Virus record (IMG/VR): IMGVR_UViG_3300020044_008512
Span: 1 to 52,020 of that record
Reading direction: 5' to 3' (one strand)
Source: a virus
Taxonomy: Duplodnaviria > Caudoviricetes
DNA: 52,020 nt
Shown here: positions 1 to 52,020 of the stretch, piece by piece
Layout of the letters: every line of letters begins with the position of its first letter
How positions within the stretch are numbered: the first letter of the stretch is position 1
The notes under the pieces: generated by a model
Told to the model about the DNA's origin: nothing
Database searches by the model: none
Seen by the model: only the letters and a program-made list of their open reading frames with translations
Program-made: the position numbers and the translations under genes

Positions 1-121
1 ACAGAGACTCTCTAGACCATGCTGACGGCAAGTGGCAGCGTTTTCTTGAATACGCCAAAAAGCAGAAGAACGCTTACTTCTTTGGGATGGGCGATTATCT
101 GGATAGCACCAGCACCAGCGA
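1..121. repeat. Terminal direct overlap, identical to 51900-52020 (circular assembly)
   Basis: 121 nt exact match between the two ends; an ORF reads through the join. Confidence 0.97.
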
Positions 122-791
122 GCGTGAATGCCTTGGCTCCATTTCGCCAAAGATGCACGACACATTTAGGAAGGACATAGAGCTTCTTCAGATGGCAAAA
201 GTCGAGCTGATTGCAAAAGAGCTTTCATTCATGAAGGGCCGAATAATCGGCATGCTAAATGGAAACCATTATTACAATTTTCACAAAACTGGAATCAATG
301 GAGACCAAAAGCTTTGCGAGCTTCTTGACGCCAAATATCTTGGCGTTTGTTCGTTTGTAAGGCTTTTCATGCAGTCCGAAGGTCGGGCATTGTCTCGCGA
401 CATCTTTGCTCATCACGGAGCCGGAGCCGCTAGGCTTGTTGGCGGTTCAATAAACAGAGTCCAGCAGATGGCCGAAGGCGCTGAAGCTGACATTTATGCG
501 ATGGGACACGACCATAAGCGAGCGGCTGTTCCGGCTCAGCCCAGGTTGTTTTTGACAAACATTTCAAACCAAGGATTGAAAGTTCAGCAGCGCGAGCCTG
601 TTGTTCTTAGGACTGGAAGCTTTCTGGCAAGTTTTAGGAACGGGCAGGTTAACTACAATGTTGACGCTTGCAGGCCTCCGTCTTCTCTTGGGCACGTTGA
701 AGTCATTATCACGGTTATACAAAACCGAAAACAAATTGACGGAAAACGCTACCGAGAATCTGACGAAGTTGAAATGCAGGTGCTTTCCTAA
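1..791 (+). CDS. Calcineurin-like metallophosphoesterase (3' part; gene starts at GTG 51809 and spans the origin)
   Basis: Motifs GDVH (at the join), GDYLD, GNH, HHG and GHDH in order. Confidence 0.85.
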   Translation, partial: RDSLDHADGKWQRFLEYAKKQKNAYFFGMGDYLDSTSTSERECLGSISPKMHDTFRKDIELLQMAKVELIAKELSFMKGRIIGMLNGNHYYNFHKTGINGDQKLCELLDAKYLGVCSFVRLFMQSEGRALSRDIFAHHGAGAARLVGGSINRVQQMAEGAEADIYAMGHDHKRAAVPAQPRLFLTNISNQGLKVQQREPVVLRTGSFLASFRNGQVNYNVDACRPPSSLGHVEVIITVIQNRKQIDGKRYRESDEVEMQVLS

Positions 792-2623
792 TTGTAGGTA
801 AGCTCTCCTTCTTTCCAAAGCTTGTCAGACCTTTCCTTCAGCTTGCGCTTCCAAGCGTTGCTGGCTTTGTTTTCTTCTGTTTTGGCATACAAACCTTGGA
901 ACACAAATCCAAGCCGCCTTGCGCCTTCCACGCCTATTGCCAGCGCATCAAACAAGTCTGGCGAATAGCCCGTCTTGCTTTTCATGGTGGCCTTGCTTTC
1001 GACTTCAATCTTGTTCTTGCCAACCATGCGCCATTCGCGCTGACAGCCTTCCTTGAGGACCGCTTCGGTCATGCCGCGAAATTGGCCCGACTCAATCGCA
1101 AGCCTCACGCTAAACCATAGCTCCGTTACGAATTTGCTGTAATGCTGGTTGCAGGGAACCTGAAGCTGCGAAGACACCATCCTGTCTGACGGAGTGCCGC
1201 CGCAATCAATGGAATTCACCTGAGGCGTCCAAAGCCTTCCAAAAGCAGTCACCAAGCTGGTGCGCATGCCAGAATCAAAGAAGAAATGACTTGGGTCAAT
1301 GAATCGCTTGCCGCACTGCTCCTTGACGAAATTGACAATTTGTTCTTCAGGTTCAACATCAATTTTGACGTTAATCGGAACATTTATTAGGTCTACTAAT
1401 GCAATAATTTGCTTTTTCTTATAATTGCTTGGGTTTTGATTGGTGACGTTCCAAAGCACGGAGGACGAATCTGTTTCTGGAATCATCTCAAACCCAAGCT
1501 TGAGCTGTCCGAATACGCACCTGTCGCCGCCGACCCCCTTGTAGGCTGCGTCCAAGAAGCCGATATTGATGTGGTTGCTGTCTGCCCACACGGGGTCTTC
1601 CATTGCGCCATTCTTTTGGCAAAGCTGTCTGGTTAGCACCCTGCGGCTTCCCTGACCTTTTGGCATCATACCTTGGTTCATCATGGTGAACTGAAGGGAA
1701 TCCTTGCCGTATTGCGAAATATCGCGGTCAATCGCTTCCTGTGTGATTAGCGGGATTCCGAGATGTCCGTCTAGGTTTGGCGAGTCTGTTCCAACCAGCT
1801 GAAGGCATACGCCGTCTGGGCGCCTTGTTTTCCACGACTTTGTTACTGGGTTCTGGTCAACACCGCCCTCCCACCCTCCAAGCTCAAAGGCGGGCTCGCA
1901 GAGAGCGCCAAGGGCATCTGTGGTTTCCTTTGGGTTGCCAAGCCCAATAGCCTTAAAGTCTGGGTTTTTGTCCAAGTTAGATATGGCGAACACAAACGCA
2001 GGCGGAAGCAGCTGAAGCTCATCCGCAATGAGCCTGACCCGCTTGTTCTTCAAGCCGATGAAATCGCCAAGTCCAACGTAATTGCCACCGCTTTTGCATG
2101 GCACCCCAATGATTCCGTTACGGAAGTCGCGACCGTCCTCGCTATCATCCCTGTGGTCTGTCACCAAACGCAAGCGGCCTTCAATAAGGTTTCCAGGAAG
2201 TTCAGGCCAAATCTTCTTTGCCGCTTTGTGGTATTTCTTGATTTCGCCCCAGATGCGGTCTTCGAGACGCTCTTTTGTGGTTGAGCAAATGATGACGCTG
2301 GTGCATTCAGGCCAGACGTAATAGTCGGCAAGTCCGTCCGTAGCGGCTCCGTTTGTCTTTCCGCTGCTGGCTGGCCCGATAACTCCGATGGTTCTGTGGG
2401 TAAGATACTCTTGAAGCTGCAATTCGTTCCACCTATGCCACATCTTCATCGTCGGCCACAGCAGGGATTCAAATCTCTTGTAGTGCTCAAACAGCCCGTC
2501 GCCAAAGGTTTTTCCTTCTTTATTCTTCCATTGACCACCACGGCGAATCATCTGACGCTCAATTTCAAGCTCTGAAGTTCCCGTGGGCCATTTGAGTCCG
2601 TAACGAATTAAAGGTGCAGCCAT
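788..2623 (-). CDS. terL: Terminase large subunit
   Basis: Walker A GPASSGKT, Walker B RLIADE, coupling motif GLGNP, nuclease acidic motifs GFLDAA..GGDRCV and SPDLFDA. Confidence 0.9.
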   Translation of the reverse strand: MAAPLIRYGLKWPTGTSELEIERQMIRRGGQWKNKEGKTFGDGLFEHYKRFESLLWPTMKMWHRWNELQLQEYLTHRTIGVIGPASSGKTNGAATDGLADYYVWPECTSVIICSTTKERLEDRIWGEIKKYHKAAKKIWPELPGNLIEGRLRLVTDHRDDSEDGRDFRNGIIGVPCKSGGNYVGLGDFIGLKNKRVRLIADELQLLPPAFVFAISNLDKNPDFKAIGLGNPKETTDALGALCEPAFELGGWEGGVDQNPVTKSWKTRRPDGVCLQLVGTDSPNLDGHLGIPLITQEAIDRDISQYGKDSLQFTMMNQGMMPKGQGSRRVLTRQLCQKNGAMEDPVWADSNHINIGFLDAAYKGVGGDRCVFGQLKLGFEMIPETDSSSVLWNVTNQNPSNYKKKQIIALVDLINVPINVKIDVEPEEQIVNFVKEQCGKRFIDPSHFFFDSGMRTSLVTAFGRLWTPQVNSIDCGGTPSDRMVSSQLQVPCNQHYSKFVTELWFSVRLAIESGQFRGMTEAVLKEGCQREWRMVGKNKIEVESKATMKSKTGYSPDLFDALAIGVEGARRLGFVFQGLYAKTEENKASNAWKRKLKERSDKLWKEGELTYN

Positions 2624-2630
2624 GGTTTAA

Positions 2631-2658
2631 ATTATGCAGTTGATTTGCATTAATTCAA
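2631..2658 (-). promoter_or_regulatory. Candidate sigma70-type promoter for terL (TTGAAT-N16-CATAAT, 7 nt before ATG)
   Basis: Near-consensus hexamers in the 59-nt divergent gap. Confidence 0.35.
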
Positions 2659-2682
2659 GGTATATATGTATTAGCAAAGATT

Positions 2683-2913
2683 ATGAGCCAATTAGTAACA
2701 ACGCCTGCTTTTGATTCTGGATGCCCTGGAACTGCTGTTTCTATTGATATGACATCAAACCCCAATTTATTTTACGACATCACAAACGGAACTCCGTCAA
2801 CTATTGGCACAGTTCCGCCTGACCCGAGCCTTGGATGCACTGCATTTGAGCTTAACGGCTCTGGTCCTATCTTTGTTTGGAACCCTTTAACCGCAAGCTG
2901 GTCTGCTAATTAA
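2683..2913 (+). CDS. Small hypothetical virion-region protein
   Basis: 76 aa; first gene of a tightly packed + strand tail cluster; ends IFVWNPLTASW. Confidence 0.6.
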   Translation: MSQLVTTPAFDSGCPGTAVSIDMTSNPNLFYDITNGTPSTIGTVPPDPSLGCTAFELNGSGPIFVWNPLTASWSAN

Positions 2914-2914
2914 T

Positions 2915-3736
2915 ATGAAAAAATTGATTGCCTTATTATTGTTGCTGTCGTCCGTTGCCTGCAAATCTCAGTACTATTTGCCAGCAACAAACTTTTATCA
3001 ATACATTGCAACAAATGTTCCAACAATTGGTCCTAACACAACTGTCTCAAACCTTACAATTACTGGAACGGCAACCGCCACAAACATCAAATCTGGCACC
3101 GTTTACACCACAAATTTAAACGCTTACAACATTTTTGGAACAAACCAAATTACTTCGTATGGTCCAATAAATGCGTCAACAGACATATACGCAACTAACA
3201 ATTTGTATACTGCTGGCATTTTTGACATGACTGGCTCAGGTTCTGGAAAGTATTTTTATCTAGCCACAAGCGGAAACATAAGGATTCACAATAACAATTC
3301 TTACAATGTGGCAAGCTGGGACACTGGCAGTTTTGTTTTAAATCCTCCGTCTGCATCTGGTTCAATCAATTTAAGCTACGCAAATGGAACTGGAGGCGTA
3401 ATTTTTGGAAACGGGTCAAGCGGAGCAGCTGGTTCAATTAGTTCTTCTGGAAACTTTACAAATGCAGGCTCAATTAATTCGGCTGGCAACATTGTTGCAT
3501 GGGGAAACATCACCAACAAGGGCGGGTATTACGGCGCTGGCAATATCACAAACACTGGCTCTTATAATAGTCCAGCGGCAATAATTACATCCGCTCCAAT
3601 TTCATGCAATGTTGTTACCAACAATGGATTTGTTTGGTACACTGTTTCTAATTCAACCGCAGCAAACGGAAGCTTGTTGACTCTTACTGACGCATTTTAT
3701 TTTAGGGTTACTAACGGATGGTTTAGAATTAAATAA
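2915..3736 (+). CDS. Fibre/spike-like Asn/Gly/Thr-rich protein with N-terminal signal peptide
   Basis: MKKLIALLLLLSSVAC N-terminus; GNITNxG-like repeats. Confidence 0.6.
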   Translation: MKKLIALLLLLSSVACKSQYYLPATNFYQYIATNVPTIGPNTTVSNLTITGTATATNIKSGTVYTTNLNAYNIFGTNQITSYGPINASTDIYATNNLYTAGIFDMTGSGSGKYFYLATSGNIRIHNNNSYNVASWDTGSFVLNPPSASGSINLSYANGTGGVIFGNGSSGAAGSISSSGNFTNAGSINSAGNIVAWGNITNKGGYYGAGNITNTGSYNSPAAIITSAPISCNVVTNNGFVWYTVSNSTAANGSLLTLTDAFYFRVTNGWFRIK

Positions 3737-3737
3737 T

Positions 3738-4931
3738 ATGCCAGAAGGAAAAAAGTTTTACGGATACTTCAGAGCGTTTCCAAAAGGAATCAATGCTGAT
3801 GTTGACCCGTTGCTGCTTCCTGCCGACCAGTTGGCAATGGCTACAAACGCTACAATGCGTGGCACGTTTGTAAATGAACGACCCAGGTTTCAAAAACAAA
3901 CCATAAAATACGATTCTGACGCAACAAAAGCTGCTTTCCAGTCTGGGTGGTTCCAAGGCGCAACGTATTACAGAAGCCCTCAAAACGGCTATATTATGTG
4001 CGCTGTTGCAGGAAGGCTTTATGCTTTTTCTATTGGCGCCAATGGTTCAATTCTTTTGTCTGAAATCAAACAGACAAGCTCAATTCCAAATCCCAACCCG
4101 TCGTTCCCAAATGCTCCTTTGAACCTTATTGCAACGGCTGGAGATTCTTCTGTCGACTTGCAGTGGGATATTGTCGATGGCGCAATTCAATACACTGTAA
4201 AAAGGTCAACAACAAGCGGGTCTGGATATGTCAGCCTTGGCTCGCTCACAAACAATCTTTATACGGATTCTACAGCCGTAAACGGGACAACTTATTATTA
4301 CGTTGTTTCAGCAACTAACAGCGGCGGGGAAAGCGCAAATTCAGCCCAAGTCAGCGCAAGTCCAATTTCAGCTCTTACTCCTGGAATACCTGTAATGATT
4401 GCCCACAACTCAGTTAAATCTGGGTCAGTTGGAATGGCATGGGACATTGAAAAAGCAATCGCATCAAATTGCACGTCTGTAATTGTTTACAGGTCTTCTT
4501 CTTTAAATGGAACGTATTCAAACATTATAGAACTTGATGTTAATTGCGGGGTTTATATTGATACTGGAAGAACAAATGGCGTAAACAATTATTACAAGCT
4601 TGCTGGCCTGAATGGAACTGTTGAAGGAAGCAAAAGCGTTGGTTTTGCAATTTCATCAAAAACTGGCAATCAAGTTACGTCTAATTCGTATCCTATAACT
4701 GGTGATTATGCTGGCTCATATTTCCATGTAATAGCCGACGAGTTTTATTCAGATGTTACAACAGGCGCAAATGAAGCAGGTTTTTGGTATCCGTGGCCGT
4801 CATCTACAACTAATTACGGAAGCGGCACAATTCAATTGTTTGGATTAACTTGCCAGCTAATTAGGTTTTACGGCGGAACATTTAACAGCATGCCTGGAAA
4901 TGCAGTCACAGCAACAGTAACCCCTGTATAA
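3738..4931 (+). CDS. Tail nozzle N-terminal segment fused to fibronectin type III domains
   Basis: N-terminus FPKGINADVDP...ATNATMRG...FQGA resembles podovirus nozzle starts; FnIII motifs APLNLIATAGDSSVDLQW and YYYVVSATNSGGES. Confidence 0.6.
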   Translation: MPEGKKFYGYFRAFPKGINADVDPLLLPADQLAMATNATMRGTFVNERPRFQKQTIKYDSDATKAAFQSGWFQGATYYRSPQNGYIMCAVAGRLYAFSIGANGSILLSEIKQTSSIPNPNPSFPNAPLNLIATAGDSSVDLQWDIVDGAIQYTVKRSTTSGSGYVSLGSLTNNLYTDSTAVNGTTYYYVVSATNSGGESANSAQVSASPISALTPGIPVMIAHNSVKSGSVGMAWDIEKAIASNCTSVIVYRSSSLNGTYSNIIELDVNCGVYIDTGRTNGVNNYYKLAGLNGTVEGSKSVGFAISSKTGNQVTSNSYPITGDYAGSYFHVIADEFYSDVTTGANEAGFWYPWPSSTTNYGSGTIQLFGLTCQLIRFYGGTFNSMPGNAVTATVTPV

Positions 4932-4932
4932 A

Positions 4933-7587
4933 ATGCCTATAACCAATTCACCAACAGCTAGGCAAAACTGGTTATGGCAATCAGAGCAGTTCCTCATTTG
5001 GAATGATGGGATAAGCTTGCCAGTAATTTATGATGGAACTGGCCTTAGAAGGTCAAACGGAGCGTCAACTCAATCTATTGGCAACATCACCGCAGACCTT
5101 ACTATTCCAAAAGTCGGAGAAGTTGTTTCGTCAAACACGACAACTTTGCTTGGCTCTTCTTACTTGAAGCAGTCTGTTCTTGTTGGAACGTCTCAATTTG
5201 TAATTACTAAAATAGGCGGAGATACGACTGCGTCTTCAATAAATGTAACAAAGCAAAATATTTTGGTTGGCAACGCTTCAGACCAGCTGCTTAACGCTCC
5301 GCCAATTCAAACAGTTGTTTATAAAACGTCTAATTACAATTGCTACATCAACAGCGCAACTGCTGTAAATCAGGCCGGAAACGTTATTACTGATTGGGGA
5401 CAAGCAAATTTTCTTGCTCCAGTTCCAGCGTCTGGCGGCACAGCAGCAACTTCATTTAGCGTATCTATTGCAGCTGCAACTGTATGGGACCCAACTTACA
5501 ATACTCAAGCAAATCGGCCAGCAATGTCTGTTAATGACACTGTTTTAATTAACGGTTATCAATGTAAAGTTTTATCGCTTGCGTATGATTTGGGAGTTCA
5601 AACAAATTCTATAAGAAGTGCAACGCTAGTTCCTCTTAATGTTTCTGCAACTGGTCATGCTATATCTGGCACATGCACTCCTGCACCTCACAGCTGGTGC
5701 GTGCAGCGTGATATTTTTAATAATTGCACTTTATACGCTAATTCAAGCACTACTCCATTTGCTGTTACAGGCACTGGAACAATGAACGGCGGAACAAGCG
5801 GAACAGCTTCCGCTAATAACTTTTTTACAGTTGCGCTAAACGTAACCCCAGACGGGCTTGCGTCTGGAACTCAATACACTTTTAATGCAACATCTACAAA
5901 TATGCAGGTGTGCATATTTACAGGATTTGTAAGCGGTGCAAATTTGATTAATTGTAAAATTGTTCAAAAGCCAACATCTTCAGCTCCAATTAATGTTGTT
6001 ACTGGAAATCCAACATCTTTAAACCAGTATATTTTTTGCCAGCAGGGCGGCACTACATCCATTGGCACTATTTTTGCAACTGTAAATGTAAGCTCAATAG
6101 GCTTTCAGCTTTCTTCTGGGGCAGCTGTTCAAGCAGGTCAATTGCTTCTTGCTCAGGCAGCTGTTGGCGGAACTGTTCAAAATTATTACGATTACTTTTT
6201 TGTAACTGCTGTTCAAACGCAGCAGGGAACAACAACTAATTACGTTCAGCTGCAAAACCAAACTGGCGTTACTGGAAGCGTTATTCCTGCAAATACCGCC
6301 ATTGTTCCGATTCCAGAGCTTCCAGTTGGAACCATTGGAGTTTACGGGCTTGGTAGAAATTGGATGTCGTTGCCGGACGGCAAAAGCTACATAGCCGGAG
6401 ACCTTGTTGGCTCGTCGTCTGGAACAAACGTATCTCCTACAAATTATAGATTTGTTGATGCTATCTTAAAAGTAAGCCAAAACCAATTCCTTGCAGGAGG
6501 CCAAGTGAATGGAACTGGCCTTGCGTTTGTTGTTCCTGGAGCTGGTGAAAAGATTAGGGCGATGCAGTTTACCGCTCAGCTAGACACTTCAATCGGCCAA
6601 GGACCATTGCAAATATTCACAGACGATACTGTATTTTCTAATGCTGCTCCTGCCGATGCAACAACTTGGGCAAAACTGACAAGCCCGATTCAAACCGAAG
6701 GCCTTATTGGTTCTGGGGCAATATCTCAATATGCGATAGCGCAAACAAACGGAGATTTGTTTTTTAGGCTTTCTGACGGCGGAGTCCAATCAATGTTGAT
6801 GGCTAGGCTTGATTTCAACAAATGGGGAAACACTCCAATAAGCATTGAAGTTAGCCCAATAATCAGGGACGACAATGCATCGTTGCTTCCGTTTACAAGC
6901 ATGACGACGTTTGACAACCGATTGCTGATGACTTGCAAGTTTGTTGAGTATTCCAGAGGTGTGTGCGGCCAATCAATTGTATCGTTAAACTTTGACCCTA
7001 TTAGCAATCTTTCTGGAAAAGCTCCAGCAATTTGGGAAGGGGAATGGACAGGCATTAACGTGCTTCAATTTGTTACTGGATTCTTTAATGACACAAAGCA
7101 ATGCTATGCTATTTGCCTTTCAGATGACGGAACCGAAATACAGCTTTACAGAATTTTGACGGATTCGGAATCTAAATTAGAATCCAATTACGATTCGTTT
7201 GCTTGGTCATTTGAATCTCCAATGATGGTTGTTGACCAGCCAAGCGGTCAGCGCCCGTACAAAAGACTTTTAAGCGGTGAGTTTTCATTAACTCAAATCC
7301 AATCAGACATTAATTACACCGTTTATTATCGTTCTGACCAAAACCCAAATTGGACTTATTGGTATTCTTCTGTGATTAAATATCAGGGAGAGTCCGACCC
7401 AGGTTATCGCCGAAGGGTGTCTCTTGGCTCACCAAGCGGAACGGTGTACGACCCATCAAACAACTCACCATTGCGAGAAGGATTTAATTTTCAAGTTAAG
7501 GTTTTGTTTTCTGCTCCTTGCATGCTTACAAACTTTAAGCTTGTTGCAGACGAAGTCCCAGAACCCACAATCCTTTTGCCAACATGA
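4933..7587 (+). CDS. Tail nozzle/stabilisation protein (P22 gp10/T7 gp12-like), main part, with a large Thr/Asn-rich insertion
   Basis: 884 aa beta-rich; YGLGRNW, AGDLVG, DNRLL and WEGEWTG motifs; position before the adaptor. Confidence 0.55.
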   Translation: MPITNSPTARQNWLWQSEQFLIWNDGISLPVIYDGTGLRRSNGASTQSIGNITADLTIPKVGEVVSSNTTTLLGSSYLKQSVLVGTSQFVITKIGGDTTASSINVTKQNILVGNASDQLLNAPPIQTVVYKTSNYNCYINSATAVNQAGNVITDWGQANFLAPVPASGGTAATSFSVSIAAATVWDPTYNTQANRPAMSVNDTVLINGYQCKVLSLAYDLGVQTNSIRSATLVPLNVSATGHAISGTCTPAPHSWCVQRDIFNNCTLYANSSTTPFAVTGTGTMNGGTSGTASANNFFTVALNVTPDGLASGTQYTFNATSTNMQVCIFTGFVSGANLINCKIVQKPTSSAPINVVTGNPTSLNQYIFCQQGGTTSIGTIFATVNVSSIGFQLSSGAAVQAGQLLLAQAAVGGTVQNYYDYFFVTAVQTQQGTTTNYVQLQNQTGVTGSVIPANTAIVPIPELPVGTIGVYGLGRNWMSLPDGKSYIAGDLVGSSSGTNVSPTNYRFVDAILKVSQNQFLAGGQVNGTGLAFVVPGAGEKIRAMQFTAQLDTSIGQGPLQIFTDDTVFSNAAPADATTWAKLTSPIQTEGLIGSGAISQYAIAQTNGDLFFRLSDGGVQSMLMARLDFNKWGNTPISIEVSPIIRDDNASLLPFTSMTTFDNRLLMTCKFVEYSRGVCGQSIVSLNFDPISNLSGKAPAIWEGEWTGINVLQFVTGFFNDTKQCYAICLSDDGTEIQLYRILTDSESKLESNYDSFAWSFESPMMVVDQPSGQRPYKRLLSGEFSLTQIQSDINYTVYYRSDQNPNWTYWYSSVIKYQGESDPGYRRRVSLGSPSGTVYDPSNNSPLREGFNFQVKVLFSAPCMLTNFKLVADEVPEPTILLPT

Positions 7588-8870
7588 GGTCTTTATTATT
7601 GCCATATCAATCTGGTAGGCCGATACAGGTGTTTATTGAAAACATTCAATCTGTATTTTACGACAAGGATAATCTTAAAGTAAATGTTGGGCTAAACGGA
7701 AATTTAAATGTTGTTCAGGTAACTGTCACAGATGATGACGATGCCAATGCTTTGATTTATCAAATCAATGCCGCTATAAATTCAGCCTCTGTAAGCACAG
7801 TCATTACTGGAAGCCCAGCAATTCCAACAACTGAACCAGTAAGCGTTGTTGCCACACCAGATTATGGTCAAATATCAATATCTTGGACTAATGATTCAAA
7901 CCCAGCTTACAGCTATTTAATTTATTCTTCTCCAGACAACACGACTTACAGCTTAATAGGAAGCTCTGCCGCGTCTCCATTTATTGATGAAGGAGTTTCA
8001 GCTGGAGAGCATTGGTATTACAAGGTTTCAATAAGCTCAACTGCTGGCGAAGGTCCGCTTTTAACAACTCCAGTTGACGCTACTGGACTTATTCCTGCGG
8101 CTCCAACAAGCCCGTCAGCAACTGCCGGATATTATTCCGTTGATTTGTCATGGACAGGCGTTACTGGAAGCACGGCATTTCCGTATCCATTTTATAGAAT
8201 TTACAGGGATTCCGTTTTGGCTTTTGACAATGTTTACAATTTGTCGGTTACGGACGTTGCGCTTCCTGGAAGTGTTCAAGTGTCTTACGATATAAGCGCT
8301 GTTATAAATAACGTTGAGGGTCCAGTTGTTAACGTTCTTCAAACGCCGAGCTCGTTTACGGCAGTTGCAAGCCCTTCAGTTTTTCAGGGGATTTATTATA
8401 ATCTGGTGTCGTGGACTGCAAAATCTGGCGCTACTGGATACAACATATACAGAAGCGAGTCTTCTGGAGCTGAGACATTTTTAACATCCGTTGGCACAAA
8501 CAGCTTTTTGGATACCGCACTTAGGTACGATACCACTTATTATTACAAAATTACGCCTACCGCAAATTACGGAGAAGGCCCACAATCGTCGGAGGTTAGC
8601 GGACAGCCAAACCATGCGACCTTTTCTTCGTCAACTGGCGGCAGCATTCTTGGAGGAGTAGTCACTTTTTACGGGTCTGATTTTGACCCGTCTCAAGGCG
8701 GATTCATGAGGTTTGGAACGGTGACAATAGTGGACTTGTATTGCACCTATACAAGTTCAACGGAAATGAGCATAAGCGTTCCTGGAGGGCTTACACCTGG
8801 GAATGTGCAGTTTTATTACATGGTAAGCGGAAGCTCTTACCAGCTTCCATTCACAGTTGCATTTACTTGA
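7584..8870 (+). CDS. FnIII-repeat protein with probable C-terminal IPT/TIG Ig domain (tail accessory)
   Basis: Repeated FnIII patterns (VSWTAKSGATGYNIYRS, YYYKIT, EGPQSSEVS); GGVVTFYGSDF TIG-like start. Confidence 0.7.
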   Translation: MRSLLLPYQSGRPIQVFIENIQSVFYDKDNLKVNVGLNGNLNVVQVTVTDDDDANALIYQINAAINSASVSTVITGSPAIPTTEPVSVVATPDYGQISISWTNDSNPAYSYLIYSSPDNTTYSLIGSSAASPFIDEGVSAGEHWYYKVSISSTAGEGPLLTTPVDATGLIPAAPTSPSATAGYYSVDLSWTGVTGSTAFPYPFYRIYRDSVLAFDNVYNLSVTDVALPGSVQVSYDISAVINNVEGPVVNVLQTPSSFTAVASPSVFQGIYYNLVSWTAKSGATGYNIYRSESSGAETFLTSVGTNSFLDTALRYDTTYYYKITPTANYGEGPQSSEVSGQPNHATFSSSTGGSILGGVVTFYGSDFDPSQGGFMRFGTVTIVDLYCTYTSSTEMSISVPGGLTPGNVQFYYMVSGSSYQLPFTVAFT

Positions 8871-8889
8871 AAATATAGGACTATTAGCC

Positions 8890-9879
8890 ATGCTTACTTT
8901 AGGGCAGGTAAAGACAAGTTCAGTTGCGAGCATCGCTGGCGTAAATGTCAGCGACCCGCAATTTACTCTTTACGTCAACGACGCCGTAAGGCAGTTGATG
9001 GACTTGGGGAATGGCGGAAGCCGTGGGTGGTGGGGAACTGTTCAGGCTATCAAGGGAACGGCGTATGATGGCTGCTTTGTGTGGCCGTCAAACGTTATTA
9101 CAGTGCTTGGCATCGCAACGCAAAAGGGCGTGATGCCAATCAGAAACACTTGGTACGATTTTACTTCATTGGGCGACGAGCACAACGAATGGGCTCGCTG
9201 CTGGAAAGACCGACCAGCAATCACGTTTTCTGGAGAGACTTACATATTTAAATCAATCGCAGAAAGCCCCACTTCCTTGATGGCAATTTGCGATACATCG
9301 GCTGATTACAATAAGACCATCACCATTTACGGCATTGATAACAATGGAAAGGAAGTCTTTACCCAGCGTTCAGACAATAGCTTCCAGAGAGGAGCCGTCT
9401 GCACGCTTGGCACTACCATTTCTCGCGTCACATCCGTTCAGTTTTCTTACGTTACTGGCGTTCAAAAAGACCAGACAGTTGGGCCCGTAAGGCTTTACGC
9501 ATATGCGGCAAATACTGGAATTGGTGATTTGCTTGCCATTTATGGCGGCGGGGAAACAAGCCCAAGGTTTCTTTACAGCAAGCTTGCAAGTCCGTGCGTT
9601 ACCATGCCGATAACAGCTCTGGTCAAAATAGGTTTTTCTGCTGTGTCTCAAGATTCCGATGTAATACCTTTGGACAATGTTGACGCGATTAAGTCAATGG
9701 TTCAGTCAATCAGGTCTCGGGAAGCTGGTGACGTGGAAGTGGCAAACGCTCAGGAGAAAGACGCAATGCGCCGATTAGTGGCGCAGGTCAACAGCCGCTT
9801 TCCGCTTGAACAAATGGTCGTTAGATTCCAACCTTTTGGAAGCGACGATTTAAGCAGGCAGACTGTGGGGATGATATAA
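8890..9879 (+). CDS. Head-tail adaptor-like protein
   Basis: N-terminal TLGQVK...YVNDAVRQL helix pattern typical of adaptors; synteny; ATG 8890 preferred over the upstream TTG. Confidence 0.5.
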   Translation: MLTLGQVKTSSVASIAGVNVSDPQFTLYVNDAVRQLMDLGNGGSRGWWGTVQAIKGTAYDGCFVWPSNVITVLGIATQKGVMPIRNTWYDFTSLGDEHNEWARCWKDRPAITFSGETYIFKSIAESPTSLMAICDTSADYNKTITIYGIDNNGKEVFTQRSDNSFQRGAVCTLGTTISRVTSVQFSYVTGVQKDQTVGPVRLYAYAANTGIGDLLAIYGGGETSPRFLYSKLASPCVTMPITALVKIGFSAVSQDSDVIPLDNVDAIKSMVQSIRSREAGDVEVANAQEKDAMRRLVAQVNSRFPLEQMVVRFQPFGSDDLSRQTVGMI

Positions 9880-9880
9880 T

Positions 9881-10771
9881 ATGGCAACAAATGAATACAT
9901 GGGCTTCAATTTAAGCCCTCTACCGACTGGCGGTCAAGGAGCCTATGGAAAGGTTCCAGGCCAAATTGGCGCTCCGCCTAGCATTTACCAAGAGATTGCT
10001 AACACATACCCAGGAATCCAAGGCCTGACCAGCGGAGCCGGAGCCGCAATCGGAAGCCAGCTTGCGGGACAGCTGTCCCCTGAAACCCAGTCCAACATCG
10101 GCAATTATGCCGCTGCTCGCGGCCTTTCAATGGGTCAGCCGAATAGCCCGTTAGCCAACATGATTGGCATGAACATCACGGGCACGACTTCTGAAGCGTT
10201 GCAGCAGCAGGGCATTGGAAACTATCAAAACTTCTTGTCTGGCCTTGGTCAGACTCAAACAAACCCAGCGCTGTTGGCTGAGATTGCCCAATACAACGCC
10301 ATGCTTGCAGCAGCCCCAGACCCGCAAGCAGCGGCAGAGCGACAGCTTGCGTTGATGGACAAATACATGTCTCAATACTCAAGTTCTCCAGCTTCTGGCG
10401 GCAGAGGCATGATTAGCCCAACTGGAAACATTTCTGGACTTGGATATGGACCCGGCTCTTTAGGAAGCTTTGGTGGCGGCTATGGCGGCTTTGGCTCTGG
10501 AACATATGCTCCTGGACAAGGGCAAGTTGGCGGTGGCTCTGCATTTACCACATTTGACATTGGCGGCGGTTATTCCACGCCTTACACGGATATCCAACTG
10601 TATGGCGGTCCTGGATACAGCAACCCTTGGCCTACTGAATCAAGCCAGAGCTTTGGCCAAAGCCAGTTTGGAAAAATGGATTTGCCTTCGATGCTTGATT
10701 ACATGGGAAGTCAATCCGACAACCAAGAGGCTATGTTGTACAACTACGGCAACATGAATTACTTTGAATAA
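9881..10771 (+). CDS. Gly/Gln-rich internal virion (ejection/pilot) protein
   Basis: Low-complexity G/Q/S helical composition; position after tail genes. Confidence 0.5.
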   Translation: MATNEYMGFNLSPLPTGGQGAYGKVPGQIGAPPSIYQEIANTYPGIQGLTSGAGAAIGSQLAGQLSPETQSNIGNYAAARGLSMGQPNSPLANMIGMNITGTTSEALQQQGIGNYQNFLSGLGQTQTNPALLAEIAQYNAMLAAAPDPQAAAERQLALMDKYMSQYSSSPASGGRGMISPTGNISGLGYGPGSLGSFGGGYGGFGSGTYAPGQGQVGGGSAFTTFDIGGGYSTPYTDIQLYGGPGYSNPWPTESSQSFGQSQFGKMDLPSMLDYMGSQSDNQEAMLYNYGNMNYFE

Positions 10772-10773
10772 TT

Positions 10774-11634
10774 ATGGCAACACTACCTCCTTGGCTTAAT
10801 GTTCAGCCTTCTCAGTTTGCTGCGTCAGCTGAATCAGGCGCCCGTCTTGGTATGGCCGATAAGGCTCAGGCGATGTCGTTTATGCAGCAACAGCAAGCCA
10901 ATCAGCTTGCCCAGCAATCACAGCAGCTTGAGGTCCAGAGGATGGCAATGGCTCAAAAGCAAATGCAGGTTGCGCAACAGGACAAGTTGATGCAGCTTGC
11001 AATGGCAAAGCAAGAAGCCGACAGGCGGCACCAGCTCGCAACGACCCAGCTTTCTGTTCAGGCTGAAATTAGAAAGCAAGCATTGCAGGCTCAGGCTCAA
11101 AATGCGGCTCTTAAGTTTCAGCAACAGCAGCAATACCAGCAGGCCGTTAACGGCATTATGAGCAGCACTCCTGGAATCAGCCTTGAAGATGCTGCAATGA
11201 AAGCCAGTTTTGCTACTGGATTCAGCAGCCCTGGACTTGCGTCTATGTATAAGGCTTCACAGCCTGCTGCTCAGCAAGAACCCGTGTTTGACGACCAAGG
11301 CAAAAACGTTGGAATTCGTGTTGGTGGTCAGATTAAAATGTTCCCAACCGAAAAAGTAAGCGCTGAATATAGCGAGCCGTACGAACTTAACGGACACACA
11401 GTTCAAAGAAACGTTAAGACTGGTCAGATTAAAGTCCTAACAAAGCCAGAAGACCCGATGGATGCAATGCTAAAAGCGAAACTAGCTGGTCGCTCTGGTC
11501 AGGCAAAAGCTGCCCCTGGAAGCATGGGAAAGCTAGACAGAGACAAAGCTCTTGAGTTTTACAGATTAGCCAACGGAGACACTTACAAGGCTAGGCAGAT
11601 GGCGGCTGAGGCGGGATACATTGTTAACCAATAA
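10774..11634 (+). CDS. Gln/Ala-rich internal virion (ejection) protein
   Basis: Coiled-coil Q/A-rich; immediately before the giant protein. Confidence 0.5.
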   Translation: MATLPPWLNVQPSQFAASAESGARLGMADKAQAMSFMQQQQANQLAQQSQQLEVQRMAMAQKQMQVAQQDKLMQLAMAKQEADRRHQLATTQLSVQAEIRKQALQAQAQNAALKFQQQQQYQQAVNGIMSSTPGISLEDAAMKASFATGFSSPGLASMYKASQPAAQQEPVFDDQGKNVGIRVGGQIKMFPTEKVSAEYSEPYELNGHTVQRNVKTGQIKVLTKPEDPMDAMLKAKLAGRSGQAKAAPGSMGKLDRDKALEFYRLANGDTYKARQMAAEAGYIVNQ

Positions 11635-11636
11635 TT

Positions 11637-14600
11637 ATGCCAGACATTTTTGATGAACTTCAGGACGAGTTCAAAAGCAAACCTTTGCTTCAAGCCGAAC
11701 CAAGGCAAGCCGACATCTTTGACCAGATTCAGCAAGATGGCACCATTAGCCAATGGAAGCCTTCGCCGTATCAGCGTCTAGAGGCAGCGTTTCCTGCCGC
11801 GTTTCAAAGGGCTGGCACAATAGCAGACCCAGAGCATCCAAGAGGCATTTTGCCTGCTGCTTGGCAGGCCGCAAACAAGCCTGCTGGAATAATGGAAAAA
11901 ATTCTGCCAGAGCTTAAAGTAACTCACGACGACAGCATTTTTTCGGCAATTGGAAAAGAGACTTACAACATTCTAACTGGCATTCCAAAATTTGCGTCAA
12001 GCCCATTAGGAATCGCAACTTTTGGAGTTGGCGCAGCAAGCAAAGCTGCTGGAAAAACTGTGGCTAAAGTTTTTCAAGCTGACATGCTTAAAAACCTAGG
12101 CGAATCGGTTTACAATGTTTACGAAAATTGGGGAACGATGAGCCCAGGTGAAAGGGCGGCAGCAATAGAAGATGGGCTTGCCTCTGGAATCTTTGCAAAG
12201 ATTCTTCACAAGCACGCTTGGGCTGGAGAGCCAGTTAAACCGATTGAGATTCAAAAGGAAAAGACAGAGACAGCTCCTGCGACACCAGCGGAAGCTCTTG
12301 CTGCTTCAGCAAAACCGCCAGCAGCAGAATCAGCGACGGCCACAGCACCTGTTGCAGCTGCTCCAAAATTCCCAGAAGTGTTCAGCATCAACTCTGAAGA
12401 AGGAGTTGGTCATTACGTCACAGACCCAGAAGGCAATCAGATTGGAGACGTTTACGAGAACATAGCCGACGCAAAGTTTCACGCTGACAACCTAAACGAG
12501 GTTGCTTTTAACAAAGCAGAGCAAGAAAGAATTGCAGCCAAAACTGCCGCAGTTCCAGAAATTGGAACAGCGACAGAAATTGAAGGAGTAATGTCTCTTG
12601 GTGAAGGAAGATACCAAAGCGAAACTGCGCCTCCGATTGGAGCTTTCAATGTTGTTAAAACAACTATTGGAGGAAAGACTGTTTATAAATTTAGAATGCC
12701 AAAAGGCAAAGCCCCGAAAGAAATCGGAGCCGCTGCGCCTGCTCCCGAGCCAGCAGCCGCAGCCGCGCCTGCTGCCGCTACTGAGCCTGCGGCAGCCACC
12801 GAGGCTGCAAAGCCTGCCGAGCCAGCTGAAACTAAGCCTGCCGCAAAAGAACCGTGGCAGATGACGTCAAGCGAATATTTTCAACAAGAATTCCCTAACA
12901 TAAAAAAACATCCAGGCTCGATTGACAGAGAGCATCGGATTTCAGTTGAAAAAGCATTAAAAGAAGGCAAGCCGGTGTCGCCAGAAGTTCTTGCTGACTA
13001 TCCAGATTTAAAACCAGCCGCCACTGAGACAGTAGAATCTAAAACAATTGGTGTTTCTGATGAAGCTCAACAGCTTTTAGACCAGCACGCAGACGCGGCT
13101 GGCGAAGCTGGAATTGTTACTGACGAGTCATTAAGAAATGAAGTCAGAAAAGGAGAGTCTGAATCAAGTGTTGATGAACCGTTTTCTCTTGGCAGGCATC
13201 TGACGCACATTGCCGATTTCTTAAAATCCACTGGCGGCATTGCTACAATTGACAGAATTAAAAAAAGAGTCGTCATCAATGCTCAGGCATTTAACGATTT
13301 CATTAAGTCTATTCCAGTTGAGCGCAGGGCGGCTGCTGTCAGGGCTGTGCTTGCAGAAGAAAGAATCCATCTTCATACGGCAGATGCCGACGCGCTAAGG
13401 TACTGGAACAGCTTGAGCAGGCTTGAAAAGTGGGCAATCAGAAAGAAATATCAAGTCGAACCGTCCCAGATGAACGACACGCTCTGGGGCCACGAGGCCG
13501 TGCGCTATCGCTTGCAGCAGCTGATGCGCATGAGCCCGACTGAAATAGCCCAAGAGTTCGGCGGAAAAGGTTCGACGCGCAGAAGGCTCGCAATTAAGTC
13601 GCTGGACATTCTTGAGGCAATTATCAGAAAGACCCGTTCCATTGTAAGCAAGACGGCTACAAAAGAAATGAATGCCGTTCTTGATAAGATTCAGGAAAGC
13701 TTAAAGTCTGGCAGAATTGCAGATGCTGAAATCAAAACTGTTGCTGGCAAGCCTTACAAAACAACGCTTTCAAACGAAGCCGCTGAACTTGAAAAGCAAG
13801 CCGAAGACTTTAGAAAGGCAGGCCTTAACGACGAAGCAGACGAGCTTATGCAGATGGCTCAATGGAGCCGCAGCAAGGCATACGGAGAAGAGATGCCGTT
13901 TGCAAGAGGGCGCAAACCTGGTGACGAAGACCCGAACCAAGGCACGTTTGATGCATTGTTGAATCGCGCAAAGTTTGAGGAGATTCACAGGGTAATCAAC
14001 GAAACTGGAGACAGGCTGTTCAAAAAGAACGAAGCCGAGATGTTTCGTCAGGCTCAACTTGAGTCTGGTCAGCCTCCGATAATGGAGATTCCTTTGGCTC
14101 GCGGAAGGAATTGGAAAGCAACTGGAGAAGATGCCCAAGAATACAAGCTTCCAGTAGGATTGTCTTACGACGACTTGTACGAAATTGCATTAAAAAATAA
14201 CGTTTCGCCAGAAAGGCTTCAGTCTATTTACAAAGAACTGGTATCGCTAAACCCAGAACTTTCCGGCATTTCAAAATCGCAATACGGAAAAGATTCACAA
14301 AGAAAAATTAGCCCAATAAGAGACGTCATTGCTGGAGTTGCTTCAAAATTTAAAGCGGAAAACATTAAATATTTTGTTGAAGAATTAAATGGAAGCTTTA
14401 GAAATGCAGACGAAAGAGCACGTCAATACAATAACCAAAAAGATTTTAAAGGAGGCGTAAGCCACGTTGTAATAACGCCTGATGAGTTTTTAGAGCAATT
14501 GAAATTTCCTCTTGCTGCTGGTAGAGCGAGACAGCTTGAGCCGCATGACAAAAAATCTGTGTTTGATATATCCCAATCTACACAAGGATTCAGGGATTGG

Positions 14601-17600
14601 GTCAGGGGTCATTATTTTATCGCCAGTGACGTTGCGGATTACTTTAGCTTCGAAACTGGGAAACCAATTGTTGCTCAGGCGTTCCATGGAACTCAGGGAG
14701 ATATTGTAAAATTTGACAAAGCAAAGCTTGGCAGCGTAACTGAAGCCAAAAGCGCCAAAAAAGCTTTTTTCTTTTCGTCGTCACCTGTTGTTGCAAGCAG
14801 CTATCCAGAAATTGGAGGAGGCAGGAGGGTTGGCGAGCTGGACAGAAAAATAAATGAGACGCGTTTTGCATGGCTTGAAAATGATTCCAAACCAGCAGGA
14901 CCAGGGCAAGTATCTGAAAGTGACAGGTTGCACAACCTTCAGCTAGAGCTTGAAGCTCAAAGAAACGAGCTTTTGGGCACTGGCGACATTTCTAAAGAAC
15001 AACGCAGAATTGATGGTGAAATGAAGTCTCTGAAACTTGATGCTGATAAAATTTACAAGGATATAGTTAACCGAGATGACGGGGAAGCAACGCTCAAGGA
15101 GCGCCAAGAATTGAACAGGATTGAAATTCTTCAAAAGAATCTTGAAGCTGAATGGCAGGACCTAAAGAAGAAAAAAGAAAAGCTTTGGATGCAGGCTCGG
15201 CAAGAGGGGTCCAACATAATTCCTGTTCACGTAAAGCTTGAAAACCCTCTTGTTTACGATTTCAGGGGTGGAAGCTATCAAGACCATCCGTTTTCGTCAC
15301 TAATTGACGAAGCGATTAAAAACGGTCACGACGGCGTTGTTTTCAAGAACGTAAGGGACGGAGCCACTGATGATGCTAATATTCCGGCAACAAACTATGC
15401 CGTTTTTGACACTAGCAAACAGGTAAGAAATGCCATCACATCGCAACCCATGGCCGCTGGTCGCCGCAAAAAACTAACACCGCCAGAAAGCGAAGAATTT
15501 AACAATTGGTTTAAAGGAAGTAAGGCTTCATACAAAGGCAAGCCGGTAATGTTTGTTCACGGTACAAATAAATCGTTTGAAAACATTAAGCCAAGTGATG
15601 AAACTGGCTTAATTTTTCTTACCGAAGATACTAGCCTTGGAAACATTTATACCAAAAAACTTAGTGAAGGACTTGGTGGAAGATTAATTCCAGCTTGGGT
15701 TTCAATGAAAAACCCAGCTTCTACTGAACTGTACGATTCTATTGCAGAAAAACTTGGCGTAAAAGGTGCGGTTGATTATTTAAAATCAAAAGGCTACGAC
15801 TCGATAGGAAGCGGAAGAGGAGTTGTGGCTGTTTTTAATGCGTCTCAAATCAGAAGCGCGATAAGCAATCTTCCGCTTGCTCCTGGACGCGGACGCCCCA
15901 AGAAAGACCGCATTGACCCGTGGGCAAAGGGTTTGATGTTTGAACCTGAGCAGCTCGCGCCTCGCGGCGGCATTGACCAGTACGAACGCAAACTTGAAGA
16001 AGGACAGCTTCCAAAGCTTCCCACTGCTGACGAAATCAGCATGAACGCGGCTGGCTGGATTGCCAGAGAAATGACTTCTGCCGAAAAAGAAGGCAAGCAA
16101 TACGTTCCAGATTACAAGAAGTTCTCTGAATACATGTCTCGCAACTTCAAGACCAAGTCTGGTCAAATGAAGGAGCTGTATCAGAACTTGCTTGTTGCCA
16201 ACTTGCAAAATGCAAGAGGCGAATCTCTTCAGAACATTATCAAAGCAGTCTTTGGCAAAGAGCATCCTTTTTCAAAGATGCGGATACCTGACAAGATGAG
16301 CGAAAGCGGTGGTCTTCAGCTTGAGCAGTCAGATTTATTTAAAGACCCAGTTGCCGAAATTCTTAGGAAGGCTCGCACTCCAATGGAGTCAAAGGGCATT
16401 TCAGAATCCGAGCAGCGTCAGCGCATGCGGTCAAAAGCAATCTCCATGATTGTTAAGCGGCTTATTGAGCCGATGATGGAGAACGATGCTGAAGTTTTAA
16501 CCCGCAAAGAAATCAGCCCGTCAGAACTCAGCCCAGTTGGTGCAGCTGAAGGCATTGCGTCTGGATATCAAGAGCTGTCTGCACAAGACGAATTCAACCC
16601 AGAACTTCCAGATGTTCTTGTCGATAGGAGCCGACGCAGTGCAAACGACAGGGCTTCAATAAGCAAACGCCTTACAGTCATAATGGACAGAAAGACTGGC
16701 AAGGTTCATATGGTTTCCACTTGGAGAAACCCGACCAGCGGAAAAGTATTCTTTGCAAATCCAGCGCTCAAGACTGGAGAGGGAATGTTCCTTTATGATG
16801 CGTTAAAGAACTACCGCCTTCTTCGTTCCGTTTTGCTTGACGAGCCGCTTGAAAGGTTTTCTCAATCTTATGAAAACCTTAAAGATTACAATAAGAAGTT
16901 TGGGAACGAAGCTTTTGAAAACTATTCAAAAGAGACCAGCTACGACCCTGACACAATACCAATTGAAGATTTTTCCAATTCCGAAAGCCCGAATCCAAAT
17001 CAGGTGATGGTTGACCCATACGGAAGAAAGATTGAAATTCCATCAGAGGAAGGCATTCAAGGGGAAGGCGGCTCAATGGTTGGGCCTGCAAAGTCGCTTG
17101 TCGAATCTCAAATTGGAATGGGCAAGTCAGCAGTTGAAGAATCAATCCGTTCAAAGATTACTCGCCGCGAAGCAATGTCAGTTAGCGAAGCTTTCTCAGA
17201 GGCAGACACACCTGAAAAAATCAGAGAAGTTTTGAGCGGACTGCATCAAGAGAATTTCAGCAAGTTGCGTGAATCATTTCAAAAGGCAACCGTCAAGTTA
17301 GACAGGGCTCTTGAAGCTTTTCGCAGGGCTCTTGGCAAAGGCGGTGTTGATTTCACTAGCCTAAAAGAGGGCGAGTACTCAAATGAACAGGTTGAGCGCT
17401 CCATAGCAAACCTTTCAGAAGTGGAGCAGGAAAGAATCAACAAGGTTCAGGCTTCAATTCCAAAGTTACAGCAAGCTGTTGCAAATGCTTCTAGAGACTT
17501 TAGAAAGAATACGCTGCTTCGTTCCGGCGTAGCAAAGATTGCCAAGAGAGTTCAGGCATCTGGAAAAAATTGGCCTGTTGAAGATTTGATGAATCGGTTG

Positions 17601-20600
17601 GTTAATAAAATTCAAACATTAAACCAAATGTTTGACACTCATGAAGAGTTTGCAGACGCATTGTCAGAACGAGAAGTAAGGAAAGTAGAAAGGCCTTCCG
17701 AGAAGGGGACATGGACTCCGAGGCCTCCAGGAAAAAAGATGAGCGCTTACGAGCAGGCAAAGCGCGGACTGGATTTGCCTTCTGGAAAGCTGGCTCTGAA
17801 AGATGCTCCTGGAAAACCTGTTGTTCCAACGTCTCCAGAAAACCTTTCTCCTGCTCCACCTAAGCCTATTGAGACTATCAATGGTGAAGAGTTTAAGGCC
17901 ATTATTCAGGGTTCGATTACTCCTGAAATGCGGTCTGGTGAAGCGACAAAGCTTTCTAGAGAAGACGAAATCGAGATTGAGAAATATCTCGCTGAAGAAA
18001 AAACTAGAAAGGAATGGGAATCTTTCCTTGAAAAACGGCGCGGTGATTTGGCTGCGCTTAATCCAAAAACTGAAAAGTTTAGATTGGAAGGGCAGGTTGT
18101 TGAAAAGCCTAAAGATGTTTCTGTTGATAAAGAAACAATGGCTCGGTTCATGAAGATTAGAAACGAGCAAAGGCGGAAGCAAGGGCTTCTCCCAATGTCT
18201 CCAGGCAGAGGCGCAATCAAGGCTGTATCCGATTCGTTTGCTGACTCGGTTGCAAAGTTTGTTGCTATTGGAGCTGCTTGGACAAAGCGCGCAAATGCAG
18301 ACGCCGTTATATCTGCTGGAGCTGATGCGTATCAAACTTCTGCAAGAACTTTTGCTGCTGGCTCTGGTAATAAAATAAGGATTCAAGCCCTTAAGGATGG
18401 AGCGAAATTTCTTGGTCGCTCTCGTAAGGTTGAGAATCTAAAGATACTTGGAGGAGCAATTGCGATGCACGCAACGCGCGCAATTAGGAAGACGTTTGTT
18501 TATTCCAATGAAGCGACGGCAGCTTTTGACGAAGCGGCAAAAGATAGCTCGGACATGAAGATTGGGCACATGCTTCTCAATGCAACGGACATGCATTCTC
18601 TGAAGCTGGCAATCAAAGATGCGTTTGACCATTTTGAATTCAAAGACAAGCAGTCAGTATTAAGCAATTTGCTTTCAAGAATAAACAAAGGCGCTGGTCA
18701 AGTTGCCATTAGAAATGAAAAAGGGCAGACCGTAGGATGGAAAGATGCTGACAGAGCAATCAACGCAGACCTTCGTAAAGCTGGTCTTGAAATGATTAAA
18801 GAGGCCGAGCGCCGCATTGAAAATAATCTTGTGGAGCGCGGACTTCTGACGCATACGGGAGCAACTTACAAGATTGACGACTTTGCGAAATCTAAATTGG
18901 AAGAGTTTGCGCTTGGAGTTAATCGCGGAATCGCTCGCGCAAACAAGATGCTTAAGGAAGGCGGAATGAGAGACAGACTTGTTGCAAGGGCTTGGCTTAA
19001 AGACTTGGAAAAGCACAAGAACGACATCGAATTTGCAATGGCTCATTGGAGCGACCCGCAGCTTAGAGAGGCAACCATTGAAGCCCAGAAAGAGTTTGAC
19101 GCTCAGTACGACAGAGAGTCAGCTGCTGGCTCAAGGCTGTCATACAATGACGCGTACCTTCCTGGACGTTATGACGGGCAATTCCATAACAACGATTCTA
19201 TTGAGTTTGGTCCGAGCAGAATACTTGGACGCCAAACAACAAAGGCTCGCGTGTTTAAGAATTACTACGAGGCCGCATCTTCGGGCCCGTACATTGCTGC
19301 TTCGCATAACATTGCCGACATCCTTGAGCACAGGGTAAGACAAGGCATGACAAAGATTGGTCTGAGAGGATGGGAAGCTGATTTGATTTCAATGACCGAC
19401 GAAGCGACTGGAAAACCCGCATTCATTGCGGCAAAGAAAGTTGGCGATGGGTTTGTGCCTGACTTGCCTCCAGGGGCTAACGGCGCTGATTACGTTGCAG
19501 TTAACACAAGCTCAACAAGGACTCCAATCTTTGCATTGGCTGGTGACTATGCCAAATGGCTAACAAGGCTTACAGCTCCCAGCAGAGTTGATGATTGGGC
19601 AATTGCAAAAGGAGCGCTTCAAGCTGGTCAAGCACTCAAGCACGTTGCGCTTGTTGGCGACATATTCCATTTGGCTCGCGTTACATATTACGGAGCTTCA
19701 ATCATTGGAAAGAAAGCATTTGCACTAAGCGCTCACTCGGAAGGATGGGCGACACTAGACATACATGCAGCAGATTTAAAAACTGCTTTTGAAAAAGGAT
19801 TCATAAGCGAAAAAGCGTACAAGTGGTCAACTGAAAAACTTCCAGTAACATTTAATGGCGTAAAAGATACAATGACTCGCCATCAGATTGCTCGAGAATA
19901 TCAAAAGGTCGGGTTCAACGTTGGAATGATTAGTGATGCAATTTACAAAGACTTGGTTAGAAACGTTCCTGTTATCGGAACGTACAACAAATTCTTGTTT
20001 GACCATTATCAGCGAGGACTCATGATGCGTTCTGCGCTTGATGAATTTGAGCGCAGGCACAAACTAAACCCAAACAGAGACAGCAGAATTTTAATGCGTG
20101 AAATATCCCATGACTTGAATGGATACTTTGGCTCGATTGGAAAGCAGGGATGGGTTAAGTCTGCAACATTCCAAGACTTGCTCAGGATTCCGTTCTTGTC
20201 CCCCCAATGGGTTGAGGGCATCATAAAGAAAGATATAGCAATTCCTTATAAATTAATTGGCTCATTAAAAGACGGGATTGAAGGTCCGAAAAAATTGCTA
20301 AGGGGCGATGAAACTTCTGCAAGAGGAATCACAAGAGGCCTTATGGGAATGCTTGTCCTTACTCAAGTAATCAACATCATTAACAGAGGACAGCCTACTT
20401 GGAGCAATGAAGAGGGCCACAAAATGCAGGCCGACCTTGGAGACAATGTGTGGCTTGACCCGATGGCAGTTTTTAACGAGACGATTTCTGAGCTTGTTAG
20501 ATACAGCGAAACAAAAGAAGACTCAATCGAAGCAATTAAACAAGTTGGAGAAAATAAACTTGGATTTGTTGGAAGGGCCGGCCTTGTTCTTGGAACAAGA

Positions 20601-21182
20601 AAAACATTTAAGGGCAGGGAAATTCATGGAGTTGGAAATCTGCTGGGTCAAACTGCGAAGACGCTTGTTCCAGTTCCAATTACTCTTAACGCTCCTGTTC
20701 AGGAAATGATTTACAAGCTATCAGGAGGAAAATATTCAGAACCAACAACTGCGCAGCAAGCGAAAAGGTCATTCTATGGCGTGCTTGGATTTAAAGTTGA
20801 GGCTGGAAGAAGGGCTGACCAAGAGATGGCTTTGAAGGCTAAAAAGTTTGTCGATGAAAACAAGCTGAAGTCCAGTTCGACAACCGTGAACATGTCAGAT
20901 GAGCCGAGCTATTCAGACATACGCAGACAGCTTGACCTTGGCAATCCGCAAGGTGCCAAGAATGCGCTGCTTGCAATTAGGGAAAGAGGGGTAAGCGACA
21001 AGCAGATTATTGCAGCTATGAAAAGGTGGGAAAGCGCCCCATTCGCTGGCAGCAGAGCAAATGAACTTTTGTGGATTCACTCAATGGATGCCAGCGAAAT
21101 GGAGCTTTACCAAAAGGCCATTGAATACAAGCGGGACTTGTATTACAAATGGATTGATTTCTACACTAACGAGCCGGAATAG
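11637..21182 (+). CDS. Giant (3181 aa) polyvalent internal virion protein with two ADP-ribosyltransferase-like (ART-PolyVal) domains
   Basis: AFHGT...FFFS...IIPVHVKLENP...GHDGVVF...YAVFD and FVHGT...IFLT...LIPAWVSMKNP...GYDSI...AVFNASQIRSA; PDIFDEL N-terminal motif. Confidence 0.75.
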   Translation: MPDIFDELQDEFKSKPLLQAEPRQADIFDQIQQDGTISQWKPSPYQRLEAAFPAAFQRAGTIADPEHPRGILPAAWQAANKPAGIMEKILPELKVTHDDSIFSAIGKETYNILTGIPKFASSPLGIATFGVGAASKAAGKTVAKVFQADMLKNLGESVYNVYENWGTMSPGERAAAIEDGLASGIFAKILHKHAWAGEPVKPIEIQKEKTETAPATPAEALAASAKPPAAESATATAPVAAAPKFPEVFSINSEEGVGHYVTDPEGNQIGDVYENIADAKFHADNLNEVAFNKAEQERIAAKTAAVPEIGTATEIEGVMSLGEGRYQSETAPPIGAFNVVKTTIGGKTVYKFRMPKGKAPKEIGAAAPAPEPAAAAAPAAATEPAAATEAAKPAEPAETKPAAKEPWQMTSSEYFQQEFPNIKKHPGSIDREHRISVEKALKEGKPVSPEVLADYPDLKPAATETVESKTIGVSDEAQQLLDQHADAAGEAGIVTDESLRNEVRKGESESSVDEPFSLGRHLTHIADFLKSTGGIATIDRIKKRVVINAQAFNDFIKSIPVERRAAAVRAVLAEERIHLHTADADALRYWNSLSRLEKWAIRKKYQVEPSQMNDTLWGHEAVRYRLQQLMRMSPTEIAQEFGGKGSTRRRLAIKSLDILEAIIRKTRSIVSKTATKEMNAVLDKIQESLKSGRIADAEIKTVAGKPYKTTLSNEAAELEKQAEDFRKAGLNDEADELMQMAQWSRSKAYGEEMPFARGRKPGDEDPNQGTFDALLNRAKFEEIHRVINETGDRLFKKNEAEMFRQAQLESGQPPIMEIPLARGRNWKATGEDAQEYKLPVGLSYDDLYEIALKNNVSPERLQSIYKELVSLNPELSGISKSQYGKDSQRKISPIRDVIAGVASKFKAENIKYFVEELNGSFRNADERARQYNNQKDFKGGVSHVVITPDEFLEQLKFPLAAGRARQLEPHDKKSVFDISQSTQGFRDWVRGHYFIASDVADYFSFETGKPIVAQAFHGTQGDIVKFDKAKLGSVTEAKSAKKAFFFSSSPVVASSYPEIGGGRRVGELDRKINETRFAWLENDSKPAGPGQVSESDRLHNLQLELEAQRNELLGTGDISKEQRRIDGEMKSLKLDADKIYKDIVNRDDGEATLKERQELNRIEILQKNLEAEWQDLKKKKEKLWMQARQEGSNIIPVHVKLENPLVYDFRGGSYQDHPFSSLIDEAIKNGHDGVVFKNVRDGATDDANIPATNYAVFDTSKQVRNAITSQPMAAGRRKKLTPPESEEFNNWFKGSKASYKGKPVMFVHGTNKSFENIKPSDETGLIFLTEDTSLGNIYTKKLSEGLGGRLIPAWVSMKNPASTELYDSIAEKLGVKGAVDYLKSKGYDSIGSGRGVVAVFNASQIRSAISNLPLAPGRGRPKKDRIDPWAKGLMFEPEQLAPRGGIDQYERKLEEGQLPKLPTADEISMNAAGWIAREMTSAEKEGKQYVPDYKKFSEYMSRNFKTKSGQMKELYQNLLVANLQNARGESLQNIIKAVFGKEHPFSKMRIPDKMSESGGLQLEQSDLFKDPVAEILRKARTPMESKGISESEQRQRMRSKAISMIVKRLIEPMMENDAEVLTRKEISPSELSPVGAAEGIASGYQELSAQDEFNPELPDVLVDRSRRSANDRASISKRLTVIMDRKTGKVHMVSTWRNPTSGKVFFANPALKTGEGMFLYDALKNYRLLRSVLLDEPLERFSQSYENLKDYNKKFGNEAFENYSKETSYDPDTIPIEDFSNSESPNPNQVMVDPYGRKIEIPSEEGIQGEGGSMVGPAKSLVESQIGMGKSAVEESIRSKITRREAMSVSEAFSEADTPEKIREVLSGLHQENFSKLRESFQKATVKLDRALEAFRRALGKGGVDFTSLKEGEYSNEQVERSIANLSEVEQERINKVQASIPKLQQAVANASRDFRKNTLLRSGVAKIAKRVQASGKNWPVEDLMNRLVNKIQTLNQMFDTHEEFADALSEREVRKVERPSEKGTWTPRPPGKKMSAYEQAKRGLDLPSGKLALKDAPGKPVVPTSPENLSPAPPKPIETINGEEFKAIIQGSITPEMRSGEATKLSREDEIEIEKYLAEEKTRKEWESFLEKRRGDLAALNPKTEKFRLEGQVVEKPKDVSVDKETMARFMKIRNEQRRKQGLLPMSPGRGAIKAVSDSFADSVAKFVAIGAAWTKRANADAVISAGADAYQTSARTFAAGSGNKIRIQALKDGAKFLGRSRKVENLKILGGAIAMHATRAIRKTFVYSNEATAAFDEAAKDSSDMKIGHMLLNATDMHSLKLAIKDAFDHFEFKDKQSVLSNLLSRINKGAGQVAIRNEKGQTVGWKDADRAINADLRKAGLEMIKEAERRIENNLVERGLLTHTGATYKIDDFAKSKLEEFALGVNRGIARANKMLKEGGMRDRLVARAWLKDLEKHKNDIEFAMAHWSDPQLREATIEAQKEFDAQYDRESAAGSRLSYNDAYLPGRYDGQFHNNDSIEFGPSRILGRQTTKARVFKNYYEAASSGPYIAASHNIADILEHRVRQGMTKIGLRGWEADLISMTDEATGKPAFIAAKKVGDGFVPDLPPGANGADYVAVNTSSTRTPIFALAGDYAKWLTRLTAPSRVDDWAIAKGALQAGQALKHVALVGDIFHLARVTYYGASIIGKKAFALSAHSEGWATLDIHAADLKTAFEKGFISEKAYKWSTEKLPVTFNGVKDTMTRHQIAREYQKVGFNVGMISDAIYKDLVRNVPVIGTYNKFLFDHYQRGLMMRSALDEFERRHKLNPNRDSRILMREISHDLNGYFGSIGKQGWVKSATFQDLLRIPFLSPQWVEGIIKKDIAIPYKLIGSLKDGIEGPKKLLRGDETSARGITRGLMGMLVLTQVINIINRGQPTWSNEEGHKMQADLGDNVWLDPMAVFNETISELVRYSETKEDSIEAIKQVGENKLGFVGRAGLVLGTRKTFKGREIHGVGNLLGQTAKTLVPVPITLNAPVQEMIYKLSGGKYSEPTTAQQAKRSFYGVLGFKVEAGRRADQEMALKAKKFVDENKLKSSSTTVNMSDEPSYSDIRRQLDLGNPQGAKNALLAIRERGVSDKQIIAAMKRWESAPFAGSRANELLWIHSMDASEMELYQKAIEYKRDLYYKWIDFYTNEPE

Positions 21183-21996
21183 ACCACATCTGGTCTTTGA
21201 CGATTGACGACAATAAAGTTTTGTCGCCACCGCTCTTGCGGAACTCTCTCATGTCTTTGCATGGGAGAGTAACTACACACGATTTAACACCGATTACCTT
21301 CTGAAGGTCGAGCGCGCCTTTGATGCCAGGTGCGTCGTTGTCAGAAATGATTACGACTTCTTTAATGGCTCTGTTGCTTTCAACAAACCATTTGATTTCA
21401 TTTACGCCAGACGAGCAGGAAGCCCTGCCAACCGCAAACAAACCGCACGACAAAGCAGCCGCGCAATCGGTTGGCCCTTCGCATACAACGAGCCTTTCGG
21501 CAGGCTCTTGCATTGAATAGAACAAGCCATTCCTGCTTCCTGTGACCGCCCACTTCTTGCCAGTAGTGGAGCACCTAAGCCTAATGCCAATCATGTTGTA
21601 GCCACCGTCATACATCGGAAAGCCCCAAGCATTGGACTGCTCAAACCAAGCGGCCCAAATGCCAGTGTCCTTTGACAGCGATTGCTCTGACACGCCAAGG
21701 TCTTCTGCAAGCTTGCCTAGCATTGCATGGGTTGTCCTTGATGATGCCAGCTCAAACAGCTGGTTGCAGTCAATCGTAATTGGCTTTGGTTTTGGGTTTG
21801 GATTGAACGGTCTTATCCATTTGATTGTCTCGGCTAGTTTGTGGATGTAGCCAGTCTCGCCAGACGACATGCTGAACGGCCTGTTGGAAGACACTCTCAT
21901 ACAAAGGGCTGATGCCCCATCGTCTCCGATGAGGCACCAGTCCGCTTTGTCGCAAATAGGGCACTTCTTACTGGAGCTAACCCTTAACCAAGACAT
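21166..21996 (-). CDS. Primase-like protein (Zn finger + TOPRIM)
   Basis: CPICDKADWC, VVCEGPTD, SDNDAPG, KDMRE; likely start MSWLRV at 21996. Confidence 0.8.
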   Translation of the reverse strand: MSWLRVSSSKKCPICDKADWCLIGDDGASALCMRVSSNRPFSMSSGETGYIHKLAETIKWIRPFNPNPKPKPITIDCNQLFELASSRTTHAMLGKLAEDLGVSEQSLSKDTGIWAAWFEQSNAWGFPMYDGGYNMIGIRLRCSTTGKKWAVTGSRNGLFYSMQEPAERLVVCEGPTDCAAALSCGLFAVGRASCSSGVNEIKWFVESNRAIKEVVIISDNDAPGIKGALDLQKVIGVKSCVVTLPCKDMREFRKSGGDKTLLSSIVKDQMWSIPAR

Positions 21997-22334
21997 AGAG
22001 CTCGCTTGATTGTGTCTGCCGTTTTTGCCGTAAGCAGCTCGCGCGGCTGGCACCGAATAATTCTCCAGCCAAGGCACGCAGCTTCGTTATACTTTTCCAT
22101 GTCTTTCACAAACCCAGCGCCACTTGTGTGCCTGCCTCCAACCCAGACGCCGCCTTCAATCTCAAGAGCAAGCGCTCCAATTTCAAAGATGTGGCCTCTG
22201 ATTTCTTTTGTGTGCGGTTTCCAAGCAAAGTCAAACCTCCACCTTCTTGACTCGTGGAACTTGTGTTCGGCCAGCGGAACTGGGATTCCATGCGATTGAA
22301 AAAACGCCAAGACTACTGTTAAGTTATGTTTCAT
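21984..22334 (-). CDS. PD-(D/E)xK endonuclease (Vsr/DUF559-like)
   Basis: EHKFHESRRWRFDFAW...ALEIEGG...GRH...DMEKYNEA..LGWRIIR. Confidence 0.8.
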   Translation of the reverse strand: MKHNLTVVLAFFQSHGIPVPLAEHKFHESRRWRFDFAWKPHTKEIRGHIFEIGALALEIEGGVWVGGRHTSGAGFVKDMEKYNEAACLGWRIIRCQPRELLTAKTADTIKRALCLG

Positions 22335-22672
22335 AATGTTCTTAATACTGCTCCTTCGTTTGCGTCCATGAAAGAAAACGGAACTGTCAATATGTCAGCC
22401 CGAGTCCTTGCCAATCTAGGTATTTGCATTTCTGTTATGCTGCTTATTTTCTTTTGTAGTTGTATGAGCTTTTTCTTTTCCCACTCTGCCTGCTCTTTCC
22501 AGTACATGTATTCGTGAGGCTTTTCTTGTTTGAGCATTGTTTGAACATGCGTGCTTATTTTCTTTTGCTGCTCCGCAATTTCAACCTCAATCTTCTTTAT
22601 CTCGCGCTTAAGTTTGATAATATCAACATCAATCTCAAACGCAGACGCGTATTTTTTCTGTGTCTTTTTCAT
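22331..22672 (-). CDS. Hypothetical coiled-coil protein
   Basis: ATGA-type overlaps with both neighbours. Confidence 0.6.
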   Translation of the reverse strand: MKKTQKKYASAFEIDVDIIKLKREIKKIEVEIAEQQKKISTHVQTMLKQEKPHEYMYWKEQAEWEKKKLIQLQKKISSITEMQIPRLARTRADILTVPFSFMDANEGAVLRTL

Positions 22673-24420
22673 TTGATTCCTTTCAATACATCATCGAAGT
22701 CTCGTCTTCTCCATCCGTTTTTTGCAAGAGCGTCAATCAGGGCTGACGCATCTTTCATTGTCATGTCCTTTGTTTTGTAGCCGTGCTTGTTAAGCAACGA
22801 GCATTGTTTCAATGTTGCAAGCTTGCCGCTCCAGCGCCTGAACATTTCATTTATCAGCTGCCTGCCTTGCGAATATGACATGTCTCTTGGGTCAATGCCT
22901 TGCTTCATTAGCATCTGCGACTGCTTTTCGCTAAGAGTTTTGCCATTGTCCCAACCCCTGCTTTTGGTTGGCTGCAATTCAAACACATCAAACGGGCTAA
23001 TCCTAGTCGACGTGTATCTTACTTTTGCAACCAGCTTTGCCTTTCTCGCTTCGTCAAGCCTTTGCTTCTTGAGCCTTTCTTCAATCAGCTTCTGCTCTTC
23101 TTCTTCAAGCAGCTGCTTCATGTTGACCTTGCCTTCTGTCTCTTTGGCTTTCTTTGATGCTGCCTCAATGGCTTCATCAGATACATTGCCTCCAAGAATG
23201 TCGGCTGTTGTTACCAGCTTGTGCCTGCCGCTGTTGCCAACGAAGTCCATGACAAGCATCTTGGGCTTCGGGCTTGATGCTATTGCGTCAAGCCTTTGCT
23301 CCTTTGATTCCTTGCCATCAACAATTCCTGGCAGCGGCCTAGTGCCCCTGCCAATCATCTGAGCATACAGCGACCTGCTCTTTGTTGGCCTAGCAACAGC
23401 TATTATTTCAACCGCAGGATTGTCATAGCCTTCGGTTGTGACGCCACAGTTAACAAGCGCAGACACAGAACCGCATCCAAACGCAGAGAATATTTTTGAC
23501 CTCTCGTCGTCCGATGTCTTGCCGCACAGCCAGCTAGATATTCCAGGCACCACCCTGTTCAATATATTCGACAACTGCTCAGCTTGGTTAACGCTTACTG
23601 TGAATATGATGGTTCGCTTTGGCTCTGCCTGAGCCATCAGGAACGCACCCCATTCGGTTGGCGGCTTGTCCAGAAGCGTGTTTTGAGGAAGCCCAAACAT
23701 CGCTTCAAGCGTTGGCATCGCCACGCCTGCTATTGCGCTCTCACTTTCCATTGCAGCAGATAAGTCTGCTCCGTTTAAGTCGCCAGCCGTTGTCCTCATG
23801 TGCGAGAAGTCGAGCCCACCAACATGAACCATCAGCTGCTCTGGCTCTATCAGCCAGCCGTTGTTAACGCCAAACAGAATGTCGCGCTCAGCCGCAACGC
23901 ATTCGAATATCTGACCGAGCGCTTCTTCATCAGCCCTGTCGGGCGTTGCTGTAACGCCAAGAACCTTAAGGCCTGGGTTCCCGTTGGTGAAGTATTCGAC
24001 TATCTTTTTGTTTTCGGCGCTTACTGAATGATGCGACTCATCATAAAGCAGCGTTCCGAAATCCATTGGGTTGAACCGAAGCATTCGCTTTGCGTCATCC
24101 TTGCCTGAGGCCATTGTCTGCACAGTTGCAACAACGACTGGCGCTTGGTTGAACAATGTCTTCGATGCGGACAGCTCGCCCATCTCGACTTCGACATCTA
24201 TCTCACGCCTGAGAAACGCATCGCGCGCCTGCCATATCAATTCCTTACGGTGGGCAAGCAGTAATGCCCTTTTTGGAAGCCGTCTTTCAACGACTTCCGC
24301 CATAACGAACGTTTTACCTAGTCCAGTAGCAGCAACATAAAGCGTGGAGCGGTGTTCGCCCCACGCTTCCATGATTGCCTTGACATCTTCAGCCTGATAG
24401 TCGCGGCACTTATGTTTCAT
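22669..24420 (-). CDS. Superfamily 2 DExH helicase
   Basis: ATGLGKT, DESHH, TATPDR, TEGYD, QMIGRGTR. Confidence 0.92.
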   Translation of the reverse strand: MKHKCRDYQAEDVKAIMEAWGEHRSTLYVAATGLGKTFVMAEVVERRLPKRALLLAHRKELIWQARDAFLRREIDVEVEMGELSASKTLFNQAPVVVATVQTMASGKDDAKRMLRFNPMDFGTLLYDESHHSVSAENKKIVEYFTNGNPGLKVLGVTATPDRADEEALGQIFECVAAERDILFGVNNGWLIEPEQLMVHVGGLDFSHMRTTAGDLNGADLSAAMESESAIAGVAMPTLEAMFGLPQNTLLDKPPTEWGAFLMAQAEPKRTIIFTVSVNQAEQLSNILNRVVPGISSWLCGKTSDDERSKIFSAFGCGSVSALVNCGVTTEGYDNPAVEIIAVARPTKSRSLYAQMIGRGTRPLPGIVDGKESKEQRLDAIASSPKPKMLVMDFVGNSGRHKLVTTADILGGNVSDEAIEAASKKAKETEGKVNMKQLLEEEEQKLIEERLKKQRLDEARKAKLVAKVRYTSTRISPFDVFELQPTKSRGWDNGKTLSEKQSQMLMKQGIDPRDMSYSQGRQLINEMFRRWSGKLATLKQCSLLNKHGYKTKDMTMKDASALIDALAKNGWRRRDFDDVLKGIK

Positions 24421-24653
24421 TAGTTGCTAGATATTATCCTGAGAGCTTTGTTCTCTCCTTCCCACATGCCTTGCATAAACATGACATAGTAAAGGATTTT
24501 CATTCTCCTCGAAGCTTCTTCTGGAGCCAGATTAGCGAACTTGTTCATGTCAGATACCGCCAAAGAGTATTGACTATGAAAAACTTCGTTTTCTGGTAAT
24601 TCTTCCAGCATTAATTCTTCGACGTTGCTCGACAGTATTTCATTTTTGCTCAA
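24420..24653 (-). CDS. Hypothetical protein
   Basis: 77 aa, translationally coupled to neighbours. Confidence 0.55.
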   Translation of the reverse strand: MSKNEILSSNVEELMLEELPENEVFHSQYSLAVSDMNKFANLAPEEASRRMKILYYVMFMQGMWEGENKALRIISSN

Positions 24654-25557
24654 TCTTGTTCCTTATTTTTTTGAGTTCTTCCGACACGCCAGTCTCGTAT
24701 TTAAACTGGCTTATTACACCACGTCCGCTGCACAGCCTGCACTTGTCAACTATTTGACCTTGGCAGGACGGGCACACCGCATACGGGACGGCAACCTTTA
24801 GCATCATTAAGACTCGCTCGAAATCCGTTTCGATTGAGTTGAAGTTTACCTCGCAGTAGAGCAAGTCTTTTTCCGACTTTGCCTTGCGGATTGTTTTGTA
24901 TGACTCCGATATTGAGTCAATTAAAGACATCACTTCTTCCGCTCTCTCTGCATACTTTGCTGAGTTAGCGGTGTGGGGATATCCTGTTTTATCTTTACCA
25001 TAACCCGATACGACTTTTCCTTTTTCCATGTTATCGCTATCGTCTTCATCGGTTTGTTTTCTTTTGAACTCCCTGCCGTCAGATGACTTGAGCTTGTCGA
25101 ACTTTGGAATCACTTTTTTCTTTTCAAGCTCCTGCCTCACCTTGATTACCAAGTCAACGCCAACGCCGCACGCATCAGACAGGGAGTTGTTTGAAACTTC
25201 TCCGAACTCTCTTAGCGCAAGCTCGACGCACGCCCTTTTGTCAGCGCTGCTTCTTCTGATTCCGTGGCTCACATTGCATTTCAATGCAAACTTAACGCAG
25301 TCAGTTCTGCTTCCAGACCTAACGTCAAACGTGTTTGATTTCATGCCAGCCAACTTCATGGCCGCAATCCTGTGCATTCCGTCTGCCACAAGATAACTGC
25401 CAGCCGACGTTTCAAACAAAATACAGTCAGGCATTTCAGCTTTGTCTAACTTGTATTGTTCTGCATACTCTTCCGCAGTCTCTTGCTTGTACTCGCTTCT
25501 TACATGCGGCGACTCTTTGATGTTGATGTGTTCCAGCTTGATTAGTTTTTCTGCCAT
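24640..25557 (-). CDS. ParB/Srx-like N-terminal domain protein with HTH and C-terminal Cys4 Zn finger
   Basis: YLVADGMHRIAA, NVSHG, SNNSLSDACGVG, CPSC...CRLCSGRG; likely start MAEKL at 25557. Confidence 0.75.
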   Translation of the reverse strand: MAEKLIKLEHINIKESPHVRSEYKQETAEEYAEQYKLDKAEMPDCILFETSAGSYLVADGMHRIAAMKLAGMKSNTFDVRSGSRTDCVKFALKCNVSHGIRRSSADKRACVELALREFGEVSNNSLSDACGVGVDLVIKVRQELEKKKVIPKFDKLKSSDGREFKRKQTDEDDSDNMEKGKVVSGYGKDKTGYPHTANSAKYAERAEEVMSLIDSISESYKTIRKAKSEKDLLYCEVNFNSIETDFERVLMMLKVAVPYAVCPSCQGQIVDKCRLCSGRGVISQFKYETGVSEELKKIRNKIEQK

Positions 25558-25653
25558 GATGATTTTATTTTTGAGTGTATAATACCCAAACGGCAAAAGC
25601 AGCCCCAATCATCAGTATGATGAAAGGGGCCCACATTGAGGGTGGAGTTTCCA

Positions 25654-26766
25654 TTAGGCCTTTGCTTGTTTGAGAGACTTTTTAACAGACGATACTTGAA
25701 CATCGTCTCCGATAATTGCGTCGATGCATTCTTGCAGCTTCTTGCCTTTGAGCTTTGTTGCAGACCTTACAATCTCAGACAAGTCCTTTTTGCTGATTGT
25801 TGAGTTGTTTAGAAACGGCTCCAATGCCACGCCATATTTTGATGCTTTATCAAAGATGGATTGCAAGTTGGTTATCTTTTCACGAGCCACTCCATCTACA
25901 AGCGAGTATCCAGGGACGAAGTCTGCATCCATTAATGCGCCTGCTTCCATTGCAGCCCAAGCGTTGTCTAGCCACTTCTGAGCAATGCTATATGTGTCGC
26001 AGAACTGCTTGCGCTGCTCTGGTGTCCACTCGCGAACAGGCACATCGACCAAGCTCTTTGGCGCAGGCACCAAAGACCCTGCCCAAGATTGATACTCGCC
26101 GCATTGCATCTTCGCCTTGCAGAACTTGCATTGAACTTCTCCAGCGGTCCGCTTGCCGCCAGCGTTGCTTGCTCTGACGCGTTCGTGAAGAATCCTGCCA
26201 GCTTTCTCAATGTCGTCTCTTGAATACACTGTGATTTCTGGAGTGTGCGTTACCAGCGGTTGAATGACAACGACTGCAATCTCAGCCAGCAGCGGAGTGT
26301 TTGCGTTGACGACAACAACTTGGTCTCGCAGCTGCAAGTTGTTTGGCGATGTTGGAACCTGACCAGGAAGAGCTTTGTATTCTACAATCAAAGCTTTCGT
26401 TCCTTTGCGATACGCGCAGTCAACCTGACCGCTGTGCCGCAATTTGTCAGGCCAATGAACCCAGAACCTGTTCTCGCGAATCTCCTGCATGTTCTCAACG
26501 CCAGCACCGAAGTAAGCCTCAATGACTTTCTTCTCTATCTTGACGCATGATTCGTAGATGTCTTCCTGCTCAACTGTAAGCCCATCGCTTGACTTTTTAT
26601 ACAGAGCTTCGTGAACCGCTGTGCCAAACGCAGCGTCGTCTGATTTTGTGTCAGGCAATCCTTTCTGCGCTAGGAACCTGCCAACGCATAACGCATCGGC
26701 TTGTGCGCTGCTTGCGCTTGTGTATTCGCCACGCTCGGATGCGTTTTCAATAATTTCTTCGCTCAT
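25654..26766 (-). CDS. Cas4-like/DUF2800 PD-(D/E)xK recombination exonuclease
   Basis: GTAVH, SGQVD, VEYK, QL, C..C.....C cluster; adjacent to recT. Confidence 0.75.
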   Translation of the reverse strand: MSEEIIENASERGEYTSASSAQADALCVGRFLAQKGLPDTKSDDAAFGTAVHEALYKKSSDGLTVEQEDIYESCVKIEKKVIEAYFGAGVENMQEIRENRFWVHWPDKLRHSGQVDCAYRKGTKALIVEYKALPGQVPTSPNNLQLRDQVVVVNANTPLLAEIAVVVIQPLVTHTPEITVYSRDDIEKAGRILHERVRASNAGGKRTAGEVQCKFCKAKMQCGEYQSWAGSLVPAPKSLVDVPVREWTPEQRKQFCDTYSIAQKWLDNAWAAMEAGALMDADFVPGYSLVDGVAREKITNLQSIFDKASKYGVALEPFLNNSTISKKDLSEIVRSATKLKGKKLQECIDAIIGDDVQVSSVKKSLKQAKA

Positions 26767-27788
26767 TTGACCCCCTTGATTTTAGCGAAGATTGTTTCGC
26801 GTTGGTGCTCAACCATGTCAATCACATCGGCAGGAACGTCTTTCATATGCTTGATGTTATCATCAATCGTCCCAATGCTAACAAGGAAATCAATCAACTG
26901 AGCTTCCTTGATTCCAGCCAGCTTGGCGTAACCCTCAACAGCCTTCAGCTTGTTGTAAGACTTCGGCTCCTCGACCTTTGGAGCAACTTCGTTTTCCGAA
27001 GTTGGTGCCTCGGCAACCTCAACAAACACAGGCCTGCTAGGCTGCTCGTCCTTTTCGTTGTCGATGAACGAGACTTGCTCGGCATCGGCGTCGATGACTG
27101 CGCCGCCGTCCATCTTCAATGCTTTGCGCATCTGGATTGACTTTGGGCCATAGTGGTTAATCAAAGACTTCTCGACTGTCTTGATTGCCATCTCGTCCCG
27201 CTTTGTAATCCAAAGACAGGTGCTGTGCTTCTCTGGCTTGTCTTTGCAATAGCGATACTGCTTTGAATACATCATCGCGTGCTTTTCAATCTCGTCCACA
27301 GTCCAGAACTCGCCACGCTCAAAGCCGTTTAGCAGCTTGAACTTGGCAGCGTAGCCGATGATTGGTGTGAGCGGTTCAACAGGCTTTGACTTGTCCACCA
27401 CAAGCTCGCCAGTAAGCTCGTCCCATAGCTTTAGCTGGCCTTCATAGACCACAGTCGAGCCGAGCGTCTTGTATTCGCCAGAGCGCATCGCAAGTTGGAT
27501 GAACCCCTTGTAGCCGATTTGGAACTGGCACTTGTCGCCGTACGGAATCAAGTGAGCCTCGCCGATGTTGCCGTCGATTGCTAAATCAAGCGCAGCAGCA
27601 GTCAACGCAGCGCCGATTACCGACGCTGGATTGCACTTCTGAAGCTGAGCTGACTGGTTGACAGCTTGGACAAGAGCCGCCGCAAACTGCGGAGCGCGCT
27701 CGCCCATTATTTCCCGCAAACGATTTTTAACAGCGTCTTGCTGCACCATGTCGCGGATTGATTTTGATTTGATTAGTTCATTACTCAT
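26763..27788 (-). CDS. recT: RecT-family single-strand annealing protein
   Basis: LQKCNPASV, GEAHLIPYG, QFQIGYKGFIQLAMRSGEY, EMAIKTV. Confidence 0.92.
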   Translation of the reverse strand: MSNELIKSKSIRDMVQQDAVKNRLREIMGERAPQFAAALVQAVNQSAQLQKCNPASVIGAALTAAALDLAIDGNIGEAHLIPYGDKCQFQIGYKGFIQLAMRSGEYKTLGSTVVYEGQLKLWDELTGELVVDKSKPVEPLTPIIGYAAKFKLLNGFERGEFWTVDEIEKHAMMYSKQYRYCKDKPEKHSTCLWITKRDEMAIKTVEKSLINHYGPKSIQMRKALKMDGGAVIDADAEQVSFIDNEKDEQPSRPVFVEVAEAPTSENEVAPKVEEPKSYNKLKAVEGYAKLAGIKEAQLIDFLVSIGTIDDNIKHMKDVPADVIDMVEHQRETIFAKIKGVK

Positions 27789-27840
27789 TGTTTTGTTTTT
27801 TTGTTTGTTTACTGCACCGGCACTCGCCGGAAATTGTTGT

Positions 27841-28038
27841 TCATAGCTTCCCTATTTTTTCAACTTCGCGCTCGTTAAACTTTAGCTGTTCATTCCTATA
27901 ATCCGATAATACTTTTTCTAGCCTTTCAATTTTCAGTTTGGCTTTTTGCAATTCCGCGCAGGTTGGAATCAGCCCGTTGTGGTGGATGTAATCAACCCCG
28001 CAGGACGGGCAGAAAGTGTGTAAGTCGGTGTAGTTCAT
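27841..28038 (-). CDS. Small Zn-binding coiled-coil hypothetical protein
   Basis: CPSC...H......C followed by a heptad helix. Confidence 0.55.
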   Translation of the reverse strand: MNYTDLHTFCPSCGVDYIHHNGLIPTCAELQKAKLKIERLEKVLSDYRNEQLKFNEREVEKIGKL

Positions 28039-28039
28039 A

Positions 28040-28384
28040 TTATTTTAATAAATCTTTATTTTCAAATATGTTTCCAATAATTTCACATTCTGAAAACCAT
28101 TCTTGGGACGCATAAGATATGCCTGCCATAAACTTGCCATTGTCATAGAAACATTTTAACGGGATTTTAACATCGTCCAGCAAAATATCTCCCTCGTAAA
28201 TCTCTTTGCCATTTTTGTCTTTGAGTCCTGTGTATTGTTGAACAACACATTCATCCTCATCACATTTAAAATATCTATCAAAGGCAGTAAATTCATTAAA
28301 ATTTTTGTTATTAAAATAGCACCTATAACTCAAAAACTCTTTCTGAAATATGTCCCACACTCTAAATTTAATTTCTCTGTTCAT
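28040..28384 (-). CDS. YopX-family protein
   Basis: REIKFRVWD, QQYTGLKDKNGKEIYEGDI, EIIGNIFEN. Confidence 0.92.
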   Translation of the reverse strand: MNREIKFRVWDIFQKEFLSYRCYFNNKNFNEFTAFDRYFKCDEDECVVQQYTGLKDKNGKEIYEGDILLDDVKIPLKCFYDNGKFMAGISYASQEWFSECEIIGNIFENKDLLK

Positions 28385-28555
28385 TGTTTTTTCCTTTTGA
28401 AACCGCTGGTTGTTGTTACGTGAGTTTATTAATTAAAGTGCTGTGGATTCCAGATTATTGGCAATGCTACCACTGTTTTGCCGCGCCAGTATTCATCAAT
28501 GGATTATTTTTTCCGTCGCGCCACAGCTCGCGACGTAGTTATGCGGCTAAATCGT

Positions 28556-28597
28556 AAAAATAAAGCCGCAGCGCGACTGGCGTAATCGCGCTGCGGC
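28556..28597 (-). terminator. Intrinsic terminator closing the Ubl/E2/E1/JAB operon
   Basis: 12-bp stem GCCGCAGCGCGA/TCGCGCTGCGGC followed by TTTATTTTT on the - strand. Confidence 0.75.
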
Positions 28598-28637
28598 CAG
28601 GTGGTTTCAATTTAGCAAACCTTTTCCGATTGTCAAC

Positions 28638-29771
28638 TCACACGCCATGTCCGAAGTAACCGCCCTCGGCTTCGTATGCCGCCCACTCTGCCTCAGACTT
28701 TGCCATTGAGTCATCTTTCTTGCTGGCAGCGACTTGCTCCTGTTCAAGAGCTCTGCACAGCTGCTGAAGACTGAGGAAGTTGTCCGAGCACTGCTCGAAT
28801 ATCTCGTGATAAAGCTCGGAATACTGACCATCGCCAAGCTCGTCGATAATGTCGAACAGCTCCTCGTCGTCGACGCCCATGAGCGCCGCTTTCTCCGCAA
28901 TCTTGGCAAGCGCTTCTTGCGCATTGCTGTATCGCTTGTATGTGTTTTGAGCGAGCGGTTTGTTTTTGTTTGGGCAGTTCTCCTCTGCGTGTGTTTGCCA
29001 GCTGTTGCAATTCTTGCACCAGTTGCCATGACCAAACCCGTTGAAGCTTGCATGCGATGAAGCATACACATGCACTGGCTCAACGACATAGTTGGACTTC
29101 CAGATGTCATTGAACGGATGGTCTTTGGGCGCTGGCACGCACATCTGGTCGCGAGCAACTTTGTTCATAATCTGCAACGGGTCGAAGCCCAAGTCAGACA
29201 CGAACTTGATTTTCTCCATCGCCTCATTGCCGATGTCCCAGAACGCCGCCATGTCAGGCTCGAACTTGTTGCCTTTGATATACAGCCTGCAATGGATGTC
29301 ATGCCGAGGGCTGTCCATCTTGCCGATTGTGATGTGCAAGCCGTCCACGCCCTTCTCGTCTGCGGTGTCGGTTGAGCTTTGGAACGCAGTCGCTGAGCAA
29401 TGATGATGCACTGTGCCGAATGGAACATAGCCTTCAGGAATGTTCAGCGCTCGCTGAGTCTTGAATTCTTGGTTGTCCAGCTCCTTGGTGGTCATTGATG
29501 TTCCGCCTTTCTGCGGGAACGCCCACGCCATCCAGCCATGCTCGGGATGAACAAACAGGCGAACTTGCGACTCGCTCTTTTCGGTGTCTTGAGTCCACTT
29601 GAAGAACGCAAGAACTTCGCGCCACATCTCGGGGTCCATCTTCTTGCCTTTCCAAGTGAAGTCGCCTTTCGTTGACTTGACTTCGTGCTCAAGAAGACAC
29701 TCGAACAATCCGTGGACTTCTTTAAGCTCAACTGACTTGCCGCTGCTTTCTGTGATGGTTGCTGATTTCAT
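28638..29771 (-). CDS. JAB/MPN+ metallopeptidase (deconjugase), PRTRC protein A-like, with C-terminal extension
   Basis: Catalytic Glu in ESQVRLF; HxH...S..D motif GTVHHHCSATAFQSSTDTADE; GLHITIG. Confidence 0.82.
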   Translation of the reverse strand: MKSATITESSGKSVELKEVHGLFECLLEHEVKSTKGDFTWKGKKMDPEMWREVLAFFKWTQDTEKSESQVRLFVHPEHGWMAWAFPQKGGTSMTTKELDNQEFKTQRALNIPEGYVPFGTVHHHCSATAFQSSTDTADEKGVDGLHITIGKMDSPRHDIHCRLYIKGNKFEPDMAAFWDIGNEAMEKIKFVSDLGFDPLQIMNKVARDQMCVPAPKDHPFNDIWKSNYVVEPVHVYASSHASFNGFGHGNWCKNCNSWQTHAEENCPNKNKPLAQNTYKRYSNAQEALAKIAEKAALMGVDDEELFDIIDELGDGQYSELYHEIFEQCSDNFLSLQQLCRALEQEQVAASKKDDSMAKSEAEWAAYEAEGGYFGHGV

Positions 29772-29774
29772 ATG

Positions 29775-30425
29775 TTAGTTGCTGTTGTCTTCCAATGCGG
29801 TTTCGTAATCGTTACCAAGGTTTGTGCGAACTGCCTCAAGGAGCCGAGTGCGAAGCTGGCGATAACCGCCGTCAGGTTCAGCTTCGAAGTTGTCTGTGTG
29901 GTCAAACTCTTCGTTGTCGTATTCATATCCGTCATAAGACTCCATTAAGCTAGAGTCATAATTCTCGGATACTTCGTCATGGAGCATGTCGGTAATTTCC
30001 TGAACTGATTTGCCATCGTCAATCCATTGTTGAATGTCATCCATCGTTGTGCTGCTCATGTACGAACCGCTCCTGCGAACAGAATAATCGCACCTGCCAT
30101 ACTCGACATCGGAAATAGACCACTCGACATCGAACAAAATACGACCATCTGGATTGTACTTGCGCATGGCGGCGCCAGTCTTTGACTCAAAGTTTTCTTC
30201 GACCCAGTTTTTAAGAGCGTCAAACCCAACCAATTCCTTGGGCGGCTCTTTGAGCAGGATGCGCATCATCTGCGCTCTGACAATCGGATTGTTAGGCGAC
30301 AGCTTGATAAGCTCAATGAAGCTAGCAGTGAAGTGCTCTTCGATTTTGCTTTTCTTGACTGGCGCTGGCGCTGGAGCTTCGGTGATTACTGCGGGGACAA
30401 TTTGTTCTGCGGTTGTATCATTCAT
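29775..30425 (-). CDS. Acidic hypothetical protein within the Ubl operon
   Basis: 216 aa; overlaps the E1 stop and lies 3 nt from the JAB start. Confidence 0.7.
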   Translation of the reverse strand: MNDTTAEQIVPAVITEAPAPAPVKKSKIEEHFTASFIELIKLSPNNPIVRAQMMRILLKEPPKELVGFDALKNWVEENFESKTGAAMRKYNPDGRILFDVEWSISDVEYGRCDYSVRRSGSYMSSTTMDDIQQWIDDGKSVQEITDMLHDEVSENYDSSLMESYDGYEYDNEEFDHTDNFEAEPDGGYRQLRTRLLEAVRTNLGNDYETALEDNSN

Positions 30426-31095
30426 TGGTTTTTGTGTGGTTGATTTGTTTAACTACTTCGTAACTGGACATGTTTTGACGGATGCGGTAAGGCAGGTGTG
30501 CTTGAGCTTCGCGGTTAAACTTGTTGCGTTCCATGTGCCATAGAACGAACAGATGTTGCATCAATGCCGCAGCCATGAAGTTGGCTGACACCAGCTGCCT
30601 GTTGTTTTTCTGTGCTTCTCCCGTGCAGCCGATTGCCGCATGGCGCGGGTCATCGGATGCGTCGGTAGAAATTTCTGGATAATAGCGCTGAGGGTCCATT
30701 TCACTACCCTGCCACTTGGGGTCATAATAGTAAGCCTCAGCACTAGTTACCTCGTTAGCGCCGAATATAGCTTTGCAGCCATACACATCGCATGATTCAA
30801 GCACGGCTTTCCTTGCCGGATTGTTGTCAACGCCGACAAGCAGCCAGTCCTGCCTGTTCAGGTGGATTGAGCCGTGCGAGTAATAGCCGCAAGGAGCAGC
30901 AACGCAGCCATACTTGGCCGCGAGAGCTTGCGCCTTCGGCTTGCCGATGTCCTCTTCGGTAAACAGCTGACGATTGAGGTTTTTATGCTCAAGTGTGTCG
31001 CCGTCGACGACAATGACTTCGCTTGGTGATTTGAGCAGACATATTGCGGGAGTAAGCCAGGAGCCTACACCGCCAGCGCCGATTATGTATATCAT
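30418..31095 (-). CDS. E1/ThiF-family Ubl-activating enzyme
   Basis: IIGAGGVGS, VDGD, NLNRQ, GKPKA, GVDNNPAR; candidate catalytic Cys in AAIGCTG. Confidence 0.9.
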   Translation of the reverse strand: MIYIIGAGGVGSWLTPAICLLKSPSEVIVVDGDTLEHKNLNRQLFTEEDIGKPKAQALAAKYGCVAAPCGYYSHGSIHLNRQDWLLVGVDNNPARKAVLESCDVYGCKAIFGANEVTSAEAYYYDPKWQGSEMDPQRYYPEISTDASDDPRHAAIGCTGEAQKNNRQLVSANFMAAALMQHLFVLWHMERNKFNREAQAHLPYRIRQNMSSYEVVKQINHTKTNE

Positions 31096-31096
31096 A

Positions 31097-31414
31097 TTAA
31101 AAAGGAGCTTGTGATGAAACTACCTTGTCAAAGAAGTTGCTCATGTTTGTTTGCATGTTTGGCGCACTCTTTAGCGTTTTGTATCTCTCAAACATGTTGT
31201 GCATATGAGTGTGAAAACTTTCTCGATGTTCTAAATTAGGCAGCAGCTGTATAAGCAGATTGCTGTTATGATATGCAGCAACCATTATTTTGTGCCTATT
31301 TGTACATTCGCTGATTGCGGATTTGTATGACTGGTCGATGTCTTCGATGATTGGCTTTGTTGTGGTTTGAGAGGAGCGCTTAAGCTCTTCGTAAAACATT
31401 TGTTCTATTTTCAT
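31097..31414 (-). CDS. Hypothetical helical protein within the Ubl operon
   Basis: 105 aa; coupled to E2 (ATGA overlap) and E1 (1 nt gap). Confidence 0.65.
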   Translation of the reverse strand: MKIEQMFYEELKRSSQTTTKPIIEDIDQSYKSAISECTNRHKIMVAAYHNSNLLIQLLPNLEHRESFHTHMHNMFERYKTLKSAPNMQTNMSNFFDKVVSSQAPF

Positions 31415-32163
31415 ATGGATGATGCGACGATGTCGGTTACACGTGTTGCGATTTTAGTGCATAGGTTTGACCAATGAGTTGACTCGTCCATTGGCACTTG
31501 CTCAACGGATGTTTCGGTTGGCTTGAACATAAACATGCTGCCAGCTTTCTGAGATGTTTGAGAACTGTTCAAATCGCTGTTCCAGGCTGAGTTGTAGAAC
31601 TGGCCGAGAGCCAGCGCAAACGCGGCTTGGATGCTTTCTGCGCCGCCATCGAACCTGCCCATGCAGACTGCGCCATCTTCAAAGATGTTCGGGAGCGGAA
31701 GCTTCCAAGCAACTTTGTTGGCGTCCAATGCAAACAAGTAGTTTGATTGGTCAGGCTGCGTTTTTGGACAGAGTCGAGGAATGTTCCAGTTATAAACCTT
31801 GGACACAAAGTATAGGCTCATGCTTTCTGGGCACACCCACTTCGGACTCATGATTGGATGCTGTTTTGATTGCGAATCATCGGTTTTGATGAATATCGGA
31901 CGAAGTATTTTATCGTCTGGGTTGAGATAGTAATGCGATGTCAGCGTGATGCTGTGCAGTCGGGTGAACACAAACAATTCGTTTTTCTTGAACGACATGT
32001 GCACGGGATTGTCGCCGAAGTAAAACGCGTTGCAGATTTTGTGAACCATTTCGCTGGCGAATGATTCTGCGATTGTTGATGAGAGTTCGCGAGGCTCTTG
32101 GCTCTCTTGAACGCTGAAACATGTGCCGTCTGGATTGATTCGTATATAGTTTTGGAAGTTCAT
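31411..32163 (-). CDS. Prokaryotic E2-like conjugating enzyme (Prok-E2 family D/PRTRC protein B-like)
   Basis: LPLPNIFEDGAVCMG matches the E2 (H)PNIxxxGxICL active-site motif; FYNSAWNSDL downstream. Confidence 0.78.
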   Translation of the reverse strand: MNFQNYIRINPDGTCFSVQESQEPRELSSTIAESFASEMVHKICNAFYFGDNPVHMSFKKNELFVFTRLHSITLTSHYYLNPDDKILRPIFIKTDDSQSKQHPIMSPKWVCPESMSLYFVSKVYNWNIPRLCPKTQPDQSNYLFALDANKVAWKLPLPNIFEDGAVCMGRFDGGAESIQAAFALALGQFYNSAWNSDLNSSQTSQKAGSMFMFKPTETSVEQVPMDESTHWSNLCTKIATRVTDIVASSI

Positions 32164-32185
32164 TTTGTTGTACGGTTTAATGGTT

Positions 32186-32220
32186 AAAAAAAGGGGCGGC
32201 AGGTTTTACCCTGCCGCCCC
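32186..32220 (-). terminator. Intrinsic terminator between the Ubl and E2 genes
   Basis: 11-bp perfect stem GGGGCGGCAGG/CCTGCCGCCCC + T7 on the - strand. Confidence 0.85.
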
Positions 32221-32238
32221 AAGTGGATTTGCTACCGA

Positions 32239-32460
32239 TTATGCCTTGCTGTTGGCGCGAGTCTCGAGAGAAACGATAGTGCCGTTGCCGGGAATCGCAT
32301 CGCCAGGCATCTCAACGCTGTTGACGAGCGCACGGACATTGTCGCCGTAGCCAAGCACGACGCGAGTGGTCGGGTCAGCAATAATCTGAGCGATGGTGGT
32401 GTTTTCGTTGACGATGACGTTGCGAACTTCGGAGCCGTATTTGATGGTGATGGTCTTCAT
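32239..32460 (-). CDS. Ubiquitin-like beta-grasp protein (Ubl)
   Basis: 73 aa; beta-beta-alpha-beta-beta-beta pattern (TITIKY, RNVIV, TTIAQII, ALVN, GTIVSLE) with a free tail TRANSKA; leads the E2/E1/JAB operon. Confidence 0.75.
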   Translation of the reverse strand: MKTITIKYGSEVRNVIVNENTTIAQIIADPTTRVVLGYGDNVRALVNSVEMPGDAIPGNGTIVSLETRANSKA

Positions 32461-32645
32461 AGGTTTATTACTGTTGTTCTGCGTTGCAAGGAGACTTGCG
32501 TCTCGGTTGAATGGCTTGCGTCCATTGATTTTTCACTTCTCTGTATATCAACCCACTCAAGTGGGCTGATTGCAAAGCACAGACTTTGCGCGGTCTGTGA
32601 GCGCGTGATGTTATACAGCGTATGCCTTTTTGTGCGCGGCTGCAA
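32457..32645 (-). CDS. Small hypothetical protein (start uncertain)
   Basis: Stop overlaps the Ubl ATG (ATGA). Confidence 0.35.
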   Translation of the reverse strand: MQPRTKRHTLYNITRSQTAQSLCFAISPLEWVDIQRSEKSMDASHSTETQVSLQRRTTVINL

Positions 32646-32856
32646 TCATTTCCATGCGAGCCTTGCGCTTGTTGTAGTCATCCCATGAATCAACAACGTC
32701 TGAAGTTGCTTTGTTCTCAAGCTGGATGCGCTTGATGATTCTAAACGCCTCGGCTCTTAGCGAACCGCCTCTGTGACGAAACTTTATTTTGTTTGGCGCT
32801 TCGTGCCAACTATTGCCCCGCATGTTGCGGTTGTGCAAGTCTCCGTGATGATTCAC
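32611..32856 (-). CDS. Small basic hypothetical protein
   Basis: Coupled to the upstream ORF. Confidence 0.5.
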   Translation of the reverse strand: MNHHGDLHNRNMRGNSWHEAPNKIKFRHRGGSLRAEAFRIIKRIQLENKATSDVVDSWDDYNKRKARMEMIAAAHKKAYAV

Positions 32857-33086
32857 AGTCTACCTCCAGTCAGATAGCCGAACTTGATTGCTTTGTTGTT
32901 CTCAACGCGACGAACACGTTTGTGGAATGCAACGAATCCGCAAACAGGGCAAGCAAGTTTGTTGCATCTGCATTTGTTGGCTCGAAGACCAGCCATCTTG
33001 ATGATAAACGGTTCGGCTTTGCTGAGTGTTTCGTCGTCGCGTATTTCGCGAGTGACTCTGGAGTAATTAATGAGTGTAGTGTGCAT
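32853..33086 (-). CDS. Small Cys-rich hypothetical protein
   Basis: CRC...CPVC; coupled ORFs. Confidence 0.55.
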   Translation of the reverse strand: MHTTLINYSRVTREIRDDETLSKAEPFIIKMAGLRANKCRCNKLACPVCGFVAFHKRVRRVENNKAIKFGYLTGGRL

Positions 33087-33087
33087 A

Positions 33088-33354
33088 TTATTTTAACGAT
33101 ACTAGTTGAGTTGTCATTTTGTGAGTTCCAGAGCCTCGCCCCGTGTATTTTCCATACGGAACATACCTGCGATAGTTCTGAAAGTTTTCAGCTGACATAA
33201 CCATCAATGTCGGAGCGGTTTTGCTCGAATAATTCATGTCGCCTTTGTATTTTTTGACATGCTTCGATGCGCATGAAATGCATATTTCCAAACCAATCTT
33301 TGCGCGTATTGGTTCGATTGCTTTGTGGCAGATTGAACAGATTGTAATCTTCAT
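33088..33354 (-). CDS. DksA/TraR-type C4 zinc-finger protein
   Basis: CSICHKAIEPIR......CISC. Confidence 0.55.
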   Translation of the reverse strand: MKITICSICHKAIEPIRAKIGLEICISCASKHVKKYKGDMNYSSKTAPTLMVMSAENFQNYRRYVPYGKYTGRGSGTHKMTTQLVSLK

Positions 33355-33638
33355 TTGATTGTAACATTCTTGCGTTGTTTGCCGAACTTCAACGCGTCTT
33401 TGTGGTTGTTGAAGTAAATGTCGATGCGATTGTCAAATCGCTTGGCTAATCTGTCTTGGACAATGTATGTGTGACCATCAATCAGCACTTTTGTGCCGAA
33501 TGGGATAGACCGACTCGCCGCGACTGTGACGCCTTGCTTTGGCGTGTGTCCATCGGCGGTTTTGGCTGTCTTGAACCATGAACCACAGCAGATATGGCAG
33601 GCGCAATAGGCTGTGACGACTGCGTTAGTGAGTATCAT
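33351..33638 (-). CDS. 3D-domain (MltA-like) cell-wall hydrolase
   Basis: VTAYC, KTADG, TVAA, IPFGTKV, VQDR, RIDIYF, ALKFG. Confidence 0.85.
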   Translation of the reverse strand: MILTNAVVTAYCACHICCGSWFKTAKTADGHTPKQGVTVAASRSIPFGTKVLIDGHTYIVQDRLAKRFDNRIDIYFNNHKDALKFGKQRKNVTIK

Positions 33639-33735
33639 ATGTTATATCTTTGATAGAATAGCTAGAATGATAACGGAGACTTCCATTGCAATGAAAGACC
33701 AGAGAATTTTGCGTTCAGGTGACATAATATTTAAT

Positions 33736-33769
33736 AAAAAGGCGGTCAGGTTTGCTGTCCCTGACCGCC
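33736..33769 (-). terminator. Intrinsic terminator
   Basis: 10-bp stem GGCGGTCAGG/CCTGACCGCC + TTTTT on the - strand, 10 nt after the stop of 33780-34280. Confidence 0.8.
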
Positions 33770-33779
33770 GTTGATTGGA

Positions 33780-34280
33780 TTAGGAGACTTGATTCAAGGC
33801 TTCGAGCAGCACAACTTCCGACTTGGACTGCGCAGCTTCTACGATTGCAAGCTGCTCGTCTTCCTTGAGCTGGCGCATCGCTTCGACGAGCTGCTCGCGG
33901 CTGATGGTGTGCGTTTGACGCGTGCAGGAGACCAGATTCATGGTCGCCGTGACTTTGCCTGACTTGCTGACACGTTTCGTGAGCCGGCCACCAGTCCAAT
34001 CGGGAGACGCAGCCATCTGCGCGAACTCGCCGATTGCCGCTTCCTTGACCTTGTCGGTCAGGGCCAGGATGGCAGCATCAATCTGGGCTGAATCAGTCTT
34101 CGTGTTCAATCCGAGCCGCTTGGCAAGGTCTTTACGCTTTTCGATGGTCAAAGACATACCGACGACAGGATTCTTCTCGCCTTCCGCAGCTTTAGGGTCT
34201 TGAAGACGAACCTTCGAGACGATACCCAAAGACAATTCGGGAGCGGTGAAGTTGAACAGGCTGATTTGTTGGTTTTTCAT
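33780..34280 (-). CDS. Hypothetical early protein
   Basis: 166 aa; own terminator and structured leader. Confidence 0.7.
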   Translation of the reverse strand: MKNQQISLFNFTAPELSLGIVSKVRLQDPKAAEGEKNPVVGMSLTIEKRKDLAKRLGLNTKTDSAQIDAAILALTDKVKEAAIGEFAQMAASPDWTGGRLTKRVSKSGKVTATMNLVSCTRQTHTISREQLVEAMRQLKEDEQLAIVEAAQSKSEVVLLEALNQVS

Positions 34281-34404
34281 ACTATTTTGTGGTTTTAACT
34301 GAGTTTACTACGTTTCACGGATTCATTCCGCGTCAGCTTGGTATGAGCTGAAAGCGAGAGTCAGGCAGACCCCGCTTTCAAACCACGACCACCACAATTT
34401 AGCA

Positions 34405-34581
34405 TTACGCATCGGCAACCATGTTCAAAGCAGCAACAGGATTGGTGAGCAGCAACCACTTGAGCTGGTTATCGTCCAACTCGAACTTGACCACGCTGCG
34501 CGGACTCTTGGCAGGCACTTTCTTCGTTTTCTTAACACGATTGACTTTGTAGCTGAGACCTAACTCGTTTTGGTTTTTCAT
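34405..34581 (-). CDS. Small hypothetical protein (58 aa, MKNQNELGLSYK...), not in the ORF track
   Basis: Hand translation ATG 34581 to TAA 34405. Confidence 0.5.
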   Translation of the reverse strand: MKNQNELGLSYKVNRVKKTKKVPAKSPRSVVKFELDDNQLKWLLLTNPVAALNMVADA

Positions 34582-34693
34582 TATAACTTTGGGGACACTA
34601 TCTTACTGGGAATCATGTCCTTACACATATAGGAACTGTGATACCGTCCGAATTAAGGTTGCCAACTCGAAAGCTTGCCATTTCACCCAGAAC

Positions 34694-34722
34694 TTGACAC
34701 CAATCTGTCCCTCGCATATTGT
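34694..34722 (+). promoter_or_regulatory. Sigma70-type promoter TTGACA-N17-TATTGT, probably leaderless
   Basis: Consensus -35 and 17-nt spacer; ATG 7 nt downstream. Confidence 0.6.
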
Positions 34723-34729
34723 CCCACAA

Positions 34730-34978
34730 ATGGCACAGCATGGCGTCCAGCACCAAGCAGCTTGCGACTTACAGAAACTGTTGATACACAAGGCGAGTCA
34801 GCCCGAGACGACAGCCCAAGAAGCAGCAGTAGCAATCAGAGAATGGCAATCGCTCGAGAGATTGAAGCGAGAGATGCGAGGCATTCCTCCACTCAAAGCT
34901 GCCAGCGTGACCGAAACGCTTTCGCTGCGCAAAGCCAAGCAGTTTGCCATCGGATCACACGAACCCGTCGAAGTTTAA
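34730..34978 (+). CDS. Small helical protein, possible terminase small subunit
   Basis: 82 aa from ATG 34730; lone + strand gene with its own promoter; function is a guess. Confidence 0.4.
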   Translation: MAQHGVQHQAACDLQKLLIHKASQPETTAQEAAVAIREWQSLERLKREMRGIPPLKAASVTETLSLRKAKQFAIGSHEPVEV

Positions 34979-35678
34979 GGAATCTCTTTTCGCCAAACCC
35001 GTCCCCACCCTGCCGCCGATGGACGCCCCAATCGCCGAATGGTAGACAAATCACACACAGCCTCACGATAGCTACCAGTTTTTAGCACGGTTCTTCATAC
35101 AAGCACTAGGGAGGTTCAACGCGCCAGGGGGTGGGGGTGGTCTTGCAATCAGGTAACTGCTTTATAAAAGCTCTTCAGGGTGGTCTACTAAGTCTTTTGA
35201 GCAAATTAGCTCTACTGCTCAATGACTGCTGCTGTATGAAGAATTCAGCACTTAACTGTTCTAACCTAAATGGTTATTCAGTCTTCTAGTAATCAGGGCA
35301 TAGCACGCCCTTAATAGAATAAGTTCCGTGGCTGGAGAGCTTCCAGAACCGACGGGTTTCCCTGTCCTTGCCGTATGCAATAGCCGGTTAGCGATGCACG
35401 AAGGGGAAACTGACTGTGGTCTTCGACGGCTTGTTCAAACGGGGCGTGTTTCGGGTTTCACCAGAGGGTGTCCCTATCATGAGGCCTGCCATGAACAGAT
35501 TGCTTACTGAAGCTAATGGGCTGTTATTACCGCAGCCGAGGTTGTTTGATTTTATCGAAGAGGAGGAGGGGGCTGACATTGCTGCCAGCCCCCCGATATG
35601 AACGGGCATCACACCGTTCTGGCGCAGAGCCAGATTCAGAAATTGTTGCACGATGCCGTTCATGTTTCTACAAATAGC

Positions 35679-35879
35679 TCACTGCTGAGTAGCTGTCAAA
35701 GTATTATTTGAATTACTTTGAACTCGCCAATCAACCAGCTGCGGAACCGAATACTCCCTGCATTCCCTGAAGTCGCGAATCATGTTTTCAATGATGACCG
35801 TGTTGTTCATCTTTGAATCCTTTGCCATCTCAGGAATCCTGTCCGCTATGTCAGCGGCAAGTAAGTGAATGTTCACCAT
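35679..35879 (-). CDS. Hypothetical protein
   Basis: Overlaps the stop of the SSB-like gene. Confidence 0.5.
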   Translation of the reverse strand: MVNIHLLAADIADRIPEMAKDSKMNNTVIIENMIRDFRECREYSVPQLVDWRVQSNSNNTLTATQQ

Positions 35880-36157
35880 GGCACCTCATCACCATCTTTG
35901 ACATCATCAGTAGGCTCAGCCTTGGGAGCAAAACCCTTCTTGTCCCAAACCTTGCCGTTGCCAAGAATCGGCATGTCTTTTTTCTGCTGCCGCTCTTCCT
36001 TGGTGACACCCTGCTTCACAATGTAATCGCCGTAGTCGCTGGTCGGAGTCTCAAACAAAACCAACTCCGCATACACGGCTTCCTTGCCGTTTTTCTTGGT
36101 CACTCGCTTGAAACGAGCTTTGTCCAGAAGAGTGACATCAATGCTTAGAGTAATCAT
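35873..36157 (-). CDS. Single-stranded DNA-binding-like protein
   Basis: ITLSIDVTLLDK...VKQGVTKEER...PILGNGK and acidic-aromatic tail DDVKDGDEVPW. Confidence 0.65.
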   Translation of the reverse strand: MITLSIDVTLLDKARFKRVTKKNGKEAVYAELVLFETPTSDYGDYIVKQGVTKEERQQKKDMPILGNGKVWDKKGFAPKAEPTDDVKDGDEVPW

Positions 36158-36158
36158 G

Positions 36159-36380
36159 TTAGTTGGAGGCAGGTGTTTCAGTCTGGGCGGTGGCGGAAGC
36201 GCGGGTGATGGAGTTATGAAGCGCCTCAAACTTGGCGCATTCCAACGCACCAACCACATCCATCACATTGAACTGACCCTTGTACTTTTCAGCCACGCCC
36301 TTGATGAGCTGGTTGATGCCCTGCACGAGCACGATTTGGGGGTTGATGTCCTGGGCTTCCTGCTGTTCTTGATTTTCCAT
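36159..36380 (-). CDS. Hypothetical protein
   Basis: 73 aa with DVVGALECAKFE helix. Confidence 0.6.
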   Translation of the reverse strand: MENQEQQEAQDINPQIVLVQGINQLIKGVAEKYKGQFNVMDVVGALECAKFEALHNSITRASATAQTETPASN

Positions 36381-36386
36381 ATATGC

Positions 36387-36650
36387 TTATTTGCTGCGTT
36401 TTTGGTGTGTTTCTTCCCGAGCAACTTCGTTTAACGAAGATGCTATGATTGCTTCATACCGCTGAACCATCGACAAACGCCACTCGCGAGTGCCGCCTTC
36501 CAGCTGGCAAAGATAGGAATGGGATATCCGCATCAGTTTCGCCATGTCGCGCAAACTGATGTTGGCATCCATTCTCATCTTCTTGAACCCAAGACCGATG
36601 GTAGACGCCGTCTGGCGCTCACCAGTCCCGAGACAATATTGGCATTTCAT
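36387..36650 (-). CDS. XRE-family HTH regulator with N-terminal CxxC
   Basis: RMDANISLRDMAKLMRISHSYLCQLEGG; start MKCQYC at 36650. Confidence 0.8.
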   Translation of the reverse strand: MKCQYCLGTGERQTASTIGLGFKKMRMDANISLRDMAKLMRISHSYLCQLEGGTREWRLSMVQRYEAIIASSLNEVAREETHQKRSK

Positions 36651-36737
36651 AATAGTACCGACGCACCAATAATAACGCTTGGTAACAATTTTGCAAATAA
36701 AACTTGCGGAAAAATTTTGCAGTGGTAATTTACGTCC
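36651..36737. promoter_or_regulatory. Divergent promoter region separating the two transcription arms
   Basis: + strand TTGCGG-N16-TAATTT with extended TG; - strand TTGCAA-N16-TATTAT; direct repeat AATTTTGCA. Confidence 0.5.
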
Positions 36738-37229
36738 ATGGCTAAGCTGAAAGACCGCCAAAGACAAATACCGAACGGACTGAAGTTTCATTTACCTGAA
36801 GTGAAATATAAGTCGAGCCCGTTTGCTTCTTTTGATTCCATCTGCAATTCAGTCCACACAATCGTCCAGGCTAATCTCGAATTGGCAATCGCCAAAGGTT
36901 GGCCGACTGACATGCCTGCGATTCGTGATTGGGTTGATACCTACAACGCCAACCTGTGCGAGATGAACAAGTGGACGGACTATTACGACCCGACTCCAGG
37001 TTCGACTCCAGATTTTTCCCACGTCCCGCACAACGAGTGGCCGCTTTGGGCAAAGGCTCTCAAGCTTTTGAGCAACGACAAAGACGGCGGAGTCGGCGAC
37101 ACGCTCGCTCGCGTGATTGGCGATGAGACAAGTGAAGCTTTTAAGAATTGGTACAAGGCGACGTTTGGAAAAGTTTGCGGATGCAACGGACGCCGCATTG
37201 AATGGAATCATAAATATTCCTACAAATGA
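36738..37229 (+). CDS. Hypothetical protein with GVGD...CGC..R motif
   Basis: 163 aa; first gene of the + arm. Confidence 0.7.
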   Translation: MAKLKDRQRQIPNGLKFHLPEVKYKSSPFASFDSICNSVHTIVQANLELAIAKGWPTDMPAIRDWVDTYNANLCEMNKWTDYYDPTPGSTPDFSHVPHNEWPLWAKALKLLSNDKDGGVGDTLARVIGDETSEAFKNWYKATFGKVCGCNGRRIEWNHKYSYK

Positions 37230-37354
37230 TTTACCCCATGGTGCAGCGGAGTATTGTTCTGGGTGAGTCAGGCATCCATAGGTTTGATGTGTGTGACGCG
37301 GACCGTGTTGCACAGGGGTAAGTACCGCTAATCAAATCAACCTGACATAATCTT

Positions 37355-37600
37355 ATGGAAAAAAATAAAGTAGTAGAGCAGATGCTTAAGTTCAGAACCG
37401 CAGACTATGACGTACGCGTGTGGCGCGATTGCACTACGACGTACCATGAGTCTTTTGACATTGACGAAGTCATACTCAAGTATGGCGCTGTTGGAAAATT
37501 TGAGCTTGGAGAACAGATTTCAAAACTGCCAGCAGTTGCAGCCGTTGAAGTTCTTGATAGAAACGGAAACGGATTTGTGGTCTACCCAGACTGGAAATGA
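37355..37600 (+). CDS. Hypothetical protein
   Basis: 81 aa ORF on the arm strand. Confidence 0.6.
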   Translation: MEKNKVVEQMLKFRTADYDVRVWRDCTTTYHESFDIDEVILKYGAVGKFELGEQISKLPAVAAVEVLDRNGNGFVVYPDWK

Positions 37601-37769
37601 TTAAAAATTTTATGACAATGGCGGAGTCAATCTTAATGATTGTCACGTTAGCGCTGGCGTGGGGAATAGCAAACTTAATTGACCTGCTTTACAGGGCTGT
37701 TGGAAAAAGATACATAAAAGAAGAAGACAAAATGTTTCCCAATTATCCATTTCACGAATAACTTTACAA

Positions 37770-37979
37770 ATGATTTTTTTAAACGCGGCAAGTGAATTGT
37801 TTGACGCTATTGTTATGGTTGCATTGTTTGTAGCTCTTGTGTGCGTTTGGTTCATTGCTTCGATTGTTGTTCTTATTTGCCTGCCTTGGAAATTTGCCAG
37901 CCTGTCATGGAAAGCCGAAAGGTCTACTAACTACGCCCCATCGGATGATGGAAGCGGAAGCCTTAACGGACGAAGATAG
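37770..37979 (+). CDS. Small membrane protein
   Basis: Long hydrophobic segment. Confidence 0.4.
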   Translation: MIFLNAASELFDAIVMVALFVALVCVWFIASIVVLICLPWKFASLSWKAERSTNYAPSDDGSGSLNGRR

Positions 37980-37996
37980 GCTGGCGCCTCTTTAAT

Positions 37997-38749
37997 ATGT
38001 CTCGCGTAAAAGTATTTTGCTTTTTTTATAATGAATCATTTTTGATTCCTTTTTTCTTGAGGCATTATCAATACGCCGACATTCATGCTTTTGTAAGCAA
38101 ATCAATAGATTCAACAGTTGAAATGCTTCAAGCCGCTCCCAATGTCATTGTTGAAAACGTTGAATTTCCTCAAGGGCTTGACGACGAAATAAAAACAAAC
38201 ACGCTTAACAACGCGTTAAACAAACACGACAGCAAACACGATTGGCACATATGCGTTGACTCGGATGAATTTATTTGGCCTCAAGGAATGAACCCGCTTT
38301 TGTTTCCAGACAAGACTCCCGAATTTCTTGATTCAATTTCTTCAAAAGATAATTGCGTCATGGCAAGAATGTGGAACGTTTACAGGAACAAAGAAGATTC
38401 AGACTTAAATCCGCTTTTTCCAGTTTCATCTCAAAGAAGGCATGGCGTTCCTGAATTTCATATTTGGTACGAAAAAAAGATAATCTTTCGTTCAAACCTC
38501 GGGATAAATTTAAGTCTTGGGAACCACAGCACTTCTGGTGGTGTGAGCGTTTCGCCAATCGAATTCAGGGGAGCTCATTGGCAAAATGCAGACCCATCTT
38601 TTTGCGTCATGCGAAGAGTGAGGGACCGCTCAAACCATATAAGTTTAAACAACAAGTCAAAGGGCTACGGCGTCCAGCACTTTGACTTGTCAGAAGAAAA
38701 AATAATGCAAGAGTGTCGAAACCACGAAAACGACCCAATTGTGTTTTAG
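37997..38749 (+). CDS. GT-A glycosyltransferase (family 2-like)
   Basis: YNESFLIPFFLRHY, DSTVE, DxD motif VDSDEF. Confidence 0.8.
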   Translation: MSRVKVFCFFYNESFLIPFFLRHYQYADIHAFVSKSIDSTVEMLQAAPNVIVENVEFPQGLDDEIKTNTLNNALNKHDSKHDWHICVDSDEFIWPQGMNPLLFPDKTPEFLDSISSKDNCVMARMWNVYRNKEDSDLNPLFPVSSQRRHGVPEFHIWYEKKIIFRSNLGINLSLGNHSTSGGVSVSPIEFRGAHWQNADPSFCVMRRVRDRSNHISLNNKSKGYGVQHFDLSEEKIMQECRNHENDPIVF

Positions 38750-38753
38750 CCAA

Positions 38754-39380
38754 ATGAAAATAAAAAGCGTATTTGAAATTGCAAAATCTAATTCAGAACT
38801 GAACGTTCCAGATTCAATAGATTTGCAAGGATGGAACAGCGATAGCGAAATCTTTTACAATCTTGTAAATGAGATAAAACCAAACACGATTGTGGAAGTT
38901 GGGACATGGAAAGGCAGAAGCGCTGCTCGATGGCTTGAGGCGACAGCAAGTGCTGGTTTAGAAACTAAATTGTATTGCGTTGATTCTTGGCTTGGTGGAA
39001 TAGACCATTACATAGCTGAAACAAACAGGCTTTTAGATTCCGCTGGCTCTCCAAGAATCTATCATCAATTCATTAAAAACTTTATTGATTCAAAACATTC
39101 GAACCGCATTTACCCAATTCAGCAAACAAGCGTAAACGGGGCTCGCATATTGTCTCATTACAAAATCAAAGCTGACATCATTTACATAGATGCCGGACAT
39201 GAATACGAAGACGTTATTGACGATTTGAAATATTATTGGCCGGTTCTTGAAAAGAATGGAAAAATGTTCGGCGATGATTTTTATAATTTTTCAGGTGTTT
39301 CAAAAGCCGTTGAAGAATTTTCAAAATTAAACAACTTGTCGTTTGACGTTGTTGAAAACAATTTTTGGATTTTAAAATGA
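38754..39380 (+). CDS. Class I SAM-dependent methyltransferase (Methyltransf_24-like)
   Basis: VEVGTWKGRS, VDSW, IYIDAGHEY, GDD. Confidence 0.88.
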   Translation: MKIKSVFEIAKSNSELNVPDSIDLQGWNSDSEIFYNLVNEIKPNTIVEVGTWKGRSAARWLEATASAGLETKLYCVDSWLGGIDHYIAETNRLLDSAGSPRIYHQFIKNFIDSKHSNRIYPIQQTSVNGARILSHYKIKADIIYIDAGHEYEDVIDDLKYYWPVLEKNGKMFGDDFYNFSGVSKAVEEFSKLNNLSFDVVENNFWILK

Positions 39381-40237
39381 AATGTTACGTCCATCTTGGA
39401 AAACATGGAGACTTGATGATTCTGATGCCAGGTTGGCTTAAAGAATTTCAGAAAACTGGAGAGCGCCCAATCGTAATGGTAAGCAGGGAGTTTGCTTCAA
39501 CTCTTGATGGAATATCCTACGTCAAAAAATGGGTTGTTGATTTGCACTGGTATGGCGATTGCGGAGAAGCAAGGAAATGGGCCGAAAAAGAATTCGGAAA
39601 AGAAAACGTCATCTTTCCAAAATGGTGGGATGACCCTACGTTTACTCCGCCAGAAATCAGGCACGATGCCGTAAGCTTAATCATTCACGGAAAAAGGATG
39701 ATGATAGAAAAAGACGAATGGTTTTCCTACATGGCAAGTTCGTGGAAATACGCTGGTTTTCCGCTGTCAGAAATGCTTGAGCCAGTTGTGTTCGATAGGC
39801 GCAGGCCTGGAGTCGAGCTTGCGCTCAGGAAATTGTATTTCAAAACCAAGAAGCCAAAACTTTTTGTGTGTTTGAATACTGGAGGCTCAAGCCCATTTGG
39901 ATACGTTCCAGAAGTTGAGAAAGTGATTTATTCATTTAGAGATGAATTTGAAATCATTGACCTGATGCAAATTAGGGCTGAACACATCTTTGATTTGCTT
40001 GGTCTGTTCGACCACCCAGCCGCATGCCTTGTCACAACAGATACGGCAATCCTGCATCTTGCCGGAGCTTCCAAAGTTCCTTATCTGGCTTACATATCTA
40101 ACGGCGGCGGAGGCTCAATACCAAGGGGGAATTATGTTACTCAAATAAGATATGCAGACACAGTGACAAGGATAAACGATTTGGAAATGTTCCTTGAATC
40201 GCAGCACGCTTTGAACGCTCCAAAAATAATTGTATGA
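39377..40237 (+). CDS. GT-B glycosyltransferase (family 9-like)
   Basis: HGDLMILMP and VTTDTAILHLAGA. Confidence 0.75.
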   Translation: MKCYVHLGKHGDLMILMPGWLKEFQKTGERPIVMVSREFASTLDGISYVKKWVVDLHWYGDCGEARKWAEKEFGKENVIFPKWWDDPTFTPPEIRHDAVSLIIHGKRMMIEKDEWFSYMASSWKYAGFPLSEMLEPVVFDRRRPGVELALRKLYFKTKKPKLFVCLNTGGSSPFGYVPEVEKVIYSFRDEFEIIDLMQIRAEHIFDLLGLFDHPAACLVTTDTAILHLAGASKVPYLAYISNGGGGSIPRGNYVTQIRYADTVTRINDLEMFLESQHALNAPKIIV

Positions 40238-40845
40238 TGCGGATAAATTTCATCATTACTGCATACAACAAAGAAGAATTCCTTGAGCCGTTGCTTTCCG
40301 TGTTAAACGGATATAAGAAAATAAAAGCGTTTCATTGCATTGTTTACAATGGCAAACAAGACGATTTTCCAAGGCACATATGGATTCCAAACAGGGGCCA
40401 CCAGCAAGGCGACATGGATTTGACAAAGGCTGGATATTATGCGCTTAGAAGCAACAATGTGTATCGCTTTATCAAAACAGGAATCGACACGTTCTTGTTG
40501 GACGAAGACCACATAATCAGAATCTTTAACGAGATGGAGAAAAGCCAATGCGGATACGCTGGCAACAGGTGGGGGCACGAACAAGAAACATCATTGTCTA
40601 CCGACATTATATTTGCCGATACAAGGTTTGGTGATGTTTTTGAAGGCTTGGAAATGGAAGGCTACCCAGCTTACGAGTGGGCTATGTGGGGCCATTGCAT
40701 GAAATATAAAATTAAGGTGATGATGATTAAGGAAAGGATTCCAGTCCACGAAAACAACAGAATGGAATGCGAAGCCCTTAAATGGACAATGCACCACCAG
40801 CTTGAAAGAAACGTTGCAAATATGCAAAAATGGGGATACAAATAA
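40234..40845 (+). CDS. Putative GT-A glycosyltransferase
   Basis: FIITAYNKEEFL start; NRGH; IDTF. Confidence 0.55.
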   Translation: MMRINFIITAYNKEEFLEPLLSVLNGYKKIKAFHCIVYNGKQDDFPRHIWIPNRGHQQGDMDLTKAGYYALRSNNVYRFIKTGIDTFLLDEDHIIRIFNEMEKSQCGYAGNRWGHEQETSLSTDIIFADTRFGDVFEGLEMEGYPAYEWAMWGHCMKYKIKVMMIKERIPVHENNRMECEALKWTMHHQLERNVANMQKWGYK

Positions 40846-40851
40846 CATTAT

Positions 40852-43137
40852 ATGGAATTCGATAAATCAGATGCAGTTGATAGTGTCTGCCAGCAAATGC
40901 GCATGGCAGACTGGCCGCGCGGACAGAACCGAGCGCGCATCAACAACCTTTTCAACGGATTCCCGCCGTTCAACGAAGCCGAAGCGCAGGCCAACAACAT
41001 CAATGTTAATGTCAACTTCCTTGAGGGGACTGTTCTTTCGCATGATGCTCGCGCTCAATTTTACGGAGCTTTCTTAAAACCAGGCCAGTTCTTTACTGCC
41101 ACCACCGACATGGGCAGAAAAGACAAGCGCAGCACTTATTCATCCATTGTCACTCAGGAGATGAACAAAATTATGAAGCGCTCAATGGTTTACTTTGAGA
41201 CTTTCCGCAGCAAGTTTGCAATGGATGTGCTTCACGGAATTGGACCTTCCGCTTGGCGCAACGCTGACAAATGGTGCCCCGACGCAATCGCAATCGAAGA
41301 TGTAGGCATTCCTGGAAACACATTGTTGACCATGGAGAACATGCCGTTCTTCTATGTCTATCGAAGCTATACTGCTCCTGAGTTAATGCGCTTAACTCAG
41401 GACAGGGACAAAGCAAAAGCTGCTGGCTGGAACTTGGAGATGGTTGACCAGTGCATTGCTTTTGTTGACCGTTCCGCCGCATCGCTGATGGGCAATAACT
41501 GGCCTGAGGTGTGGTCTCCTGAAAAGACCCAGGAACGAATCAAAGGCGATGGCGGATTCTACGCTGGAGACCAAGTACCGACGATTGACTGTTTTGACTT
41601 TTACTTTTATTCGGACGAAGGCGACGAAGCTGGATGGCGCCGCCGAATCATTTTGGACGCATGGTCTAACCCGTCTTCTCCTGATGCGCGCCCTACAAGG
41701 AACAAAGACAAAGACTTTAGCCGTGGCAAATTCTTGTTCAATCCTGGCAAACGTAAATACGCAGACAAGGTTTCTGAACTGATTAGCTTTCAGTTTGCCG
41801 ACCTGTCATCTGTTGCCCCGTTCCGCTACCATTCGGTTCGCTCTCTTGGGTTCCTTGTGTACGCCGTTTGTCATTTGCAGAATCGTATTCGCTGCCGCTT
41901 CAACGAGTCTGTGTTTGAAGCTCTGATGAACTATTACCGAGTGCGTTCTTCTGATGAAGCCGAGCGCGCGCTGAAGCTTGATTTGATTAATCGCGGATTC
42001 ATTGATGAGACAATTCAGTTTGTTCCGCCCAACGAACGCTGGAACGTCAACGCCCAGTTGATTGAGCTTGGCATGAGCAACAACAAGCAAATCATTGATA
42101 GTAATTCGTCTTCTTACACGCAGCAGCAGGGCGGCTCTACTGGAGACCGCAAGACCAAGTTTCAGGTCATGGCTGAGGTCAGCCAGACCACAGCGCTCGT
42201 TCAGTCCGCGTTCAATCAAGCTTATCAATATCAAGAATCTGAATACCGCGAAATCCTCCGTCGGTTTTGCAAAGAGAATTCAACCGACCCAGACGTGCGT
42301 TCGTTCAGGGCTGCTGTCGCGCAAAAAGGAGTTCCCATGGACATCCTCAACGCTGAGAGCTGGGACATTCAGCCTACTCGCGTTATGGGCGCTGGCAATC
42401 AGACAATGGAGACTGCAATCGCTCAACAGCTTCTCCAGATGCGCAATCTTTACGACCCCGAACCGCAGCGCGAAATCCTCCGCGAAATCACGTTCAATGT
42501 CACAGGCGATGCCGACAAGGCCGCTCGCTGGGTGCCGGACGAACCTCTCAAGGTTTCCGATTCGGTTCACGATGCGCAGCTTTCGATGGGCACGCTCATG
42601 CAGGGTCTGCCTGTGGCTGTCAAGACTGGCATGAACCACAAAGAATACATCAGCGTTATGCTGCAATCTTTGGGCTCAATGATTCAGCAAACAGAACAGG
42701 GCGGAGGTATGACGACTCAAGAAAAGATTGTTGGTTTTGGAAACGTTGCTCAGCATGTCGAGCAGCACATTCAGTTGCTGTCTCAAGACCCAGAAGAAAA
42801 ACAATTTGTCACTGCTGCCAACCAGCAGCTGTCGAAGATGATGAACCTTGTCAAAGCGTTTGCGCAGCGCTTGCAGGAGCAGATGAAAAAGCAGCAGGCT
42901 CAACAGGGCGGAGACCCGCAGGCGGCTGCAAAGATTCAATCTCAAATCATACTTGCAAAAGCAAAAGCCCAGAACAGCAGGGAATCTCATTCGCAGAAGA
43001 CTGCTCAAAAACAAGTGTCATTCGACATGGAGCAGCAGCGCAAGCAGAGGGCTTTCGAATTGGAGCAGGCCTTGAAGACGCACACAACCAAACACGAAAT
43101 CAATCGGTCAAACATGAAGTCCATGAACGAGGGTTGA
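40852..43137 (+). CDS. Portal protein (podovirus-type, long helical C-terminus)
   Basis: 761 aa; Q-rich coiled-coil C-terminus; position ahead of scaffold and capsid. Confidence 0.7.
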   Translation: MEFDKSDAVDSVCQQMRMADWPRGQNRARINNLFNGFPPFNEAEAQANNINVNVNFLEGTVLSHDARAQFYGAFLKPGQFFTATTDMGRKDKRSTYSSIVTQEMNKIMKRSMVYFETFRSKFAMDVLHGIGPSAWRNADKWCPDAIAIEDVGIPGNTLLTMENMPFFYVYRSYTAPELMRLTQDRDKAKAAGWNLEMVDQCIAFVDRSAASLMGNNWPEVWSPEKTQERIKGDGGFYAGDQVPTIDCFDFYFYSDEGDEAGWRRRIILDAWSNPSSPDARPTRNKDKDFSRGKFLFNPGKRKYADKVSELISFQFADLSSVAPFRYHSVRSLGFLVYAVCHLQNRIRCRFNESVFEALMNYYRVRSSDEAERALKLDLINRGFIDETIQFVPPNERWNVNAQLIELGMSNNKQIIDSNSSSYTQQQGGSTGDRKTKFQVMAEVSQTTALVQSAFNQAYQYQESEYREILRRFCKENSTDPDVRSFRAAVAQKGVPMDILNAESWDIQPTRVMGAGNQTMETAIAQQLLQMRNLYDPEPQREILREITFNVTGDADKAARWVPDEPLKVSDSVHDAQLSMGTLMQGLPVAVKTGMNHKEYISVMLQSLGSMIQQTEQGGGMTTQEKIVGFGNVAQHVEQHIQLLSQDPEEKQFVTAANQQLSKMMNLVKAFAQRLQEQMKKQQAQQGGDPQAAAKIQSQIILAKAKAQNSRESHSQKTAQKQVSFDMEQQRKQRAFELEQALKTHTTKHEINRSNMKSMNEG

Positions 43138-43140
43138 TAG

Positions 43141-43515
43141 ATGAACATCTTCATCCAAAAAATCCCGCACGCACAGCAGCGATACCCTACTGTCGGCGAT
43201 TGGTTTTGGGACAATGGAGATTTGTTTATAACCGTGTCCAAAATGGACAATTGGAAATACGAATTTCTTGTAACGCTTCACGAACTTGCCGAAGTACATC
43301 TTTGCATTCACAGCGGAATTGACCAATCAGTTGTTGATGCGTTTGACATAAAGTTTGAAAAGAAGCGCAAAAAAGGCAACACCGACGAACCTGGAGACGA
43401 CCCCAAGTGCCCTTACAGAAACGAACACCTTATCGCCACGGGCATTGAAAAAATTGCAGCCGCATTTTTGGGCGTGTGCTGGAAAGACTACGAAGAAAAA
43501 GTGAACAGCTTATGA
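43141..43515 (+). CDS. Small zincin-like protein (HExxE)
   Basis: LVTLHELAEVHLC...PY..EH..AT..E. Confidence 0.5.
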   Translation: MNIFIQKIPHAQQRYPTVGDWFWDNGDLFITVSKMDNWKYEFLVTLHELAEVHLCIHSGIDQSVVDAFDIKFEKKRKKGNTDEPGDDPKCPYRNEHLIATGIEKIAAAFLGVCWKDYEEKVNSL

Positions 43516-44807
43516 AAGACACTAAAGACGTCATTGCTTTGGTAATCGACACGGGTGTTTTCCAGCACGTTGCTAGGCGATTGGGCAGGGAATACAGGAA
43601 AGTGTATTACTGGTCTCCGTGGGAACTTGCTTTTCCAAAACTTAAAGACGCCATCGTGTGCGACGGATACCCAGAAGTCACAAGGGTTGAGTCAATTGAA
43701 TCCGTGAAAAAGGAATGCGACCTGTTTGTATTTACTGACATCGGTTATTCTGATTTGCAGATGGAGCTTATTGAAATGGGAAAGGCTGTCTGGGGTTGCC
43801 GTAACGCAGACGAGCTTGAAGCTCGCAGGGGTAAGTTTTTGGAAGTGCTTGAAGAAAACACAAACCTTCCAGTTCCAGTATTTGACAAGATTAAAGGACT
43901 GACAAATTTAAGGCTTTTCCTCAAAGATGTTGAGGATGTGTACATCAAAGTCAGCACATACAGGGGAGACTTCGAAACCTGCCATTTCAGAAGCATGGAA
44001 GTTGATGAAACCCTTCTTGATAAATGGGGAATGATACTTGGACCGCTTCGCGAGCACATGAATTTCTTTGTGTTTTCTCCAATTGAAACCGACATAGAGG
44101 ACGGCATTGATACTTATTGCATTGATGGGCAATTTCCAGAAACAGTCATTCACGGAATGGAATGCAAAGATTGCGCTTACATTGGTGGATTCCAGCGCAT
44201 GATAGACGTGCCTGAAGAAGTCCGTTGCGTCAACGAAGCTTTCTCGCCAGTTCTCGCCGCCTACGGATATCGCTCGGCTTTCTCAACTGAGGTCCGAATC
44301 ACAAAAGGCGGCGAGAGCTTCTTCATCGACCCTACCTGCCGATTCCCGTCTCCGCCGTCTCAAGTGATGTGCGAGATGGTTGGCAACCTTGGCGAAATCA
44401 TGTGGAGGGGAGCAAACGGAATACTTGTTGAGCCGGAACAGGTGGCTAAATTTGGAGCTCAAGCAATATTCAACATCAAGCGAGACGCTTGGGCTGTATA
44501 CGAAATTCCAGAAGAATTAGACCAATGGGTAAAAATTGGGTTTTCTTGCAAAGTTGATGGCAAGGTTTGCGTTCCGCCAGACGTTCAGGGCGAGACTGAA
44601 ATAGGCTGGGTTGTCGGAATAGGCGACACCATTCAGGATGCCATAGACCATTTGCGCAAAAACAAAGACGCAATGCCACATGGCTGCGATGTAAAATTTG
44701 ACTCGCTTGCAAAACTTCTTAGCGAAATCCACTCAGCTCAAGAAAAGGGCATGGAATTCACGGACGAAGAAGTGCCAGAGCCTTCCAGCATCATAGATGA
44801 AGAATAG
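43512..44807 (+). CDS. ATP-grasp ligase, PurD/GAR-synthetase-like fold
   Basis: DLFVFTD, VWG...ELE..R, LPVP, YIKVS, IDPTCRFPSP (cf. EFNxRFGDPE). Confidence 0.65.
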   Translation: MKDTKDVIALVIDTGVFQHVARRLGREYRKVYYWSPWELAFPKLKDAIVCDGYPEVTRVESIESVKKECDLFVFTDIGYSDLQMELIEMGKAVWGCRNADELEARRGKFLEVLEENTNLPVPVFDKIKGLTNLRLFLKDVEDVYIKVSTYRGDFETCHFRSMEVDETLLDKWGMILGPLREHMNFFVFSPIETDIEDGIDTYCIDGQFPETVIHGMECKDCAYIGGFQRMIDVPEEVRCVNEAFSPVLAAYGYRSAFSTEVRITKGGESFFIDPTCRFPSPPSQVMCEMVGNLGEIMWRGANGILVEPEQVAKFGAQAIFNIKRDAWAVYEIPEELDQWVKIGFSCKVDGKVCVPPDVQGETEIGWVVGIGDTIQDAIDHLRKNKDAMPHGCDVKFDSLAKLLSEIHSAQEKGMEFTDEEVPEPSSIIDEE

Positions 44808-44822
44808 GCGGTTGCAAAACAG

Positions 44823-44851
44823 TTGACAAAACAACTGGGTTGTAATATCCT
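44823..44851 (+). promoter_or_regulatory. Sigma70-type promoter TTGACA-N17-TATCCT
   Basis: Consensus -35; ATG 6 nt after the -10. Confidence 0.6.
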
Positions 44852-44857
44852 CTAATC

Positions 44858-44974
44858 ATGAGTAATCAATCTGCTAATGGCGGCAAGGGCTATGTTCAGG
44901 CTTTTGTTGACCAGCGTCCCAAATACGACAACGCCACAAAGCCCAAACGCAAAAAGAAAAAGAATGAACGCTGA
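44858..44974 (+). CDS. 38-aa Lys-rich peptide (MSNQSANGGKGY...KPKRKKKKNER), not in the ORF track
   Basis: Starts at the predicted TSS; stop overlaps the next start. Confidence 0.45.
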   Translation: MSNQSANGGKGYVQAFVDQRPKYDNATKPKRKKKKNER

Positions 44975-45182
44975 AGCACCTCCCAATCTTCCTGTCTATG
45001 ATAGGCCAACAGAATTTGCAAAAGCTGTATTGCCAGAAGCAGTGCCTCCCGCGCCAAAGCATAGCCCTGGAATGATGAGCAAAATGATTTCCAAAATGCT
45101 GAAACCGAAAATGAAAATGCCAAAGAATCGGCTGGCTAAGGCATTTAAAATGAAGAAACCGAAGAAGCCCAAAATTGTATGA
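44964..45182 (+). CDS. Small Pro/Lys/Met-rich basic protein
   Basis: Likely start MNAEAP at 44964; KPKMKMPK...KKPKKPK tail. Confidence 0.55.
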   Translation: MNAEAPPNLPVYDRPTEFAKAVLPEAVPPAPKHSPGMMSKMISKMLKPKMKMPKNRLAKAFKMKKPKKPKIV

Positions 45183-45472
45183 ACCCTACACCGAAACAAG
45201 TATTCATGTCCAATTCGTCGGCTGTCAAAGCTCACTCTGCTTTGCTTGACAGGCCCGAATTTAAAACAAGTCTGGAGGTTGCCCTTGCTCATTACACTCG
45301 AATGATGTGCGTATTGGCTCCGATGAGCCTAGATACTCCAAATCAGCTTCAGGCGTCCGCTATGTGCTTCCAACGCATTCAGGGGGCCAATGAGCTTGTT
45401 TCAACTTTGCTTGGACTCCACGAACTGCCCCCTAAACCAGCACCGCGACAAACCGATAACCTACATCAATAA
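45179..45472 (+). CDS. Small head-module protein preceding the scaffold
   Basis: 97 aa, RIQGANELV helix; synteny. Confidence 0.55.
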   Translation: MNPTPKQVFMSNSSAVKAHSALLDRPEFKTSLEVALAHYTRMMCVLAPMSLDTPNQLQASAMCFQRIQGANELVSTLLGLHELPPKPAPRQTDNLHQ

Positions 45473-45474
45473 AT

Positions 45475-46716
45475 ATGGCCGAAGAATCAATCATTGAAAC
45501 AGCAACCGCTCCCGCAATGGAAACGGGAAGCCTGAACCAGCCGATGGAGCTGAAAGTGTCAGAAATGGTGGCACCTTCTCCTGAAGCTCCTGCCGCGCCT
45601 GTTAAAAAAGGCAGCGCAAAAGAAAGCATTTTTGCCGAGCTTCGTAAGAAGTTTGGCGGTGAAGAACCTGCTCCTGCCGCTCCCGCAAAAGAAGAAGCTG
45701 AGGAAACGGAAGCGCCAGAAGTTGCCGAAGAAAAATCCAAGCCTGCCGAGCAGAAGCCTGCTGACAAAAAGAAAGTCAGCCCTTGGAAAATGGTTGAGGA
45801 ATACAAAACCAAAATCAAAGAGTACGAGGCCAAGCTTGCGCAAACTGGTGCAAAAGAACCTGCTCCCGAAAAGCTCAAAGAGTACGAAGAAAAGCTTACA
45901 GCCGCCGAAAAGCGCCGTATGGAGCTTGAGCAAGAAATTCAATTTGTAAACTTCCAAAAGTCCGAGAAGTTTCAAAAAGAATATCAACAGCCTTACGAAG
46001 CGGCTTGGTCAAAAGCCATGACCGACTTATCAGAAATCACTGTTCTTGATGGTGATTCTGAACGTCCGCTTGAAGCAAAGGATGTGCTTGAGCTGGTCAA
46101 CATGCCGCTTCGCGAAGCCAAAGCGCTTGCCGAAGAGAAGTTTGGTGACTTTGCCAACGAAGTGATGAGCCATCGCAAAGACATTCGCACGCTGTTTGAA
46201 AAGCAAACCCAAGCGATTGAGGCTGCGAAAAAAGAAGGGCTGGAACATTTCCAGAAACAAGCTGAAGCACAAAAACAAGAATATGGAAAAGTCACAGAAG
46301 AAATCAAAAAAGTGTGGGCCGACGCAAACCAGTCGGCAGTTGCGGACGAAAAATACGGAGCCTACTTTAAACCCGCTGAGGGCGACACTGAAGGCAATCA
46401 AAGGCTGGCTAAAGGTTTCGAGCTTGCTGACAGGGCTTTCTCTGAAAATCCTTTGGCTCCTGGCCTCACGCCGGAGCAACGCCGCTCAATCGTGCAGCGC
46501 CACGCGGCAGTGCGAAACCGCTGCGCAGCGTTTGGACGGCTTGCGTATCAAGTCAGCAACTATCAAAAACAAATTGCCGAGCTTAATCAAAAGCTCAAAT
46601 CCTATCAGTCTTCCGAGCCCGAAACGGGTGGTAGCAAGCCAGCGGCGGCGGCTTCCAAAGGCCGAGGCTCCGCTTGGGATTCAATCCGAGCAGACCTAGC
46701 TCGTCGGGCAAAATAA
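45475..46716 (+). CDS. Capsid scaffolding protein
   Basis: E/K/A-rich coiled coil directly upstream of the capsid gene. Confidence 0.7.
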   Translation: MAEESIIETATAPAMETGSLNQPMELKVSEMVAPSPEAPAAPVKKGSAKESIFAELRKKFGGEEPAPAAPAKEEAEETEAPEVAEEKSKPAEQKPADKKKVSPWKMVEEYKTKIKEYEAKLAQTGAKEPAPEKLKEYEEKLTAAEKRRMELEQEIQFVNFQKSEKFQKEYQQPYEAAWSKAMTDLSEITVLDGDSERPLEAKDVLELVNMPLREAKALAEEKFGDFANEVMSHRKDIRTLFEKQTQAIEAAKKEGLEHFQKQAEAQKQEYGKVTEEIKKVWADANQSAVADEKYGAYFKPAEGDTEGNQRLAKGFELADRAFSENPLAPGLTPEQRRSIVQRHAAVRNRCAAFGRLAYQVSNYQKQIAELNQKLKSYQSSEPETGGSKPAAAASKGRGSAWDSIRADLARRAK

Positions 46717-46729
46717 GATTGCCAACAGA

Positions 46730-46760
46730 AACCCCCTTAGAAATAAGGGGGTTTTTTATT
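46730..46760 (+). terminator. Intrinsic terminator after the scaffold gene
   Basis: AACCCCCTTA-GAAA-TAAGGGGGTT + TTTTATT. Confidence 0.8.
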
Positions 46761-46788
46761 TGACATGTATTAGAGTTTGTAATACTGC
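46760..46788 (+). promoter_or_regulatory. Candidate capsid promoter (TTGACA-N11-TTGTAATA)
   Basis: Same spacing and motif as the promoter at 44823. Confidence 0.5.
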
Positions 46789-46985
46789 TTATAAGTCCTT
46801 GGGGCGCGAGCCTCAGAAGAATCTCTCCTCTTAGGGCGCTGGAGAGCAGTCTGGCCGCTGGTGAAATACCCAGCAATGGAAGATGGCCGCTCCAAAACGC
46901 AGTTAAAACTAACAGCGGAAGATTGCTCTCGACGTGTGCCGATATCAAGTCTTCCAAAAACGCGGTAATAAACTAATTAAAATAT

Positions 46986-48560
46986 ATGGCTTGTGCTCAA
47001 TCTATTATCCAGTCCTGCGATTTTCCGCAGTTTCTGGTCGACCAAACCCCTAAATTTGACGAGCTCATCATGGAGGACATTCGTCCGAGTGATGGCTGGC
47101 TCTTGAACGTTTCTACTGGCACCGTTCCTACTGGTACGCCCGTTGAAATCACTCAGGACCGCTTCCGTCATGTGTTCCCCAACACCACCAAGTCTTGGCG
47201 TAAAGTGAACGCCAATGGCGCTGGTTGCTTTGCTCAGGGTCCGTGCGACCCGCAGGAGCACCAGATTGGCTGGGGCGCTGACCGTCTCACATACTTTGCG
47301 GAAGCTCAGGAATGGGCCACACCGCTGTTGTGCTACGACCAGGACATGCACATTTCTCACGCTGAACAGCACATCTCGCAGATTGTTAACGAGATTCTGC
47401 GTCCGGCAACCACGTCCATCTCCAGCAACTTCCTTCGGAAGCGCGCTCTGGCTTGGGCGAAAAAGAAATGGGTGGCTAACAAGTATCAGCCTTCCTTCAC
47501 CTACACTTGGACGCTTGGTGGCCCGAACAGCGACGAAGAGATTTACTTCGATTGCAACGTGGCTCCTGGCAACGTTTACCTGCTCGTCCCGCAGATGCTT
47601 CAGGCTCGCTTCTCCGAGCTGATGCGCCGTGGTTATGGCGGCAAGAATCCGTTTGTGGAAACCGCTCCCTTCGTTGAGCTGGTGACTGACATGGATACCT
47701 GCTGGTCTCTGGACAAGCTGGGCGGCAGCGCTGGCGTTGGCGGCACTCCCTCGGTGTCTGGCAACTGGCGCTTCACGGAATTCAGCGCGGCCAATGCTTA
47801 TTGGCGCTATGGGTTCTCCGGCCAGGTTGGCAACTTCATGGTGCGCGTTGACGAAATGGGCCTCCGTTTCAACTTCGTGTATGACCTTGGCAACATTGCC
47901 AGCGGCAATCGTTACCGCTATCAGGTCGTGCTGCCGTTCCGTAACGGTATCACCACGGGTGCGGGTGGCGCTTCTGGTCTGGGTTCCGATGCGAATCCCG
48001 ACTTCGACAAGGCGCAGTACAGCATCAGCTTCATCTGGCACAAGAAAGCCATGGAGCTGCTTGTTCCCACTGCTGGTGCCATGAACAACGAAACTCCGTT
48101 TGGTCATCGCGACTTCGGTGGCAAATGGCAGTTCGTCATGGACAACCTTGGCGCTGACAGCAATGGCAACGTCATCGGCAACAAACGTCGTAACAAAGGT
48201 CAGTTTATCGCTGACTTCCGTTACTATGTCCGTCCGCTGCATACTGAGTTCGCGGAAGCCATCTTCCACAAACGTCAGCAGTTCGGGATTCCCGAAATCG
48301 CCACGAGCCAAATCGACCCTGGCTATCCTGCTCAGGAATACAACAGCTCCTTGCCCACCTGTCCGTTGGGTGGCACTGGCAGCTGGCCGAGCACGGTCAC
48401 GGCGATTCCGACCATCGGAAGCGTGTCGTTCCCGCAAATCCTCACGGATACGTTCGAGTTCGTGCCGAATACGAACCCGCCGAGCGTCACCGCGCCTTCC
48501 GGCTCTCTGACCATCCGTCAGGCGAGCTTCCCGAATGGCACGGGTCTCGTGGACGCGTAA
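46986..48560 (+). CDS. Major capsid protein
   Basis: 524 aa; strong C/T-ending codon bias; follows the scaffold; own promoter and downstream hairpin. Confidence 0.75.
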   Translation: MACAQSIIQSCDFPQFLVDQTPKFDELIMEDIRPSDGWLLNVSTGTVPTGTPVEITQDRFRHVFPNTTKSWRKVNANGAGCFAQGPCDPQEHQIGWGADRLTYFAEAQEWATPLLCYDQDMHISHAEQHISQIVNEILRPATTSISSNFLRKRALAWAKKKWVANKYQPSFTYTWTLGGPNSDEEIYFDCNVAPGNVYLLVPQMLQARFSELMRRGYGGKNPFVETAPFVELVTDMDTCWSLDKLGGSAGVGGTPSVSGNWRFTEFSAANAYWRYGFSGQVGNFMVRVDEMGLRFNFVYDLGNIASGNRYRYQVVLPFRNGITTGAGGASGLGSDANPDFDKAQYSISFIWHKKAMELLVPTAGAMNNETPFGHRDFGGKWQFVMDNLGADSNGNVIGNKRRNKGQFIADFRYYVRPLHTEFAEAIFHKRQQFGIPEIATSQIDPGYPAQEYNSSLPTCPLGGTGSWPSTVTAIPTIGSVSFPQILTDTFEFVPNTNPPSVTAPSGSLTIRQASFPNGTGLVDA

Positions 48561-48573
48561 CGAGTACTTGCAA

Positions 48574-48614
48574 GAGCGCCTGCCCTGGAGTAGTCTGGGG
48601 CAGGCGTTCCTTTA
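48574..48614 (+). terminator. Strong hairpin after the capsid gene (weak U-tract)
   Basis: GAGCGCCTGCCCTGGA-GTAG-TCTGGGGCAGGCGTTC then CTTTA. Confidence 0.6.
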
Positions 48615-48641
48615 CAGAACAACAATTAATAAAAAGATATT

Positions 48642-48920
48642 ATGGAAGAAGGCCAGGACTTATACGGAGATGCGGATTCGATGCCGTCAGAAGGCGGCGC
48701 TGAAAAATCTTCGGGCGGCAATACCGCTATGATTAACAAGGAAGTTTGCGGTGGCAAAGAATACAAGGCTGGCGACGAGATTCGTCTGCGTATTGTTAAA
48801 GACCACGGCAACGAGCTTGAAGTCGAGTGCACTGGCTCTGAGGAGTCGGAAGAACCTTCTGAATCGTACAGCGCGCCCGAGGGCGACAGCGGCGAAATGC
48901 AATCAATGCTTGGAGACTAA
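48642..48920 (+). CDS. Small acidic hypothetical protein
   Basis: 92 aa; KAGDEIRLRIV beta core. Confidence 0.65.
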   Translation: MEEGQDLYGDADSMPSEGGAEKSSGGNTAMINKEVCGGKEYKAGDEIRLRIVKDHGNELEVECTGSEESEEPSESYSAPEGDSGEMQSMLGD

Positions 48921-48922
48921 CC

Positions 48923-49297
48923 ATGGCGCTTGATTACCAATCTTTAGTAAATACAGTAGCTGACTACAATGGGAGCGGCAACGTCACAGGGGCGATGCTG
49001 CTTAAGTTGGCACTGCTGAAAAGTATAGCTGCAAAAATTGCACCATCTATGGCAACAGATTATCAAACACTTCTTTCCGACCCGAATGTCGCTGGATATT
49101 TGGGAACGTCAAACGCGAGCCTTGCCGAAGGTCTTGAGATGGCATTGCTTCAAATCATTGCCAATGCGGCTGGCGCAGGCGGCGCAACGACTGGCGCTGG
49201 TGCTCCTTCTGGAACATCGACTGCTGGCTCTTTCTACCTGAACACGACCGACAACACACTATGGGTTTACAATGGAACTTGGAGAATGCTTGTATGA
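48923..49297 (+). CDS. Putative virion decoration/fibre protein
   Basis: C-terminal GAGAPSG...GSFYLNTTDNTLWVYNGTW module common in fibres. Confidence 0.6.
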   Translation: MALDYQSLVNTVADYNGSGNVTGAMLLKLALLKSIAAKIAPSMATDYQTLLSDPNVAGYLGTSNASLAEGLEMALLQIIANAAGAGGATTGAGAPSGTSTAGSFYLNTTDNTLWVYNGTWRMLV

Positions 49298-49842
49298 AAT
49301 ATATTTTGCCGTTTCTTTTGCTTTTGTCGCAATTTGCTTTTGCAGGAAATAGTCCTGTATTGCAAAACCAGTTTACGACTAACGCGGCAGGAACAACGCT
49401 TGGCACAATCACAGCAACCAATTTTAATGGTTCTGGAAGCGGCACAAACATTTTTGACATTACATTGTTTACCAATGGACTTAGTTCGTACACATCTGCC
49501 ATTGACACAAATACGGCCCCTATTTATACGTCTAGCAATCCCACAAACTCATACGCAATTCAAACGCTTTATACCAATTCTGGACAGCGCTGTTTGCTTG
49601 TCGGTTCCGTTGTGCTTCCTGCTGTAAGTGCTGGCGGCGGTTCCGGTTGTGTGTTGCGCTACACAAATAACGGCGTAGGCTACGCGCTCCAGTTTGGACT
49701 TGCTCACGCAAACGGGTCATCTGGCACAACCTACAAGCCTTTTTGTGTTCCAATGAGCGCTGGTGCCACATTTAAGTTTGAAACGAATGCTACTCTTTCC
49801 GCCGGAGTAAATGTTACAAATGTTGTGTGCTGGCGTTTATGA
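49294..49842 (+). CDS. Fibre-like protein with signal peptide
   Basis: MKYILPFLLLLSQFAFA; ITATNFNGSGSG fibre-like motif. Confidence 0.6.
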   Translation: MKYILPFLLLLSQFAFAGNSPVLQNQFTTNAAGTTLGTITATNFNGSGSGTNIFDITLFTNGLSSYTSAIDTNTAPIYTSSNPTNSYAIQTLYTNSGQRCLLVGSVVLPAVSAGGGSGCVLRYTNNGVGYALQFGLAHANGSSGTTYKPFCVPMSAGATFKFETNATLSAGVNVTNVVCWRL

Positions 49843-50645
49843 AAAAATTCCTAATTGTTTTATTGCTTTCAACCATTGCTTGCTTTGGAGGCAACAAGTT
49901 TGTTCGCGGTAAACTTGTGGATGGAATAATGGCGCTTCCGGCTCCTCCATCAAATGGACTTTTAAACAATTTAGTCGCTTATTGGAATTTTGATTCCTTT
50001 AACGGAACGCCATCTTCTGGTCCCGCAACAATTTACGATTATGGCGATGGCTCTTTTATAGGAAGCGGTCTTATTGGAGGAGGTGTAGACATGCCTCTTT
50101 GGGCAGACGTTGGATTGTTTAAAACTACAACAGGAAACATTCCATTTGAACCGTCGTACGATTATACAATAAGCGTTTGGTTTGCTCCGTATGAAAACAG
50201 GTCTGGCGGACAATATGGAACCGTGTTTCAAGTAGAGTCTCAATTTGGAGAATACATTGCCATTGGGCTTGATGAGGATAATGGAGAAGCTAGATACGGA
50301 ACGTATTCAATAGATAACGGAGAATCTGTCGGAAGTATTTCAATTCCATGGTTTGCAAATCAATGGAATCATTTTGTTTTAGTTTTTGATTCAGATTTTT
50401 TTGAATTAAGCATTTATTTAAACGGAAGTTTTGTGGATTTAGCAACAGTTCTACAATATTCGTATTATGGAACTCTTGCAGATGTAAATGTTTTGGGCGA
50501 CGCACTCTCTGGATTATATGGTTTTGGAAGCTCTTATGGAAAATCTGATGAAATTGGAATGTGGCAGCGAAAATTAACTTTTGACCAAATTACAAAACTT
50601 TACAATTCTGGTGCCGGTTATCCATTTAGTTCGTTTAATAATTAA
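49839..50645 (+). CDS. LamG/concanavalin A-like lectin-domain protein with signal peptide
   Basis: LVAYWNFD, YTISVWF, NQWNHFVLVFD, IYLNG, DEIGMWQRKLT..QI..LYN. Confidence 0.8.
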   Translation: MKKFLIVLLLSTIACFGGNKFVRGKLVDGIMALPAPPSNGLLNNLVAYWNFDSFNGTPSSGPATIYDYGDGSFIGSGLIGGGVDMPLWADVGLFKTTTGNIPFEPSYDYTISVWFAPYENRSGGQYGTVFQVESQFGEYIAIGLDEDNGEARYGTYSIDNGESVGSISIPWFANQWNHFVLVFDSDFFELSIYLNGSFVDLATVLQYSYYGTLADVNVLGDALSGLYGFGSSYGKSDEIGMWQRKLTFDQITKLYNSGAGYPFSSFNN

Positions 50646-50647
50646 TT

Positions 50648-50926
50648 ATGAAAAAATCAATGATTGCTATCGGCCTTGCTATTGCAGGGGTTATTCACGC
50701 TCAGGATGCTGTTGTTGCTCCGACAATCAATGTCACAACCAAAACAAACATAATGACTTTTGTTGAGCCTTTAAAGCTTACCAAAGAGCAAATGGCAGCA
50801 ATTATTGCAGCAGTTCAGGCAGGCGGAATTAGCGCAAACATTCCAATCACTACTGACAATTTGCACAGCGTTGTTGTTCGTAAGGGAACAAACGATGAAT
50901 TCACCGTTTACATTCAGGTAAAATGA
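50648..50926 (+). CDS. Small secreted-type hypothetical protein
   Basis: MKKSMIAIGLAIAGVIHA signal-like N-terminus. Confidence 0.6.
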   Translation: MKKSMIAIGLAIAGVIHAQDAVVAPTINVTTKTNIMTFVEPLKLTKEQMAAIIAAVQAGGISANIPITTDNLHSVVVRKGTNDEFTVYIQVK

Positions 50927-51141
50927 AAATTAACGAGTACATCACATTCATTGCCATTTGCGTTCTTTCGAGCGTAGTGGTTTGCGTTGTTGCTACTCTT
51001 ATGATTGGGCTGTTCTCTGAAAAAGTAGACAATACAGAGATTTTCAAAATTGTAGACCCAGCGTTCCAAACAGTAGTTGGCGCGCTTGTTGGAATTGTCT
51101 GTGGCAGAATGTCTGTCACAGCATCAAAAGAAGACAAATAG
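50923..51141 (+). CDS. Two-TM membrane protein
   Basis: Two hydrophobic helices; PAFQTVVGALVG. Confidence 0.6.
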   Translation: MKINEYITFIAICVLSSVVVCVVATLMIGLFSEKVDNTEIFKIVDPAFQTVVGALVGIVCGRMSVTASKEDK

Positions 51142-51142
51142 T

Positions 51143-51337
51143 ATGCACAACGCAGACACAAAAGGGCTTTTAGGTCTGTCAACAACGCTAGGAGGATTTG
51201 TGACATCATCACTGCCACTCGTGGAAGGCTATCTAAAAATCATTGCCATGATTGTGACAATCTGCGTAGGTTGTGCTACATTCGTTTATTATTGGAAAAA
51301 GATTAAGCAAATTGACAAAGAAAACGGAGAACTATGA
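51143..51337 (+). CDS. Holin-like membrane protein
   Basis: 64 aa from ATG 51143; hydrophobic segments then a basic tail. Confidence 0.5.
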   Translation: MHNADTKGLLGLSTTLGGFVTSSLPLVEGYLKIIAMIVTICVGCATFVYYWKKIKQIDKENGEL

Positions 51338-51501
51338 ATAACTGGAAAACAACTGCAACTGGCATTATCGCAATCGCATCCGCTCTTTTAAGCGCAGCTT
51401 CTGGCATTTTGAGCGGTCACGCTGTGGACTGGACAAGCGTAATTGCAGCAGTATCAGCAGGGATTGGCCTTATTCACGCTCAGGATAGCAAGCCGCAGTG
51501 A
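51334..51501 (+). CDS. Holin-like 2-TM protein (MNNWKTTATG...AQD), not in the ORF track
   Basis: 55 aa by hand translation; ATGA overlap with the previous gene. Confidence 0.6.
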   Translation: MNNWKTTATGIIAIASALLSAASGILSGHAVDWTSVIAAVSAGIGLIHAQDSKPQ

Positions 51502-51504
51502 TTT

Positions 51505-51681
51505 ATGTGGGGTTGGCTAAAACCTCTCCTTGAGGCGCTGCTGGCATTTTTTGACAAGAAAGCCAGCGCGCCGTCTACAATAGAAAATGAAAACACTCCA
51601 GCTCCTGTCTTTGGCCGTTGGACTAATTATCTTCGTCAACAGTTGCGCGACAAGGGTGGTGGTGATAGACAGCCAAAGTGA
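51505..51681 (+). CDS. Possible i-spanin-like protein (58 aa), not in the ORF track
   Basis: Amphipathic/hydrophobic N-terminus; overlaps the lipoprotein gene out of frame. Confidence 0.4.
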   Translation: MWGWLKPLLEALLAFFDKKASAPSTIENENTPAPVFGRWTNYLRQQLRDKGGGDRQPK

Positions 51682-51802
51682 CGTTGTAAGAATTGGCAAA
51701 GGCGTTGTTGGTAGCGGTTATGTGTGGCATAACGGGCAATGGGAGCTTGTTAAGTCAATAAGATATCCAGAGGGCTGGTATGCTGGCCCAATGCAAAACT
51801 AA
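51587..51802 (+). CDS. Lipoprotein, o-spanin-like
   Basis: Signal peptide with lipobox-like FVNSC. Confidence 0.6.
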   Translation: MKTLQLLSLAVGLIIFVNSCATRVVVIDSQSDVVRIGKGVVGSGYVWHNGQWELVKSIRYPEGWYAGPMQN

Positions 51803-51808
51803 TAAATT

Positions 51809-52020
51809 GTGAAAACATCAGGACTATTTACGGTCCACGGCCATGTCGTTCCGTTTAAATACGGAGTTCCTTTCAAAATCATCTTCTTCGGAGACGTCCA
51901 CAGAGACTCTCTAGACCATGCTGACGGCAAGTGGCAGCGTTTTCTTGAATACGCCAAAAAGCAGAAGAACGCTTACTTCTTTGGGATGGGCGATTATCTG
52001 GATAGCACCAGCACCAGCGA
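51809..52020 (+). CDS. Metallophosphoesterase 5' part (continues at position 1)
   Basis: GTG start; MKTSGLF...IIFFGDVHRD in frame with ORF 87-791. Confidence 0.8.
   Translation, partial: MKTSGLFTVHGHVVPFKYGVPFKIIFFGDVHRDSLDHADGKWQRFLEYAKKQKNAYFFGMGDYLDSTSTS

Follow-up and report, generated by a model that had tools for sequence, protein, structure and literature searches.

The phage record is a complete circular virus with a 121-bp end repeat, a single 52,020-base contig, and this whole stretch is the window analysed here. Six co-oriented genes in the order Ubl-E2-X-E1-Y-JAB, as claimed in the original prediction, lie on its minus strand across 28638-32460, in the early/recombination gene region of the phage. 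Together they supply every component of a Ubl/E1/E2/JAB set, and the catalytic residues of the enzymes are conserved. The last five genes, said to be translationally coupled, adjoin through a 4-nt overlap, a 1-nt gap, an 8-nt overlap and a 3-nt gap in agreement with that claim, and the terminator said to close the operon was located at 28598-28564. The motifs PNIFEDGAVC, GAGGVG, NLNRQ and IGCTG are all present as quoted, together with the JAB peptidase motif E67...H122-x-H124-x7-S132-x2-D135. The same gene order is repeated in related loci, which places the arrangement far beyond chance. An Rfam search gave no match in the window or in three loci without Y. The features are as follows.

32239..32460, minus strand: Ubl tag of 73 aa with a MoaD/ThiS-like profile, ending E66-T-R-A-N-S-K72-A73
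32193..32220, minus strand: intrinsic terminator in the Ubl/E2 interval, fold z -4.6
31411..32163, minus strand: E2-like carrier enzyme, 250 aa, divergent Prok-E2_D relative
31097..31414, minus strand: gene X, 105 aa, fast-evolving, candidate E2 target adaptor
30418..31095, minus strand: E1, minimal ThiF-type adenylase, 225 aa, Pfam ThiF 6e-16
29775..30425, minus strand: gene Y, 216 aa, no family match above cut-off
28638..29771, minus strand: JAB/JAMM metallopeptidase, 377 aa, with metal motif
28564..28598, minus strand: intrinsic terminator at the operon end, 15-pair stem and T run, fold z -4.5

Enzymes and companion genes

The ATP-site residues of E1 (G6, G8, G9, D31, D33, N39, R42, Q43 and K54) are conserved in 125/125 E1 sequences, and the crossover-loop Cys157 in 124 of the 125 from related loci. 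The protein begins at the GxGG strand, has no CxxC zinc motifs in its sequence and is without the N-terminal segment that provides the ATP-site Arg in other E1s, a point counted against our best explanation. In MoeB, such an N-terminal segment supplies the ATP-site Arg. In BilD, the corresponding Arg9 is reported to come from the IAD (10.1101/2023.09.26.559546). E1 scored below the cut-off of the NCBIfam PRTRC_ThiF model (5.5e-9, 35.7 of 144.75 bits), aligned with PRTRC ThiF at 99% in HHalign and matched BilD weakly (E 0.006). Single-sequence scans of IMG/VR with E1 or E2 gave no match, so that relatives had to be reached through alignments, while GenBank phages yielded partial E1 matches only, in 4 records, and no JAB match at E<=0.01.

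Conservation of the E2 cysteine had been named as a point on which the original prediction could fail, and C167 is invariant in 143/143 homologues and 96/96 locus sequences. E2 also carries N159, with a W-N-x-D-L motif at the position of the PRTRC-B His; no column downstream of C167 exceeds 25% His among 96 sequences, D197 being replaced by His in 2 of them. Its Pfam Prok-E2_D match (E 6e-4) lies below the cut-off, with 35 of 143 homologues matching that family at E<=0.01, and HHalign aligned it with PRTRC-B at 93% over 35 columns, a family (PRTRC_B) matched weakly by 2/143 homologues. A PDB sequence search with the E2 profile returned chance matches only.

An ORF corresponding to gene X was recovered from the E2-E1 interval of 138 loci, of which 102 are distinct and a few are miscalled; family searches gave it no match. 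X and E2 diverge faster than E1: the dN of X exceeds that of E1 in 13/14 close pairs and that of E2 does so in 12/15, the pairs not being independent. Since dN/dS is below 1 in every gene comparison but one (Y, 1.33, at very low dS), these comparisons give no evidence of positive selection. We infer that X is a candidate target adaptor for E2. Gene Y, missing from one sub-clade, has 74 distinct homologues that share P-N-x3-R (P, N and R invariant), W, E-x-G and an acidic Tyr segment, with no family match above cut-off and no usable Atlas match. HHalign gave no support for X and Y as PRTRC E or F against three E or F examples, which are shallow templates, or for X and Y as homologues of each other.

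The JAB metal motif is nearly invariant (E67 in 96/98, H122 in 98/98, and H124, S132 and D135 each in 97/98). The metallopeptidase part spans roughly residues 1-230, followed by a variable, acidic C-terminal region, and the N-terminal region contains W50 (95/98), W80 (93/98) and R71 (57/98). JAB matched NCBIfam PRTRC_A below the cut-off (E 1.3e-3, 18.3 of 101.8 bits), and its motif aligned with STAM-binding protein at E 0.55 only.

The claim that this phage carries its own write/erase tagging pathway thus stands as regards the complete set, the conserved catalytic residues, the early/recombination context and the kinship with PRTRC, with conjugation and its targets as predictions from sequence. 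On balance, we lean towards a kit that is used early in infection and couples its tag to host proteins by a covalent bond at Ala73.

Distribution in phages and bacterial islands

Of 36 near-complete phages related by capsid, 12 have both E1 and Ubl and none has one without the other, with 4 presence/absence changes on the capsid tree. The kit is therefore optional and all-or-none among capsid-related phages. One sub-clade belongs to Verrucomicrobiota contigs that matched neither capsid nor terminase; its neighbours are CBASS genes in one locus (L082) and Wadjet in another (L124).

The surroundings of this island sub-clade fit defence equally well and count against our best explanation, raising the rather unlikely alternative that the same chemistry serves a phage-carried, Bil-like defence module, which would tag proteins of competing phages or of other mobile elements and protect the infected cell or, from chromosomal copies, the bacterium. 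For Bil, conjugation of the Ubl to tail proteins of phages is reported (PMC11601596), and both the optional, all-or-none presence and the variable X and E2 would fit any conflict role. However, viral contigs make up the majority of deep branches in the E1 tree, a quick tree only, and the bacterial island clade nests among them, the genes lie in the early/recombination region of phages in whose annotated proteins no integrase is named, and the PADLOC matches are limited to the E1 domain.

The tag and its Lys-Ala end

HHalign aligned the 73-aa protein, whose beta-grasp fold was a further point on which the original prediction could fail, with MoaD/ThiS at 92-94%, compared with at most 0.9% for shuffled and reversed profiles, suggesting a beta-grasp-like protein. 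Weak Pfam matches appear among its homologues (ThiS 5/82, SAMP2 2/82, ubiquitin-like 2/82), and the rank-5 cluster of an Atlas search was 11% ThiS; a PDB sequence search with the Ubl profile returned chance matches only, none of beta-grasp fold.

The C-terminus reads ...RANSKA in this phage, with no Gly and no extension, and the consensus end in relatives is E-x-x-A-N/S-x-K-A. Ala follows Lys in 85 of 89 locus-derived tags and Gly in none (0/89); 51 of the 89 terminate at K-A, and sequence conservation stops directly after it. Tags of relatives carry 1-30 extra residues or form two tandem copies. Out of 338 database homologues, the best 120 have Ala at the post-Lys position in 116 cases and Gly in 1, and 36 of these 120 consist of tandem tags that show this motif where the copies join; the homologue P0158 has K-G in both of its copies. 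In nearly all relatives, the tag ends in Lys-Ala where Gly would be usual. In plasmid PRTRC-C, 2/3 proteins have G-x-K-G as far from the last strand as K-A is here.

Counted against attachment through Ala73, Lys is the more invariant residue (K72 81/81, A73 77/81), the rare tags with Q, N, S or E after Lys are always extended, and in the MoaD register it is K72 rather than A73 that would fall on the last Gly. The same observations would suit a mature tag ending at Lys72, with JAB removing Ala73 as its preferred P1' residue and E1 activating the C-terminal Lys, an alternative that alters the chemistry, leaves the pathway as it is and appears to us distinctly unlikely. Against it, none of the 89 locus-derived tags and none of the best 120 database tags stops at Lys, in contrast to the many that stop at K-A, and both the K-G variants and the G-x-K-G of PRTRC-C line up with K-A residue by residue. 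In addition, conjugation of cGAS, which takes place at a C-terminal Gly or Ala, is reported to be lowered but not abolished by a G-to-A change and to be abolished by bulky termini (PMC10097602).

A terminator follows the Ubl gene in 60/90 loci, compared with 3/90 after E2 and 2/90 after E1, and follows JAB in 14/73 relatives only. Its frequency right after the Ubl gene predicts that tag would be made in excess over the enzymes; no conserved leader structure was seen upstream of Ubl. The further suggestion that the tag jams host Ubl-based defence found no specific support: with its Lys-Ala tail and divergent sequence, the tag would rather be orthogonal to the Gly-ended tags of the host.

Predicted pathway and known systems

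In the pathway that we propose, the terminator after the Ubl gene would keep the tag in excess of the enzymes, and JAB would trim precursors after K-A, the tag of the present phage being encoded pre-trimmed. E1 would adenylate Ala73 with ATP and hold the tag as a thioester on Cys157 before handing it on to Cys167 of E2. The choice of target lysine would then fall to E2 and the fast-evolving X, Y serving as a dispensable helper, and JAB may reverse the link. Conjugation by E1 and E2 without an E3 is described for Bil (PMC11601596).

The kit would be an optional means of interfering with the host rather than a part of virion assembly or replication. Its optional presence favours this reading, as does a kit-less relative (G468) that shares the primase, helicase, ParB-like gene and nuclease of the kit-bearing phages. 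Searches of five kit-less phages with the helicase and a 166-aa gene came back empty, with no positive control, and carry no weight here. In many relatives the cassette is followed by RecT, a helicase, a PD-(D/E)XK nuclease and a ParB-like gene; in the window, a ParB-like gene 3 kb downstream has a weak PHROG match only. A gene upstream of the cassette begins with the clamp-motif-like QISLF. These neighbours would suit a regulatory switch acting on phage replication/recombination proteins or on the host sliding clamp, a reading that we judge improbable given G468, the different PolA/AEP module of the Y-less clade and the cassette proteins themselves: at the termini of E1, E2, X, Y and JAB no clamp motif is conserved (at most 4/96), on which ground a clamp link is rejected for this branch. 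A sulfur-carrier system, in which a ThiS/MoaD-like thiocarboxylate would serve a small molecule or nucleic acid and proteins would not be conjugated, is highly improbable: the tag profile is nearer MoaD/ThiS than PRTRC-C and the best NCBIfam matches of E1 are ThiF models, but the E2 Cys is invariant, JAB is obligate, the tag has no Gly-Gly, and no sulfurtransferase is named among the 45 commonest neighbour clusters (by eye) or, as originally predicted, among 42 Pfam-scanned window proteins, a set that covers the small ORFs in part.

The closest known operon type is class 6d, published in 2006 by Iyer, Burroughs and Aravind, which is described with a Ubl having a highly conserved C-terminal Gly, an E2 with a conserved Cys and an absolutely conserved downstream His, an alpha-helical partner with absolutely conserved polar residues, and a JAB whose JAB-N domain has a strictly conserved Arg and Trp (PMC1779556). 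The phage kit resembles class 6d/PRTRC in its standalone Ubl, E2, E1 and JAB genes within one operon on mobile DNA, its Prok-E2_D/PRTRC-B-related E2 with a conserved Cys, its E1 that aligns with PRTRC ThiF, its weak JAB-PRTRC_A match and the penultimate Lys of its tag tail. By contrast, the tag ends in K-A rather than Gly and gave no alignment with PRTRC-C (three templates only), the conserved downstream His of E2 is missing, which counts against our best explanation, X and Y apparently stand in place of a PRTRC E, F or ParB-family partner, the gene order is Ubl-E2-X-E1-Y-JAB, the kit is mostly phage-borne, and all NCBIfam PRTRC scores lie below cut-off, with no PRTRC_B or PRTRC_C match for the phage proteins. 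Judged by its sequences, the kit would work like class 6d/PRTRC but is a distinct variant, because it is without the Gly-ended Ubl, the E2-His and, apparently, the ParB/E/F features.

Bil likewise combines Ubl, E1, E2 and JAB without an E3, its JAB pre-processing the Ubl, but is a bacterial defence system in which BilA is Gly-ended and BilD is a multidomain IAD-AAD-CYS E1, in contrast to the 225-aa single-domain E1 here (10.1101/2023.09.26.559546). In Type II CBASS (Cap2/Cap3), E1/E2 chemistry conjugates via a C-terminal Gly/Ala and a JAB reverses it (PMC10097602), whereas the substrate there is a CD-NTase instead of a beta-grasp tag, with E1 and E2 fused. Bub (6E/DUF6527) is reminiscent of the phage kit in its homodimeric minimal E1 fold, JAB processing and tandem Ubl domains, but uses Tyr (E1) and Ser (E2) oxyesters, Gly-ended Ubls and BubE, while both cysteines are kept here and no scanned window protein matched BubE/DUF6527 in Pfam. 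ThiF/UBA5-like proteins are reported from other prokaryotic viruses (Nidhogg Asgard viruses, the gut phage family PF1238490 and crAss-like cr85_1), where such E1-like genes are described singly rather than in a complete tag-E1-E2-JAB set; cr85_1 has a ThiF plus a metalloprotease, the ThiF covering 44% of the phage E1 at 31% identity. In the literature searched, largely at the level of abstracts, we found no complete phage-encoded Ubl-E1-E2-JAB set, no Lys-Ala tag and no functional study of class 6d/PRTRC-like cassettes. Supplementary phage-operon tables of the Aravind or Corbett groups could bear on novelty.

Taking these observations together, we tentatively propose a phage-centred, widespread Ubl branch built on a glycine-free Lys-Ala tag, in which phages bring their own tag, E1, E2 and eraser, over-produce the tag and swap E2 and X so as to mark and disable chosen host proteins. 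A beta-grasp tag linked via Ala, if true, would widen the Gly-end rule and may offer an orthogonal protein-tagging tool, and its tail would give a direct readout, since target lysines are expected to retain one Ala (+71.037 Da) after trypsin digestion. If working, the phage kit would be the first handle on class 6d/PRTRC-like cassettes. In the studies consulted, the bacterial Ubl pathways put to the test (CBASS, Bil and Bub) belong to the bacterial side. If the pathway encoded by this phage works, it would use the same chemistry from the viral side, and the phage-centred Lys-Ala branch, if true, would turn anti-phage defence chemistry against the bacterium.

Conservation and genomic setting of the cassette

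The minus-strand cassette at window 28638-32460 encodes, in order, a 73-aa ubiquitin-like tag (Ubl), a carrier (E2), gene X, an activating enzyme (E1), gene Y and a protease (JAB), and all six ORFs, with the coupling and motifs given in the original prediction, were found in the sequence. The cassette is real and conserved, and its gene content, order, catalytic residue conservation, tail motif and terminator are seen directly in the sequences. E1 gave a clear ThiF match, while E2 matched Prok-E2_D and JAB matched PRTRC_A below cut-off; X and Y could be assigned to no family. Alignments of E2, E1 and JAB were searched against IMG/VR, metagenomes and genomes, with the best 80 of 149 metagenome and best 80 of 131 genome matches taken into the locus survey; a full-library E2 search gave 440 relatives at E≤0.001, 150 of them among the matches listed. 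Profile annotation recovered the order Ubl-E2-E1-(Y)-JAB wherever the contig was long enough; one locus with upstream room, L009, gave no Ubl profile match, and there a longer protein is fused with a Ubl-like domain whose end reads A-G-R-K-S. Among distinct complete sequences, near-identical copies included, the E1 ATP-site residues were present in 125/125, Cys157 of E1 in 124/125 and Cys167 of E2 in 96/96; each JAB residue was kept in 96-98/98. N159 and C167 were the only invariant positions among 143 aligned E2 sequences. X and E2 changed faster than E1 in 13/14 and 12/15 close pairs, respectively (one identical pair excluded, one X missing), with both still under purifying selection.

Other compact sets, with a small protein, an E2-sized gene, E1 and a further gene, were seen in L127:6823-9210 and L038:5421-8484, their small-protein tails (...NSAAA and ...DAQG) and families differing from those of the window cassette. 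In the crAss-like cr85_1 (L010:2933-6648), an annotated metalloprotease and ThiF sit side by side behind a pair of hypothetical genes and may form a crAss-type cassette.

The window is an entire circular virus record with a 121-bp repeat at its ends. Its terminase-, portal- and capsid-like genes were assigned by position and size only and received no name from Pfam, PHROGs or NCBIfam. YopX, RecT, a PD-(D/E)XK nuclease, a helicase and a Toprim protein lie 3′ of the cassette, and further genes are as follows.

Other genes of the window
11637-21182, plus strand: protein of 3181 aa carrying two ART-PolyVal ADP-ribosyltransferase domains, predicted as a second means of modifying the host
33780-34280, minus strand: 166-aa gene upstream of the cassette, common to 9 distinct relatives
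37997-40845 and 43476-44807, plus strand: glycosyltransferase, methyltransferase and unnamed 443-aa gene, either side of the portal-like gene

The 443-aa product appeared ATP-grasp-like by eye and recurred in four of six relatives compared. The 166-aa product begins QISLF (QLGLIGF, QVALF or QMALF in relatives), a start that we take to resemble a clamp motif.

Terminators, tag identity and the Lys-Ala tail

The terminator originally predicted to close the operon was present after JAB, but a second, in the Ubl-E2 gap, had been missed, so that two terminators bracket the enzyme genes. A hairpin-plus-T scan detected a terminator after Ubl in 60/90 loci, after E2 in 3/90, after E1 in 2/90 and after JAB in 14/73, a pattern suggesting that the tag would be consumed in excess over the enzymes. 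The same scan mostly detected no post-Ubl terminator in relatives without gene Y (the Y-less clade), six of which (L231, L233, L234, L235, L240 and L244) carry in its place a recurring GTCCTGAG...AAACTGCTC-type spacer element that had no Rfam match in three loci examined. Nine distinct sequences, the window not among them, have a ~144-aa protein with an internal repeat directly 5′ of Ubl.

Examples of the ~144-aa internal-repeat protein
L001:6028-6468
L003:6221-6661
L120:2184-2618

The Ubl itself had no Pfam match, and its family profile aligned by HHalign with MoaD and ThiS proteins from Verrucomicrobiota genomes (28 ORFs, 5 apparent miscalls kept) at 92-94% probability, against ≤0.9% in 30 column shuffles and 0.2% when reversed; a ThiS-only subset gave 52%. 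By profile, the tag is MoaD/ThiS-like. Its tail follows E-x-x-A-N/S-x-K-A. The residue after Lys was Ala in 85 of 89 distinct tags from loci detected via E1, E2 or JAB (Gln 2, Asn 1, Ser 1), with 51/89 ending exactly at this Ala. Of 338 database homologues, retrieved by a profile biased towards the K-A tail, the best 120 had Ala at this position in 116 cases (108 by pattern, 8 by eye) and Gly, Ser, Gln and Asn once each; most had short variable extensions and 36 were tandem copies. One additional tag had Glu after Lys, and a near-identical relative of the window phage had one extra tag residue. In L025, L028, L030, L221, L004 and L116 the tags are two-domain tandems that have the K-A motif at each end and look like polyubiquitin precursors.

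The simplest reading of the tail is that the tag would be cut after K-A and the Ala then activated, which fits the G-x-K-G ends of 2/3 PRTRC-C proteins examined, the K-G homologue and the conjugation of cGAS via Gly or Ala described in PMC10097602. Alternatively, the mature tag may end in Lys. On the Ala-activation reading, JAB would trim the tag, the Ala would be adenylated, and the tag would pass from Cys157 of E1 to Cys167 of E2 and be joined to a lysine at a site picked by E2/X, with JAB reversing the conjugation.

Distribution, known systems and predicted role

The distribution is optional and all-or-none: among 36 near-complete IMG/VR phages (capsid-similar loci ≥50 kb, out of 79), E1 and Ubl were both present in the same 12, 11 of them already in the E1 search results, and both absent in 24. 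A quick tree limited the cassette to one capsid clade of 19 (13 with, 6 without), requiring 4 changes, and G468, a relative without it, has the same replication genes as its cassette-bearing sister. A Ubl scan of IMG/VR returned 11 matches, each on a contig where the cassette was known beforehand. Among the first 20 viral records with Y, 15 had the capsid and terminase of the window phage, and among the 10 other viral records none did; the Y-less clade has PolA and an AEP primase, so the cassette resides in more than one phage backbone.

Only 2 full-length E1 relatives occurred among the best 80 of 131 genome matches, the two coming from Verrucomicrobiota assemblies, of which one carries the label Limisphaerales; a Verrucomicrobiota host is therefore likely for the window phage. 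Neither E1-bearing contig had a capsid or terminase match. This sub-clade, nested within viral E1 diversity in a quick tree, is set among mobile-element genes, with Wadjet as its neighbour in L124 and CBASS genes alongside it in L082. Of 401 genomes of that class, one had the tag, namely the centre genome. A ~490-aa gene near the island copies appeared sliding-clamp-like by eye and had no Pfam match at 1e-4.

The ~490-aa gene near island copies
L124:2480-3955
L055:498-1970
L078:2483-3934

The cassette would work in the manner of class 6d (Iyer, Burroughs and Aravind 2006; PMC1779556), a class with bacteria as its listed carriers, but it lacks the Gly-ended Ubl and E2 His of that class and is therefore not placed in it. 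It is also distinct from Bil, Bub and CBASS as described in PMC11601596, 10.1101/2023.09.26.559546, 10.1101/2022.03.31.486616 and PMC11601603. Neither published passages on viral E1-like genes nor a jumbo phage survey (PMC7824862) described a complete phage set, and our search of literature listings, incomplete in coverage, found no complete phage-encoded Ubl-E1-E2-JAB set.

The cassette is thus a variant of an already known kind, whose function is predicted. Conjugation activity of some kind is highly probable. The main rival to a host-directed role is that the cassette defends against rival elements; by a slight preference, we favour host proteins as its chief target overall.
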